A stretch of 62,880 nt of DNA, counting the filler, from Octopus bimaculoides (Eukaryota): the NCBI RefSeq assembly GCF_001194135.2. It is 8 parts of 7 records of this genome, joined end to end, with 100 filler letters (N's around TTAATTAATTAA, not from the genome) between each part and the next. Parts side by side here need not be neighbours in the genome. Positions count along the whole stretch, not along the records: positions 1 to 16,572 come from NC_069009.1; 7 more parts are not named here. One strand, written 5' to 3'. Below are positions 1-62,880 of the stretch, piece by piece. The notes under the pieces were generated by a model. It was not told the DNA's origin and did not search any database. It saw only the letters and a list, made by a program, of their open reading frames with translations. The translations under genes were made by a program, and so were the position numbers. Within the stretch, counting starts at the first letter, position 1. Every line of letters starts with the position of its first letter.

Positions 1-250
1 GGCGAACCCTGCTGTACTCTTCCACCACAACTTTCTCTCAATCTTACTTCCTGTTTCTGTTGTACCTGTATTTCAAAGGGCCAGCCTTGTCACACTGTGT
101 CACGCTGAATCTCCCCGAGAACTGCATTAAGGGTACACGTGTCTGTGGAATGCTCAGCCACATGCACGTTAATTTCACGAGCAGGCTGTTCCGTTGATCG
201 GATCAACTGGAACCCTCGACGTCGTAAGCGAAGGAGTGCCAACAACAACA
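1..250 (+). mobile_element. SINE family A, central and 3' part (head lies outside the window)
   Basis: 1-90 closely matches the reverse complement of 1880-1977, which belongs to a copy with a tRNA-like head; ends in an (AAC)n tail. Confidence 0.75.
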
Positions 251-690
251 TACATGCAAATATAGTCAGTAAAATTACCATTATCAACATTTTCTTCCAC
301 CATTTCTCTTCCTCTCTTTCTCTCTCTCACTCACTATCTTTTGTTGTCCTTCACTGTATGTGCGTTTCTCTTTGGTAATACTATAAGTATATATAGTTAA
401 CTCCTATATATAGTCACTCCTTATGTGTTTGTATGTATTTGATTAAATGTATCCTGTAGGGTGTATAATATAGCGCCTTTGTGCGTGTGTGTGTGTGTGT
501 GTTGTAGTGTGTATGTATACGTTAGCCACTAGAAGACGTTTTTTCTTTTGGGTTTTTTTTTCACACTTATATACAAATAAGTGTGGAAAGAAACAAGACA
601 AAAACGTTTTGTCGTGGCTAACATATACATACACATTACAACATACACACACGTACAAAGGCGCAATATTATACACACTACAGCATATAT

Positions 691-1400
691 CTAATCAAAT
701 ACACACAAACACATAAGGAGTGACACCCACTTCTCTCTGGTTTGTTGACAAGTGCTGTGTGTGGCTGAGAGCATATCTGAGAGGGCCATTATGAACAGTA
801 GTGGTCTCAAAACAGTGCCTTGCGGAACACCGCTCACTATTTGCGTGTCATTGGAGGTGGCCCCATTGGCTACTACCACCTGACTTCTATCCTTCAGAAA
901 GTCGTGCAGCCATTCTCCCAATTTTCCAATTATGCCGAGATCACGCAGTTTGTGACATATCATTCTATGATCGACTTTCTCAAAGGCCTTTGCAAAGTCG
1001 AGATATATCACTTCCACGTTTGAGTGGTTGAGCAGTTGTTTCAACACCCAGTCATAATGTTGTAAGAGCTGAGTCAGGCAGCTTCTTCCTGGTCGGAAAC
1101 CATATTGGGTGTCAGTCAGCAAGTCATTTGTCTTTAAGGAAGGTGATTAATTTTCTTCTGTCTTTGCTCCATGACCTTGCTGATGTGCGAACTCAGAGAG
1201 ATAGCTCTGTAGATTTTGGCCTCTGCTCTGCTACCTCCCTTATGAATAGGGCATATTTTACCCTCCTTCAGTTTGCTTGGGAGTTTGCTAGTTGCAAGGA
1301 AGCTCTGAAAGAGGGACTGTAGTGTTCTTGCTTTTGTGAAGGATTGCTGGGAATCCATCATGGCCAGTAACTGAGTTTGGGTTCATTTCATCTATAGCCC
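691..1400 (-). mobile_element. CR1/L2-group LINE reverse transcriptase fragment (frameshifted)
   Basis: ORFs 691..1122 and 1134..1361 give ICPIHKGG..YRAISLSSHISKVME, QYGFRPGRSC, YLDFAKAFEKVDH and SGVPQGTVLRPLLF; same family as 10400-14190. Confidence 0.9.
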
Positions 1401-1584
1401 TTATTAAATCGTCTTCCTATATATTGATATAATCAATCATCCCTGCCTTTGTTTTTATATCTGCAGCGGTAAAAAAAAAGTCAGCCAGGGGTGGAGCGAA
1501 AATACTTTTGAACTGCTCATTTAGTATTTCACTTATCCTCATTGGGTTTCCTGTAAGTGAACCATCTTTATATGTTTATGTATA

Positions 1585-1700
<116 letters not shown>

Positions 1701-1876
1701 GTGTATCCATGCAATATTAAGGATTCAAATGAATCAAGTACTTAAATGATAAGCACCAGGTCGGGTCAAATTAACTTGTAAAACAGCACCTTTAATTGAA
1801 TTTATATAATGGGTACTGAAGTACATCCAGTGCAATGTTCAGGTTGTGCATTCAGAGAATTTAACCCTTTTGAGTA

Positions 1877-2112
1877 CCTTGAGTGACAAAGCTGACCCTT
1901 TGAATTACAGGCACAACAGAAACAGGAAGTAAGAGTGAGAGAAAGTTGTGGTGAAAGAGTACAGCAAGGTTCGCCACCATCCCCTGCCGGAGCCACGTGG
2001 AGCTTTAGGTGTTTTCGCTCAATAAACACTCACAACGCCCGGTATGGGAATCGAAACCGCGATCCTACGACCGCGAGTCCGCTGCCCGGACCACTGGGCC
2101 ATTGCACCTCCA
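1877..2112 (-). mobile_element. SINE family A, tRNA-like head plus central domain (3'-truncated)
   Basis: Reverse complement begins gtggaggtgcaatggcccagtggt...ggatcgcggtttcgattccc (Pol III A/B-box-like); central part matches 1-90. Confidence 0.8.
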
Positions 2113-3116
2113 CAATGAATACATTACATCAGAACTAAAACCTCACTTTCTTCGGGTGTTTCAAAGCAGTGTTTGATATGTTATCATCTGAAGAAATCGT
2201 TTTTGTTTTTTAGTACGCACAGAAGTAAACATATACATATGGTCAATTGTTCTGTTCTTATATTATACGCAATCATTCATATTTATGTATGCATGCGTAT
2301 GTCAACACATGTATAATTAAATTAACGTCCAACATAATTATTATGAAAGTTTTTGTAGGTTTTTCTACGCCAAAAGAATCCAAGCCGAATGGCACAGACG
2401 AAACATGAACGGAAATCTCAAGTTGATTTTACAGCTGAAATATTTGCAATTCTCTGGTTTTCTCTTCATAAAATTAGTTGACGACAGCAACAATAACAAC
2501 AGCATATCTTTATTCAGAAGAAGAAAGTGCAATCAGTGCATTTTTCAACAAATATGTTATTGTTGAATAGAAACATTATATTTCTAAATCTCTCAACGAG
2601 AGACATTCATTTACTACCTTAAAGTAAAGATTATTTGCCGACATAATGTGACAGTCCCGATTGGGGCAAATGTTACTGTTGTTTAGCCTCAGGAAACATC
2701 ATTTCCAGTTGGCTATACGACACACTATTTGTGTCCTTATAATTTTCGAACAGGAGAATTTAGCATCACCCCCTAGCACAAAGCAATATCAATGGACTGC
2801 AGTTTCTGGGCTATTTCTCTTCCTCGGCGCAGAATAACTGCTTGGCTGGGATGGTGCTGCTAAATCTCTGTTCGAAAATGTGTTATTGTTATTGCTTTGT
2901 TCTTGTATATTCAGAGAGGTGACATCTTGAAAAAGGTCATTCTTGCCCTCCAGTGCACCTGGGGTCAATATAATAACAGTCATTATTTTAAAAACTGACA
3001 GAAATACCTAATACTTTGCTAGTGTGTTTAAAATAATGAAGTAAACATCATCCCCTTGAAACTTTAATATTTTCACAAAGCTAAATATTTTCCTTATATT
3101 TCTTTATAGATTTAAT

Positions 3117-6100
3117 ATGAAATGCCAAACAAGAAATACTTCAAGAAAACTTACAACTACGAAAAAAGCTTTCTGGAACTCAACAACAAAAAGGGATGAA
3201 GAAGGAATGGACAATAAAAGACGTAAAGGAGAATATAAAAGGAGGGAAATAATTGCAAGACATGATGTTATGGACAAACGCGTATATTATACAAGACGTA
3301 AAGCATATCAAAGCAAAATTAATTTCTTGATAAATTCTAGGGTAAAAATATGTACTTTTTTAAAGTATGTAGGCTTGAATGAAAATGATTTTCTGAAAGA
3401 TTTTAAACAGAGAATAGAAATTGTAACGAAAGATCTTTACAATCAAGAATTCATTAATTTTGAAAAACTTGAATTGTTCCTGGAACACTATTTAGAGAGA
3501 AATATTTTACAAGAAAAACACAAGACCATTCCGGCATCAGAAACAACCGCAAAATTTCGGCCTCTTTGTGCAGTTGTGACCAGAGAAGCAAAGATCGAGG
3601 AATCTCGTGAAGAATTTGCCAACAACACAATATCCAATAGCGTCATCATACAAAACGGGATAATAACATATTCCCGCCATTGTATGACAATATGTTGTGC
3701 GACAACAGACGGTGACACAAATGTTGTTCATTGTCCATCTTCTGTCACCGATTTAACCAGAATCAGTCATGACACAGTTCTGGCCACCCTCCCTTTCCGC
3801 AAATTAATTCTTATTATCAACCCTTTCAGTTTTAAAATCACAAGGATTCAGTTAGGATTATACTTGGTTTCTTTTTTAGAACATTCTACGTTTATAGGTG
3901 TAGAAATGTTCGGTAGGACCATATACGTCATTGATTGGGAAAATAATAGAATTAAATTTGAATTCATTACCAAAGAAACACCTACAGATATTGCTGTAGG
4001 TACACAGAATAAACTCTTATTATCATTTTCCAGTATTAACAGGGTTACCTGTTATAATCTGGACGGCCAGCAGTTATTTGAGGTAGACACCAATTCACTT
4101 GACTTCCCAATCCGTATCACAGTATACCAAAACCATTTTTATGTTCTCCAGGGATATATTGTTTATCGAATTTCAGGTAGAGGTGCTGTGACAACGAGAG
4201 AAATTGGAAGGAAATGCCGCCATATTTCTGTTGGCAAAGATTATATTTTTGTAACCGATTATTTTGATGTCCTTCATATCATTAGAACAAATGAATACTT
4301 TTGGCCTAGGATGTCATATAACCACCTGTTGCGTACCCCAAATTTGAACAACCATATTTGTATTGAAGATTGCTACAACATTACAAATATTCTACCTATG
4401 TCTACATCTTCTATATTAATAACTTACAGGAATAAAAAAGCCATGTTAGTCACTGATACTGGGGAAATAACTAGCCAAAATAATTTAACTTTCCTTGAGC
4501 TTCCTTCTATCTTTTGCAGAATAAACTCTAGCAGATTTCTAGTCTTTTATCATGAAATAAAAGGGCTTCAGTATATCACATGCCCTGAATTAAACGAAGG
4601 CCCTTTAATAAAGGTCCAAACTGATTATATTAGAATATGTCATATTGTATCAAATAAGTGTTTAGCTCTGACCACCAGTGAAAGCATAAACGAGGTCCAT
4701 ATCCTACTGATCAAGGAGGACAAAGTTATTATCATAGAAAAAATGTCTCTAGAACATTCTAATGTCACCATTGCTGCAACACCAATCAATTTTGTAATCG
4801 TAGACAGAAGGAAGAATAAATTGGTATTTTACTCAACATCTGGTGAAGAACTTTTTGAAAAATTCTTTCCATTCTATGGCTACCCTCATCACATCTATTC
4901 TGATAATATTTATTTTTATGTCTTTTTCAAGAGACTGTCTATTGTGATATGTTATGATATATATGGAAACATTAAATGGCAGTGGAAACTACCTTTCCCT
5001 GTTCACCCTCACATTGCTGTTTTCCAAGGAACTGTTTATCTACCGGACACTCAACTCAACAGGGTCCTTCTTTATAAGTATCATGATTGGCCTGGCTGTT
5101 GTTTACACACAAAAAATCCTTATATCAGAAATCTAAATATACAACTCAGAGAAGAGGAAAATGACAAAGTTGTCATTGCCGAAATATGTCAGCTGGCAAA
5201 TGGACAGTTGGTGGTGTCCGACATCAACCATGATTGCTTGTTATACATTTCTAATGAAGGAGACATTGTGTCCAGATTATCTCTGCCGTCTACAGCTACA
5301 GATATATGTCGATGGGATTCTCATCAAATAGGTGTCACATTACCCCTACAGAAACAATTAAGGGTCATTGGAAACCTATCAAAGACAGTTAGAAGTGTAT
5401 CATTAAGGCAGCCTTATGTACGGGTGTGTAAGATGGGTGAAGGTGAAATTGTTTGTTATTGTGATAAATCATCACATTTAGATATTCTAGTCATTAAAAA
5501 CTATAATCAAGTTGAAATAATTCACAGAATTAATATCCCTTTTTTTGTGAAATCATTATCAATAGAAAATGAAACACTAAAGCTATTAATTATTACTAGT
5601 AGAAAAGCTTTTCAGTATAACACAAGTATCGATGGTGGTGGTCATGGCAGTAATACTAGTTGTGGTAGAAGTATTAGTATGAAGATGGTCCCCAGTGTTT
5701 TAATGTCCCAAGTGAAACGTCCCCTCAATCTCTATGGAGGATCTATTGATAAAATATCTGTTTATCTGATAGACAACAGCCGTATGTTCGCTATAAACGA
5801 TCATAATTTGGTGGTTAATGATCTCGTTACAAATAATCAGCTTAATATTTATATCGACCTTGTTGATGTATTTTCCAGAAACATTTGTGCCAGTGAAATG
5901 TTGTCTTCTATGTCATATCTACAGGATCTGACAGTTTCTGATAAGGTTAGAAATATTCATATCCCTCAATGTTTGGAAGAGGACGGGTTTCCGAACACTA
6001 AATGTTGGGCTCTTATTGAAAATAACCTGATTGTGGAATATGACTCAAATACTTTAAACATTAGGTTATTCACATTTGATGGCCAACTTCAGGATTCTAT

Positions 6101-8468
6101 CAAATTTAATGTTGGTCACTTTATCAATATATGTCGATGGCAGTCAAACACATTGGTTATTACTGCTCGAAGTTCTGGTGATAATAATAAATATAAAATT
6201 TTAACATTAAAATTGGAATTTCCGATGTCATTTGTGATTTACCAGACAGAAAATAAATATGAATGCATTGCTTCTTTATCAAATAATCAATTGGTGTGCA
6301 GTAGAAGGGATGATGAATGCAGTTTCTATGTCATTGATATTGACGAAATACATTCGACCGTGAATGAAATAAAAAAAATAGATATACCTGAAACTTTATT
6401 ATTAAGAAAATGGCAATATGATGATAGAAATTATATTAAGAACATTTTTGATATTACAGTTACTGCTCGTGATATCATCATTACCTGCAATGAAAGATTC
6501 CTCATTTTCTTCAATAGTGATGGTCAATATTTACTTTCAAGTAGACACTATATGAAGTATTTTCGTTTTAGCAACAGGATGATGACAACCGATGACAATT
6601 ATTTGCTTATTAATGGTTGGTGGGATAAATATCCTGATCTTTCGGAATATGAAAGCATTGTGTGTTTGACACAGACAGGAGAATACAACAAAATATTTTT
6701 AAATGAAAGAATAGAGAAAGATGGAGTACATTTCTGTAGCATAAACTGTAAAGGACCAAGGTTTGTTGGACGCCGCATGTACAGAAATGAATTATATGTT
6801 GAAGGTTTGTATAAGCTTAATCGGGAAAGATACACTGTTTGTCGTTTACAAACAGACAAGTGTCCTGTTCAAGTAAAAGATATTGATATCTCTGATGAAG
6901 GAAAGACAGTTGTGTGTGAAAAAGCCAATAATGGAAATGTTAAAATATTTGATGAAGACGGGGAGCTGCTATGTCACAGAAATGTGGCAAGTTTAGTTGG
7001 TGGTGTGTGTTTTACGGGGGAAAGAAACATAATGGCCACAGTTCCCAAAAGAAAAGAAATATTTCAACTGAATGGAAAAGATTTGAAGAAATATAAAGTT
7101 TGGAAAAGTCGAGTGCCTTATGGTATAATTTGGAGAATAGTGGGAAATATTTACTGTTGTGTATATATTAACTTGACTGAATTTCATTGCATAAAGATTG
7201 ATGGGGACCAACTGAACATTTTGGAATCTATGTCGCTATTCAATCTTGATTCTGGTATTCATTTCCCGTCTATGACATCTGAAATGAACAAAAGAATATT
7301 CAGTAATGAATTAATTACTAAATTGAAATGCAGTGGAGAAGGAGATGGAGGAAGAAGAAGAGGTAAATCAGGTGAAATAATTGGTAAAGGTACATTAAAG
7401 GTGAGATGTGGTAATTACATCGCAGAAAGCGTGTCTGGAATTGATGAGATATTAGTGAGGAGACTGCCACATAGAACAGCAGTGGCCTTTCTTTCCATTC
7501 CAACATTCGATGAACCTGTTAATTTTGACTATTGGGACATTAAAGACCGGAACAGTAAATTAATTAAGTTAGATGACAATGTCAGTGCGTTGATGTTTAG
7601 AGAAAGTGTCACATTAATCAGCACAACTACAGGTGACATACTTCAACATAAACGAATACCACAACAACCACAACAACAACCACCACTGGACATATGTCGA
7701 TGGACAGATGAATGTTTCATAGTCGTCTTTGCTAAAGAAATGATGGTCTTCAACAGAGATCTCTGTTGTTTAAAAACCATAAAAACTGAGAAATACTACA
7801 ACAGGATTTATAAATACAACGACAATCAACTTGTGTGTGGTGGTCATTATATTAGAGATATAAGTCCACATGAGAGAAACAAGAAATACGAAAAAAAATA
7901 CTATTTCTGGAAACCTTCCATCAGGCTCCTCGACCCCACTTACTTTGACTGCTATTATGTCGATGTAATTGATATCAATGATGGGACATGTAAATATGAA
8001 GTGTGTCAGGGGAAGACGGCGATAGATGAAAACTTAGATGGAGATGTGGTAGTATTTGATGTAGCAGTCACGTGTTATGGTGATGTTGTTGTTACGACTT
8101 GGGAAACTGAGGAGGAACAGTGGGGGAGATATAATGGCTATTTTGTCTGTTGGTACAGGGAACAGTTGCTGGTGAGGAGGATACAACTACAACCACCAGT
8201 TGATATAGATACTTATCATATTTTCAGACCTTGTCTCACCGTAATAGGTGAATATGTTTATATAACAGACATAAAAAACAATATTTACCAAATACCTGAA
8301 CAAATTGAACTGGAGAAATCTGAAGACATTGAAAAGTATTTACTCCTCAGAAATGTTGATAATGAAGTCTACCATGTTCTTGGTTTTGATATTTCAGATA
8401 CTTCTTTCATGACTTTTGGAATTATTCCAGGACGTCAATCATTGGCTTTTTTTCATTATGAAAAATAA
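3117..8468 (+). CDS. 1783-aa intronless ORF or giant terminal exon; basic N-terminus followed by about six tandem NHL-like beta-propeller units
   Basis: 5.35 kb without a stop in AT-rich DNA. Recurring blade motifs: ICQLANGQLVVSD, DICRWDSHQIGVTLP, NICRWQSNTLVIT, DICRWTDECFIVV, IDISDEGKTVVCE, FDVAVTCYGDVVVT. A strong acceptor (tttccttatatttctttatAG, ending 3109) lies just upstream, so the true N-terminus may be in upstream exons. Confidence 0.9.
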   Translation: MKCQTRNTSRKLTTTKKAFWNSTTKRDEEGMDNKRRKGEYKRREIIARHDVMDKRVYYTRRKAYQSKINFLINSRVKICTFLKYVGLNENDFLKDFKQRIEIVTKDLYNQEFINFEKLELFLEHYLERNILQEKHKTIPASETTAKFRPLCAVVTREAKIEESREEFANNTISNSVIIQNGIITYSRHCMTICCATTDGDTNVVHCPSSVTDLTRISHDTVLATLPFRKLILIINPFSFKITRIQLGLYLVSFLEHSTFIGVEMFGRTIYVIDWENNRIKFEFITKETPTDIAVGTQNKLLLSFSSINRVTCYNLDGQQLFEVDTNSLDFPIRITVYQNHFYVLQGYIVYRISGRGAVTTREIGRKCRHISVGKDYIFVTDYFDVLHIIRTNEYFWPRMSYNHLLRTPNLNNHICIEDCYNITNILPMSTSSILITYRNKKAMLVTDTGEITSQNNLTFLELPSIFCRINSSRFLVFYHEIKGLQYITCPELNEGPLIKVQTDYIRICHIVSNKCLALTTSESINEVHILLIKEDKVIIIEKMSLEHSNVTIAATPINFVIVDRRKNKLVFYSTSGEELFEKFFPFYGYPHHIYSDNIYFYVFFKRLSIVICYDIYGNIKWQWKLPFPVHPHIAVFQGTVYLPDTQLNRVLLYKYHDWPGCCLHTKNPYIRNLNIQLREEENDKVVIAEICQLANGQLVVSDINHDCLLYISNEGDIVSRLSLPSTATDICRWDSHQIGVTLPLQKQLRVIGNLSKTVRSVSLRQPYVRVCKMGEGEIVCYCDKSSHLDILVIKNYNQVEIIHRINIPFFVKSLSIENETLKLLIITSRKAFQYNTSIDGGGHGSNTSCGRSISMKMVPSVLMSQVKRPLNLYGGSIDKISVYLIDNSRMFAINDHNLVVNDLVTNNQLNIYIDLVDVFSRNICASEMLSSMSYLQDLTVSDKVRNIHIPQCLEEDGFPNTKCWALIENNLIVEYDSNTLNIRLFTFDGQLQDSIKFNVGHFINICRWQSNTLVITARSSGDNNKYKILTLKLEFPMSFVIYQTENKYECIASLSNNQLVCSRRDDECSFYVIDIDEIHSTVNEIKKIDIPETLLLRKWQYDDRNYIKNIFDITVTARDIIITCNERFLIFFNSDGQYLLSSRHYMKYFRFSNRMMTTDDNYLLINGWWDKYPDLSEYESIVCLTQTGEYNKIFLNERIEKDGVHFCSINCKGPRFVGRRMYRNELYVEGLYKLNRERYTVCRLQTDKCPVQVKDIDISDEGKTVVCEKANNGNVKIFDEDGELLCHRNVASLVGGVCFTGERNIMATVPKRKEIFQLNGKDLKKYKVWKSRVPYGIIWRIVGNIYCCVYINLTEFHCIKIDGDQLNILESMSLFNLDSGIHFPSMTSEMNKRIFSNELITKLKCSGEGDGGRRRGKSGEIIGKGTLKVRCGNYIAESVSGIDEILVRRLPHRTAVAFLSIPTFDEPVNFDYWDIKDRNSKLIKLDDNVSALMFRESVTLISTTTGDILQHKRIPQQPQQQPPLDICRWTDECFIVVFAKEMMVFNRDLCCLKTIKTEKYYNRIYKYNDNQLVCGGHYIRDISPHERNKKYEKKYYFWKPSIRLLDPTYFDCYYVDVIDINDGTCKYEVCQGKTAIDENLDGDVVVFDVAVTCYGDVVVTTWETEEEQWGRYNGYFVCWYREQLLVRRIQLQPPVDIDTYHIFRPCLTVIGEYVYITDIKNNIYQIPEQIELEKSEDIEKYLLLRNVDNEVYHVLGFDISDTSFMTFGIIPGRQSLAFFHYEK

Positions 8469-8469
8469 A
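8464..8469 (+). promoter_or_regulatory. Candidate polyadenylation signal AATAAA overlapping the stop codon of the 1783-aa ORF
   Basis: gaaAAATAAat, with TAA at 8466-8468. Confidence 0.3.
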
Positions 8470-8591
8470 TATCTTGATAAATAGCAAACTCTGTTGGTGT
8501 TGTTACTGGGTTCTCCTGGAAATCGAACTTGTATTACTTGCATTGCATTCTAAACACTACTGATTATTGTTGTAGCTATTTTCAACACTCA

Positions 8592-8631
<40 letters not shown>

Positions 8632-8681
8632 NNNNNNNNNNNNNNNNNNNNNNNNNNNNNNNNNNNNNNNNNNNNNNNNNN

Positions 8682-8715
<34 letters not shown>

Positions 8716-9136
8716 TCTCTCTTTTTACTCTTTTACTTGTTTCAGTCATTTGACTGTGGCCATGCTGGAGCACCGCCTTTAATCGAGCAAATCGACCCCA
8801 GGACTTATTCTTTGTAAGTCTAGTACTTATTCTATTGGTCCCTTTTGCCGAACCGCTAAGTTACGGGGACGTAAACACAATAGCATCGGTTGTCAAGCGA
8901 TGTTGTGGAGACAAACACAGACACACAAACATATACACACACAAACATACATATATATATATATACATATATACGACAGGCTTCTTTCAGTTTCCGTCTA
9001 CCAAATTCACTCACAAGGCTTTGGTCGGCTCAAGGCTATAGTAGAAGACACTTACCCAAGGTGCCACGCAGTGGGAATGAACCCGGAACCATGTGGTTGG
9101 TAAGCAAACTACTTACCACACAGCTACTCCTGCGCC
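8716..9136 (-). mobile_element. SINE family B (tRNA-derived head, CORE-like segment, internal TA/CA tract, (GTAAAAGA)n tail), full length
   Basis: Closely similar to copies at 23369, 38772 and 57970; head gagtagctgtgtggtaag...ggttccgggttcattccc. Confidence 0.9.
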
Positions 9137-9289
9137 TATATATATACATATATGCACATATATGACAGAAGTAGATAGACAACCCATAAAACGTCGTTTT
9201 ATATTTATTACTTTAACTTGAAATGGCTTATATATCTTATCAGTTGACATTTTATGTTTCAGGTTCTATATGTGACTATTTAATCATAC

Positions 9290-9800
9290 CATGTGCAAAA
9301 GAAGCCTCGGAGCAGTCTGAATTTCAAAGGGGCCGTATTGTGGGTCATTCTGAAGGTGAACATAACGTAAGATCGCAGAAAACCTTGGGGTCCCGCTTCC
9401 TACAGTTAATGGAAGGATTGTGCCACTCACCAGACAGGAGAAGGAGTCCACATCAGATCAACCAGGGCCTTCTGACAGGACCCTTCTCTTTGTGAAGAGA
9501 TGTGTGGAAGATATTCCTCGCTGTAAGGTCTCAGAATATGTTGATATCAGTCCCAGGACAGCTGTCAGATATCTCCATAAACTTGGTTACTATGGCTGAA
9601 CAGCAAGAAGGAAGCCACTTTTTCGACCAGAGAACATCAGATGGTGTAGAAGCCACTAGCATTTTGGGACGCTGTCATATTCTCTGATGAGTGCAGATTT
9701 GCTACGTTTCCTGACAGTGTTCGAGTGTGGGTCTGGAAACTCTGTGATCAAGTATTTGATGTGAAAAGATTGCAACCAACAATGAAACATGGCAGCTATT
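9290..9800 (+). mobile_element. Tc1-like transposase relic
   Basis: Frameshifted SEFQRGRIVGHSEG, a paired-like HTH region, DECRF-like segment at 9687-9705 and LQPTMKHG. Confidence 0.8.
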
Positions 9801-9839
9801 CGTTACAAAACGAATTCGTTACAAAACCGCTTTCTTTTT

Positions 9840-10390
9840 ACTATCGTTTGTTTTTCACGTTATCTTTTTTTTACTGCTGTCCTCTCCATCTTTTGTTTTT
9901 CTCTTTCATTCATATCCTCCTTACCTGCTCCTCCTCTCTCTCTTTCCTACCTTCTCCTTCTTCTCTCTTCTTTCCTTCCTCTTTACATCTTTTTCCTGGT
10001 TCTCTCTCTCTCTCTTTGTCTCTCTCTACATCTACCTCTCTCCTTCCCTGTTTCATACATCTCACTTTTTCTCTCCTCTCCCACCCTTTCATATCTTCCT
10101 CCTTTTCTCACTTCTCCTTCCCTTTCTTTGTCTCATACTACATCTACGTCTCCCCTCTCATCTTACCCCCTCATTTTCCCTCCTCTTTCCACTCCGTCTC
10201 TCCCTTTCCCACACATCCTTCATTCTCTCCTCTCTCTCTCTCTTTCTTTTCCTCTCCTCTCCCTTCTTCTGTCTCGCTATCGCTCCATACCCACCTTCTC
10301 TTTATTCATATCACCCTCTATCCTTCCCTCTCTCTCTGTCTTTCTTCCGCTCTACCTCCCTCTGTCTCTCACTTCCTCACTATCCTCCCG
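9840..10390. repeat. Pyrimidine-rich (CT) low-complexity tract
   Basis: About 550 bp almost entirely C/T on the + strand; explains spurious ORFs 9725, 9789 and 9910. Confidence 0.9.
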
Positions 10391-10399
10391 TCTGGGCTT

Positions 10400-13300
10400 A
10401 GAAAACGAAGATGGCGCCAAAGTGAGAGAGCAAAGAATTGAATCTTCTGTTGCGAGCATGGGTAATTGCTAGCGGCGATCCGCCAAACAGCACCATCACT
10501 GCTGCACTGAAGAACAATGGCTTCTATAAGACCAGTGAACAGATAGAGCGGAAGAGAAATGAATTCACCCGATCTTATGCCCTTATTAGATCACACATTG
10601 ACACTCTTGATGTCATCATGGAAAACTACTGTGGCAAAGCTGATAAGAATAGGGAAAACGATGCACAAGCTAGAAGTCTCTTTGACCCAGTAGTGCCTCC
10701 AAAGAATAGATCTCCCACCCCTGTGAACAACCAGGCTGATAAGGATATGGAAGCTATGGTAGAAACAATCAGAAGACCCTCTGTGTCAGTGGTCCTACAA
10801 AGGAATGGGGTCCTCACCCCGTTGGACAACCAGAAGAATGAAAGCGCTACCACCAGAAAAGGAAGGAAAGAACAGGAGCACGAAACATAAAGAAGGGGAG
10901 AAAAAGGAAAAGAAAAAATTAAATAACTGAAACCGAAACCCCAAACCACCAAACAAAAACAAATATGGTGACTCCAATAGAATCCGAAACCATAGAGGAG
11001 AGAAGAAATTTGGAGTGAACTCAAGGACCTGCAAGGCAAATGTTGGCACAGGGAAGACGGTATAAACTATCGGTTTATTCACCCGAGATCCCACCAAAAC
11101 TACAGGAGCCTTAAAGAGAATAACTTCCCTGACGAAAGCACCGATCGCCTCCAAAGAAAAATTATACAAATGCAGTGCGCTCTTCAGAGGCTATGCGCAA
11201 GCCAACCGTTGATCAAGGGTCATTTTTGTGCATGGCACATAAGATTGTGCAACAGCGGACCTGGCTACATTAAGCTCAAACAAAGAACCTTGCCCACCAC
11301 TGTGCAAGACCACCACAATCAACAGATACGGGATGGCCTCTCTTAACACCTGCACAGTCGTCACGCCAATATTTTTATTAAATATTGGGGCCTGTTGTAT
11401 CACAACAACAAAAGCAGAATTTTTCTCCTGAGAGACCTTGCTGCATGCAATCAAGCCCTATGCATAGCACTCGTGGAAACTCACCTCAGCCCTGATATAG
11501 AGGATGCAGAAGTACACGTACCAAAATATGTCATACTGCGAACAGACAGAAGGGAAAGGAGCCATGGTGGAGTTGCTGCATACATCCGTGAAGACCTCAC
11601 ACCCAAGGTTTTACTGTGATACTCAAATCCAGTATGACACACACTAATTGTATACATAAGACAATACGATATAGTCGTATGCAAACCACATAGGCAAGTT
11701 TATATTAATCCTCATGATACTGTAACACCATGCGAGCGTATTTCTGATGATTGATTTCAACTCCCCCAGTGTCAAATGGCCTGAAAGCCTCATGTTCTCA
11801 GGCATGACTTGTTGCAAACAAACACAGGTGGAGTCCTTGCTCAACCTCATCAATGCCCTATTCATGCATGTTGTACTCAGACCACCTAGGGCGAATAACA
11901 TTTTGGATCTCTGCTTCACAAACAATATGAACATCGTTCATGATGTGAAAATGACGCCAACATTAGTTTCGAATCACAAAATAATAGAGCTGTCTATATA
12001 TGGGGCAAAAGTAGCCAGAGATATACAGCCTAAAAGAAACATCCAAAATCTCTCTGTTCTGTACTTCCACAAAGCAGACTAGAAATCTATCCAAAACTAG
12101 ATCCTCAGACAGGACTGGCCGAAATGTCTCTCCACACCAGACATTTGCATGAAACTGGAATATTTCATGTCTGTTATGCAAGCCATATGCCAGAAAGATG
12201 TCCCAGAGTACAAGGCTAAAATAAAAACGAACAAGATTCCAAGGGAGAGGAAGATCCTCATGAGACGACGGACAAAGGTTGCAAAACGCTTCAACCAACA
12301 TTCCAAAAGTAGCGAAAGGTCCTGCCTAAGAACAACACTGATGGAGATTGAAAAAAGCCTGCAACAACCCTATGTGAGGGAGAGAGTGGACAAAGAAGCC
12401 TGGTTATAAAAATATTAAATAAAAACCAAAGGCCTTCTTTCATTATGCCAAAGAAATAGCCTCAGTGTGCTGCAAAATACGACTCCTCTTCCAGAAGGAT
12501 GGCTCCCTCACAGACAGTCCAACCAGGATCAGTGAAGAACTGAATGGCCAGTTCAAAAGTACCTTTACCCCGCTGGAACACAGACAAGTGAACGAACCGA
12601 TGGCTTTCTTTGCCGCCTCACCTCTAACCGAGGCAGTTACGCCTCTTCAGATTCTCTTCCAGAGTTTTCTTGCAAATGGCAGGCTGCCAAGCGAACTGAA
12701 AGAAGGAATAATATGCTTAATCCATTAAGGGGTAAGCAGAGAAGATGCCAAAGCTATTGGCCTATCTCTCTGACTACACACATCAACAAAGTCGTGGAAC
12801 GGATAGTCAGAGGGAAACTAATCGCATTCCTTGAAGAAAACAACTTTCTGGGTGATACCCGACCAGGTAGGAGTTGCCTGCCAAGCTCTTACATCACTAT
12901 GACTTGGTGTTAAGGCAGTTACTTAACAACTCAAATGTGGAGGTAATAAACCTTGACTTTGAAAAAGCTTTTCATAAAGCGGTATGATATGCTTCAAGCT
13001 ACGTGATCTTGGCATAGCTGGAAAATTTGGAGTGTGGTTACATGACTTTCTGAAGATAGAGTTCAGGCAGTATTGGCCAATGGCACCACCTCAAACAAAA
13101 CAAAAGTAGTGAGCAGTGTTCCATAGGGCGCTATCTTGGGACTACTGCTTTTCATAGTGGCCCTTTCAAATATGTCCTCAGCTGCCTGGATAGCTACGCA
13201 GACAATACGAAAGTCTTGCAGAAAATACAAAACTCCAGCGATGTTACACACCTGCAGCAGGAGTTGGACTCAATTTACAGATGGGCTGAGGAAAATAATA

Positions 13301-14190
13301 TGCAATTTAATGCTGAAAAATTCCATGCCCTTTGCTACTAGTGTCCAAAACTGAATATAAAACTTACAGGGTGTAGTGGTCCACAGAGGATTACAATCTC
13401 AGAGCCTAAATCAATGAGGGACCAGGATCTCGATATGAGTGATACATACCTCTTTCCAAGTGCACATTATAAGGATGGCGACAAAGTGCAGACGACTGGA
13501 TGGATGGATCCTGAGAACGTTCAAGACCAAAGAGAAGGAAACTATGATGGTCTTCTGGAGGACATTCCTCTTCAGCCGCCTGGACTACTGCTCCCAGCTA
13601 TGGTCACCCAACAGTGTGAAATTAACAGCGGACCTTCAAGCAAACAAGCGAAACTTCACAAAGAAGATTGTGTCGTTGCAACAGCTCAGCTACTGGAAAA
13701 GGTTGAAAAAGCTAAGACTCTACTCCCTAGAATGAAGGTGGGAGAGGTATGCAGAAATATACATCTGGAAGATCCTGGAATGAACTGTGCCAAATTTTGG
13801 CATTCAAAGATATACCAATGCCAGAACGGGTCGCCACTGCACACTGCCAAAGATCCCAGTAATGCCATTGCGCTTCAGGTACAATTGCTGCAACAGCCTG
13901 GGTTTCAGGGACCGACAGCTTTTTAATATTTTCCCAAAGAACCTGAGGGGCCTACACAAAGTCGATGTAGGTGTTTTCAAATCAAAACTGGACCTCTTCC
14001 TGTCGAGAGTCCCACATGAACCTACCTCGCCAGCAAGATGTGCAAATGAGGGTAGCGATATCAAACTCCCTTATTCACCAAATGCCACATGTTAAAGGAG
14101 GCCCTAAATAATGACAGTTAAGCCAAACGGCGGTGCGCAACATGGCCGTAGCTCTGAGCTGGAACTACAAAAATCATATGCATAAATATA
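10400..14190 (+). mobile_element. Near-full-length degenerate CR1/L2-group LINE (ORF1 relic, APE endonuclease, RT, 3' end)
   Basis: APE motifs IALVETHL, RRERSHGGVAAYIRE, NILDLCFTNN, SNHKII; RT motifs YWPISLTTHINKVVERIV, LDFEKAF, LDYCSQLWSP, LKKLRLYSLE; many stops and frameshifts. Confidence 0.9.
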
Positions 14191-14219
14191 TACATGTATA
14201 TATACACATATATATATAT

Positions 14220-14343
<124 letters not shown>

Positions 14344-14470
14344 GCACTGCGAAATGTCTCCTACATGTGCGACCCTATATATATATATATATATGTATGT
14401 ATATATGTGTGTGTGTGTGTGTATGTATATATATATATATGTGTGTGTATATGTATATACACACACATGC

Positions 14471-14706
14471 GCTGCGTGTTGTGTTCTTGAGCAAGACATT
14501 TTATTTGACGTTGCTCCAGTTAACTCAGCTGTAGAAATGAGTTGCCTTTGTCTTTCCCTAGAATAACATCGGTGGCGTGGAGAGGGGAGGCTGGTATGCA
14601 TGGGCGACTGCTTGGTCTTCCATAAACAACCTTGGCCGGACTTGTGCCTCAGAGGGTAACTTTCTAGGTGCAATCCCATGGTGTCATTCGTGACCGAAGG
14701 GAGTCT
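14471..14706 (+). mobile_element. SINE family C, 5'-truncated
   Basis: Matches 26886-27152 (gctgcgtgttgtgttcttgagcaagaca...gaccgaagg). Confidence 0.85.
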
Positions 14707-14724
14707 CCGACTATATATATATAA

Positions 14725-14757
<33 letters not shown>

Positions 14758-14982
14758 NNNNNNNNNNNNNNNNNNNNNNNNNNNNNNNNNNNNNNNNNNN
14801 NNNNNNNNNNNNNNNNNNNNNNNNNNNNNNNNNNNNNNNNNNNNNNNNNNNNNNNNNNNNNNNNNNNNNNNNNNNNNNNNNNNNNNNNNNNNNNNNNNNN
14901 NNNNNNNNNNNNNNNNNNNNNNNNNNNNNNNNNNNNNNNNNNNNNNNNNNNNNNNNNNNNNNNNNNNNNNNNNNNNNNNNNN

Positions 14983-15015
<33 letters not shown>

Positions 15016-15050
15016 GAGATAAAAAGTGTTGGTGGCATACGAGTGGGTAT

Positions 15051-16282
15051 GTACTTATAAAAAGAAGTCTAAAAACGCCACTATATAAGATAAATTTTAA
15101 TTTTCTCAGAGATATTTGTAATAGTAGAAGCAGTTAATTGGTTGTAGGATTTGCACCATAGTATTAGACACAAACACACCCGACACCCCGACATACACGT
15201 CTCCAGGAACTCAGAACTACACGCATATATAGGAATTATCCACAACCCCTAATAGACAATACAATCCAACGATTACTTAAATTAAAGATAGAAGACCGGA
15301 GACAACCAAAACCAAACGAGTATGAAAAATTAAAAACCCTACCCTACATCTCTACACACAACCCACTTAACAACGAGGCCTTCAACACCATACTCCAAAG
15401 CACAGCTCTGCTCAAGCGAGACCCAAAGATGAACCAAATCATCCAAACGTACACCATCATAAAAAGTAAACGGCAGCCAAAATCCTTAAAGAAGATTCTA
15501 ACACAGGCTAAACTGCACCCAATAACAACCACAAAACCAACAGTTAAAAAGTGTGGAAGACCCAACTGCGGGATCTGTATCATCTTAGTAGAAAGTTCGG
15601 AATACACATTAGAACAAGGCCATCATTTCACTATCAGAACAAACTTCACCTGTGCATCGGAAAACTTAATTTATGTGTTAACATGCGCAGGATGCAATAG
15701 GCAATACATAGGCCATACAAAAAGCAGCTTACGAAAAAGGATGGCAGTACATAAATCCCAAATTAGGAATCCTGAATACAGGAAAATACCTGTCAGCGGC
15801 CACATGGACAGATGTGCATCGAATAAAACTCCAAAGTTTACAGCTTTCCCGCTTTACCAATTCAATAACAATGCAACATTCACTCAACGTCATAACAAAG
15901 AGCTTCGTTTCATTAGAAAATTCGGACCAAGTTTAAACACCCTGGGCCAGGAACATTAAAACCGTATATTGGTTATCCAAAAAGGAAAAAAACAGAAAAA
16001 AGTATTCTACGACTCCAACCACCACCACCGCCACGATAACTACTACTACTCCAAGCAACGGTTCGTGCTACTACTACAACTACTACGACCAACAGTCTCT
16101 GCTACAGCTGTTATTACGGCCAACGTTCACTCCTACTACTACTACTACTACTACTGGTGCTGCTGCGCTGCTTCCTCTACTACTACAGCCAATTAACTAC
16201 TGCTACTATTACAAATATCTCTGAGAAAATTAAAATTTATCTTATATAGTGGCATTTTCAAACTTCTTTTTTATAAATATAC
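15051..16282 (+). mobile_element. 5'-truncated Penelope-like element: GIY-YIG endonuclease ORF 15429-15959 flanked by inverted copies of its 3' terminus
   Basis: ORF has KCGRPNCGIC, FTCASENLIYVLTCAGCNRQYIGHT, RKRMAVH and VSGH; 15051-15147 is the reverse complement of 16183-16282. Confidence 0.88.
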
Positions 16283-16572
16283 TAGCAGAAATGCCCGGCT
16301 TTGCCCGGGTTAAAGAGAATAATGAAATCTAAAAACGCCGTCAAGACTACGCAACCCTCAACTGTTAGTAGCTATGATACCATATTTCTACATTAATAAC
16401 TCTCCAATCCATGCCAGCATGGAACATAGACATTAAGTGGAATGCCAGTCTCTCATCTAGGAAGGCCTTGAAATCAATGTTACCAACTGGGGACTATGTG
16501 TGTCGCAGTGATAATAAAAAGACTCAAAGGAGGTCTGCAACGAAATAATTTTACTCAACACTTTGCAAGTGA
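16281..16572 (+). mobile_element. Possible non-autonomous Helitron/Helentron-like element, 5' end
   Basis: Begins ACTAGCAGAAATGCCCGGCTTTGCCCGGG, a CTAG plus subterminal hairpin typical of such elements; 3' end lost in a gap. Confidence 0.45.
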
Positions 16573-16616
16573 NNNNNNNNNNNNNNNNNNNNNNNNNNNN
16601 NNNNNNNNNNNNNNNN

Positions 16617-16628
16617 TTAATTAATTAA
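16617..16628. other. Assembly spacer: 44 N + TTAATTAATTAA + 44 N (also at 21320, 46729, 54146, 58471, 59845, 61547)
   Basis: The same 100-bp cassette occurs seven times and puts stops in all six frames. Confidence 0.95.
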
Positions 16629-16919
16629 NNNNNNNNNNNNNNNNNNNNNNNNNNNNNNNNNNNNNNNNNNNNGTGTGTATGTATGTATGTGTGTATGTAT
16701 ATGTACTATACCCCAAGGGATCAAATTGCAGATGTACAGATGGATCAAAATTTCTTTTGTAATATGAGAATGGTTAAGGAGGGTCAACGGGAAGAGAAGC
16801 TCCAAGATCAGGGAGGGCCCACTGCCAACAAAAAAAAAAAAAACAGAAAAATAACAAAAAAGCCCGAAAAAAAAATCTGCAGCAAACATTTCCATAGTTA
16901 TGCTAATCAAGGGAATGTT

Positions 16920-17113
16920 TTATATTTTGAAAGCCATAAACGATTGAAAGAATCGTATGAAACATATTTGATCCTTGTTTACAAGAGAGGAAGAGGAATT
17001 AGTTACTCCATCAACCATTCTCTGGCATCGCAGATGTGTTGCGACATTATCTTTTGCATTCTGAATGCTGTAAGTCCTATTGTATAAAAACCATTTCGCC
17101 GGTTTTCTACAGC
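16920..17113 (-). CDS. ITIH-like gene, candidate terminal exon (SCRKPAKWFLYNR...QICFIRFFQSFMAFKI*)
   Basis: Acceptor ttattttttaAG; phase 1 matches the donor at 21426; 63 codons then TAA. Homology not recognised with certainty. Confidence 0.45.
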
Positions 17114-17234
17114 CTTAAAAAATAACGTTTAAATTTGGATAATGAAATGTCGAAATCTTTTTTCAATGTGATACCACATACATATGAAAGAATTATTATG
17201 TATGGCTCGTTGCTTGTATACATACATACATACA

Positions 17235-17265
<31 letters not shown>

Positions 17266-17643
17266 GAACATACGTACATATGAACGTACATACACACAGA
17301 CATAGATATAAATAAATATACAGATAGATATACATATATAGATATAGATGTATATATGTATACATGTTTATAATATTTATATATTATTTATATTATTATA
17401 TGATCGAACGCCACGCATCCTTTTCCAAGTAAGTTTTATCTTATATATATATGTATATATACATACACACACATGTGCATATATACATATAAGTGTATAT
17501 ATGTATATATATAAATTCTCAGCTTAAATGTAACATTAAATTATTCATTTATATAATATTCTTAAATGTACATTACTCAATATATGCTTGAGAATAAGCA
17601 ATATGAATGAATATTACAATGTTTTAGATGTAAGTATTGTGTG

Positions 17644-17691
<48 letters not shown>

Positions 17692-20225
17692 TGTGAGTGT
17701 GTGTGTGCATGTGTGTGTGTGTTTGTGTGTTTGTATACATGCGAATATCTATGTATTTATGTGTTTTAATCATATGAGTGTTTTGTTATGCAGGTGAGGT
17801 TTACGTTTTACCCTATGTCTGTTTGAAAATTTGCATGTGGTGGTGTATGTACTGAATAAATATATAGTCCTGCATATAACCATACATAAACGCAGATACA
17901 CACACGTGTACATATATTTATAGACGAAGGCACATATAAATTTCATATATAAACATGCGTATATGTCATCACTTGTACATATAAATACACACATTTTGAG
18001 ATACAAAGAGAGAGACAGAGACACAGAGAGACGGAGACAGAGAGAGACAGAGACAGAGAGAGACGGAGACAGAGAGAGACAGAGACATAGAATGGGTAAG
18101 CTAAATTATAGAAATTGCATAATATATATATATATATATATATATNNNNNNNNNNNNNNNNNNNNNNNNNNNNNNNNNNNNNNNNNNNNNNNNNNNNNNN
18201 NNNNNNNNNNNNNNNNNNNNNNNNNNNNNNNNNNNNNNNNNNNNNNNNNNNNNNNNNNNNNNNNNNNNNNNNNNNNNNNNNNNNNNNNNNNNNNNNNNNN
18301 NNNNNNNNNNNNNNNNNNNNNNNNNNNNNNNNNNNNNNNNNNNNNNNNNNNNNNNNNNNNNNNNNNNNNNNNNNNNNNNNNNNNNNNNNNNNNNNNNNNN
18401 NNNNNNNNNNNNNNNNNNNNNNNNNNNNNNNNNNNNNNNNNNNNNNNNNNNNNNNNNNNNNNNNNNNNNNNNNNNNNNNNNNNNNNNNNNNNNNNNNNNN
18501 NNNNNNNNNNNNNNNNNNNNNNNNNNNNNNNNNNNNNNNNNNNNNNNNNNNNNNNNNNNNNNNNNNNNNNNNNNNNNNNNNNNNNNNNNNNNNNNNNNNN
18601 NNNNNNNNNNNNNNNNNNNNNNNNNNNNNNNNNNNNNNNNNNNNNNNNNNNNNNNNNNNNNNNNNNNNNNNNNNNNNNNNNNNNNNNNNNNNNNNNNNNN
18701 NNNNNNNNNNNNNNNNNNNNNNNNNNNNNNNNNNNNNNNNNNNNNNNNNNNNNNNNNNNNNNNNNNNNNNNNNNNNNNNNNNNNNNNNNNNNNNNNNNNN
18801 NNNNNNNNNNNNNNNNNNNNNNNNNNNNNNNNNNNNNNNNNNNNNNNNNNNNNNNNNNNNNNNNNNNNNNNNNNNNNNNNNNNNNNNNNNNNNNNNNNNN
18901 NNNNNNNNNNNNNNNNNNNNNTAGAAAAATTAACTACAGACAACGGAACGAACATATAGGAAAACAGATAGCCACTTGGAATTAATCCTCCGTCAGCTGT
19001 CCCTATTCTAACTAGACGTTTCGAAGATAAGGCAGAACGTACTCTAGAATAGTCTCTTCCTGAGTAGTGGATCGACCCACTAAACAGAGGATTCCAAGGT
19101 GGCAAACACAAACCAAGATAGGAAAAAATGGACAGTGAAAACATTAAAAAGCCGTACGGCAAAACGCGAATCTGGTATTGAACGCTAGTGATAGGACGAA
19201 GCTGGACGGAGAAAAAAACAGTTCGTCTCGCCTTCATAGTGGCAGGAGTGAAAAGAGAGAGTTGACCACAGGCCACACGTGAGCAGAGAAGATGGTAGAG
19301 GGTGGAAGTGGAACAAAGAGGAAGAGAGAGATGTGTGTAGCAGTGAAGTAGAAGCCAGGACAACAGAAGGAAGCAGAGCGAGAGGGGTAAGAAGAAAGAT
19401 AGATAGGTAGATAGATAGGTAGATAGATAGAGGGATAGATAGGTAGATAGATAGAGTGTGTGTGATTCTGTCTGTGTGATTCTGTCTGTGTGTGATTCTG
19501 TCTGTGTTTCCCTCAATCAACGCTTGACAACCGGCATTGGTGTGTTTACATCCCCGTGACTAAGCGATTCGGCCGCAAAAGTGAATAATCAAAAGAGAGA
19601 ATAATTACTATGCTCAAAAGATAAGTACTGGGGCTGATTCATTCCACTGAAAATCCAAGACAATGTCCCGTCCCAGCATGGCCGCAGTCTAATGACTGAA
19701 ACAAGTAAAAGATGAAAATATATATATATACTCACACGTACTGAAGTAAAACTAAAGATGTAAGAATGTGCAAGAAAAAATGGCAGAAATGCAAAAATAG
19801 GTGAGGAATACAAAAATATGTGAGAAGGAAACGAGTAGACTTGAGATCGAACTTCATAACTCACAGTTTACTTGGCGAAGTGTGAATAATATTAGCCTTG
19901 GGGAATACATCCTCACTCGTGAAAGATCTGAGAAATATTTCGCCTGGTTCGGAAAAAAAAAATCATTATTTATTTACTGATTCATTCGTTTTTTTTTTCA
20001 TCTATATTTATGTATTTTTTACATAATGAATGTCTCGAGATTTCTCATTTGCATAGCAGAGAAAATTAATTGATAAATGTTTAATTACATATGGGCAAAT
20101 ATAATGGTAGGTGTAGCTATGGGGATAAGAAACTTGTCTTGCTGCCATGTGGTTTCCAGATCTATTCCATTATGCCGTACCTTGGGCAAGTATCTTCTAC
20201 AGAAGCCCCTAACCGACGAAGGTGT

Positions 20226-20266
<41 letters not shown>

Positions 20267-21083
20267 NNNNNNNNNNNNNNNNNNNNNNNNNNNNNNNNNN
20301 NNNNNNNNNNNNNNNNNNNNNNNNNNNNNNNNNNNNNNNNNNNNNNNNNNNNNNNNNNNNNNNNNNNNNNNNNNNNNNNNNNNNNNNNNNNNNNNNNNNN
20401 NNNNNNNNCCGCAAACCACCAAGTCTTTGTTAACGGTTTTGGTAGACGGAATCTCAAAGAAACCCGTCCAGTACACACGCACACATGTACACGTATTTAT
20501 ATATATATATATATAGATATATATATATATATATATATATAACTAATATAAACAGGAGTTTGCAACGTTTCACCAGAAGAGAGAAACACAAATGTCACTA
20601 AATGTAACTAGAATGTTAGAAAACGTCAACTTTGCTAGAAACAAGAGCTAAAACGTTCTAATACTGTAGTTAACGCACACAAATTAAATCAATATACATT
20701 AATATAGTACAACAGTCCGGAAATCTTTCGTCACACATCTGTGACCTACTCAGTGACTTTTCCGTCCTCGTGTAAGCTCCTGCTCCGCTTAGTCAATCCT
20801 GTTCTTCTATAAATAGCTGCGGAAATAGGACGCTCACACACACACCAGTTCGCCTCAATTTTCGTCGCCCTCTTTCACACCATCGCAGTGATTTAGATGT
20901 TTCTCCAGGTGAGTTGGCCTCAGCACGCAGTAACGCAGCATCGTTGGGGATAACATCCACAGACCACCATGGAGTGGGTATTGACAGTGGACGGATTTTC
21001 TGACCTATGGAAACCCATCCCTTCCATAAGACACGTAAAACCAAACGCTTCAGTTTAGGATATGTATTCCTTTGCTCTCTACA

Positions 21084-21275
21084 GGGGCAGGAGTGGCTGT
21101 GGGGTAAGTAGTTTGCTTAGCAACCACATGGTTCCGGGTTCATCCCCACTGCGTGGCGCCTTGGGCAAGTGTCTTCTACTATAGCCTCGGGCCGACCAAA
21201 GCCTTTTGAGTGGATTTGGTAGACGAAAACTGAAAGAAGCCCGTCGTATATATGTATATATATATATATATATAT
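21084..21275 (+). mobile_element. SINE family B, 5' half (cut by a gap)
   Basis: ggcaggagtggctgtggggtaag...gaaagaagcccgtcgtata. Confidence 0.9.
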
Positions 21276-21426
21276 NNNNNNNNNNNNNNNNNNNNNNNNN
21301 NNNNNNNNNNNNNNNNNNNTTAATTAATTAANNNNNNNNNNNNNNNNNNNNNNNNNNNNNNNNNNNNNNNNNNNNTGGCCACCACCACTGCCACCACCAT
21401 CACCGATACATTAAATCATAACTTAC

Positions 21427-21717
21427 TCAGAATGCCTCTTGCTCTTGTTATCTTCTTCAGAGTGGTAAAGTGAAGCGAGAGAAAGGTTTCAGAAAATGCC
21501 GTCTTCTTTGTCTTGAACACTTTCATCGACAGGAAATTCTTCAGATTAAGGTTGATTTCAGTTCTGTTAGAGATGTCTACTTCTTTACCATGCTTCACCA
21601 ATCTGTCAGCAGTCACTTCAAACAGAAGACGACGCTTCCTTTTTAAGATCACGCGGTTGATGGTATCCAAGCAGTTGCTCTGTGCACTTCTCCTCACAAA
21701 TGCATGAACAAATAAAT
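21427..21717 (-). CDS. ITIH-like gene exon, C-terminal domain (LFVHAFVRR...KKITRARGIL)
   Basis: tattttcattgcAG / GTAAGT; 291 nt, phase 1-1, open; ARGIL resembles the ITI C-terminal HGLLG segment. Confidence 0.75.
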
Positions 21718-23368
21718 CTGCAATGAAAATATGTGCCATTGAATGAATTTGATGTTAATGATGATACTATCTAATACATATAAAGGTATTACTACATAAA
21801 ATAATAGTGATTATCTATCTATTTATCTATCAATCTATCTATCTGTCTGTCTTTCTGTCTGTCTATCTATTGGTCCTCTTCTTCACATGTTGTGATTACC
21901 CACCCACCCTTGTCCAAACTGCCCTTACCTGTGCCCTTCAAATCAATCACACCACTGCCCTCTCGCCTTCCCCACACCAGTCCCCTAACCGCATCCCCTT
22001 TCCCCGCCTTTTCCACCCCTTCACCCTATGCTTTGTCGAAAGACCCCGTGGGACTTTTGTTGTCCCCAGCTAGATCCCTCCACCCTCCCTATTACCCCCA
22101 ACCCACCGTTTCCCTCCTTCACAACAATTGCAACAACAATAATAATAATATGAACAACAACAGAGACATTGTGACCTTCATGTTTGTATCCAGAAAGTTT
22201 GCCACAAACATTTTTGTTGCAGGAACATTCGCTTCAGGATTTTTGGCATAAAATTTACGAATTTTACACTATATTCGCTTAACAAGCACAGAGCAACATT
22301 ATCTTGTCATCAACTTTTTTTTATAGGATACCAAATGACTTTTTTATAGGATACCAAATGACATAGCACATATCTGTCACTATAATTTCAGGCATTCTAA
22401 CAACTAAAAATCTTAACTTATCACCCCAAGCCATCCATTCAAGTAAATTATTGTTATGGTTACACCTGTGATCACAATGATGGCTTTATTCCCCAGTCAT
22501 TTGCCTAGGTTATTAAAATCTACATTCTAGTAATTAATTATGATCTTTTATGAATTAAACAAGTAAGATTCTTAGTTTTTACATTGATTTTGTTAGATAT
22601 TCCAAAGACAATGTTAATCTTGCATTATTGGTAATTTCTTAAAAGAATCTCAAATAGTTTATACATCTAGTTACAATAATTGAACATATGTACAGACACT
22701 AACACAATCTTATAAACACAAATATCAGTTCCTGTTAAAGACTTCTATTTAGTCTTTTCAATATTATCTAAGATTTTTTTTTATATAGTTTTTCTTTTCA
22801 AACCCTATAAAGGAACTTTTTAGTTTATGGTCCTAATATTAAGGAAACAAACCAATTCCCAAATTCTCCAATTATATCAAGTACCACTTAGAGGAAATTT
22901 ATAACAAATGCATGATCAGTATCAATTACATTATATAATTAATCATCATTTAGAAGTGGTCTTGGCTGACCTAATTCTGTTTGGATTATTATTCTTAAAG
23001 ATGTGTCTAAAAGTCCCGATCAGATGCTGAAAATAAAGTATGCTACTAAAATATTCCTAAAATGCTACTATATAGCATTTTAATAATATTGATTTCAACT
23101 TTTGGCATAAGTTTAACTGGTATTTATTATTTTATTTTATTGATCCCCAAAAGGATGAAAGGCTAAGTCGCAGAATTTGAACTTAGAACATGAAGATGAA
23201 TGAAATGCCGCTAAGTATTTTGTCTGACATGCTAATGATTCTACCATCTCACTGCTTTAAGTATCTTATTAATATCATTGCTATCATATTAGTAGTAATG
23301 TTGTTATATATTATGGTAGTATTATTGTTACTATGTAGCACGCAATACTGGTCACCTATGAAAATATA

Positions 23369-23784
23369 GAGTGGCTGTGTGGTAAGTAGCTTGCTTCTCA
23401 ACCACATGGTTCCGGGTTCATTCCCACTGCGTGGCACCTTGGGCAAGTGTCTTCTTCTATAGCCTCAGGCCGACCAAAGCCTTGTGAGTGGATTTGGTAG
23501 ACGGAAACTGAAAGAAGCCCGTCGTATATATGTATATGTATGTGTATGTATGTGTGTGTATATGTTTGTGTGTCTGTGTTTGTCCCCCAAGCATCGCTTG
23601 ACAACCGATGGTGGTGTGTTTACGTCCCCTGTAACTTAGCAGTTCGGCAAAGGACACCAATAGAATAAGTAATAGGCTTCCAAAGAATAAGTCCTGGGGT
23701 CGATTTGCTCGACTAAAAGGCAGTGCTCCAGCATGGCCGCAGTCAAATGACTGAAACAGGTAAAAGAGTAAAAGAGTAAAAGAG
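23369..23784 (+). mobile_element. SINE family B, full length
   Basis: Head through (GTAAAAGA)3 tail, closely similar to the other copies. Confidence 0.92.
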
Positions 23785-23795
23785 TAGTAGTAGTG

Positions 23796-23853
<58 letters not shown>

Positions 23854-23936
23854 CAGCAGCAGCAGCAGCAGCCACAACAACTGGGGTGCTGCAGCAGACT
23901 ACAAAATAGTAACGAATGACAAAGTCTAGGACTTAC

Positions 23937-24041
23937 TTGCTTGAAAGTTGGCCAACAGTAAAATACTGGTCGATACTTGGCAGGCAACATGGTGTGTGAG
24001 ACAGAGGTTGTTACTACAAGAGAATGGTTTGATGAAGATAC
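23937..24041 (-). CDS. ITIH-like gene exon (IFIKPFSCSNNLCLTHHVACQVSTSILLLANFQA)
   Basis: ttctgtcttcttttcAG / GTAAGT; 105 nt, phase 1-1, open in the required frame. Confidence 0.7.
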
Positions 24042-25306
24042 CTGAAAAGAAGACAGAAAATCTGCTGTCAGGTTATTGAGTTTTTATGCAAGGAGTTGGG
24101 TATCTCGCTTCTGCTAACATTCAAATCTGAAACACTGATTAAATCTGAAAAATGATTAAGATACTCAATTTGACAAGGCCATGAAGAGCTGAAATCATGT
24201 GATCTGGTTGTCCTGGCAGTGGCGATAGTGGTTGATTTATCTTCTAGCAATATAAACAAGAGAGCTTATGTGCACCAAAAGTCCATATGAGAGGTTCTCT
24301 CATGTTAACTATTGCAGTATTTTGTGTCCTAACACAGCATCCACTTTTAAGTGGTGATATATATATATATATATATACATATATATANNNNNNNNNNNNN
24401 NNNNNNNNNNNNNNNNNNNNNNNNNNNNNNNNNNNNNNNNNNNNNNNNNNNNNNNNNNNNNNNNNNNNNNNNNNNNNNNNNNNNNNNNNNNNNNNNNNNN
24501 NNNNNNNNNNNNNNNNNNNNNNNNNNNNNNNNNNNNNNNNNNNNNNNNNNNNNNNNNNNNNNNNNNNNNNNNNNNNNNNNNNNNNNNNNNNNNNNNNNNN
24601 NNNNNNNNNNNNNNNNNNNNNNNNNNNNNNNNNNNNNNNNNNNNNNNNNNNNNNNNNNNNNNNNNNNNNNNNNNNNNNNNNNNNNNNNNNNNNNNNNNNN
24701 NNNNNNNNNNNNNNNNNNNNNNNNNNNNNNNNNNNNNNNNNNNNNNNNNNNNNNNNNNNNNNNNNNNNNNNNNNNNNNNNNNNNNNNNNNNNNNNNNNNN
24801 NNNNNNNNNNNNNNNNNNNNNNNNNNNNNNNNNNNNNNNNNNNNNNNNNNNNNNNNNNNNNNNNNNNNNNNNNNNNNNNNNNNNNNNNNNNNNNNNNNNN
24901 NNNNNNNNNNNNNNNNNNNNNNNNNNNNNNNNNNNNNNNNNNNNNNNNNNNNNNNNNNNNNNNNNNNNNNNNNNNNNNNNNNNNNNNNNNNNNNNNNNNN
25001 NNNNNNNNNNNNNNNNNNNNNNNNNNNNNNNNNNNNNNNNNNNNNNNNNNNNNNNNNNNNNNNNNNNNNNNNNNNNNNNNNNNNNNNNNNNNNNNNNNNN
25101 NNNNNNNNNNNNNNNNNNNNNNNNNNNNNNNNNNNNNNNNNNNNNNNNNNNNNNNNNNNNNNNNNNNNNNNNNNNNNNNNNNNNNNNNNNNNNNNNNNNN
25201 NNNNNNNNNNNNNNNNNNNNNNNNNNNNNNNNNNNNNNNNNNNNNNNNNNNNNNNNNNNNNNNNNNNNNNNNNNNNNNNNNNNNNNNNNNNNNNNNNNNN
25301 NNNNNA

Positions 25307-25640
25307 TCATCATCATCATCGTTTAACGTCCGCTTTCCATGCTAGCATGGGTTGGACGATTTGACTGAGGACTGGTGAAACTGGATGGCAACACCAGGCT
25401 CCAATCTAATTTGGCAGAGTTTCTACAGCTGGATGCCCTTCCTAATGCCAACCACTCAGAGAGTGTAGTCGGTGCTTTTACGTGTCACCCGCACGAAGGC
25501 CAGTCAGGCGGTACTGGCAACGGCCACGCTCGAAATGGTGTCTTTTATGTGCCACCCGCTCAAAAGCCAGTCCAGGGGCACTGGCAACGATCTCGCTCGA
25601 AAACCCTACGAAGGCCAGTCAGGCGGCACTGGCAACGGCC
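25307..25640 (-). mobile_element. RTE LINE 3'-UTR fragment with (ATG)n tail and internal subrepeats
   Basis: Reverse complement resembles 53160-53365, the 3' end of the RTE at 52000; near-identical to 28219-28416. Confidence 0.8.
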
Positions 25641-26418
25641 ACAGTATATAGCACTGAACTTTGAAAACAAAAATCATGAATTTATGGAAATATGAAAGAT
25701 TTTTATCTTTAATATAGAGTAAAGTGTCAAAATAAAATGAAAGTATGCAGATGTTTAAATAGAGTAGATAGATGTGTTCAAAGAATAAACTAGGCAATAA
25801 TACAAAAGCTATCTATCTACTACCATCAGTCACTCAGGATCCATAGCCTGAGAGGCTGCAGGTGCACAGCAAGGGACACAACCACTTTTTTCTATCTTTT
25901 CTTGGTCACCAACTAACTCCATGTATTACATCTTCATCACTGTCTATTCATTCATGTCACTTTCAGGTCTTCTTGTACCTTTATTACTAACCAATGGTAA
26001 TCTAGTTGCTTTTTGCTTACATTCTCATGTCCTTTCACTTTTCCTCCCAAATTAATAGTTATATTTTAGTACATCAGCATCTTCATCATCAATTTAACAC
26101 GTTTCTCCTTGCTTGTGTGGGTCAGATGAAAGTATGTTGGGAGAGAGTTTTCTATGGCTGGATGCCTCTCATGTCACCAACCCTCATTTGTTTTCAAGTG
26201 AAGTAATAATTTCCCAGCCTACTGAATAACAAACAGTTTGGCCATGCTTATGTGAAGAACCATAAACTACTGATACTGTATGAACGAGCCTTTTGCTTAC
26301 AAAGATCATGCAACATGTCAGGACATGCCAAGAATGCCAGGCATGCTTTTGTGGTGAGTTGCAAGTAAATAATATCATTAAGTAGATCATTGTTTACAAT
26401 TTAGTGAACACTTCTACT

Positions 26419-26579
26419 GGCATAGGAGTGGCTGTGTGGTAAGTAGCTTGCTTACCAACCACATGGTTCCGGGTTCAGTCCCACTGCGTGGCACCTTGGG
26501 CAAGTGTCTTCTACTATAGCCTCAGGCCGACCACAGCTTTGTGAGTGGATTTGGTAGACGGAAACTGAAAGAAGCCCGT

Positions 26580-26636
<57 letters not shown>

Positions 26637-26710
26637 ATGTGTGTGTGTGTGTGTGCATATGTTTGCGTGTCTGTGTTTGTCCCCACCAACATCGCTTGAC
26701 AACCGATGCA
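26419..26710 (+). mobile_element. SINE family B, 3'-truncated
   Basis: Matches the 23369 copy up to cttgacaaccgatg. Confidence 0.9.
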
Positions 26711-26812
26711 TCACTATTTGGTTGTATTTGATGTATTTGCATCATTTTATTGCTGTGTCAGAAGCATCAATCAGTGGGGGAAAATATTAATACTGAGTAT
26801 TAACATGAGAGA

Positions 26813-27152
26813 GTGAAGGTGCATGGCTCAGTGGTTAGAGCGTTGAGTTTACGATCGTGAGGTTGTGAGTTCGATTCCCGGACAGGGCTGCGTGTTGTGT
26901 TCTTGAGCAAGACACTTTATTTCACGTTGCTCCAGTTCACTCAGCTGTAGAACTGAGTTGCGACATCACCGGTGCCAAGCTGTATCGGCCCCTTTGCCTT
27001 TCCCTTGGATAACACTGGTGGTGTGGAGAGAGGAGGCTGGTATGCATGGGTGACTGCTTGCCTTCCATAAACAATCTTGCCCAGCCTTCTGCTTCTGAAG
27101 GTAACTTTCTAGGTGCAATTCCATGGTCATTCAATGACCGAAGGGGGGCTCT
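26813..27152 (+). mobile_element. SINE family C, full length with tRNA-like head
   Basis: tggctcagtgg (A box) and gagttcgattccc (B box), then a CORE-like segment; body matches 14471-14706. Confidence 0.88.
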
Positions 27153-27241
27153 AACATGAGAGGATGATACCTTATCTAACCAAGTACTTATTGTAACTGT
27201 GTGGGACTTTAAATATCAAAGCTATTAAACAGGTAAGTTAC

Positions 27242-27376
27242 CTGGAATATTTGGTAAAATATCCTTCATTTCTTTTGCTGAAGAAGTCAAGGTTGGCGAG
27301 GTAAGACGTATTCTTTTATGCAACATTATGCTTGACTTTGCTTTCTTGAGTTTCCGAGGTGTTAATCTGTGAAGAC
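27242..27376 (-). CDS. ITIH-like gene linker exon (LHRLTPRKLKKAK...KDILPNIP)
   Basis: atcatcttttccAG / GTAACT; 135 nt, phase 1-1, open. Confidence 0.6.
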
Positions 27377-28016
27377 CTGGAAAAGATGATATTACCATTA
27401 TCATAAATCTGAAAGAAGATGATTGATTGATTGATTGTTCAGCAATTAGATCACTCACTTCTCCATCTATCTCACACACTTCAACAACTAGCTTATGAAT
27501 CATCAAGAAGCCTCTATGAGGTTGCTTACCTTGACAGAAATCCTTGTCTTAAAGTGAAGGATACATTGAAGAATGTAGTCCCAGGTATGTAATGTACAAG
27601 GCAAGGATGGAATGACCCCTTACCAACCACAACAAACCTGCTATTGATGTCACCGCCACTAACTTCTATCATACCTCAAACCAGAGACACTACCACTGAT
27701 CAGGGTTCTAGGTTCCAATAAAGTTGGGACTTAATCCATATCACATCGACCCTTACCAGACACATTATGAGTCTGTAAGACTTTCAGTTAGTGGCCTTCA
27801 TAAGTTTAACTACTGGGTGTATAGAAAAGTATATTATGTGTGTGTGTGCGTGTATGTGTGTATGTTGTTTGATCCTTCTCGAGCCATGCCTGGCTCATAA
27901 GGGCCGGTTTCCTGGTTTCATTGGTGTATAGGTTCTCCACCTGGACGGGACGCCGGTCCGTCGCAGTATGTGAATCTGTATGCAAGTAATTCAATGTCTG
28001 TGTGTATGTGTGTGCG

Positions 28017-28074
<58 letters not shown>

Positions 28075-28185
28075 TTTACACAGATGCATACAGACACGCA
28101 TATATATATACATACTTGTATACGGATATATCTCAAAATACACACATATACATTCTTATCTATCTCTTTGTCAGTCTGTATGTAT

Positions 28186-28218
<33 letters not shown>

Positions 28219-28416
28219 TCATCATCATCATCATCATCGTTTAACGTCCGCTTTCCATGCTAGCATGGGTTGGACGATTTGACTGAGGACTGGTGAAACC
28301 GGATGGCAACACCAGGCTCCAGTCTGATTTGGCAGAGTTTCTACAGCTGGATGCCCTTCCTAACGCCAACCACTCAGAGAGTGTAGTGGGTGCTTTTACG
28401 TGTCACCCGCACGAAA
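28219..28416 (-). mobile_element. RTE LINE 3'-UTR fragment
   Basis: Near-identical to 25307-25499. Confidence 0.85.
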
Positions 28417-31189
28417 NNNNNNNNNNNNNNNNNNNNNNNNNNNNNNNNNNNNNNNNNNNNNNNNNNNNNNNNNNNNNNNNNNNNNNNNNNNNNNNNNNNN
28501 NNNNNNNNNNNNNNNNNNNNNNNNNNNNNNNNNNNNNNNNNNNNNNNNNNNNNNNNNNNNNNNNNNNNNNNNNNNNNNNNNNNNNNNNNNNNNNNNNNNN
28601 NNNNNNNNNNNNNNNNNNNNNNNNNNNNNNNNNNNNNNNNNNNNNNNNNNNNNNNNNNNNNNNNNNNNNNNNNNNNNNNNNNNNNNNNNNNNNNNNNNNN
28701 NNNNNNNNNNNNNNNNNNNNNNNNNNNNNNNNNNNNNNNNNNNNNNNNNNNNNNNNNNNNNNNNNNNNNNNNNNNNNNNNNNNNNNNNNNNNNNNNNNNN
28801 NNNNNNNNNNNNNNNNNNNNNNNNNNNNNNNNNNNNNNNNNNNNNNNNNNNNNNNNNNNNNNNNNNNNNNNNNNNNNNNNNNNNNNNNNNNNNNNNNNNN
28901 NNNNNNNNNNNNNNNNNNNNNNNNNNNNNNNNNNNNNNNNNNNNNNNNNNNNNNNNNNNNNNNNNNNNNNNNNNNNNNNNNNNNNNNNNNNNNNNNNNNN
29001 NNNNNNNNNNNNNNNNNNNNNNNNNNNNNNNNNNNNNNNNNNNNNNNNNNNNNNNNNNNNNNNNNNNNNNNNNNNNNNNNNNNNNNNNNNNNNNNNNNNN
29101 NNNNNNNNNNNNNNNNNNNNNNNNNNNNNNNNNNNNNNNNNNNNNNNNNNNNNNNNNNNNNNNNNNNNNNNNNNNNNNNNNNNNNNNNNNNNNNNNNNNN
29201 NNNNNNNNNNNNNNNNNNNNNNNNNNNNNNNNNNNNNNNNNNNNNNNNNNNNNNNNNNNNNNNNNNNNNNNNNNNNNNNNNNNNNNNNNNNTACATATAA
29301 TATATATGCAGTGTTAATTCAAATTTGTGGCATAGTGGATCGAATCCACTTCACGCCTGCCAGATTCCTATATACATATATATATATATATATACTTTAT
29401 CTTTTAAATTGTTTATGGTAACGTTTTGAATATGCAAGATAAAGCTCCTATTCCATTATGCCGGCCACCGTCTAATGATGCTAACTAGTGTGTCAGTTTT
29501 TCTCTGAGTTGCATCAAGTTATACCGATATAATGGAGGATAAATGTATGTACACCCCACCCCCCACACACGCATATAACAGATAGACGTACATATACATT
29601 CTTAGATCTATACGCATATCCGCAATAGTCAAAATTTTAAGTGAAATGTTTATAATGCAAGGGAGGTAATCTGATAATCTGGAAACTCACGTCGGCCATT
29701 TCTTTCAGCGAGTTGTAATCAACCAAATAAATACACCTCCCATGGATTGACTTTAAAGGAGCAGTCAGATTTGTCAACACACTTTGGAAGGTGGCACTCA
29801 ATGTGCAAGCCATTGAGCAGAAGGCAGCAACATCATCAGCGCCGCCGCCGCCGCCGCTGTCGCGTTGCCGCTGCCGTCGCCACCACCACCACCACCACCA
29901 CCACCACCACCGCCATGATCATCATCATGATCATCATCACAACGGCGGCGCTTTTTGTGGAGGCGACACTTTTGGGTCTGCTGTACAGGGAAAGGGGAGA
30001 GGGTACGAAAAACACCTGGAAAAAACAGGTGCACTGCGAACAAAATACACATTGAGATGTTTGTTCNNNNNNNNNNNNNNNNNNNNNNNNNNNNNNNNNN
30101 NNNNNNNNNNNNNNNNNNNNNNNNNNNNNNNNNNNNNNNNNNNNNNNNNNNNNNNNNNNNNNNNNNNNNNNNNNNNNNNNNNNNNNNNNNNNNNNNNNNN
30201 NNNNNNNNNNNNNNNNNNNNNNNNNNNNNNNNNNNNNNNNNNNNNNNNNNNNNNNNNNNNNNNNNNNNNNNNNNNNNNNNNNNNNNNNNNNNNNNNNNNN
30301 NNNNNNNNNNNNNNNNNNNNNNNNNNNNNNNNNNNNNNNNNNNNNNNNNNNNNNNNNNNNNNNNNNNNNNNNNNNNNNNNNNNNNNNNNNNNNNNNNNNN
30401 NNNNNNNNNNNNNNNNNNNNNNNNNNNNNNNNNNNNNNNNNNNNNNNNNNNNNNNNNNNNNNNNNNNNNNNNNNNNNNNNNNNNNNNNNNNNNNNNNNNN
30501 NNNNNNNNNNNNNNNNNNNNNNNNNNNNNNNNNNNNNNNNNNNNNNNNNNNNNNNNNNNNNNNNNNNNNNNNNNNNNNNNNNNNNNNNNNNNNNNNNNNN
30601 NNNNNNNNNNNNNNNNNNNNNNNNNNNNNNNNNNNNNNNNNNNNNNNNNNNNNNNNNNNNNNNNNNNNNNNNTACGCACTGGGGTCGACGCAATCGACTT
30701 TAATCCCTTCCCCCAAATTTGAGGCCTTGTGCTTCCACTAGAAAGGATTATTTGCTTGTCTTAAATATTGGTTTCAAATTTTGGTACATGGCCTGCAGCT
30801 TCAGGGGATGGGATAAGTCGATTATACCGATCCCAGTATTCACCTGGTACTTATTTTACCGACTCCGAAAGGATAAAAATCAAAATTAGCCTCGGCGAAA
30901 TTCGAACTCATAACGTAAAGACTGACTAAATACGACTAAGCATTTGGCCCAACGCACTTACGATTCTGCTTGCTTACCGCCTTGCCAATCTTAAATATTG
31001 GTATTAAAAATTCATATAATATCTACGTTACATATTAGCAAGTTAGTTTTAATTCATAATACACTTGTTTTCATGTAAATTGGATCAATCCGAAAATCAG
31101 GTGTATGTATGTATGTATGTATGTGCATGTATGTGTGTATATGTTCGTATTATGGACTGTATGGAAGCCTGTCATGTATATGTGTGTGT

Positions 31190-31234
<45 letters not shown>

Positions 31235-31244
31235 NNNNNNNNNN

Positions 31245-31275
<31 letters not shown>

Positions 31276-31959
31276 TGTGTGTGTGTGTATGCATGTAAGT
31301 ATGTGTGTTTGTATATATGTATGTATGTATGCATGCATTTATGTATGCATATGTTTGTATTATGTAATGTATGGAAGCCTGTCATGTATATATGTGTGTG
31401 TGAGTGTGTATGTGTGAGTGTGTGTGTATGCATGTGTGCATGTGTATGTATGTATGTATGTATGTATGTATGTATGTATGTCATTGTTCAGTTTTATTTC
31501 AAAATTTCTTACCAAGGCTCTTTCATTGGAATTTTAACATCAACAACAGGATATTTTGTATGTATGTATGTATGCATGTATGTATGTATGTATGTATGTA
31601 TGTATGTATGTATGTATGCATGCATGCATGTATGTATGTATGTATGTATGTTGTCTAAGAGTCCATAAGTCAGAGTAAAAGGCATTCCTATATCTGTCAG
31701 CAGAGTGTGTATATTAATCGAAGTGTACAGTATATTTCATAAAGGATATATCTAACGAGCGCAGGATTACATAATCAGACATTTACCTAACACTCTGTTG
31801 AACCTCCTAGAGCGAAACCGATTGGTAAAATCGGCGTTTTGTTTCTCTCTTTTTCCCCTGATGAGAAGATTGCACTGTTTTACATCATTTTATTCCTTCT
31901 GGAATAAAATTGTTGTTTCTTTTCAGATATCATCAGAAAATGATAATTAAAATTCATTC

Positions 31960-32389
31960 AAATGACAGATCTATTGGACTTTCAAAGAGGTCAAATTGTT
32001 GGTGCTCGTATGGCAGGCGCTAGCGTAACGAAAACAGCCGAAATGTCTGGTGTATCAAGAAGTACTATCTCGAAAATAATGACAGCCTTTGAGAAAGAGG
32101 GGAAAACCTCCTCATCGAAAGAAAACACCGGAAGAAAACCAAAACCTTCAGATAGGGACCGTCGGACTCTTACGCGAATTGTTAGAAAGGATCAGAAAAA
32201 TAGAGCTTAATGACCACCTCGAGAACCCAATTTCCATAAAAAATGTTCGTCGGGAGCTGCACAAAGCTGGATTTCACGGGAGGGCCGGAATCAGAAAACC
32301 ACTACTTTCATAAACAAACGTTGCAAAGCGTTTAGAGTGGAGTAAAAACCTACAGAATTGGTCCCTAGAGCAGTGGAAGAATGTTATTT
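31960..32389 (+). mobile_element. Tc1-like transposase relic, N-terminal half
   Basis: MTDLLDFQRGQIVGARMAGASVTKTAEMSGVSRSTISK..GRKPK..RTLTRIVRK, then VRRELHKAGFHGR..RKPLLS and RLEW..W..EQWKNVI. Confidence 0.9.
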
Positions 32390-32409
32390 NNNNNNNNNNN
32401 NNNNNNNNN

Positions 32410-32460
<51 letters not shown>

Positions 32461-32539
32461 TATATATATATATATCTTATCTTTAATTTGTTTCAGTCAT
32501 TAAACCGCGGCCATGCTGGGACACTGCTTTAAGAAATTT

Positions 32540-32595
<56 letters not shown>

Positions 32596-32899
32596 ACACA
32601 CAAACACACACACATATCGGTGGCTCTGTTTGCATGCATAATAGGAACTACCGATTGAGATCTAGTTGAAATGAAAGGATGTTGTAAAACAAAGACTCAC
32701 CCATATATAAAGCTGCAATTGTGGGCATTAAATCTTGAAATTCATCTGAAAAGAAAAGAGGGGAAAATTTACCGAGCTAATTGCCGTACTCATACTCTAA
32801 TACAATGCATGTCACATACACACCTACATAAATACGCACTATGCATTACAGACACACACACACGCAGTATACACAATAGAGTTCCTTGCAAGTTTCTGT

Positions 32900-33290
32900 G
32901 AATGTCCCACAAAAATGTCTTCTTTGCATAGTCAAACACCCTTCACATGTCCACAAAGACAATGAAAACGTCGCTACTTGCATTTCCCTTGAAACTGCGT
33001 CGTAACGAATATGATGTCGGCTGTGCCTTAATGTCTATGAAAGCCGGCAGTGTGATTGATGTGATTGACTGGTTCACCCTTTTTAGTATGACCTTACCCA
33101 GAGCCTTCTTAGCACTGAACTGCAATGATATGCCCATACTGTTGGAACAAATAGATCTGTCTCTCTTGTCGTGATGTAGTCCAGTCGAGCCCTGCTCTTG
33201 CAGTTAGTCCAATAGCACGCATGCAGTCAGCTCAATAATAAGGCGCGACACTCAGATGCATTCTCCCACATTGTAATGATTGATGATATG
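32900..33290 (-). mobile_element. Possible highly degraded LINE RT fragment
   Basis: GC-richer patch with a weak AFIDIKA motif only. Confidence 0.25.
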
Positions 33291-33349
33291 GTATGCAACG
33301 TGACAGTCTGGATATGTCAAACCCTTCCCACTGTCCCAACTATTTCTGT

Positions 33350-33845
33350 ACGCTGTCAGTTTTTTGTGGCCACCATATTAAATCCCATCCTAACCTGAAC
33401 AATAATAGTAAAGTAGTAAATGGCCATCATACTGAATATAATGGTGCACATCAAAATAGTAATATGAATAAAAAAGGAAATACATATTGTGACTGCAAAG
33501 TCAGAAACAACTGTTTGTTTAATGATCATTGTAAGCAAAAAAAAAAAGACCAAAAATAAGGACAAAACCAAAAGAAACAAACAAGAATAACAACAACAAA
33601 ACGTAGTATATAGGTGTAGAGTGAATTCTGAGGGCAAGAATTTCTTTTACATCAGTACAATGGAAAACTTTATGAAAAAACGCATCACTAATCACAATTA
33701 TGCCTTTAATGATAAAAATAAGTAATCTTCTTCTAACTTTAGTAAATTTATTTGGGACTTAAAGGACAAAAATAAAATGCTTACTGTGGAGTGAGAAATA
33801 ATAGGCAGTACCGGTGCTTATAAAAAGAGTGGTAAGAACATAAAC
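33350..33845 (+). mobile_element. Penelope-like GIY-YIG relic
   Basis: CDCKVRNNCLFNDHC, then frameshifted VVYRCRVNSEGKNFFY, KRITNH and SKFIWDLKDK...EII. Confidence 0.75.
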
Positions 33846-34335
33846 CCGAAGGCATCATCGAAAATGATAATGCAGAGATACTATGGGATTTTGAGATTTA
33901 GTGCTACCATGAGATAGAGAATAGGAAGCCAGACATAGTGTTAATTGAGAAAGAAAGCAAACGATGCTGGATCATAGATATAGCATGCCTAGCTGACAGC
34001 AAGGTATGCGATAAAGAAGAAAGAAAATCGATAAATATGACAGGTTAGCGTGGGATGTTAAGAAGTTGTGGTCGATGAAAAAAGTGGTAGTACCAATAAT
34101 TGTCGGAGCCCTGGGAACAGTGAGCAAAAATCTTGAGAAGTACATGGAACAAATAGGGGTTGCAATAAGGATGGAGCACTTGCAGAAAACAGCACTGCTT
34201 GGAACCACTCGAATACTCCGGATGGTGCTCGCAAAATAAGGGGTGTTACCTTAGTTCACCGGTAGTGAACAGCTGACACCGTAGTACATCTCCAGCGTTA
34301 GAAGCTGTGCAAAGACAATAAATAATGATAATAAT
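33846..34335 (+). mobile_element. R4/Dong-like non-LTR element, 3' end with restriction-like endonuclease
   Basis: ENDNAEILWDF..NRKPDIVLIEKESKRCWIIDIAC..KYDRLA..PIIVGALGTV..LQKTALLGTTRILRMVL. Confidence 0.88.
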
Positions 34336-35349
34336 ATTTTATTATTTAGCCGTTATTACTAGAGATTACAACTGGGTGAATTATAAAAAAATTTCTTAAG
34401 TGATTAAGTGTTTTACTGACATTTCGGTCTATGCTAACAAATAATGTAAATTAGGAATACTGTTATTATTTATAGGTAAAGTTATCGTATCGAAATATTG
34501 TTCAAGGTAACTAACGGATACTTTCGTAACACATTACTCGCACACGCGATCAAATGCATTAATAAATTTGCATGTATATATTCTTCCCCTGACATAAGCA
34601 CCTACGTAAACATTTTAACGTGAAAAAGGATGGTTATTCTATTCAAGGGAGGCAACTTACAATGACAAGTCTATTAGAGTGGTTTCCCTTTAACAATTTG
34701 TTTTTGCTTTGAATTTGAACTGCCCTGATAACTTTGGTGGGTGATCTACGCGCTTATTTTAATTATTATATGGTTTTGTTATTATTAAAATAGTAAGAAT
34801 TTTGAAAAAAATACATTTACAATGCTAAGTATGTACAAAATAATTTTAAAAATAACCCTCGTAGATCACACGCCATGTCTATGAAGAGTATGAGACCGCT
34901 TCGTTGTCGACCATTTGGCGTCAGTGATTCGACGCTGACATATTTGACACCATACGTCTTAATGTTTCTCTCGTCCTGCTTTTTCTCTCCCCTCGCCCTT
35001 TTCTCTGTGTTTATGTGTGTGAGCATATTTATCTTTATGTGTGTGAAGAGAGGGAAAGTGCTTATGTCAATCGGGTTCAATTAGTTAATAATATTGTGAC
35101 TTACATTCTCATTCTCTATCTGTATATGTATATTTCTGAGCGCATGCGCGTGCGTGCGTTCGTGTGTGTATGTGTGTGTGTTTTGCGCACGCGTGTGTGT
35201 CTTTGCATCCAGCGTCTAAAAGTGGTGTTGCCAAAAGAGATTAAATGACTAGTCAGCCGTGCTAACTCACCAGCGTTCAGACTGTCAAGCCCAAGCATGT
35301 CATTCAAGTCTATGAAAGTTGCTTAAAATGGTATGAATTATAAAATTAC

Positions 35350-35422
35350 CTTCTTCAAAAAGTTTCTCTTTAATTCTGGATCTGGTGACAACCATTGACG
35401 TTAATGGTGTGACAAATTTATA
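35350..35422 (-). CDS. ITIH-like gene exon YKFVTPLTSMVVTRSRIKEKLFEE
   Basis: The ITIH hallmark FVTPLTSMVV follows LDLALK; tcttccttgcaacAG / GTAATT; 73 nt, phase 0-1. Too short for the ORF track. Confidence 0.92.
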
Positions 35423-36483
35423 CTGTTGCAAGGAAGAATATTACTTTTTAGTACAACAGACATATGAAACAATGTTACAATACATACAAATGACATAATT
35501 AAAACTCTATCAACTCTATAGTTCATGTATTTTCATTGATGGCATAATTTTGATGGTAATATATAGGTGCAGAAAGCGTCGAACTGACAAAATCGTTAGC
35601 ACGCCTGGAACAATGCCTAGTGGCATTTTGTGCGTCTCTACGTTTTGAGTTCAAATTCCTCTGAGGTCGATTTTGCCTTTCATCCTTTTGTGATCGATAA
35701 AATAAGTACCAGTTGATCACTTGGATCGGTGTAACCGATTTACTCCCTCACCCGAAATTGCTGGCCTTGTGCCAAAATTTGAAACCAGTATATAAGTGCA
35801 GACATATCTGTGGGGTTGAGAAGTATACTTTGCAATAACGTGGTTTCCGGTTGAGTCCCACTTGGGCGAGTGTCTTCTACTATGGCCGCGAGTCGACCAG
35901 TGCTTTATATTTGGTTGACAGAAATAGCAAGGAAGCCTGTCGTACATATATGTGTCTTTGTGCATGTGTCCCCCACCGTCACTGCTTGACAACCGGCAAT
36001 AGTCTGTTTACTTCCCTGTAACTTATCAGTTCGACAAAAGTGACCGATTGAACTAGTACCAGTCTTAAAAGTAAGTACTGGGGTCGATATGTTTGATTAA
36101 AACCCTCCAAGATTGTACCCCAGCACAGTCTCATCCAGTGACCGAAAAAAGTGAAAGATAAAAGACATAAGTTTCAAAAACCGTAATCACTGATAAGCAA
36201 TCACTGATATTCCTTTCCAACAAAGTCTGGCTATTTCCTAAGAAACCATCGTACACGCTTCCTGACGTAATAACGTTTAATTCATGTAGACGTCCAAAAA
36301 GAAACCGATTTTGTAAAAAGAAAAACAACGAAAAACAAACAAAAACAACAAAAAGCGCACCATTACACTGGCATGGCGTACCCGTGCTTTCGATGCTGTG
36401 AGTGGGTGGCCTTCACCTTCACCGCTTCATTAGTTACTGATATACACGTGCTTGGTGGAAGCGCAATGGCCTAGTGGTTAGGA

Positions 36484-36612
36484 GCTGAAAAGTGACTCAG
36501 TAAATTCTTCTCACCAAGACTCGGAGGTTTCCATCGTCAAGGCATTGACAAGCTAGTGGGATGTTGGCAAGAAATTGTGAATAACGAAGGAAAATATATT
36601 ATTGACTGGTTT
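36484..36612 (+). mobile_element. mariner transposase C-terminal relic
   Basis: HRQGIDKLVGCWQEIVNNEGKYIID. Confidence 0.7.
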
Positions 36613-36725
36613 GTTAAAATAACTGAAAAAAAAAAAGAAGAAAAACCCCAAAAGCAAGAACGAGTTTATCTGACAAATCAATAAATGAAATATAATTTAT
36701 CATAGCTTCATTTTCTTTTACTCAC

Positions 36726-37414
36726 CTTGAGTGCTAGATCAAGAATATCTTTTCTCACTTTTGTAGTTCTATCTTCTTTGAGAAGTTGTCTCAACGTAAG
36801 ATAAGCATAAGTCTTTTCGGTAATTTCAGAAAATGATTGAATATTAGTCAAAGTGGAATTTTGCGAAAAACCATCATGGTATATGATAAAGTTATCTCCA
36901 TATAATTCTAGTTCTAATATTTCGTTATCAATCCCCCAGCAGTTTGTCATTGTTAAACTCACATTTATAGTTGGTTGGTATTCTTGCGACAAAGCACCCG
37001 AAACAACTAATTCTGACCCTTTGAAGTAGCTGCTAAATGACGTAGAACTAGTTTTAACAGCACCATCTAAGTAAACAAATGTAATATCCTTTAATAAAAT
37101 GTTAGATATTTCTTTATAAAGATTTTCAATTTGTAGTCTACTGTCAGAGTCAACGTAGATCTTCCTACTAAAGCCTCCATTTTCTGTAGCAATCTCACGA
37201 AGAAATTTACTATCACAATCTTCTCCGAAACCAAGGGTAAATAGCGACACGTTTTTGTTGGCTTCTTTTACATTTTTCTTGATAAGTTCAACGACCCTGA
37301 CTCCTGAAGTTGCTTGGCCGTCAGTAAGAAATATGATGATACTTTTCTTTGTGGTGGATAAAACTGATTTATGTTTCTCTATACTTTCAAGGAGAGCAGC
37401 GTCAATGTTTGTAC
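36726..37414 (-). CDS. ITIH-like gene exon, second half of vWA and downstream region
   Basis: GTNIDAALL..IIIFLTDGQATSG..SLFTLGFG..ENGGFSRKIY..YFKGSELVVSG..TYAYLTLRQLL..LDLALK; ccAG / GTGAGT; 689 nt, phase 1-0. Confidence 0.95.
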
Positions 37415-38334
37415 CTGGAATAACAATGAAAAATATAATCTGCTGTATATTTATGAGGTGATTGTCAAGAGAATTTCTACGAATTATTGTAGAAATTTAG
37501 ATGCATTTATAACGGAAACTAGACTAGAACAAATTGTTAAAAAGAAAACCATCTGTCAATATAAAAATGACCATACACAAAGAAATCCTCTCACAAACCT
37601 ATAGCAACATACGACATAACTTACCACATATGAAAACACACAAGCCCCCATAGAGCGAGGAAAAAAGTACATCATAGACTACCATACACATACACACACA
37701 CACGTACACACACACGCACGTACACTTTTAAGTAAGATCCTAGGGCATAATGAAAATAGCATTGAGCTCTTTACATGAAACTCCGCCCCTCAAAAAACAA
37801 AAAAACAAAAAACAAAACAAAACATACATGCAAAAAAAAAATAAGGTATTCCAGCAAAATTAAAACACATTCAGAGGTAAATGCTGAACCTAAAGTGATG
37901 GTAAAGATCATACACATCATCATCATCCCACGACGGGCTTCTTTCAGGGTCTACAAATCAGCCAAGGGCTATAGAAGTCATTTGCCCAAGGCACCGTGCA
38001 GTGAAAACAATATATTCAATCACAATAAAAGTATACCTCACACATTACACTTATTAATAAACAGAAACCCCCACCCCCTAGGACGTCACACATTACAACA
38101 AATCTACAGGTGTTAACATCATGGGAAGCCTAACACGAAGAACAAATAAGAAAGAATAAGAAAAAAAAAACGTATAAAAATAGATGAAACAAGGGATTAA
38201 TGAGGGCGAGGATTTACAACTGTACATGCTTCATTTAAAGCGGATTATAACTTAAATAGATTAAAATTCTAAAATTTTATAATAATATAATGCAAGCTTT
38301 AGCAAAATTTATAGTATATAAAACTTTAACATAC

Positions 38335-38623
38335 CTCCAAATGCAGCAAGTTTCTGAATATAATTTTTACCTAATTGTTTGTTAGTTTCGTTTGCTGCTA
38401 AAAATGTTTTCATCATCCATGAGACTTTATTACTGAATTTCCCAATGAGAAATGTATCAAGCTCTGGATCGAGCTTATCAAGGATATTTTCCATAGCTTC
38501 TTTCAATTGTTCAATCTTACGACCAGACATTGATCCGCTGACATCAAGCATAAATATAATGTGTTTTGGAAGACTTGGTAAGGAATCAGGCGTGAAGAAG
38601 TGCACAAAGTAGCCATCAACTGC
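38335..38623 (-). CDS. ITIH-like gene exon, first half of vWA with MIDAS DVSGS
   Basis: AVDGYFVHFFTPDSLPSLPKHIIFMLDVSGSMSGRKIEQLKEAM; gcAG / GTATGT; 289 nt, phase 0-1. Confidence 0.95.
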
Positions 38624-38771
38624 CTGCGAAATGGGAGAAATGAATGAGAGCGGAAAAAAAAGTAGCAATATATGTCATTTAGATTACAGTATACGCAACA
38701 CAGATATTGTTGTACCTCGGGGGTGGGGGTGGAGTGGCGGTGTCGTTATGCCAATAATAAACAAACTCATT

Positions 38772-39173
38772 CTCTTTTACTCTTTTACTTGTTTCAGTCT
38801 TTTGACTGTGGCCATGCTGGAGCACCGCCTTTAGTCGAGCAAATCGACCCCAGGACTTATTCTTTCGAAGCCTAGTACTTATTCTATCGATCTCTTTTGC
38901 CGAACCGCTAAGTTACGGGGACATAAACACACCAGCATCGGTTGTCAAGCGATGTTGGGGGTACAAACACAGACACACAAACACACACACACATACATAT
39001 ATATATACATATATACGACGGGCTTCTTTCAGTTTCCGTCTACCAAATCCACTCACAAGGCTTTGGTCGGCCCGAGGCTATAGTAGAAGACACTTGCCCA
39101 AGATGCCACGCAGTGGGACTGAACCCGGGACCATGTGGTTGGTAAGCTAGCTACTTACCACACAGCCACTCCT
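38772..39173 (-). mobile_element. SINE family B, full length
   Basis: Reverse complement of the 23369 copy. Confidence 0.92.
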
Positions 39174-39194
39174 ACATATTTCATTTCTATTATG

Positions 39195-40600
39195 TTTTCT
39201 TTGCTCAGCTTTTTACGCTGGAGATGTATTACGGATTCAGTTGTTCACTACCATTAAACTAAGGAAACATTCCTTATTTTTCAAGTACCCTCCTGAGTAT
39301 TCCAGCCGTTCTAAGGCAGTGCTGTTTTCTGCAAGTGTCACACTCTCCATTTGTTCAATGTACATCTCAAGATCTTCAGTTTCTATTCCTAAGGTTTCGA
39401 CAATTATTAAGTATTACTATCACATTTCCCATCGACCACGACTGTTTAACCTCCCAAGCTAATCCTTCATATCTATCGAATTTTCTTCTTCATATCAAGT
39501 GTGCTGGACATGCTATATCAATGATCCAATACTGTTTGCTTTCTTTCTCCTTTATCACTATATCTGGTTTCCTACTTTTTATATCAAAGTTACACTGAAT
39601 CATAAAGTCCCACGGATTATTGCATTGTCATTTTCGATAATCCTTTCAGGTTTATGTTCATACCACTTTTCAGCTCAGTCAAATCCATATTTGTAGCAAA
39701 GTGCCCAATGGACTATCCTTACTATGTTGTCATGCCGCCTCATATTCTTTCTTAGCTAGTAGTGTACATTGACTGGCAACATGTCGCACAGTTTCCCCGT
39801 TCTCTCTACAAACTCTGCACTTATCCCTTTCTGCTATGTGGTCTGTTCTGTGTTTGATGTAATTAGTTCTTAATACTTGCTCTTGAGAAGTACAGATTAA
39901 GGCTTCCGTTTCCGGTTTTAAACACTCTTAGCCATCTATAAATACCTTTTTCCGTTGTCCTATCTTCAATATGTCTATGCAATTGTTCATGCATTCTTTT
40001 TTTATCCACCTATTTTCAGTTTCATTTATCTTCAAATGTTTGCACTGTGTTTTATCCTTTCAATCTTCAATTTTGCTCGGGTCTGACCTTATTTTAACAA
40101 TAGCGATTCTGTGTCATTTTTGTTTTGTACCATACCATATTTTTTGCTCCTGCTCTAATGTTGTGTTTGCACTCAATCATTCCTCTTACACCTCTTTTTC
40201 TTGAAACATACAGTCTGTCTGGATCACTCTTTGGGGAAATACCTCATACCTAGTCAATAACGTTTTTGTCTTTCAGTCTAAGCTGCATATTTCTTCTACT
40301 ATCTACACAATTACTCTTGCTCCATATCTAAGGAGTGAAACTGCCTAAGTATTGATTGCTTCAATCTTTTCCGCCCATTCAATTTCGACTTAAGAACAAG
40401 TCTCAGTCTGTGCAAGAATTCCACCTTAAATTTTTCCGTTATTTCCCCCTCCATTACTTTGTCCATTTCCAATATACAACAAGTACTTATAGCATGTTTC
40501 TTCTATATTCTTCATACCCTCTCCCGATGGTAGTATCAACCTATCCATGCGTTTAGTTTTTCTTCTGTTCAACGCACCACTCTTTCCAAACAGTCCAAAC
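39195..40600 (-). mobile_element. R4/Dong-like non-LTR element, degenerate 3' portion (zinc knuckle + RLE)
   Basis: Minus strand gives KCRVCRENGETVRH, RHDNIVRIVHW and KWYEHKPERIIENDNA; 3' end resembles 34150-34300. Confidence 0.85.
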
Positions 40601-40847
40601 TCCATTCTGTTAGCACTGAACGAAACACCGTATTAACGAGCGAACTGATCTGGAATTCTTCCTTATCGTAATAACCACTGAACCATGCTTTTGTCTAAAT
40701 TACTATAGTATATTATCTTATTTTGTAACGAATCTTGTGTATAGCAACAACAACAACAACAACAACAACAATAAAACATGAGAACTGGAGTATAATAAGC
40801 CATTGTAAATCACAGGTTTAGAATTTTACATACAAATATTATCTTAC

Positions 40848-41011
40848 ATATATTAGATTTGAATTATTTTGACGATCTACGTCATATTCCACTCTGAGTA
40901 AACCTGCAATACCATTTTTCTCTGATATTTCCTCTTGTTGTTTACGACTTGGGTTGTATTTGATGTAAACCTCTCTACTGCTGATGTACTCGATTGAAGC
41001 AGACTCCAGCT
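40848..41011 (-). CDS. ITIH-like gene exon (LESASIEY...YNPSRKQQ...GIAGLLRVEYDVDR)
   Basis: Matches the ITIH segment before vWA (F.P...QQ...G..G.F.V.YDV.R); acAG / GTAAGA; 164 nt, phase 1-0. Confidence 0.9.
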
Positions 41012-42739
41012 CTGTTTGAAAATCAAACAACAGTATCTTAATTTATATCTGTAACAGAGTTGAATAAATGCCCGTTATTTCGATATCATTAACACTAAAA
41101 TCAACATCACTATTAGATATCGCGAAACCAATGTAAATTCACATGCTGGAGAACTTTCTCTTCATCCGTTCAGTTTCTTAGTGCATCAGTGAAGTACTGA
41201 AGACAGACCGCGTGTTTTACGGCCTGAACTTTGACACAATGCCCTAACCTTTCTAGACTTATTCCAGCATTGATCAAGCAGGTTTATGATAAAACATGTC
41301 CATCTTTGGTTATCTTGTTTTTTTATTTTCGAACATAGTGTATTTTGGTTTTCAACCCCACTTCTTTTGTTTGTTTTTATGCGGCAAGATGTGATATGAG
41401 GAAGGTTGAATTCATATTTCGAGAGAGTCGATGTCGACATACAGACTTTCTCTACTCCGTGTTTAGTGATTAATAAGGATATTGAATAAAACAGTTGAAA
41501 GATGAAGTATTCGTACATCTATTTTCGCTACCTATTATTCCTGGAGGGGTTGTGGTGGTGGTAACTTCAGGCATCTCCTCCATAGGGTCCTATCAGAAGC
41601 AACTGTCATTACACTTTCCGGCTGGATTCCCAAGCGTGATCGACCGAGACTATGAATATTCTACAACCATCTCATTCGTGGTCTACCTCTAAGTCTCCTA
41701 CCTGTTGGCTCAGCTCGAAGAATCTTGTTGCAATCCTTTCTTGTGGCATTATAACCACATATTCGTAGTGGGAGCTCTGAGTTCTAAGTGTGGAGAAGTA
41801 GCAGCTTGACTTGGAGAGACTACTGGGTCTCCAAGCTATACACCCTGTCAATTAACGTTACTCCAGAGATCCGTCGGAGGAAACCAGTTTCGTCCTCCTG
41901 TATTCGTGATCATATTCTTCCGGTCATTAACCAACATTTATGACCACAGGTGAGAGCAGGTGCGAAAATGGAACTGAAGATAGCAAGGTTGAGTTTTACC
42001 AACTTCTCTTCTTCCGAGGGTTGAAATACTGAAGCTGGTGTATTACTGAGCAAGCACCTGCAAGTCTAGCATCCAATCCAGCCTTCTACCTCCCATGACT
42101 CGTTAATATGGTCCCGAGATGCTTAAACTTCTCTGCTTGCCTCAGTAATGTTCCATTAATAAGCAGGTGGTATCCTGGTAATGTTCTATAATGTTCTATA
42201 ACGCACAAGGACGTTAAATGTCGTGTATAGTAAGGTTAAACAGTCATAAGGTTAACAGCAGGCAATTGGCTGTGATTTTTAGATCACGAAATCATGAACA
42301 AATGGTGATAGTAAAGAAAATACTTGGTGTATTATGAGTAGAAATGAAATTAAAAAAAGTGAGAACCTCGTCTCTGGTAGTTTGTTGCATCACTGGCAAC
42401 TATCATTTTGTTCTGAACTTGTAATTACTTGAGTACATTAATTGTTATGGCTTTCCCTGTCATACACACTAATCATTTCAATGTCTATTTTTCCATGCTT
42501 GAATCGGTCAGACGGAATTCATTAAGACAGACTTTCTACGGCCGGATGTCCTTCCTGCTAACTACACTCACCTGTTTCCAATTAAGGCAATATTTCTTCA
42601 TGGCCGGCAGCGTTTTTCACAGAAAACCTAGAAACGAACGACACCGCATGTAAGACGCTGATACTCGTTTTACAACCTTCATATGAAGTTAAGACAAGTA
42701 GACACAATCTGCATCCCTTCCTTGTTTCTTTCTATGTTC

Positions 42740-42790
42740 CTTTCTGTTGAAGAGCATAGGCTCGAAACGTTAAAGACTTTCTCTATTCCT
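42740..42790 (+). ncRNA. Candidate minimal type I hammerhead motif (degenerate)
   Basis: TTGAAGA-GCATAGGCTC-GAAACGTT with palindromic ACGT stem III; U at position 3; weak stem I. Confidence 0.3.
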
Positions 42791-44089
42791 GAGCGTTACA
42801 CTAATACATCCATTTGTTGTCTACACCACCTGTCTTCGTCTGTTGTTTTTTTCGTGAATTCTCCCTATNNNNNNNNNNNNNNNNNNNNNNNNNNNNNNNN
42901 NNNNNNNNNNNNNNNNNNNNNNNNNNNNNNNNNNNNNNNNNNNNNNNNNNNNNNNNNNNNNNNNNNNNNNNNNNNNNNNNNNNNNNNNNNNNNNNNNNNN
43001 NNNNNNNNNNNNNNNNNNNNNNNNNNNNNNNNNNNNNNNNNNNNNNNNNNNNNNNNNNNNNNNNNNNNNNNNNNNNNNNNNNNNNNNNNNNNNNNNNNNN
43101 NNNNNNNAATTACAAATTTAGGATTTTATCAATAGAACCGCAACTCCTATTTCAGAACAACCTTATTGTATGGAGTACACATAGAAAGTTATATCCAATA
43201 AAATAATATAAGCATTTAAAAAACCTAATATAAAATACAATAAAATTATTGAAAAGATATTTGAAAAAATATATGTAACTTACCTGTTATTAGTCTGTGG
43301 GGAAAGAAGATTTGTGTGTGGGGGAAAAGGTGCGTGGCCTAGTGGTTAGAGGTGTTGCACTCACGATCGTAAGATCGTGGTTTTAATTCTCAGACCAGCT
43401 ACACGTTGTCTTCATTTCATATTGCTTCAGTCGACTCAGTTGTAAATGGGTAACCCTGCGACGGCACCTTGGGCAAGTATCTTTTATTGTAGCCTCGGGC
43501 TAATCAAAATCTTATGAGTGGATTTGGTAGACAGAAACTGAAAGATGCCCGTCGTATATGTATGTGCATGTGTTTCGTTGCCTTTACGTCCTGAGTTCAA
43601 ATTCCGCCGAGGTCGACTTTGCCTTTCATCCTGTTGGACACTAGGGTCAATGTAATCATTATCCCTTCCTTGAAGTTGCTGGCCTTGCTCCAAAATTTGA
43701 AACCAATATTAGGTAGGATGCTTCAGTTAAACATACATATGCAAGATTGCATCTAAAAGAAGAACATTCGATATATTGTGAAAGAATCACTGGTCAAGGA
43801 ATTATAGCTTTTAACTCGCATATGTGCTCTTTCCTCTCTCAATATTTTCTATAATGTAACTATAATGATCTCAATATTTTGACATACCAAGCTGAATGCC
43901 ATCTCTACTCCTCGATAATCCTATTTCTCCTTATCGCATTGTTGCCAGTGTCTCATCTTTCAAATTCAATATGGCTGAAATCCAATGACTTAAAGCAGGA
44001 AAAGATAAAGGATATATGTATGAAAGCTGTTGACTTTCTCATTAGTCCAGTAAATTTTTGACTGCACCATCTCTGGTTCACATATTTCT

Positions 44090-44290
44090 ATCATCATCAT
44101 CATCATCATCATCATCACCATCATCTACAGCATCATCATCACCATCATCATCATCATCTAGCGTCTGTTTTCCATGCTTGCATGTGTTTGACGGTTAGAC
44201 AGGAGCTGACAAGCTGGAGAGCTGCCCGGCCTCCATGTCTGCTTTGGCACGGTTTCTACGGCTGGATGCTCTTCATAATGCCAATATATA
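44090..44290 (-). mobile_element. Degenerate RTE 3'-UTR fragment
   Basis: (CAT)n then gcgtctgttttccatgct...tttctacggctggatg. Confidence 0.7.
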
Positions 44291-44403
44291 TTTTTGGGCA
44301 TGCACTAATGCTGTAAAGCATGTAGAGCCATTGATTTATGAGGATTATAAGGGAAATCATTATTAAAAATATAAAGTAAATCAAGCAGAAATGATTTACC
44401 TAC

Positions 44404-44654
44404 CTTCATCATCAGTAATAGTCGTTAATTTATCACCTTTAATTTTTGGAACAGATAAATCAATAATGTCTTGGGGTTCTGCAATGAAGACTTCGACTAA
44501 AAAGTCATCAATAATTCCACCATTGGACAAATGAATGACGTGCCTGTATTTATTGTTCTGTCGTGTCAGAAGTTCTTGGTAAGTCAAGTTGTAAACTATA
44601 TACTTTTGTGGTTCAACATTAACAGATATATCAAAGACATTTGTGAAGCGGTGT
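44404..44654 (-). CDS. ITIH-like gene exon, end of VIT domain
   Basis: HRFTNVFDISVNVEPQKYIVYNLTYQELLTRQNNKYRHVIHL...VEVFIAEPQDI; ccAG / GTAGGT; 251 nt, phase 2-1. Confidence 0.92.
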
Positions 44655-44753
44655 CTGGAAAATGATAGAAAAATAGGTAAATGATTTTAAAGATATTGTA
44701 ATTAGAATACTAAGAGCAGAAAATATCAAATATGAAGAAAATAAAAAAATTAC

Positions 44754-44864
44754 TTGACTTCAACATAGCCAGCACTTTGCCCTGTTTCAATGGCATGTTC
44801 ATAAAAATCCTTAGCAATCGATTTTTCTTTTACTTCTCCCACAGTCACATTTCCATCAATTTCC
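44754..44864 (-). CDS. ITIH-like gene exon, VIT core (EIDGNVTVGEVKEKSIAKDFYEHAIETGQSAGYVEVK)
   Basis: Classic VIT pattern IDG..G.VKEK..A...Y..A...G..AG.V; gcAG / GTAATT; 111 nt, phase 2-2. Not in the ORF track. Confidence 0.92.
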
Positions 44865-46784
44865 CTGCAATCACCAATAGAAAAAAAAAATATATAATCA
44901 ACATTGAAATTAATTGTATTTTCGAATATTTCTTTTCCATAGAATCAATATACGTTGTGAAAGTTTTAATGATGGTGCATGTTTTCTACAACTTCTTCAG
45001 AAATAAGATTAATTTACTATTCTGGAAAATAAGTACTGTCTAAGTGTCTATGGCGTATAAGTGGCCGAGATCACATTTCTTCTAAACAGGACGCCAAAAC
45101 GTTGCAGGGTTACTCATTTACAACTGAGTAACCTGGGACAACGTGAAATGAAGTGGGTTGCCCAAGAATATAACCCTCCACCTGGTCCGGGAATCGAAGC
45201 CACTATCTTGCGAACGTAAGTGCAACACCTTAACAACTGGACTATGCGCCTTCGTTCCAACGAATATGATAATCTAAAATTGAAATGCAAAGCAAGAACA
45301 GAATAAAGAAGAATTACACCTCGTACTAATAACTTAATAGTGAAAATATATCCGTATTTGGTTAAAATTTATAAATTTTTAACATTAATTAACATGTTGC
45401 CACAAACAACATTATAACCAACCTATTGTTTAGCTGGATAGATATTGAGTAAAAGTAAAAGCTTATTTTGTTAAAATATATGACAAAGACCAATTTTTAT
45501 TTGTTACTTTCATTAATTAGAAGAGGAAGAATTTATGATTTTCCGAATTAATGATTTTCTCAGGGCCTCCAGTGCTGGTAGGAGAATGGGGAGAGGTTAT
45601 CTTCTTACCGGAAATGTTACCCAAATTTTTGGCCTCATATAAAGACATCCAAATGGTAGATAGTGGTGCTAAATCTACAACTTAAGAACAAGAACAAGCT
45701 CTTAGACGAGCTTCCATACAAATTTCGTCTAATTAATGCCACTCTCAAAGCTTTGGTCGACCCGAGACTGCGATAGAAGATACTTAGCTTAAGTATCGCG
45801 CAGTGGAATTTAAGCGAAAACCCCATGGCTGCAACATGAGCTTTATAACCACAGCCATTCCTGCGCTCATATACTTAGTAATATCTTTCACTTTGCTATA
45901 AGTTGTAATTTATCGACAGAACAACGATATTAACCGATCTCGAAGAATAGTAACTTTTGCACCGATGCCCAAACCATTTTCCCCTGAGAATTTGGGTGAT
46001 AATCTATTGATTAATTCCGCAGCATATCTATACATATCAACATAATTACACAAGTGTGCTCCATCATGACATACCTAAATACTTGAAAATGCGTATTTTT
46101 GTCAAATTTCCCGGTGATACATTTTACAGGCTGTCAGTTATGATTATGTGGTGAGAGTAGTTTGGAAAATTAAAAAGAAGAATTTTGGGAGATTACCTCC
46201 TCCCACTTTTCCCCACTCAAACTTTTGCAAAATATACCTATGATATAGTGAAGAAACTGCTGATTAATTAGTAAGACGTATGTAACTTTTACTAAAAGAA
46301 AGCAATTATCAAAGGATACACTCTCTCGAAAATTCTTAAAAATTCCAAATATAACATATATAGCTAGCTAGAGGCGATGGCTTCTTGGAGCTAATTCACA
46401 GCAGCTTTCGTCCTAATTTTGGGACTGCCATGTTGGCTTGGCGATAGCTATTAATTTCCAGTACCGCTGCCGTAGTCTCCTTTAGAGAGACTTAGAAATA
46501 TTAATAACTCTATTTCTGAAAATCAGTGGATAGATTCCACTGAAATTAGATAAATAACCTTCGAACAGATAGTCAGCAGCGCCTCCTGGCTAAGGCTTGG
46601 CTGCTCTGCATTGACAAGGGGCAACACCCTGAAACTAGTCTGCAGATGCCAAACCAGCAGGGGGACACTGCTGACCTCCCCTGTNNNNNNNNNNNNNNNN
46701 NNNNNNNNNNNNNNNNNNNNNNNNNNNNTTAATTAATTAANNNNNNNNNNNNNNNNNNNNNNNNNNNNNNNNNNNNNNNNNNNN

Positions 46785-46837
<53 letters not shown>

Positions 46838-46896
46838 TATACATATATATACGTATATATACATATACATATATATATACATAGACATATATATAT

Positions 46897-47344
46897 GCAT
46901 TCACCCTTAGTGGTTAGCCGCATTTAAGTGGCAAATATACTTCACGTTGTCGTGCAGCTACTGTTTATACCTCGTTCAGAGATTTATTATTGCTTGTTTA
47001 CACTTTTTCGAGATCAGTGACTTTTCATCACTGGAAAAAGGATATGTATGTAATTGCATCGGGTCTCCTTCGCATCGAAGACCGGTGATTGTCGTGCGCT
47101 GACGAAGGGTAAATACCCAGAAACTCGGGTCCGTGCGTATCACGTCATGTCGACGATGGGAAGGATGACTTCCCTTTGCAAATACTGATAGGGCACAGAA
47201 AGTGTGTCAATAGCCAGGCGAGGTGTTCTCCTGGGGCTAAAGCTACAGTTGCATTCGCCCTTAGGGGTTAGCCGCATTTAAGTGGCAAATATACTTCACT
47301 TTGTCGTGCAGCTACTGTTTATATCTCGTTCAGAGATTTATTAT
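46897..47344 (+). mobile_element. Retrozyme-like or Penelope-dependent non-autonomous element: 354-bp unit with 94-bp terminal redundancy, inserted in (TA)n
   Basis: 46897-46990 and 47251-47344 differ at 4 positions; internal hammerhead and several hairpins; (TA)n on both flanks. Confidence 0.7.
47087..47141 (+). ncRNA. Type I hammerhead ribozyme
   Basis: Stem I cgtgcg 47093-98 / cgtgcg 47132-37 (4 Watson-Crick + 2 G-U); CTGACGA 47099-105; stem II gggt/accc with aaat loop; GAAA 47120-23; stem III ac-tcgg-gt; GTC 47129-31. A.A mismatch at the base of stem II. Confidence 0.75.
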
Positions 47345-48514
47345 ATATATACATAAACACATATATATCACACACACACATATATGTGTATATATATATG
47401 TAAGGAACGACCGAGCGAACTCAAAAAGGAGAAATGGTGACGAATGGAAAAACAGAGGACTCCTTTTATTTAAACGCGTCACACGGTCGAACACAAAATT
47501 ATATATCAATAATGATATATATGATATGTTATACGACGATAACATAGATGAATTCGTAAATACCAGTAATGAAGACTATAGAAGGCAACCGTATAAGATG
47601 AATAACAGTGATATTTATTATGGCGTTAAAGATGTATGTCTGTGTGTGAGTGTGTATGCGACATATAAGAACATAATCAAAGACAGGCCGTCGTACAAAG
47701 AAAAGTATGTATGTGAGTGATACATGTGTGTGTATGATAGTTATTACAGCAGATGGAAAGAGAGTCAATAACACGAGAGCATTTTATACCAGTTCTTGTG
47801 TACACAATAGTATGAGTCTGTATGTGAAAGTTGGGGAGGCTGTGTGTGGCAGAGCTGATCACTAGCCGTGATGTCGTGGCATCGATGCCGGGCCGTGATT
47901 CTTGTTTTACAGATGTTCGTCGCTGGCTGAGATTCTTGTCTGNNNNNNNNNNNNNNNNNNNNNNNNNNNNNNNNNNNNNNNNNNNNNNNNNNNNNNNNNN
48001 NNNNNNNNNNNNNNNNNNNNNNNNNNNNNNNNNNNNNNNNNNNNNNNNNNNNNNNNNNNNNNNNNNNNNNNNNNNNNNNNNNNNNNNNNNNNNNNNNNNN
48101 NNNNNNNNNCTGTTGAAGTGGTCGCTGGCTGATTGTTGCTGCTGCTGTCGTGTGGTACACGGAACAGTCTCTAAGAGAAACTGGACCGAGACAAATTTGC
48201 TGGGTATGAGTTGCTCTATTTAAGGCGTTAAGGGGGCTCCCAGACGGGAGTAGAAAAACACTATCACGTGACCTTATTAAGGGCTGTGATTGGTCAGTTT
48301 GCGTTCTGGCGGGAACGGTTCGAAGAAGTTGCCGCTTCGAATATTAATCAGTCATGTGATGACAAGGAATGGGTTCTCTGCTACGCTCGCGTTTGTTTAT
48401 ATTTAAATGAGAAGAATGGCGATAGCAGTTTTGTATCTAGTGACGATAGGTAGAAGAGACGATAGGTAGTTTCACTACATATACATATAGATAAGTACGA
48501 TAAGGCACTTAAAA

Positions 48515-50290
48515 ATGCAGGCTATAGAGGTAGAATTAAATATATCTCACACGCAAATGCAACTAACAGAAATAATATTGACAACATTAAATACAGAACA
48601 TAAAAAGATACCTAAACTAAGTAATAAAGCACAGAAAGCTATAGCTCACGACACTAACAGGATCGGAATGAGTAACACTAAGAAGAACTATAATAATAAC
48701 AGAAATACAACAGGTGGAATAGCAAAGGGAACTAGACGAGGTATGAATGATGCCAATAAACCCTTTAATCACGAAAACCACAGTAACGACTCAAAATATT
48801 ACCAGCAGAAACCAAGTCCTAGCACCAGTAATGGTGGTATTAACGCGCATAGCCTAGATAATAAAACTAATGATAATAAACATATACACAACATGCAACA
48901 CTCTGACAGCTATAAGCACGTGTCATTCGGCAAGATTACCGGTAAATCGAGAGACTTTAACTGGCTCATACTTCTATATGCGGTGCAAATAAGGACCGAC
49001 TTAGCCAACATTATAAATAAACACTTTGATAAGAATAGCAGGTATTCAGAACTTATTAATAGTAGAGTAATAAAGACAGGTTATAGTCTTGCTTAGCCAG
49101 CATCATATCCTCCTTGAATAAAAAAAAACAAAAAAACTGGACACTTGCTATTTAAATAGAAGCAAGAATTACAACCACAGCAGTAATAGTAAGAGTAAAA
49201 ACAATCTAATTTTAATTATATTATGATATATATTAAGTAAGATTTAGTAAACTGTAGTAGAACCTGGAGTTTGTAATCATGTTAGTAAATATCAAGTGAT
49301 TTAACTTGTAATCGTTTAACTGTTTGGGGGTTTTGTACTTTTGCCCTCTTGTACGTCTAAGAGGCAGAATGCACTCAGGAATGTGAAGACGTTTACTTGT
49401 TTGTCTAGTATTACCACCACTTGGAAGTATGCTGGCTATTCAAGATGTCAGATTTAGCATTATATTTCGAAGGTAATTTCCACTAGTATTCACCTCCCTA
49501 TCAGTAGTCTACCCTTAACTGTAAAACAGTTGATAGCCGTATTGGTTGCTCGTACTTATCTTCTTTTTTTTTTTATTTCTATTTTATGTTATGTTGAGGT
49601 GGTGTAGAAGGGCATAAGCAGCCTCGTGCCTACTTATGACATAGTCTTCCCTCCCACGCCTGTTTATTTACTTATTCATTTTCTTCTTTATTTACGTCTA
49701 CCCCTGTAATGATCTTAACTTGCCCTTGGTTTAAATATAACTGACCAATTGTAGAGATAACTGGACTTTGGTCAATTCCATCATGGACAACAAGCGTTTG
49801 GTCTCTTGAATATTTCAGTAAGTACACCTTTATAAAAACTCCATGGGTTTGGTTTTGGATAAATATTAATTAGTTCTATTTACGAAATCTTAAATACTAT
49901 TCGTTTTCTAGACATACTGGCGATTCCTATTTTACTTTAGCACCAGGTTTATCCTACTACTATTTTTTGCACTATGGTACCACTACATAAAGAGATAACC
50001 CATAAATTATTTCTCTAGCTCATTTGCTAGTACACTCTTTGCCTATCAACTTCAAGCTTCACACTGAAAAATGGATTGATTCTAATATATTGAGCCTTCT
50101 GGCCACATCTTGAGGCCCTGTACTTTCCTCTTCCCTCTTTTCTTCGTTTATTTTATTTTCTGTATTTGTATTCACTCTGAAGAAGCTCCATATACTAGAT
50201 CGAATGTGCTATAAAGATGGCGAATATTATTTTCAGAATTTTCTTTGTAAGCACCCATTGACATCGGCAGCTGAAACGGCTGTAAGAAAT
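48515..50290 (+). mobile_element. Probable degenerate Penelope-like element with a 3' hammerhead-like motif
   Basis: ORF 48515 ends LANIINKHFDKNSRYSELINSRVIKTGYS, resembling the PLE pattern LIDKHF...IFNRNTVKVSYS; CTGAAGA...GAAACGGCTGTA at 50177-50284. Continuity across the interval is assumed. Confidence 0.4.
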
Positions 50291-51577
50291 GTTATGTAAT
50301 GTTATGTTTTGTATTAAAAAATAATTAACCGATGTTGGTCAATTTGATTGTTGATCAAAAGTTTTCTCCATTTTCTGCTTATTTAAACATATATATATAT
50401 ATATATATATGCATACACACATCTATATATTCATATATATACACATATATGCATACATATGTATATATAAAAATATATATACAAGGATAAGATCGTTATT
50501 TAAAATACCGATCATAGCAAGTGGCTAGCATGGGAATAAAAACCTCATAGGTAATAATGATTATTAAAATTATAATTAAGGGTATCTAAAAAATACCACC
50601 ATGCTAGATATAGCAGTCAAAACTTGACTCTAAAACCACATCAAATATTCATACAGCAACAGGAGAGAAGACAAAAAGATAAAATAAACTAGCAAAAACT
50701 TATTAAATAATTCGCGATCCCGGATTTCTGGCTTTGCATAAGAATTGCTTTGCCTCACCAGTGGAATATACACAAAATAGTACANNNNNNNNNNNNNNNN
50801 NNNNNNNNNNNNNNNNNNNNNNNNNNNNNNNNNNNNNNNNNNNNNNNNNNNNNNNNNNNNNNNNNNNNNNNNNNNNNNNNNNNNNNNNNNNNNNNNNNNN
50901 NNNNNNNNNNNNNNNNNNNNNNNNNNNNNNNNNNNNNNNNNNNNNNNNNNNNNNNNNNNNNNNNNNNNNNNNNNNNNNNNNNNNNNNNNNNNNNNNNNNN
51001 NNNNNNNNNNNNNNNNNNNNNNNNNNNNNNNNNNNNNNNNNNNNNNNNNNNNNNNNNNNNNNNNNNNNNNNNNNNNNNNNNNNNNNNNNNNNNNNNNNNN
51101 NNNNNNNNNNNNNNNNNNNNNNNNNNNNNNNNNNNNNNNNNNNNNNNNNNNNNNNNNNNNNNNNNNNNNNNNNNNNNNNNNNNNNNNNNNNNNNNNNNNN
51201 NNNNNNNNNNNNNNNNNNNNNNNNNNNNNNNNNNNNNNNNNNNNNNNNNNNNNNNNNNNNNNNNNNNNNNNNNNNNNNNNNNNNNNNNNNNNNNNNNNNN
51301 NNNNNNNNNNNNNNNNNNNNNNNNNNNNNNNNNNNNNNNNNNNNNNNNNNNNNNNNNNNNNNNNNNNNNNNNNNNNNNNNNNNNNNNNNNNNNNNNNNNN
51401 NNNNNNNNNNNNNNNNNNNNNNNNNNNNNNNNNNNNNNNNNNNNNNNNNNNNNNNNNNNNNNNNNNNNNNNNNNNNNNNNNNNNNNNNNNNNNNNNNNNN
51501 NNNNNNNNNNNNNNNNNNNNNNNNNNNNNNNNNNNNNNNNNNNNNNNNNNNNNNNNNNNNNNNNNNNNNNNNNNNNN

Positions 51578-51614
<37 letters not shown>

Positions 51615-51999
51615 TGCTTATATATATAACATAAATATATGCATACATATATATATATATATGTATGCATATACAAGGAATAAGTCCTGGGGTCGATTTG
51701 CGCGACTAAAGGTGGTGCTCCAACATGGCCACAGTCAAATGACTGAAACAAGTAAAAGAGTAAAGTAGTTTGCGTGAAACACTTCATAAGGGAAAAATTT
51801 ATTAATTGTTGCCTATAAATATATTTATGTAAGTCTGCCTCTTACTTAGATATATAAGTGTAAACAATTTCTATGTACTATGCTGGATACATGTGGTGTT
51901 CGTCTGGTATGTTGATTTTTGTTTATTTTTATGTCTTGACTATTCTTGCAATGACGAGTAAAAAGTGTTGTGTAGTGAAGAATTCCGAGTAGAAGTAGG

Positions 52000-53365
52000 A
52001 GTTCTCCAAGGATAAGTCCTCAGCCCCCTCTTATTCATTATAGTCCTCCAGGCAATAACAGGAATTCAAGACAGGCTGCCCCTAGGGGCTTCTCTATGCT
52101 GATAACCTTGCTCTAATAGCTGAGTCACTGCCAGAACTGGAGACGAAGTTTATGGTGTGGAAGCAAGGTCTAGATTCGAAGGGCTTTAGGGTTAACCTAG
52201 CCAAAACCGAAGTCTTAGTAAGTAGGAAGGCTGTCAAATCCCAATCCCCTTCAGGTAGATGGCCCTGTTCGATCTGTAGAAAAGGCGTGGGTAGAAACTC
52301 GATGCAATGTACCCAGTGTAAGCTATGGACACATAAAAAGTGCAACAATATCAAAGAAAGGTTAACAGAGAAAATAGTTTTTGTGTGGCAGATGCACTAG
52401 GGCAATAAACACTGAAGATGTACAGCAAATAGATTCCATCACATGCCAGGGGGAGAAACTAGAAGTAGTCAATAGCTTCTGCTACCTAGACAACCAAGCC
52501 TAATGGGAGCGATTGTTCTGAGAGTGTAGCGACTAGAGTAAGAATAGCCTGGGCAAAGTTCAGGGAGCTCTTACTTCTGCTGGTGACAAAGGGCCTCTAG
52601 CTCAGGGTGAAAGGTAGACTGTATGGTGCTTGTGTGCGAACTTCCATGCTACAATGAAACATGGGCCATGAATGCTTAGGACATGCGTAGGCTTGAAAGA
52701 AATAAAGCTAGTATGACCCCCGCTGGATGTGTAATGTCTGTGCATACATGAGAGAGTGTAAGCGCCCTGAGAGAAAAGTTGGGCATAAGAAGCATCAAAT
52801 GTGGTGTGCATGAGAGACGACTGCGCTGGTTTGGCCATGTGTTACGTATGAATGAAGACAGCTGTGTGAGGTAGTGCTACTCCCTAACTGTAGAAGGAAC
52901 CTGTGGAAGAGGTAGACCCAGGAAGACATGGGTTGAGGTGGTGAAGCATGACCTTCGAAGATTGGGCCTCACTTAGGCAATGACAGGAGACCAGGACCTT
53001 TGGAGATATGCTGTGATTGAGAAGACCCGGCAACTAATGTGAGATCGCAGCTACGCATGTCGGGCCCTGTTAAGAATACCCCTGATGTGCCGAGCGATAT
53101 GATATGCTTGAGAAGACCTGTTGAGTCAAGTAAAACCAATATCATAGCTGGGGCCGGTGCCCCCTGATTTACTCCTATGCCGGTGGCACGTAGAAAAGCA
53201 CCCACTACACTCTCGGAGTGGTTGGCGTTAGGAAGGGCATCCAGCTGTAGAAACTTTGCCAGATCAGATTGGAGCCTGGTACAGCCGCTGGCTCTCCAGA
53301 CCTCAATCAGACCGTCCAACCCATGCCAGCATAAAAATGGACGTTAATCGATGATGATGATGATA
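52000..53365 (+). mobile_element. 5'-truncated RTE-clade LINE (RT end, PHD-like finger, 3' UTR, (ATG)n tail)
   Basis: VLSPLLFIIVLQAIT, LLYADNLALIAES, VNLAKTEVL, EVVNSFCYL, RVRIAWAKFREL, LRWFGHVLRM. Confidence 0.92.
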
Positions 53366-54206
53366 TATATACATACATACGCATGCATATGTTTATGCAT
53401 CATACATACGTGTGCATGTGTGTGTGTAAAGAGAAACGATATGAATGTTTGTGTGCATGTACACGTGTATTTGTGCTTCTGAACATACATACATTTCTAA
53501 TAAATTTCTCATAATTCATACGTGTGTGTGTGTGTGTGTTTGTATTTTTATCAATCAGTCTGCCTGTCTGTTTGTCTGTCCTATATGTGTTCCATTAATG
53601 AGCTTATTAAAATCAAAATTAATAAACCATTTAACGACTAAAGTCTAATCCAATTTTCCCTAACCCAAAGCTTAATGTGTGATTAAATCCTAGATAAATA
53701 TTCATTTGAGCTGAATTAGCCATACTATAAGTTATGTTATTTCTATTTTCAGTTTAACAGTTCACACAGTACACTGCATATCGATTACGGTACTGTTGAA
53801 GTTAGTGATACTATTGCTGTAGTTGTTCTTGCTGATGTTACTGCCTTTTTGCATTAAAGAACCAAATTTCTGTTCACCAGAATAGTACTGAGAAATATAC
53901 ATGTAAAATTTTAACATATAATAAAAACAGCCAAATATATATTTTCTAGGTAGGTAAGATATATAAATATCTATCAATACAAAAATGCATACAAACACAC
54001 ACACACATATATATACATATATATGTATATATATATGCATATATATACATATACATATATATATATATATACATACATATATACGTATATATACATATAT
54101 ANNNNNNNNNNNNNNNNNNNNNNNNNNNNNNNNNNNNNNNNNNNNTTAATTAATTAANNNNNNNNNNNNNNNNNNNNNNNNNNNNNNNNNNNNNNNNNNN
54201 NTAAAC

Positions 54207-54239
<33 letters not shown>

Positions 54240-54249
54240 ATATATATTT

Positions 54250-54903
54250 ATCAAAGCAAGCAACAAGAATATCCAGAGGTGTTGCAGTATGATCATTTCA
54301 TGCAACTCTATTTAATTGAACAATACAACCATTACATCAATTTAAATGCAGAGCAATCCTCAGCCGCACAAAGACATATGTGTTGTGTGTGTGTGTGTGC
54401 GTGTGCTTGTGTCTGTGTTTGTCCTCCACTACTGCTTGACAACCGGTGTAGGTGTGTTTATGTCCCTATTACTTATCAGTTCAGCAAAAGTACCAGGTTT
54501 AAAAAAACAAACAAAAAAAATAAGTACTAGGGTTGATCATTTCAACTAAAATATTTCAAGCCAGTGCTCCAGTATAACCACACAAGTTAAGGAGATAGAC
54601 AAAGAACATTGTTGCCCTTCCTTCTACTTAGAAGCTACTAAGCTTGTAGCTTCTAAGTGGAAGGAAGGGCAACAATGTTGTAGTTTCTAAGAACTTTGTC
54701 TATCTCCTTAACTTCTTGGAGATTTCAAGTAAAATTATACTAATGTGTCCAACTGTTTTAATTTAATTAAATTCTATGTCTTTGTGCAGATGAGGATTGC
54801 TCTGCATTTAAATTGATGTAATGGTTGGATTGTTTAATTAAATGGAGTTGTGTGAAGCGATCATACTGCATTACCTCTGGATATCCTTGTTGCTTATTTT
54901 GAT
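54250..54903. mobile_element. Fold-back/MITE-like element: ~128-bp outer inverted arms, inserted SINE B relic (~54385-54580), central nested hairpin
   Basis: 54250-54377 is approximately the reverse complement of 54776-54903; inner palindrome 54584-54714. Confidence 0.7.
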
Positions 54904-55019
54904 TCTAATCACCTTATTTTGAAATTGTATGGATAATACTGTACTAAATTCTGGTGCCTCAACTTAAGTACCATATTCATTTGAATTTAAATTCCTGCTG
55001 AACTCATTTATGACCCGGC

Positions 55020-55200
55020 AAGCCAAGTGAGATCGTTGCCAGTGCCCCTGGACTGGCTCTTGTGCGGGTGGCACATAAGATGTACCATCCTGAGCGTGAC
55101 CGTTGCCAGTACCACCTGACTGGCCTTGTAGGGTTTTCGAGCGAGATCGTTGCCAGTGCCCCTGGATTGGCTCTTGTGCGGGTGGCACATAAAAGACACC
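55020..55200 (+). repeat. Composite subrepeats (gatcgttgccagtgcccctgga.tggctcttgtgcgggtggcacat) running into a 628-N gap
   Basis: Motif repeats at about 55030 and 55144; reverse-complement match to 25490-25640. Confidence 0.8.
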
Positions 55201-55866
55201 NNNNNNNNNNNNNNNNNNNNNNNNNNNNNNNNNNNNNNNNNNNNNNNNNNNNNNNNNNNNNNNNNNNNNNNNNNNNNNNNNNNNNNNNNNNNNNNNNNNN
55301 NNNNNNNNNNNNNNNNNNNNNNNNNNNNNNNNNNNNNNNNNNNNNNNNNNNNNNNNNNNNNNNNNNNNNNNNNNNNNNNNNNNNNNNNNNNNNNNNNNNN
55401 NNNNNNNNNNNNNNNNNNNNNNNNNNNNNNNNNNNNNNNNNNNNNNNNNNNNNNNNNNNNNNNNNNNNNNNNNNNNNNNNNNNNNNNNNNNNNNNNNNNN
55501 NNNNNNNNNNNNNNNNNNNNNNNNNNNNNNNNNNNNNNNNNNNNNNNNNNNNNNNNNNNNNNNNNNNNNNNNNNNNNNNNNNNNNNNNNNNNNNNNNNNN
55601 NNNNNNNNNNNNNNNNNNNNNNNNNNNNNNNNNNNNNNNNNNNNNNNNNNNNNNNNNNNNNNNNNNNNNNNNNNNNNNNNNNNNNNNNNNNNNNNNNNNN
55701 NNNNNNNNNNNNNNNNNNNNNNNNNNNNNNNNNNNNNNNNNNNNNNNNNNNNNNNNNNNNNNNNNNNNNNNNNNNNNNNNNNNNNNNNNNNNNNNNNNNN
55801 NNNNNNNNNNNNNNNNNNNNNNNNNNNAAAATTTCACTGAAATTGATATGAATTGCAATTAATTTT

Positions 55867-55925
<59 letters not shown>

Positions 55926-56984
55926 GCACACACATTACTATTACCTCTGGCAGGAAAAGGGCAGGATTTCAAAGTGGAGAGGTAAGTACTATCAGTGCAG
56001 CCCTAGTTTACACATACAGACAAATGTAAACAACACACATATGAATATGAGTGTGTATACACAGCATATGTTTATGTAAATGTATACACACATGCATACA
56101 TATATGCATGCATGTATGTATGTATGCGTTTGTGTGTATGTATGTATGTATGCATACATATATACACGTATACAGTGTGTTTGTATGTAAATATATATAT
56201 TTATGCATACACATACATACTCACAGATACATGTGCGTATGTATGATATATTGTCTGAGTATGTACTTGAGTGTATTGTATGTGTATGTATGAATGTATG
56301 CATGTCTATATATGTATGTATGCATATGCATGCACATACATGCATATACAGTGTTTGTATGTATATATATATATATACTTATGCATATACACACACACAC
56401 ATACATATACAGTGTGTGCATAATATATATGTATGTTTATATTCTGAGTGAGTATGCATATATATATATATATATACATGTGTGTGTGTGTTGTGGTGTA
56501 TGCTGAAGGAGAGCCAGTGATTGGTTGGTGAGAGGGAGAGACTCAGGTTGTTGACAGCATGTAAATTTATAAGTAGTGTGTGTGTGCGTGTGTGTGCATG
56601 CGTGTGCGTGTGCAAATGCATAGACATTATTTCATATTGTTTTACTATTTGTTATGTTGCTATTGTTTAAGAGGCTGCTGAGATGTCAATCAATCCCTAT
56701 GTTTTTGTTTTTGTTTTTTTATCTAGTATGGCTGGGTTATCTGAGTGTTACATTACAGAAGCCGTTACTAATTAACGAAGTAAATCCTAACATTGCTACC
56801 TTGCTTCACAAGCAACAAGTGTCGAGTGTTGTGTTGTCCACCAAGGATGATGGTGGTGTAGCGTTGTTGCTGTTGTTGTTGTTGTTGGTTGTGTCTCCTC
56901 CCTTTTGCTATGTTAACTTACCTGTATCAAATATTTACAATTACTTTTACTTCTCAGGTTCTAAACAACCCAAAGTACCTCTGT

Positions 56985-57190
56985 ATCATCATCGTCATCG
57001 TCATCATCATCATCATCACTTAGTGTCTGTTTTCCATGCTGGCATGGGTTAGACGGTTTGACTAGAAACTGGTAAACTGCACCAGATTCCAGTCTGTTTT
57101 GGCTTAGTTTCTACAGCTGGACACCCTTCCTAATGCCAACCACTCCAAGAGTGTAGTGGGTGCCTTTTGCATGCCACTGGCACAGGTGCC
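56985..57190 (-). mobile_element. Degenerate RTE 3'-UTR fragment
   Basis: (CAT)n...ttttccatgctggcatgggtt...ttctacagctggac.cccttcctaatgccaaccactc. Confidence 0.75.
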
Positions 57191-57665
57191 ATTTACATGA
57201 CACCAGCAACAGCCATGACTATGATTTCACTTGGCTTGACGAACCTTCTCAAGCACAGCACATCGCCAAAGGTCTCGGTTACCAGTCATCACCTCCACGT
57301 GGCCCAACATTTGAAGATCATGCTATTGGCAATGGCCACAATTATGATTCCATGGATGCTGTTTACATGACACCAGCAACAGACTCAACTACGATTTCAC
57401 TTGGATTGATGAGTGTTCTCAAGCACAGCATATTGCCAAAGGACTCAGTGATTACTCATCGCCTCCATGAGGCCCAATATTTGAAGATCATACTATTGGC
57501 AATGGCCACAATTACGATTTCACGGATGCCATTTACATGACACCAGCAACAGCCTCAACTACGATTTCACTCGGTTTGATGAGTGTTCTCAAGCTCAGAA
57601 TATCACTAAAGGTCTCGGTCACTAGTCAACACCTCTATGAGGCCCAACATTCGAAGATCATGCTT
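57188..57665 (+). repeat. 170-bp tandem repeat, about 2.8 copies
   Basis: tttacatgacaccagcaacag starts at 57192, 57362 and 57532. Confidence 0.92.
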
Positions 57666-57969
57666 GTCCCATGGCCTCCTGGGTTTAACTCTTCCACGGG
57701 TTCCCTTCACATTTAGAGATCGACATTTCTTTATCTCTCAGGATAATGAATTCATTATCATCATCTTAACATCTGACATTTTCATGCTTGCATGGATCAG
57801 GCAAAAGTAAATTGGGACAGGTTTTTCTATGGTTGGATGGTCTTCCTGTTGCCTAACCCCACCTCACCTCTGTTTCCAAATGAGATGACCCTGTAACAAA
57901 ATTCTTTTTTGTTTTTTATTTGTTTGTCAGTAACTGCTATTTCTTATTTGCTTCTTCCTGGCACTACAT

Positions 57970-58392
57970 CTCTTTTACTCTTTTACTTGCTTCAGTCATT
58001 TCACTGCGGCCATGCTGGAGCACTGCCTTTTTAGTCGAGCAAATCGACCCCAGGACTTATTCTTTATAAGCCTAGTACTTAATCTATCAGTCTCTTTTGC
58101 CGAACCGCAAAGTTACGGGGACGTAAACACATCAACATCGGTTGTCAAGCAATGTTGGGGGGACAAACACAGACACACAAACATATACACACACATACAT
58201 ATATGTATATACATATATATACATATATACAACAGGCTTATTTCAGTTTCCGTCTACCAAATCTACTCACAAGGCTTTGGTCGGCCTGAGGCTATAGTAG
58301 AAGACACTTGCCCAAGATGCCACGCAGTGGGAATGAACCAGGAACCATGTGGTTGGTAAGCAAGCAACTTACCACACAGCCACTCCTGTGCC
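57970..58392 (-). mobile_element. SINE family B, full length
   Basis: Reverse complement of the 23369 copy. Confidence 0.92.
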
Positions 58393-58426
<34 letters not shown>

Positions 58427-58611
58427 NNNNNNNNNNNNNNNNNNNNNNNNNNNNNNNNNNNNNNNNNNNNTTAATTAATTAANNNNNNNNNNNNNNNNNN
58501 NNNNNNNNNNNNNNNNNNNNNNNNNNATATATTGAAAGAAAGGAAATGGAGAATAATGGATGTATAAATAATTTATTTGTATGATATAAAGATGTTGAAA
58601 TTTATTTTATA

Positions 58612-58983
58612 AAAACAATACAAATAAATTATAAATTCTAAAGCTCTAAAAGAAATGGCAGTTGCCAAAAACCTACATATATGTTTCGATTCATGCCCCT
58701 AGTTGGTACGTAATGCTTATGTATCTAGCTAAATGCATAATGCTTATATCTCTAACTAAATACATAAGCATTATATATAGGATCTTAACTCCTTAAACTT
58801 ATTTGCAATTTGTCTGCATCCTTTCAAGAAATATGTTAACATTTGTAACAAATGCTTAGAATTCTTAGCAAATGCTTAGAATTACGTACCAACTCGGGGC
58901 AGGAATCGAAACACATATGTAGGTTTTGGGCATCTGCCATTTCTTTTAGAGCTTTAGAATTTATAATTTATTTGTATTGTTTT
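58612..58983. mobile_element. MITE-like inverted repeat, 103-bp arms
   Basis: 58612-58714 vs the reverse complement of 58881-58983: 5 mismatches. Confidence 0.75.
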
Positions 58984-59019
58984 NNNNNNNNNNATGATGG
59001 CTGTCCATTCGTGATCGAC

Positions 59020-59560
59020 AAAGACCACCACTGATCATTAAGAACAGTGTGCAAAATTATACTTGACACTTGTGGCTCCACTGGAGACTAATAAGCCCAG
59101 CTCTTCATAATGATACACGTCTGCGGATATTGCAGACCAAGCTCACCCCATTCACTACACTTGCCTCGCGTTTTCCAGCAGCTCGCTTAAACTCTGCATG
59201 AAGAAGTTGCGTGTTTTTCGAAAATACCCAATTCTTCCTATACTTGTTTCCTCCTTTGGTATATGGCATATATAAGTGTGAGTGTGCGTGTGTGTGTATA
59301 AAACTCAGCCGTAACTAGCAAGTGAGTATGACTTGAAAGTTTATACTACTTTTGCACTAGTTCTTTTAGGTGCCAGTGTAGTCGAGAGAAGCCACAAACG
59401 CGCACTCGGCTCGACAACATCGGGCATAAGATAGCAAGCAGAGAGAGGAAAGAGACAGGCAGCTGCACCAGCAGTCAGCTGGTAATCACTTTTGGCTGAC
59501 TGAAGCAACGTGCAAATCCTTTCTTACTGAAGCAACGTGCAAAACCTTTCTTACTCAATG
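59020..59560 (-). mobile_element. Possible Tc1/mariner relic, 5' region
   Basis: Minus strand MPYTKGGNKY..QLLHAEFKR weakly resembles mariner N-termini; 28-bp tandem duplication near 59498-59553. Confidence 0.3.
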
Positions 59561-60982
59561 ACACAAACAGAACACGCAATCACACATTCATATATATATA
59601 TATATATATCTATATAAATAATAATAAAGGAGTTACGACGCAAAAACGTATAAATTCAAATGAACATATTTATCTTCTTCAATATATATTTCAGTATAAA
59701 GAATTCATTAAGAGACTTAAATCAAAATTTCTTTACACATCATTCAGGAATAAATATAACATCAGAAAAAATACATTCCGTTTAAAAACACAAACCGTTC
59801 NNNNNNNNNNNNNNNNNNNNNNNNNNNNNNNNNNNNNNNNNNNNTTAATTAATTAANNNNNNNNNNNNNNNNNNNNNNNNNNNNNNNNNNNNNNNNNNNN
59901 ATATATATATATATATATGTATTTGCTCTTTTGTCTTGTTTGGTATTGATATTGGTTAGTTTTAGGACCATCAATGCTGGTGACTTCTTCTATGGAAGGT
60001 CTCTCAATTTTAGTTCTTGGTTCAGATGTGTTCCCTTGTGGTGCAGTATTGCCAGTGGAATGTCTGTCACTCACATCAGAGTCTCCATCCTTGTCATCCA
60101 TTTTGAGTTCCTGTGCAAAGATGGTGTTAAGTGTGTTAATGTGAGGGTTGATGAGGGCATAGGAGTTGATCCACTCTTGTTTTTACAGCTCTATCTGAGC
60201 TATGGTCCTTATGTAGACATTGTCCTTTAGACCTGCCATCATAATATTATGTGGATTGTCTGTCTCTTTCAGCTGTTTTCCACCATCTGAAAAAGAGTTT
60301 CAGTTCAGCACTGACCCAATTTCGAGACATCTTTAGTCTGCTGTTCCCTTCAGTATATTTAGAGAAATACTGAGAAAGGGAGAGAAAAAGACAGAGAGCG
60401 ACGTAAGGTGTATTGATCTATGTGTGCACTGGTTGGAGGGGTATTAGTTGGGATAGGGACAATATATGTGTGACTATCTATAAGCTTTCTGTGGACACAT
60501 TCCCATAAACACAGATGATCAATAGATAGGTACGTAGGGAGAGAGAGAGCGAGAGAGAGCAAGAGGTACACAGAGAGAGTGTGTACACGTATATGTGGCG
60601 GGTACCACAGGGTGCTACACGTGTATGTGGCAGATGACACTGGGGAAAGAGAGGAATAGAGAAATTAATCAATCGCAGATTAAATTAAAATGTATAAGAG
60701 TGGAGGGACTTATATGCTTTGGTATTGTAAATATAAAGAAAAAACAGAATTTACTTCTCTTAGTAAAATTTCAGTTGATTGAAAAATGGAATCTAAGCAT
60801 GGAACATAAAAAGATTTATACATAAAGGCACATATAGGTAATTAATTAACCAAATAATTAATTACATATTCAATTACTGAATTCCTGAAAATCTAGATAT
60901 ATAGGTCGGACACCTGTTGATTTATATGTCAGAAAATAATACTGCGTGAGGAGTTGGTTACTGTACACAAAGTCATTCTTAC

Positions 60983-61128
60983 CTCAATTGTGGGCTTTCA
61001 ACAGATCTGTTTATATATAAGAAAATAATGCCGCATGAGAAGTTGATTAGTGTAAGCAAAGTTGTTGCTATCACAATTGTCTGCTTTTGACAGATTGTAA
61101 TAACCAAAAGATGAAAAATTGTATACAT
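60983..61128 (-). CDS. Possible first (signal-peptide) coding exon of the ITIH-like gene: MYTIFHLLVITICQKQTIVIATTLLTLINFSCGIIFLYINRSVESPQL
   Basis: ATG-led hydrophobic frame ending at a strong AG/GTAAGA donor (phase 2); the exon linking it to 44864 was not found. Confidence 0.25.
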
Positions 61129-62880
61129 ATATTTTTTCCTCCACTTTTTCTCTAAGAGAATTAGATTTTTTAGTGGATAAGTAAGGAAGTTTCAATTCTT
61201 GGTCTGATTATTTACAGAGGTTTTGCCACACATCGGTAATATATCAGATTTTATGTAAGCAAACATGAACTTTGTAAATTTCATTTTTCTACAGAAATTC
61301 TGTCTATGTAGTGTATTAGTATGTATTATTACCTCAGGATACAATAAAGATTAGTTACCATGAAGTAGTAACGATTTTCTGAACAATTTTCTAAAAAACT
61401 TTCAGAACGAAGTGAAAACACGTGCTACCAGCAAGTCACCATCTTGGAATATATATATATGTATATATATGTATATATATCTGTGTGTGTGTGTGTGTGT
61501 GTNNNNNNNNNNNNNNNNNNNNNNNNNNNNNNNNNNNNNNNNNNNNTTAATTAATTAANNNNNNNNNNNNNNNNNNNNNNNNNNNNNNNNNNNNNNNNNN
61601 NNGGGTAGGGGGCAGCGGGATTGAAGGATTAGAAAAAAATCAGAGACAAAGAAAAAGGTACAGGGGAGATAAACGAGTGGGAAATAATGGGAGTTAAAGA
61701 AAGGGAGGACCAAGAAGTGTGAGATATAATCTGCTTGTTCGTTTATCCGTTGTACTTTAGTCAGTTAAAGAAGTGGGGGGGGGGGGGGAAATGTTGAGTA
61801 ANNNNNNNNNNGGGGGGGGGTGAAATGTTGAGTAAAAGTGTAAGAGAGAGGGGGAGAAATGTGAGTAGAGAAGAAAGGAAGAAAGAAGAGAGGAGTACAA
61901 CAATACACTTAGTTCAAAGGCATCATGTGGTTAATTGAAGGGAGAGGCGAAGAGCGAAAGAAAAGACGGTGAGAGAAAAGTGGGAGGGAGAAGTGTTAAT
62001 GACGTGCTGTAGGGTAGGGAGAGAAAGTGAAGAGAAGGGGAGAAATGTTAACGACGTAAAGAGGAGAATTACATGGCTAAAAAGTTTGTTGAAATGGAAG
62101 GGAGAAATAGAGAAATATAAAACGTTTAGCATATATTTTCTTGTTTACGTCAACAAACCTGTAATGAGTCTGTGTATGTGTGTGTGTATGCGTGTGTTTG
62201 TGTCTGTGTGTATGCATTACGAACATACAGAGAAATTGTATGAAACAACACAATGCCATACACTGTTGTAGAAATCAGCCAGTCTACTTTGAGCAAAGTT
62301 AATAGGAAATATACAGGAGATAGAAGACATGTGGACCATTGACGACGAGTCTACAGTTCTAGTAACCTGAAGGCACTTTCAGCGTTAAATGTATTCTTAT
62401 GAGAGCTGCGTGGTATGATCAAACAATTTATATCAAAGTCGATTTGAACTAAGATCCTTAGAGAAAGATTATGGCTCCATATTTCAGATACTTCGGATAA
62501 TTACGATATCTGGGACAATAAAAATGTGGAAGAACTTCTTAAGATTCAAAGAGTAATTAAAGAGTAATTAGTTGTTATTAGTTACGTTTAAATGTCTTTT
62601 AATTATAACTTTGCCACCGTAGACACAAACGGTCAGAATAAATAGTAAAGCTCCAATTTAGAAAATATCATATGCATATAAATAGACATATGTTCATTGT
62701 GCACATGCTGATGTATGAGTCATATATGTCTTCGTATATTTCCATAATACATAAATTTTATATAAATTTACTCAACTAATTGCACATTTATCCGGTAAAT
62801 ATAACACGTTTATATAACACATACACACCCTCACACGCATTTTAGTATATAGATATATGTAATGTATGCATATATATATA

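What the first reader, a model, noticed from the sequence alone, without database searches (positions are those of the whole stretch)
3117..8468. 1783-aa protein of about six tandem NHL-like beta-propellers encoded by one 5.35-kb exon
Seen in sequence: a stop-free ORF in which the same blade series recurs about every 230-300 aa. Units start near aa 175 (QNGIITY..VLATLP), 425 (NILPMSTSSILIT), 690 (ICQLANGQLVVSD..DICRW..IGVTLP), 962 (CWALIENNLIVEYD..ICRW), 1253 (IDISDEGKTVVCE..GVCFTGERNIMATVP) and 1481 (LIKLDDNV..DICRW..FDVAVT). Established: mollusc TRIM-like/NHL proteins usually carry one such C-terminal propeller, and NHL propellers bind RNA or proteins. Inference: this is a serially multiplied, highly diverged array with no intron, no TM segment and no signal peptide, possibly a multivalent cytosolic sensor or scaffold from a cephalopod-expanded family. 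I do not recognise a named protein with this architecture.
Basis: partly seen in the sequence, partly recalled or inferred. Interest (0 to 1): 0.78.

Follow-up and report, generated by a model that had tools for sequence, protein, structure and literature searches.

The report
Octopus protein of six NHL propellers
This is an intact Octopus bimaculoides gene for a 208-kDa protein made of six back-to-back NHL-type beta-propellers. It belongs to an unnamed, tandemly amplified gene family found only in octopods, and one propeller face varies strongly between copies, as a ligand-recognition surface would.

Summary

Plain searches show nothing: no Pfam hit, no PDB sequence hit, no self-BLAST hit. 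Profile methods do:
- The six ~230-310 aa units are homologous to each other (hhalign 88-95.5%; N-terminal control 0.3% or less).
- Units 3-6 match true NHL domains at 83-97%. Unit 1 reaches 70%. Unit 2 is tied in only through the other units.
- The nearest outside relative in 1.84 billion proteins is a cuttlefish RING/B-box/NHL protein (E=2.8e-8).

AlphaFold models are all-beta, with about 23-26 short strands per well-modelled unit, and match multi-propeller proteins in Foldseek. Unit 5 is short and poorly modelled.

Full-length relatives exist only in Octopus species and Argonauta. All sampled copies have a single coding exon, some lie in tandem arrays, and some are frameshifted. dN/dS is about 0.47.

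New here: on propeller 4 the loops of one face, inferred to be the top face, are hypervariable among 36 paralogs (p=8e-5).

Best reading: a cytosolic, multivalent binding platform with paralog-specific recognition. Architecture and homology are shown. Function and transcription are inferred. I rate it a new variant of a known kind.

The parts
3117..8468 (+). Complete coding sequence, 1783 aa plus stop, a single coding exon. 208 kDa, pI 7.7, 57 Cys.
   Evidence: Identical protein called on O. bimaculoides CM046629.1.
2994..3116 (+). Conserved upstream block with polypyrimidine tract and AG acceptor (TTTCTTTATAG at 3099-3109), 7 nt before the ATG. Probably the end of a 5'UTR intron plus a short 5'UTR.
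   Evidence: 78-81% identical to the same position in paralog loci L003 and L004. The acceptor is conserved in L002, L004 and L005. L004 has an in-frame stop between acceptor and ATG. The O. vulgaris model P0002 joins a leader exon 17.5 kb upstream to this acceptor.
3117..3230 (+). aa 1-38: basic, hydrophilic, disordered N-terminus. The NLS-like KRRK at aa 34 lies here; KRR (aa 41) and RRK (aa 60) lie in the next part.
   Evidence: (pLDDT below 35).
3231..3506 (+). aa 39-130: helical region (four helices). Fast-evolving (27-29% identity between paralogs, dN/dS 0.74-1.0). No detectable homology to anything.
3636..4283 (+). Propeller 1, aa 174-389, 23 modelled strands.
   Evidence: hhalign to unit 2 88%, to NHL protein P0066 70%.
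4380..5078 (+). Propeller 2, aa 422-654, 23 modelled strands. About 41-aa internal period.
   Evidence: hhalign to units 3 and 4 at 93-95%. At most 16% directly to outside NHL proteins.
5184..5966 (+). Propeller 3, aa 690-950. The most conserved unit. Its second half (aa 802-950) is modelled at low confidence and holds a Gly-rich insert.
   Evidence: hhalign 95% to NHL proteins P0064, P0066 and P0063.
5979..6806 (+). Propeller 4, aa 955-1230, 25-26 modelled strands, the best model confidence (pLDDT about 60-88). Closest unit to outside NHL domains. One face is hypervariable among paralogs.
   Evidence: hhalign 97% to cuttlefish RING-B-box-NHL protein P0062. Loop entropy 1.70 against 0.58, p=8e-5, and dN is 2.5- to 5-fold higher on that face in all 10 gene pairs.
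6873..7493 (+). Propeller 5, aa 1253-1459. Short and atypical: only 14 modelled strands.
   Evidence: hhalign 91.5% to unit 4 and 92% to NHL protein P0063.
7239..7397 (+). Disordered Gly/Arg-rich insert inside unit 5, aa 1375-1427 (…GEGDGGRRRGKSGE…).
   Evidence: (pLDDT 26-37).
7557..8462 (+). Propeller 6, aa 1481-1782, 24 modelled strands with long inserts. Its C-terminal half is variable and rich in indels among paralogs.
   Evidence: hhalign 95% to units 3 and 4, 83% to P0062.

Best explanation
This is an intact gene of Octopus bimaculoides. It has a single coding exon and probably a non-coding leader exon spliced 7 nt before the ATG.

The protein is about 208 kDa. It has no signal peptide and no transmembrane segment, so it should stay inside the cell. 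It starts with a short basic, helical, fast-evolving N-terminus. Six tandem, mutually homologous NHL-type beta-propellers follow, joined by short disordered linkers. The well-modelled units have about six blades; unit 5 may have fewer.

The array arose by serial duplication of an NHL propeller of the kind that TRIM-NHL proteins carry at their C-terminus. The RING and B-box are gone. This happened in the octopod lineage before Octopus and Argonauta split. The whole gene was then amplified into tandem arrays that evolve by birth and death.

Proposed mechanism (inferred): a multivalent binding platform. Propellers 2, 3 and 5 are conserved and would bind common partners or hold the architecture. 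The hypervariable B-C and D-A loop face of propeller 4, and probably part of propeller 6, would give each paralog its own ligand (RNA or protein). That face is the canonical ligand-binding face of NHL propellers.
For: Shown:
- ORF integrity and improbability.
- Six in-register homologous units.
- Homology to NHL domains. hmmsearch of 1.84e9 proteins gives only 34 hits. Five of the six outside the family are NHL-repeat proteins; the best is P0062 at E=2.8e-8, and P0064 adds a B-box. hhalign reaches 94-97%. P0062's own relatives are RING/B-box/filamin/NHL proteins. Sub-threshold PDB hits are enriched for TRIM71 and TRIM3 NHL chains, 5 of 13.
- All-beta models with propeller-type strand counts, and Foldseek hits to multi-propeller proteins at E down to 5e-18.
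- No TM segment or signal peptide.
- Paralog L004 has an in-frame stop between the acceptor and the ATG, so the leader is non-coding there.
- Family restricted to Octopus and Argonauta.
- Single-exon CDS in all five loci examined. Three copies lie in 43 kb of O. vulgaris, one of them frameshifted.
- Purifying but relaxed selection: dN/dS 0.46-0.49 overall, 0.31-0.64 per propeller.
- Strict alternation of variable and conserved loops on propeller 4: entropy 1.70 against 0.58, Mann-Whitney p=8e-5. dN/dS is 0.42-1.06 against 0.16-0.46 in all 10 pairs.

Inferred:
- That the variable face is the 'top' face. This rests on aligning strands A-D to the Pfam NHL motif in P0062.
- Ligand binding, multivalency and subcellular location.
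Against: - Pfam's NHL model fails on this protein. The best case in the family is 18.5 bits against a cut-off of 20, in the divergent member P0044.
- Model confidence is moderate to low (mean pLDDT 50 and 61).
- Blade counts come from DSSP strings, not inspected coordinates. I had no single-unit model to superpose on an NHL structure.
- Unit 5 and the second half of unit 3 are poorly modelled.
- Unit 2 is linked to outside NHL domains only through the other units.
- dN/dS on the variable face is mostly below 1, so relaxed constraint explains it as well as adaptive diversification does.
- There is no transcript or protein evidence. All database members come from genome annotation, none from read-assembly sources.
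- No ligand is known.
Confidence: 0.6

Rival explanations
1. Conserved housekeeping-type scaffold. The six propellers form a rigid platform that assembles one fixed complex, like DDB1, IFT-A or EML proteins. Paralog differences would be neutral drift after recent duplication, not specificity.
For: The top Foldseek hits are such scaffolds: DDB1, EMC1, IFT-A, SSU-processome UTPs and axonemal proteins. Units 2, 3 and 5 are well conserved. dN/dS is below 1 almost everywhere.
Against: - Housekeeping scaffolds are usually single-copy and widely conserved. This family has dozens of copies, is octopod-only, and includes pseudogenised copies.
- Those Foldseek hits rank first because they are long and multi-domain. 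TM-scores are only 0.11-0.24.
- Variation on propeller 4 is confined to one face, which neutral drift does not predict.
Confidence: 0.15
2. Selfish or transposon-associated multicopy ORF, or a family decaying without organismal function. The copies would have spread because they ride on mobile DNA in repeat-rich chromosome ends.
For: - Intronless 5.35-kb CDS in dozens of copies.
- Transposon debris on both sides: RVT_1 at 691-1119(-), LINE endonuclease at 11747-12079, GIY-YIG at 15429-15956.
- Some copies are frameshifted.
- Some gene models are fused to DUF4371 or zinc fingers.
- No transcript-derived database members.
Against: - No transposase, RT or integrase domain in the ORF.
- No terminal direct or inverted repeats bracket it.
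- Similarity between paralog loci covers the ORF plus collinear upstream blocks within about 900 bp of the ATG and stops at the stop codon.
- At least some copies lie in tandem.
- dN/dS is about 0.47 with dS up to 1, so long-term constraint is present.
- Divergent subfamilies sit in clusters that hold one protein each from O. vulgaris, O. sinensis and O. bimaculoides, on other chromosomes.
Confidence: 0.08
3. The propellers belong to another six- or seven-bladed class (WD40, YWTD/LDLR-B, SGL, TolB-like). On this view the NHL resemblance is convergence of generic blade motifs.
For: Pfam NHL is below threshold. Weak hits go to DUF4934 (9 of 13 members), WDR90 and ANAPC4_WD40. Foldseek ranks WD40 and YWTD arrays first. 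One weak outside hit, P0065, is a WD40/PQQ protein.
Against: - Five of the six outside hits in the exhaustive search carry Pfam NHL repeats, three above Pfam's cut-off and one just under it.
- Alignments run end to end between units and NHL domains at 92-97%.
- They share a specific motif series: G-x-hhVsD, dG, ICxW, hhVTxP.
- Unit length of 230-310 aa and a period of about 41 aa fit six blades.
- There are no EGF modules and no YWTD motif.
Confidence: 0.08
4. Secreted or membrane-anchored extracellular adhesion or receptor protein, like LRP or teneurin. The signal peptide would be encoded in the unannotated upstream exon.
For: In the window the frame is open between the splice acceptor (3109) and the ATG; the nearest in-frame stop is at 3057, upstream of the acceptor. 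Foldseek also hits LRP2, LRP4 and LRP6 ectodomains.
Against: - Paralog L004 has an in-frame stop between acceptor and ATG.
- RefSeq models start at this ATG.
- The initiator Met and the residues after it are conserved across paralogs.
- No TM segment.
- 57 scattered cysteines with no EGF-like or disulphide-module pattern.
- The closest relatives are cytosolic-type RING/B-box proteins.
Confidence: 0.04

Closest known systems
TRIM-NHL proteins (class VII TRIMs: TRIM2, TRIM3, TRIM32, TRIM71/LIN-41, Brat, Mei-P26). The concrete link is the cuttlefish RING/B-box/NHL protein CAE1315789.1 (P0062).
   Same: The propeller is homologous: hmmsearch E=2.8e-8, hhalign 94-97%, 24% identity over about 270 columns. 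Both share the blade-1/2 motif series …hhVsD…dG…ICxW…hhVTxP. Both are of cytosolic type, with no signal peptide. From my own knowledge, in TRIM-NHL proteins the top face of the NHL propeller binds RNA or protein. Here that same face is the one that varies on propeller 4.
   Different: No RING, B-box or filamin domain, so no E3 ligase module. There are six propellers instead of one. The N-terminal helical region shows no detectable similarity to the TRIM coiled coil (0.8%). The family is octopod-only and tandemly amplified.
Multi-propeller scaffolds: DDB1/CPSF160/SF3B3 (three WD40-like propellers), EML5/6 (six propellers), IFT-A WD subunits.
   Same: Several propellers in one chain with short linkers. 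These are the best Foldseek matches, E 1e-12 to 5e-18. They illustrate how such arrays act as multivalent platforms.
   Different: Those have seven-bladed WD40-type blades, are single-copy and conserved across eukaryotes. There is no sequence homology. TM-scores are only 0.11-0.24.
LDL-receptor family YWTD propeller arrays (LRP2/megalin, LRP4, LRP6).
   Same: Serial six-bladed propellers of about 260 aa each. Foldseek hits at E about 1e-15.
   Different: Those are extracellular, alternate with EGF and LA modules, have a signal peptide and TM segment, and carry the YWTD motif. None of these is present here.
Diversified recognition families of innate immunity with a hypervariable binding surface (TRIM5alpha B30.2 v-loops, NLR and VLR leucine-rich repeats). 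Analogy only.
   Same: A lineage-specific tandem expansion with birth-and-death evolution, raised dN/dS, and variability concentrated on one predicted binding surface.
   Different: A different fold. No signalling or effector domain was identified. No positive selection was demonstrated. No immune expression data exist.

Membership tests
NHL-repeat beta-propeller (Pfam PF01436, beta-propeller clan) | Match to the Pfam NHL repeat model at or above the gathering score | tested here: not met
   No NHL hit on the window protein even at E<10. One of 13 paralogs hits at E=3.4. The divergent member P0044 scores 18.5 bits against a cut-off of 20.
NHL-repeat beta-propeller (Pfam PF01436, beta-propeller clan) | Significant homology to proteins that do carry NHL repeats, over the whole domain | tested here: met
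   Family profile against 1.84e9 proteins: P0062 E=2.8e-8, then P0063, P0064, P0066 and P0067. P0062, P0066 and P0067 pass Pfam's NHL cut-off and P0064 is just under it. hhalign unit-to-NHL-domain: unit 4 97%, unit 3 95%, unit 5 92%, unit 6 83%, unit 1 70%; unit 2 only via other units.
NHL-repeat beta-propeller (Pfam PF01436, beta-propeller clan) | Six four-stranded blades forming a closed propeller of about 250-290 aa | tested here: inconclusive
   DSSP strand counts are 23, 23, 17, 26, 14 and 24 for units 1-6. A period of about 41 aa appears. Foldseek confirms the propeller fold. pLDDT is 50-61, coordinates were not inspected, and units 3 (second half) and 5 are incomplete in the models.
TRIM-NHL E3 ligases | N-terminal RING finger and B-box zinc fingers | tested here: not met
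   None in the window protein or in 13 paralogs, nor in the divergent members P0041 and P0044. An in-frame stop before the ATG in paralog L004 argues against a hidden coding exon.
TRIM-NHL E3 ligases | Coiled coil between the zinc fingers and the C-terminal domain | tested here: inconclusive
   aa 39-130 is predicted helical. hhalign to the P0062 coiled-coil region gives only 0.8%.
WD40 multi-propeller scaffolds (DDB1-like) | WD40 repeats and seven-bladed propellers | tested here: not met
   No WD40 Pfam hit on the window protein, and only stray weak hits on 1-3 paralogs. Unit length and strand counts fit six blades. The only similarity is by fold.
LDLR-class YWTD propeller arrays | Signal peptide, EGF modules between propellers, TM anchor | tested here: not met
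   No Ldl_recept_b or EGF Pfam hits. No hydrophobic N-terminus or TM segment.
Transposable-element protein | Transposase, RT or integrase domain in the ORF, and terminal repeats around the unit | tested here: not met
   No such domain in the ORF. No repeats bracket the ORF. Similarity between paralog loci ends at the stop codon. The RT, endonuclease and GIY-YIG fragments belong to separate flanking elements.

The most novel reading that the evidence does not exclude
The family is an octopod-specific set of intracellular recognition receptors, for example sensors or restriction factors for viral or transposon RNA or proteins. Each paralog would read a different ligand through the hypervariable top face of NHL propeller 4 (and part of 6), while the conserved propellers couple to a shared downstream partner. 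That would be an invertebrate immune-type diversification built on an NHL propeller array and lacking the TRIM ligase module.
Probability: 0.22. Interest if true: 0.8.

Novelty: new variant of a known kind. Interest (0 to 1): 0.6.

Why it matters
Octopus genomes are known for lineage-specific expansions such as protocadherins, C2H2 zinc fingers and GPCRs. This family adds one that standard domain annotation misses: every member is labelled 'uncharacterized' and has no Pfam domain.

A chain of six NHL-type propellers without any other recognisable domain is, as far as these searches show, not a described architecture.

One propeller has a conserved face and a hypervariable face. That gives a concrete, testable hypothesis of paralog-specific ligand recognition in an animal group whose intracellular immunity and RNA biology are poorly understood.

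The case also shows that NHL propellers can be freed from the TRIM ligase context and multiplied serially.

Tried and rejected
- Self-BLASTP for internal repeats: nothing at E<10. Profile-profile comparison was needed.
- Pfam on the whole protein and on 13 paralogs: no domain above threshold. The recurring weak hit is DUF4934, in 9 of 13 members, best E=0.0077.
- PDB sequence search with the single protein and with the family profile: nothing significant. Only sub-threshold TRIM71 and TRIM3 NHL hits.
- Two word-indexed searches of 5.8e9 proteins: only Octopus paralogs.
- N-terminal helical region as a TRIM coiled-coil remnant: 0.8%, so not supported.
- Blade-to-blade similarity inside units: only weak shifted alignments at about 41, 80 and 127 aa.
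- Transposon hypothesis: no bracketing repeats and no mobile-element domains in the ORF.
- Rfam: no RNA families in the window.
- Viral structure library: only generic WD40 and RCC1 propellers.
- Phage tblastn with the GIY-YIG ORF: no match.
- Literature: no paper mentions the six LOC identifiers searched, and no paper describes a multi-NHL octopus family.
- Transcript evidence from read-assembly sources: none found among cluster members. Absence there is not evidence of no transcription.
- Loop-parity variability in units 1, 2, 3, 5 and 6: not significant (p 0.12-0.73). Parity in unit 6 may be broken by merged long strands.
Full report
**Where the window comes from.** The 1783-aa protein is encoded, residue for residue, on Octopus bimaculoides chromosome record CM046629.1 (assembly GCA_001194135.2). 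It lies at about 11.49-11.51 Mb of an 11.99-Mb record, so near one end.

**Checking the observation.**
- Window 3117-8468 (+) is one ORF from ATG to stop, 1783 aa.
- With the ORF's own base composition (A 0.35, T 0.31, G 0.19, C 0.16), the chance of 1783 codons without a stop is about 1e-63.
- The other five frames of the same stretch reach only 46-89 codons.
- The ORF is more AT-rich (GC 0.31-0.36) than its flanks, which reach 0.42-0.46.

**Is the periodicity real?** Simple tools say no:
- Self-BLASTP finds no internal HSP at E<10.
- Pfam finds no domain.
- The PDB sequence search finds nothing.

The family alignment changes that. This gave weak but full-length, in-register alignments. Adding the divergent subfamilies (20 sequences) made the links strong:

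| Units compared | hhalign probability |
|---|---|
| 1-2 | 88% |
| 2-3 | 93% |
| 2-4 | 95% |
| 3-4 | 87% |
| 3-6 | 95.5% |
| 4-5 | 91.5% |
| 4-6 | 95% |
| N-terminal 150 aa against any unit (control) | 0.3% or less |

So the protein holds six homologous units of about 230-310 aa.

**What the units are.**

*Structure models.* AlphaFold2 models were made with 36 paralogs as the alignment. One covers aa 1-1000 (mean pLDDT 50) and one covers aa 901-1783 (mean pLDDT 61).
- Both are all-beta after aa 174, built from short regular strands.
- Strand counts are 23, 23, 17, 26, 14 and 24 for units 1-6. A propeller of six four-stranded blades would have 24.
- The units are separated by disordered linkers.
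- A helical region at aa 39-130 precedes them.

*Fold search.* Foldseek against the PDB gives 1253 and 598 hits at E of 1e-3 or better. Every one of the top 50 hits listed for each half is a beta-propeller protein. The top ranks go to chains with several propellers: IFT-A subunits, LRP2/4/6, DDB1, EMC1, SSU-processome UTPs and axonemal proteins. TM-scores are low (0.11-0.24). That is expected when a multi-domain model with arbitrary inter-domain geometry is superposed as a whole. The fold class is therefore supported, but the propeller subclass is not decided by Foldseek.

*Subclass.* I searched a profile of aa 681-1783 (five family members) against all 1.84 billion cluster representatives with no word filter. 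It returned only 34 proteins at E of 1e-3 or better.
- Twenty-eight are family members or fragments.
- The best of the six outsiders is P0062, E=2.8e-8. Pfam scores RING, B-box and NHL on it above threshold. It comes from the cuttlefish Acanthosepion pharaonis.
- The others are P0064 (B-box plus a near-threshold NHL), P0066 and P0067 (NHL above threshold), P0063 (no Pfam domain) and one WD40/PQQ protein, P0065.
- P0062's own nearest relatives are RING/B-box/filamin/NHL proteins, the classical TRIM-NHL architecture.

hhalign aligns the whole NHL domain of P0062 (aa 395-622) to unit 4 (aa 939-1197) at 94-97%, with 24% identity. Against outside NHL domains the other units reach:

| Unit | Best probability against an outside NHL domain |
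|---|---|
| 3 | 95% |
| 5 | 92% |
| 6 | 83% |
| 1 | 70% |
| 2 | linked only through units 3, 4 and 6 |

A joint alignment shows the shared motif series. A first strand is followed by G-x-hhVsD, then dG, then ICxW, then hhVTxP.

The family-profile search of the PDB also points this way. Nothing is significant, but 5 of its 13 sub-threshold hits are TRIM71 or TRIM3 NHL chains.

Pfam's own NHL model still fails on this protein. That is why every member is annotated 'uncharacterized'.

**Caveats on the anatomy.** I had only two structure jobs. There is no single-unit model, and I did not inspect coordinates. Unit 5 is short: 14 modelled strands plus a 54-aa Gly/Arg-rich disordered insert. The second half of unit 3 (aa 802-950) is modelled below pLDDT 50. 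The fair description is 'six NHL-type units, five of them convincingly full propellers'.

**Gene structure.**
- The CDS is a single exon here and in the four other loci examined: L002, L003, L004 and L005.
- Seven nucleotides before the ATG sit a polypyrimidine tract and an AG (TTTCTTTATAG). This is conserved in paralogs from three species.
- The ~120 nt upstream are 78-81% identical between paralogs.
- The O. vulgaris model for P0002 joins a leader exon 17.5 kb upstream to exactly this acceptor.
- In paralog L004 an in-frame TAG lies between acceptor and ATG. RefSeq models start at this ATG. The leader is therefore most likely non-coding, and no hidden RING or signal-peptide exon is expected.
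- In the window itself the frame is open back to 3057, so this rests on the paralogs.

**Protein properties.**
- No 19-residue window exceeds a Kyte-Doolittle mean of 1.53, and the top windows are beta strands.
- The first 30 residues average -1.6.
- The N-terminal 150 aa have pI 9.9, with the basic clusters KRRK, KRR and RRK.
- There are 57 cysteines with no module pattern.
- Together these fit an intracellular protein.

**The family.**
- Two searches of 5.8 billion proteins and the exhaustive search find full-length relatives only in O. vulgaris, O. sinensis, O. bimaculoides and Argonauta hians. The Argonauta protein is 38% identical and collinear over about 1700 columns.
- Three divergent relatives lie on other chromosomes: P0044 at 30% identity, P0039 at 46% and P0037 at 51%. 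The clusters of P0044 and P0039 each hold one protein from all three Octopus species, so those lineages look old and stable.
- The main clade, 59-71% identical, is amplified. At least 22 of 35 hits lie on one 29-Mb O. vulgaris chromosome.
- One 43-kb stretch there holds two apparently intact copies in tandem plus a frameshifted copy on the other strand.
- The cuttlefish proteome is in the database, since it supplied P0062. It yields no six-propeller protein.
- The array therefore seems to have arisen in the octopod lineage before Octopus and Argonauta split. Fuller genome sampling is needed to confirm this.

**Selection.** I computed Nei-Gojobori dN/dS among five genes: the window, P0008, P0032, P0012 and P0002.
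- Overall it is 0.46-0.49, with dS of 0.38-0.83.
- Per propeller it is 0.31-0.64.
- In the N-terminal 150 aa it is 0.74-1.0.
- The genes are constrained but fast-evolving.
- dS differs two- to three-fold between units of the same gene pair (0.23-0.63). This hints at gene conversion.

**A face-specific pattern.** In a propeller the strands form one continuous antiparallel meander, so successive loops alternate between the two faces. I took strand positions from the models and column entropy from the 36 paralogs.

On propeller 4, the best-modelled unit (pLDDT mostly 60-88), the loops alternate strictly:
- Successive loop entropies run 1.40, 0.17, 1.99, 0.58, 1.62, 0.00, 1.87, 0.27, 1.28, 0.25, 2.11, 0.64 and so on.
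- The mean is 1.70 on one face and 0.58 on the other (Mann-Whitney p=8e-5).
- In all ten gene pairs dN is 2.5- to 5-fold higher on the variable face. dN/dS there is 0.42-1.06, against 0.16-0.46 on the other face.

I placed strands A-D by alignment to the Pfam NHL motif in P0062: A at 961-966, B at 971-976, C at 981-986, D at 991-996. On that register the variable loops are B-C and D-A. By the usual propeller convention that is the 'top' face, which in NHL proteins binds RNA or protein. This last step is my inference from established knowledge.

The other units show no significant asymmetry. Unit 6 shows a trend, but its strand parity is uncertain.

**Mechanism.**
- Shown: a six-propeller, NHL-derived, intracellular-type protein from a lineage-restricted, tandemly amplified, constrained but fast-evolving family. 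One surface is hypervariable.
- Inferred: it acts as a multivalent binding platform. Conserved propellers would serve common partners or the architecture. Propeller 4, perhaps with 6, would set paralog-specific ligand choice.
- Not addressed by any data here: whether this serves immunity, transposon control, RNA regulation or something else.

**Rivals.** The alternatives are a fixed housekeeping scaffold, a selfish or decaying multicopy ORF, a non-NHL propeller class, and a secreted protein. They are weighed in their own sections and are each less likely.

**Surroundings.** The gene sits among transposon debris and simple repeats:
- a reverse-transcriptase fragment at 691-1119 (-), inside 93-nt inverted repeats (1-93 and 1883-1975);
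- a LINE endonuclease fragment at 11747-12079 (+);
- a GIY-YIG ORF at 15429-15956 (+), inside 89-nt inverted repeats;
- several dispersed repeats, microsatellites and two assembly gaps.
None of these brackets the ORF as a unit.

**Verdict.** The family is a new variant of a known kind: NHL propellers in a previously undescribed six-fold array without a TRIM module, restricted to octopods.

Noticed in passing
window 691-1119 (-), with inverted repeats 1-93 and 1883-1975: A 142-aa ORF matches Pfam RVT_1 (E=1.6e-14). It lies between 93-nt arms that are 92% complementary, and a (GT)59 microsatellite sits at 1588-1704. Part of it (931-1244) recurs in paralog locus L003. This looks like a decayed retroelement upstream of the gene.
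   Followed up: partly
window 15429-15956 (+), with inverted repeats 15059-15147 and 16183-16271: A 176-aa ORF carries a GIY-YIG nuclease domain (E=6e-6, above Pfam's cut-off). It is flanked by 89-nt arms that are 93% complementary. Possibly a Penelope-like element fragment. No phage match.
   Followed up: partly
window 11747-12079 (+): A 111-aa ORF weakly matches the LINE-type endonuclease domain Exo_endo_phos_2 (E=8e-5, below cut-off). This suggests a decayed non-LTR retrotransposon downstream of the gene.
   Followed up: partly
window 8724-9163 and 59-241: Dispersed repeats. The first has at least seven partial copies (68-90% identity, both strands) in the 25-kb paralog locus L004. The second has two copies there. 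They are probably SINE- or MITE-like elements.
   Followed up: no
window 9725-10890 (+): The 150-238 aa ORFs here have no Pfam hit. They lie in CT-rich low-complexity DNA (C-rich and T-rich: GC skew -0.42, AT skew -0.35; direct-repeat family D4 at 9931-10394). They are most likely spurious.
   Followed up: partly
window 8632-8681 and 14758-14982: Assembly gaps (runs of N). The first begins 164 nt after the stop codon, so the 3'UTR is interrupted in this assembly. These gaps also produce the artefactual 'inverted repeats' I3-I5, I8, I9 and I15.
   Followed up: yes
window ORF compared with L003 (P0008), unit by unit: Synonymous divergence differs two- to three-fold between units of the same gene pair (dS 0.23 in unit 3, 0.63 in unit 4). 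This suggests mosaic history or gene conversion among paralogs.
   Followed up: partly
L002 3903-9340 (-) (O. vulgaris OX597841.1): A third family copy is broken into at least four frames, head-to-head with the P0002 gene. Annotation splits it into separate ORFs of 411, 306 and 1090 aa. It is either a pseudogene or an assembly error.
   Followed up: partly
L003 (O. bimaculoides CM046605.1, bases 1-18809) and the window (about 11.49 Mb of an 11.99-Mb record): Two O. bimaculoides copies lie at or near the ends of chromosome records. Paralog P0008 is within the first 19 kb of a 127-Mb chromosome. A subtelomeric preference is possible.
   Followed up: no
proteins P0004, P0015, P0056 and P0054: Some database gene models fuse family members to C2H2 zinc fingers or a DUF4371 domain. 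Some fragments are named 'zinc finger protein 431-like' or 'Sema domain-containing'. These are probably annotation run-ons into neighbouring genes and automatic naming of propeller fragments.
   Followed up: no
window 3117-8468 compared with its flanks: The coding region is markedly more AT-rich (GC 0.31-0.36) than the flanking repeat-rich DNA, which reaches 0.42-0.46. It also has positive GC skew, up to +0.32 around 6500-7500.
   Followed up: no
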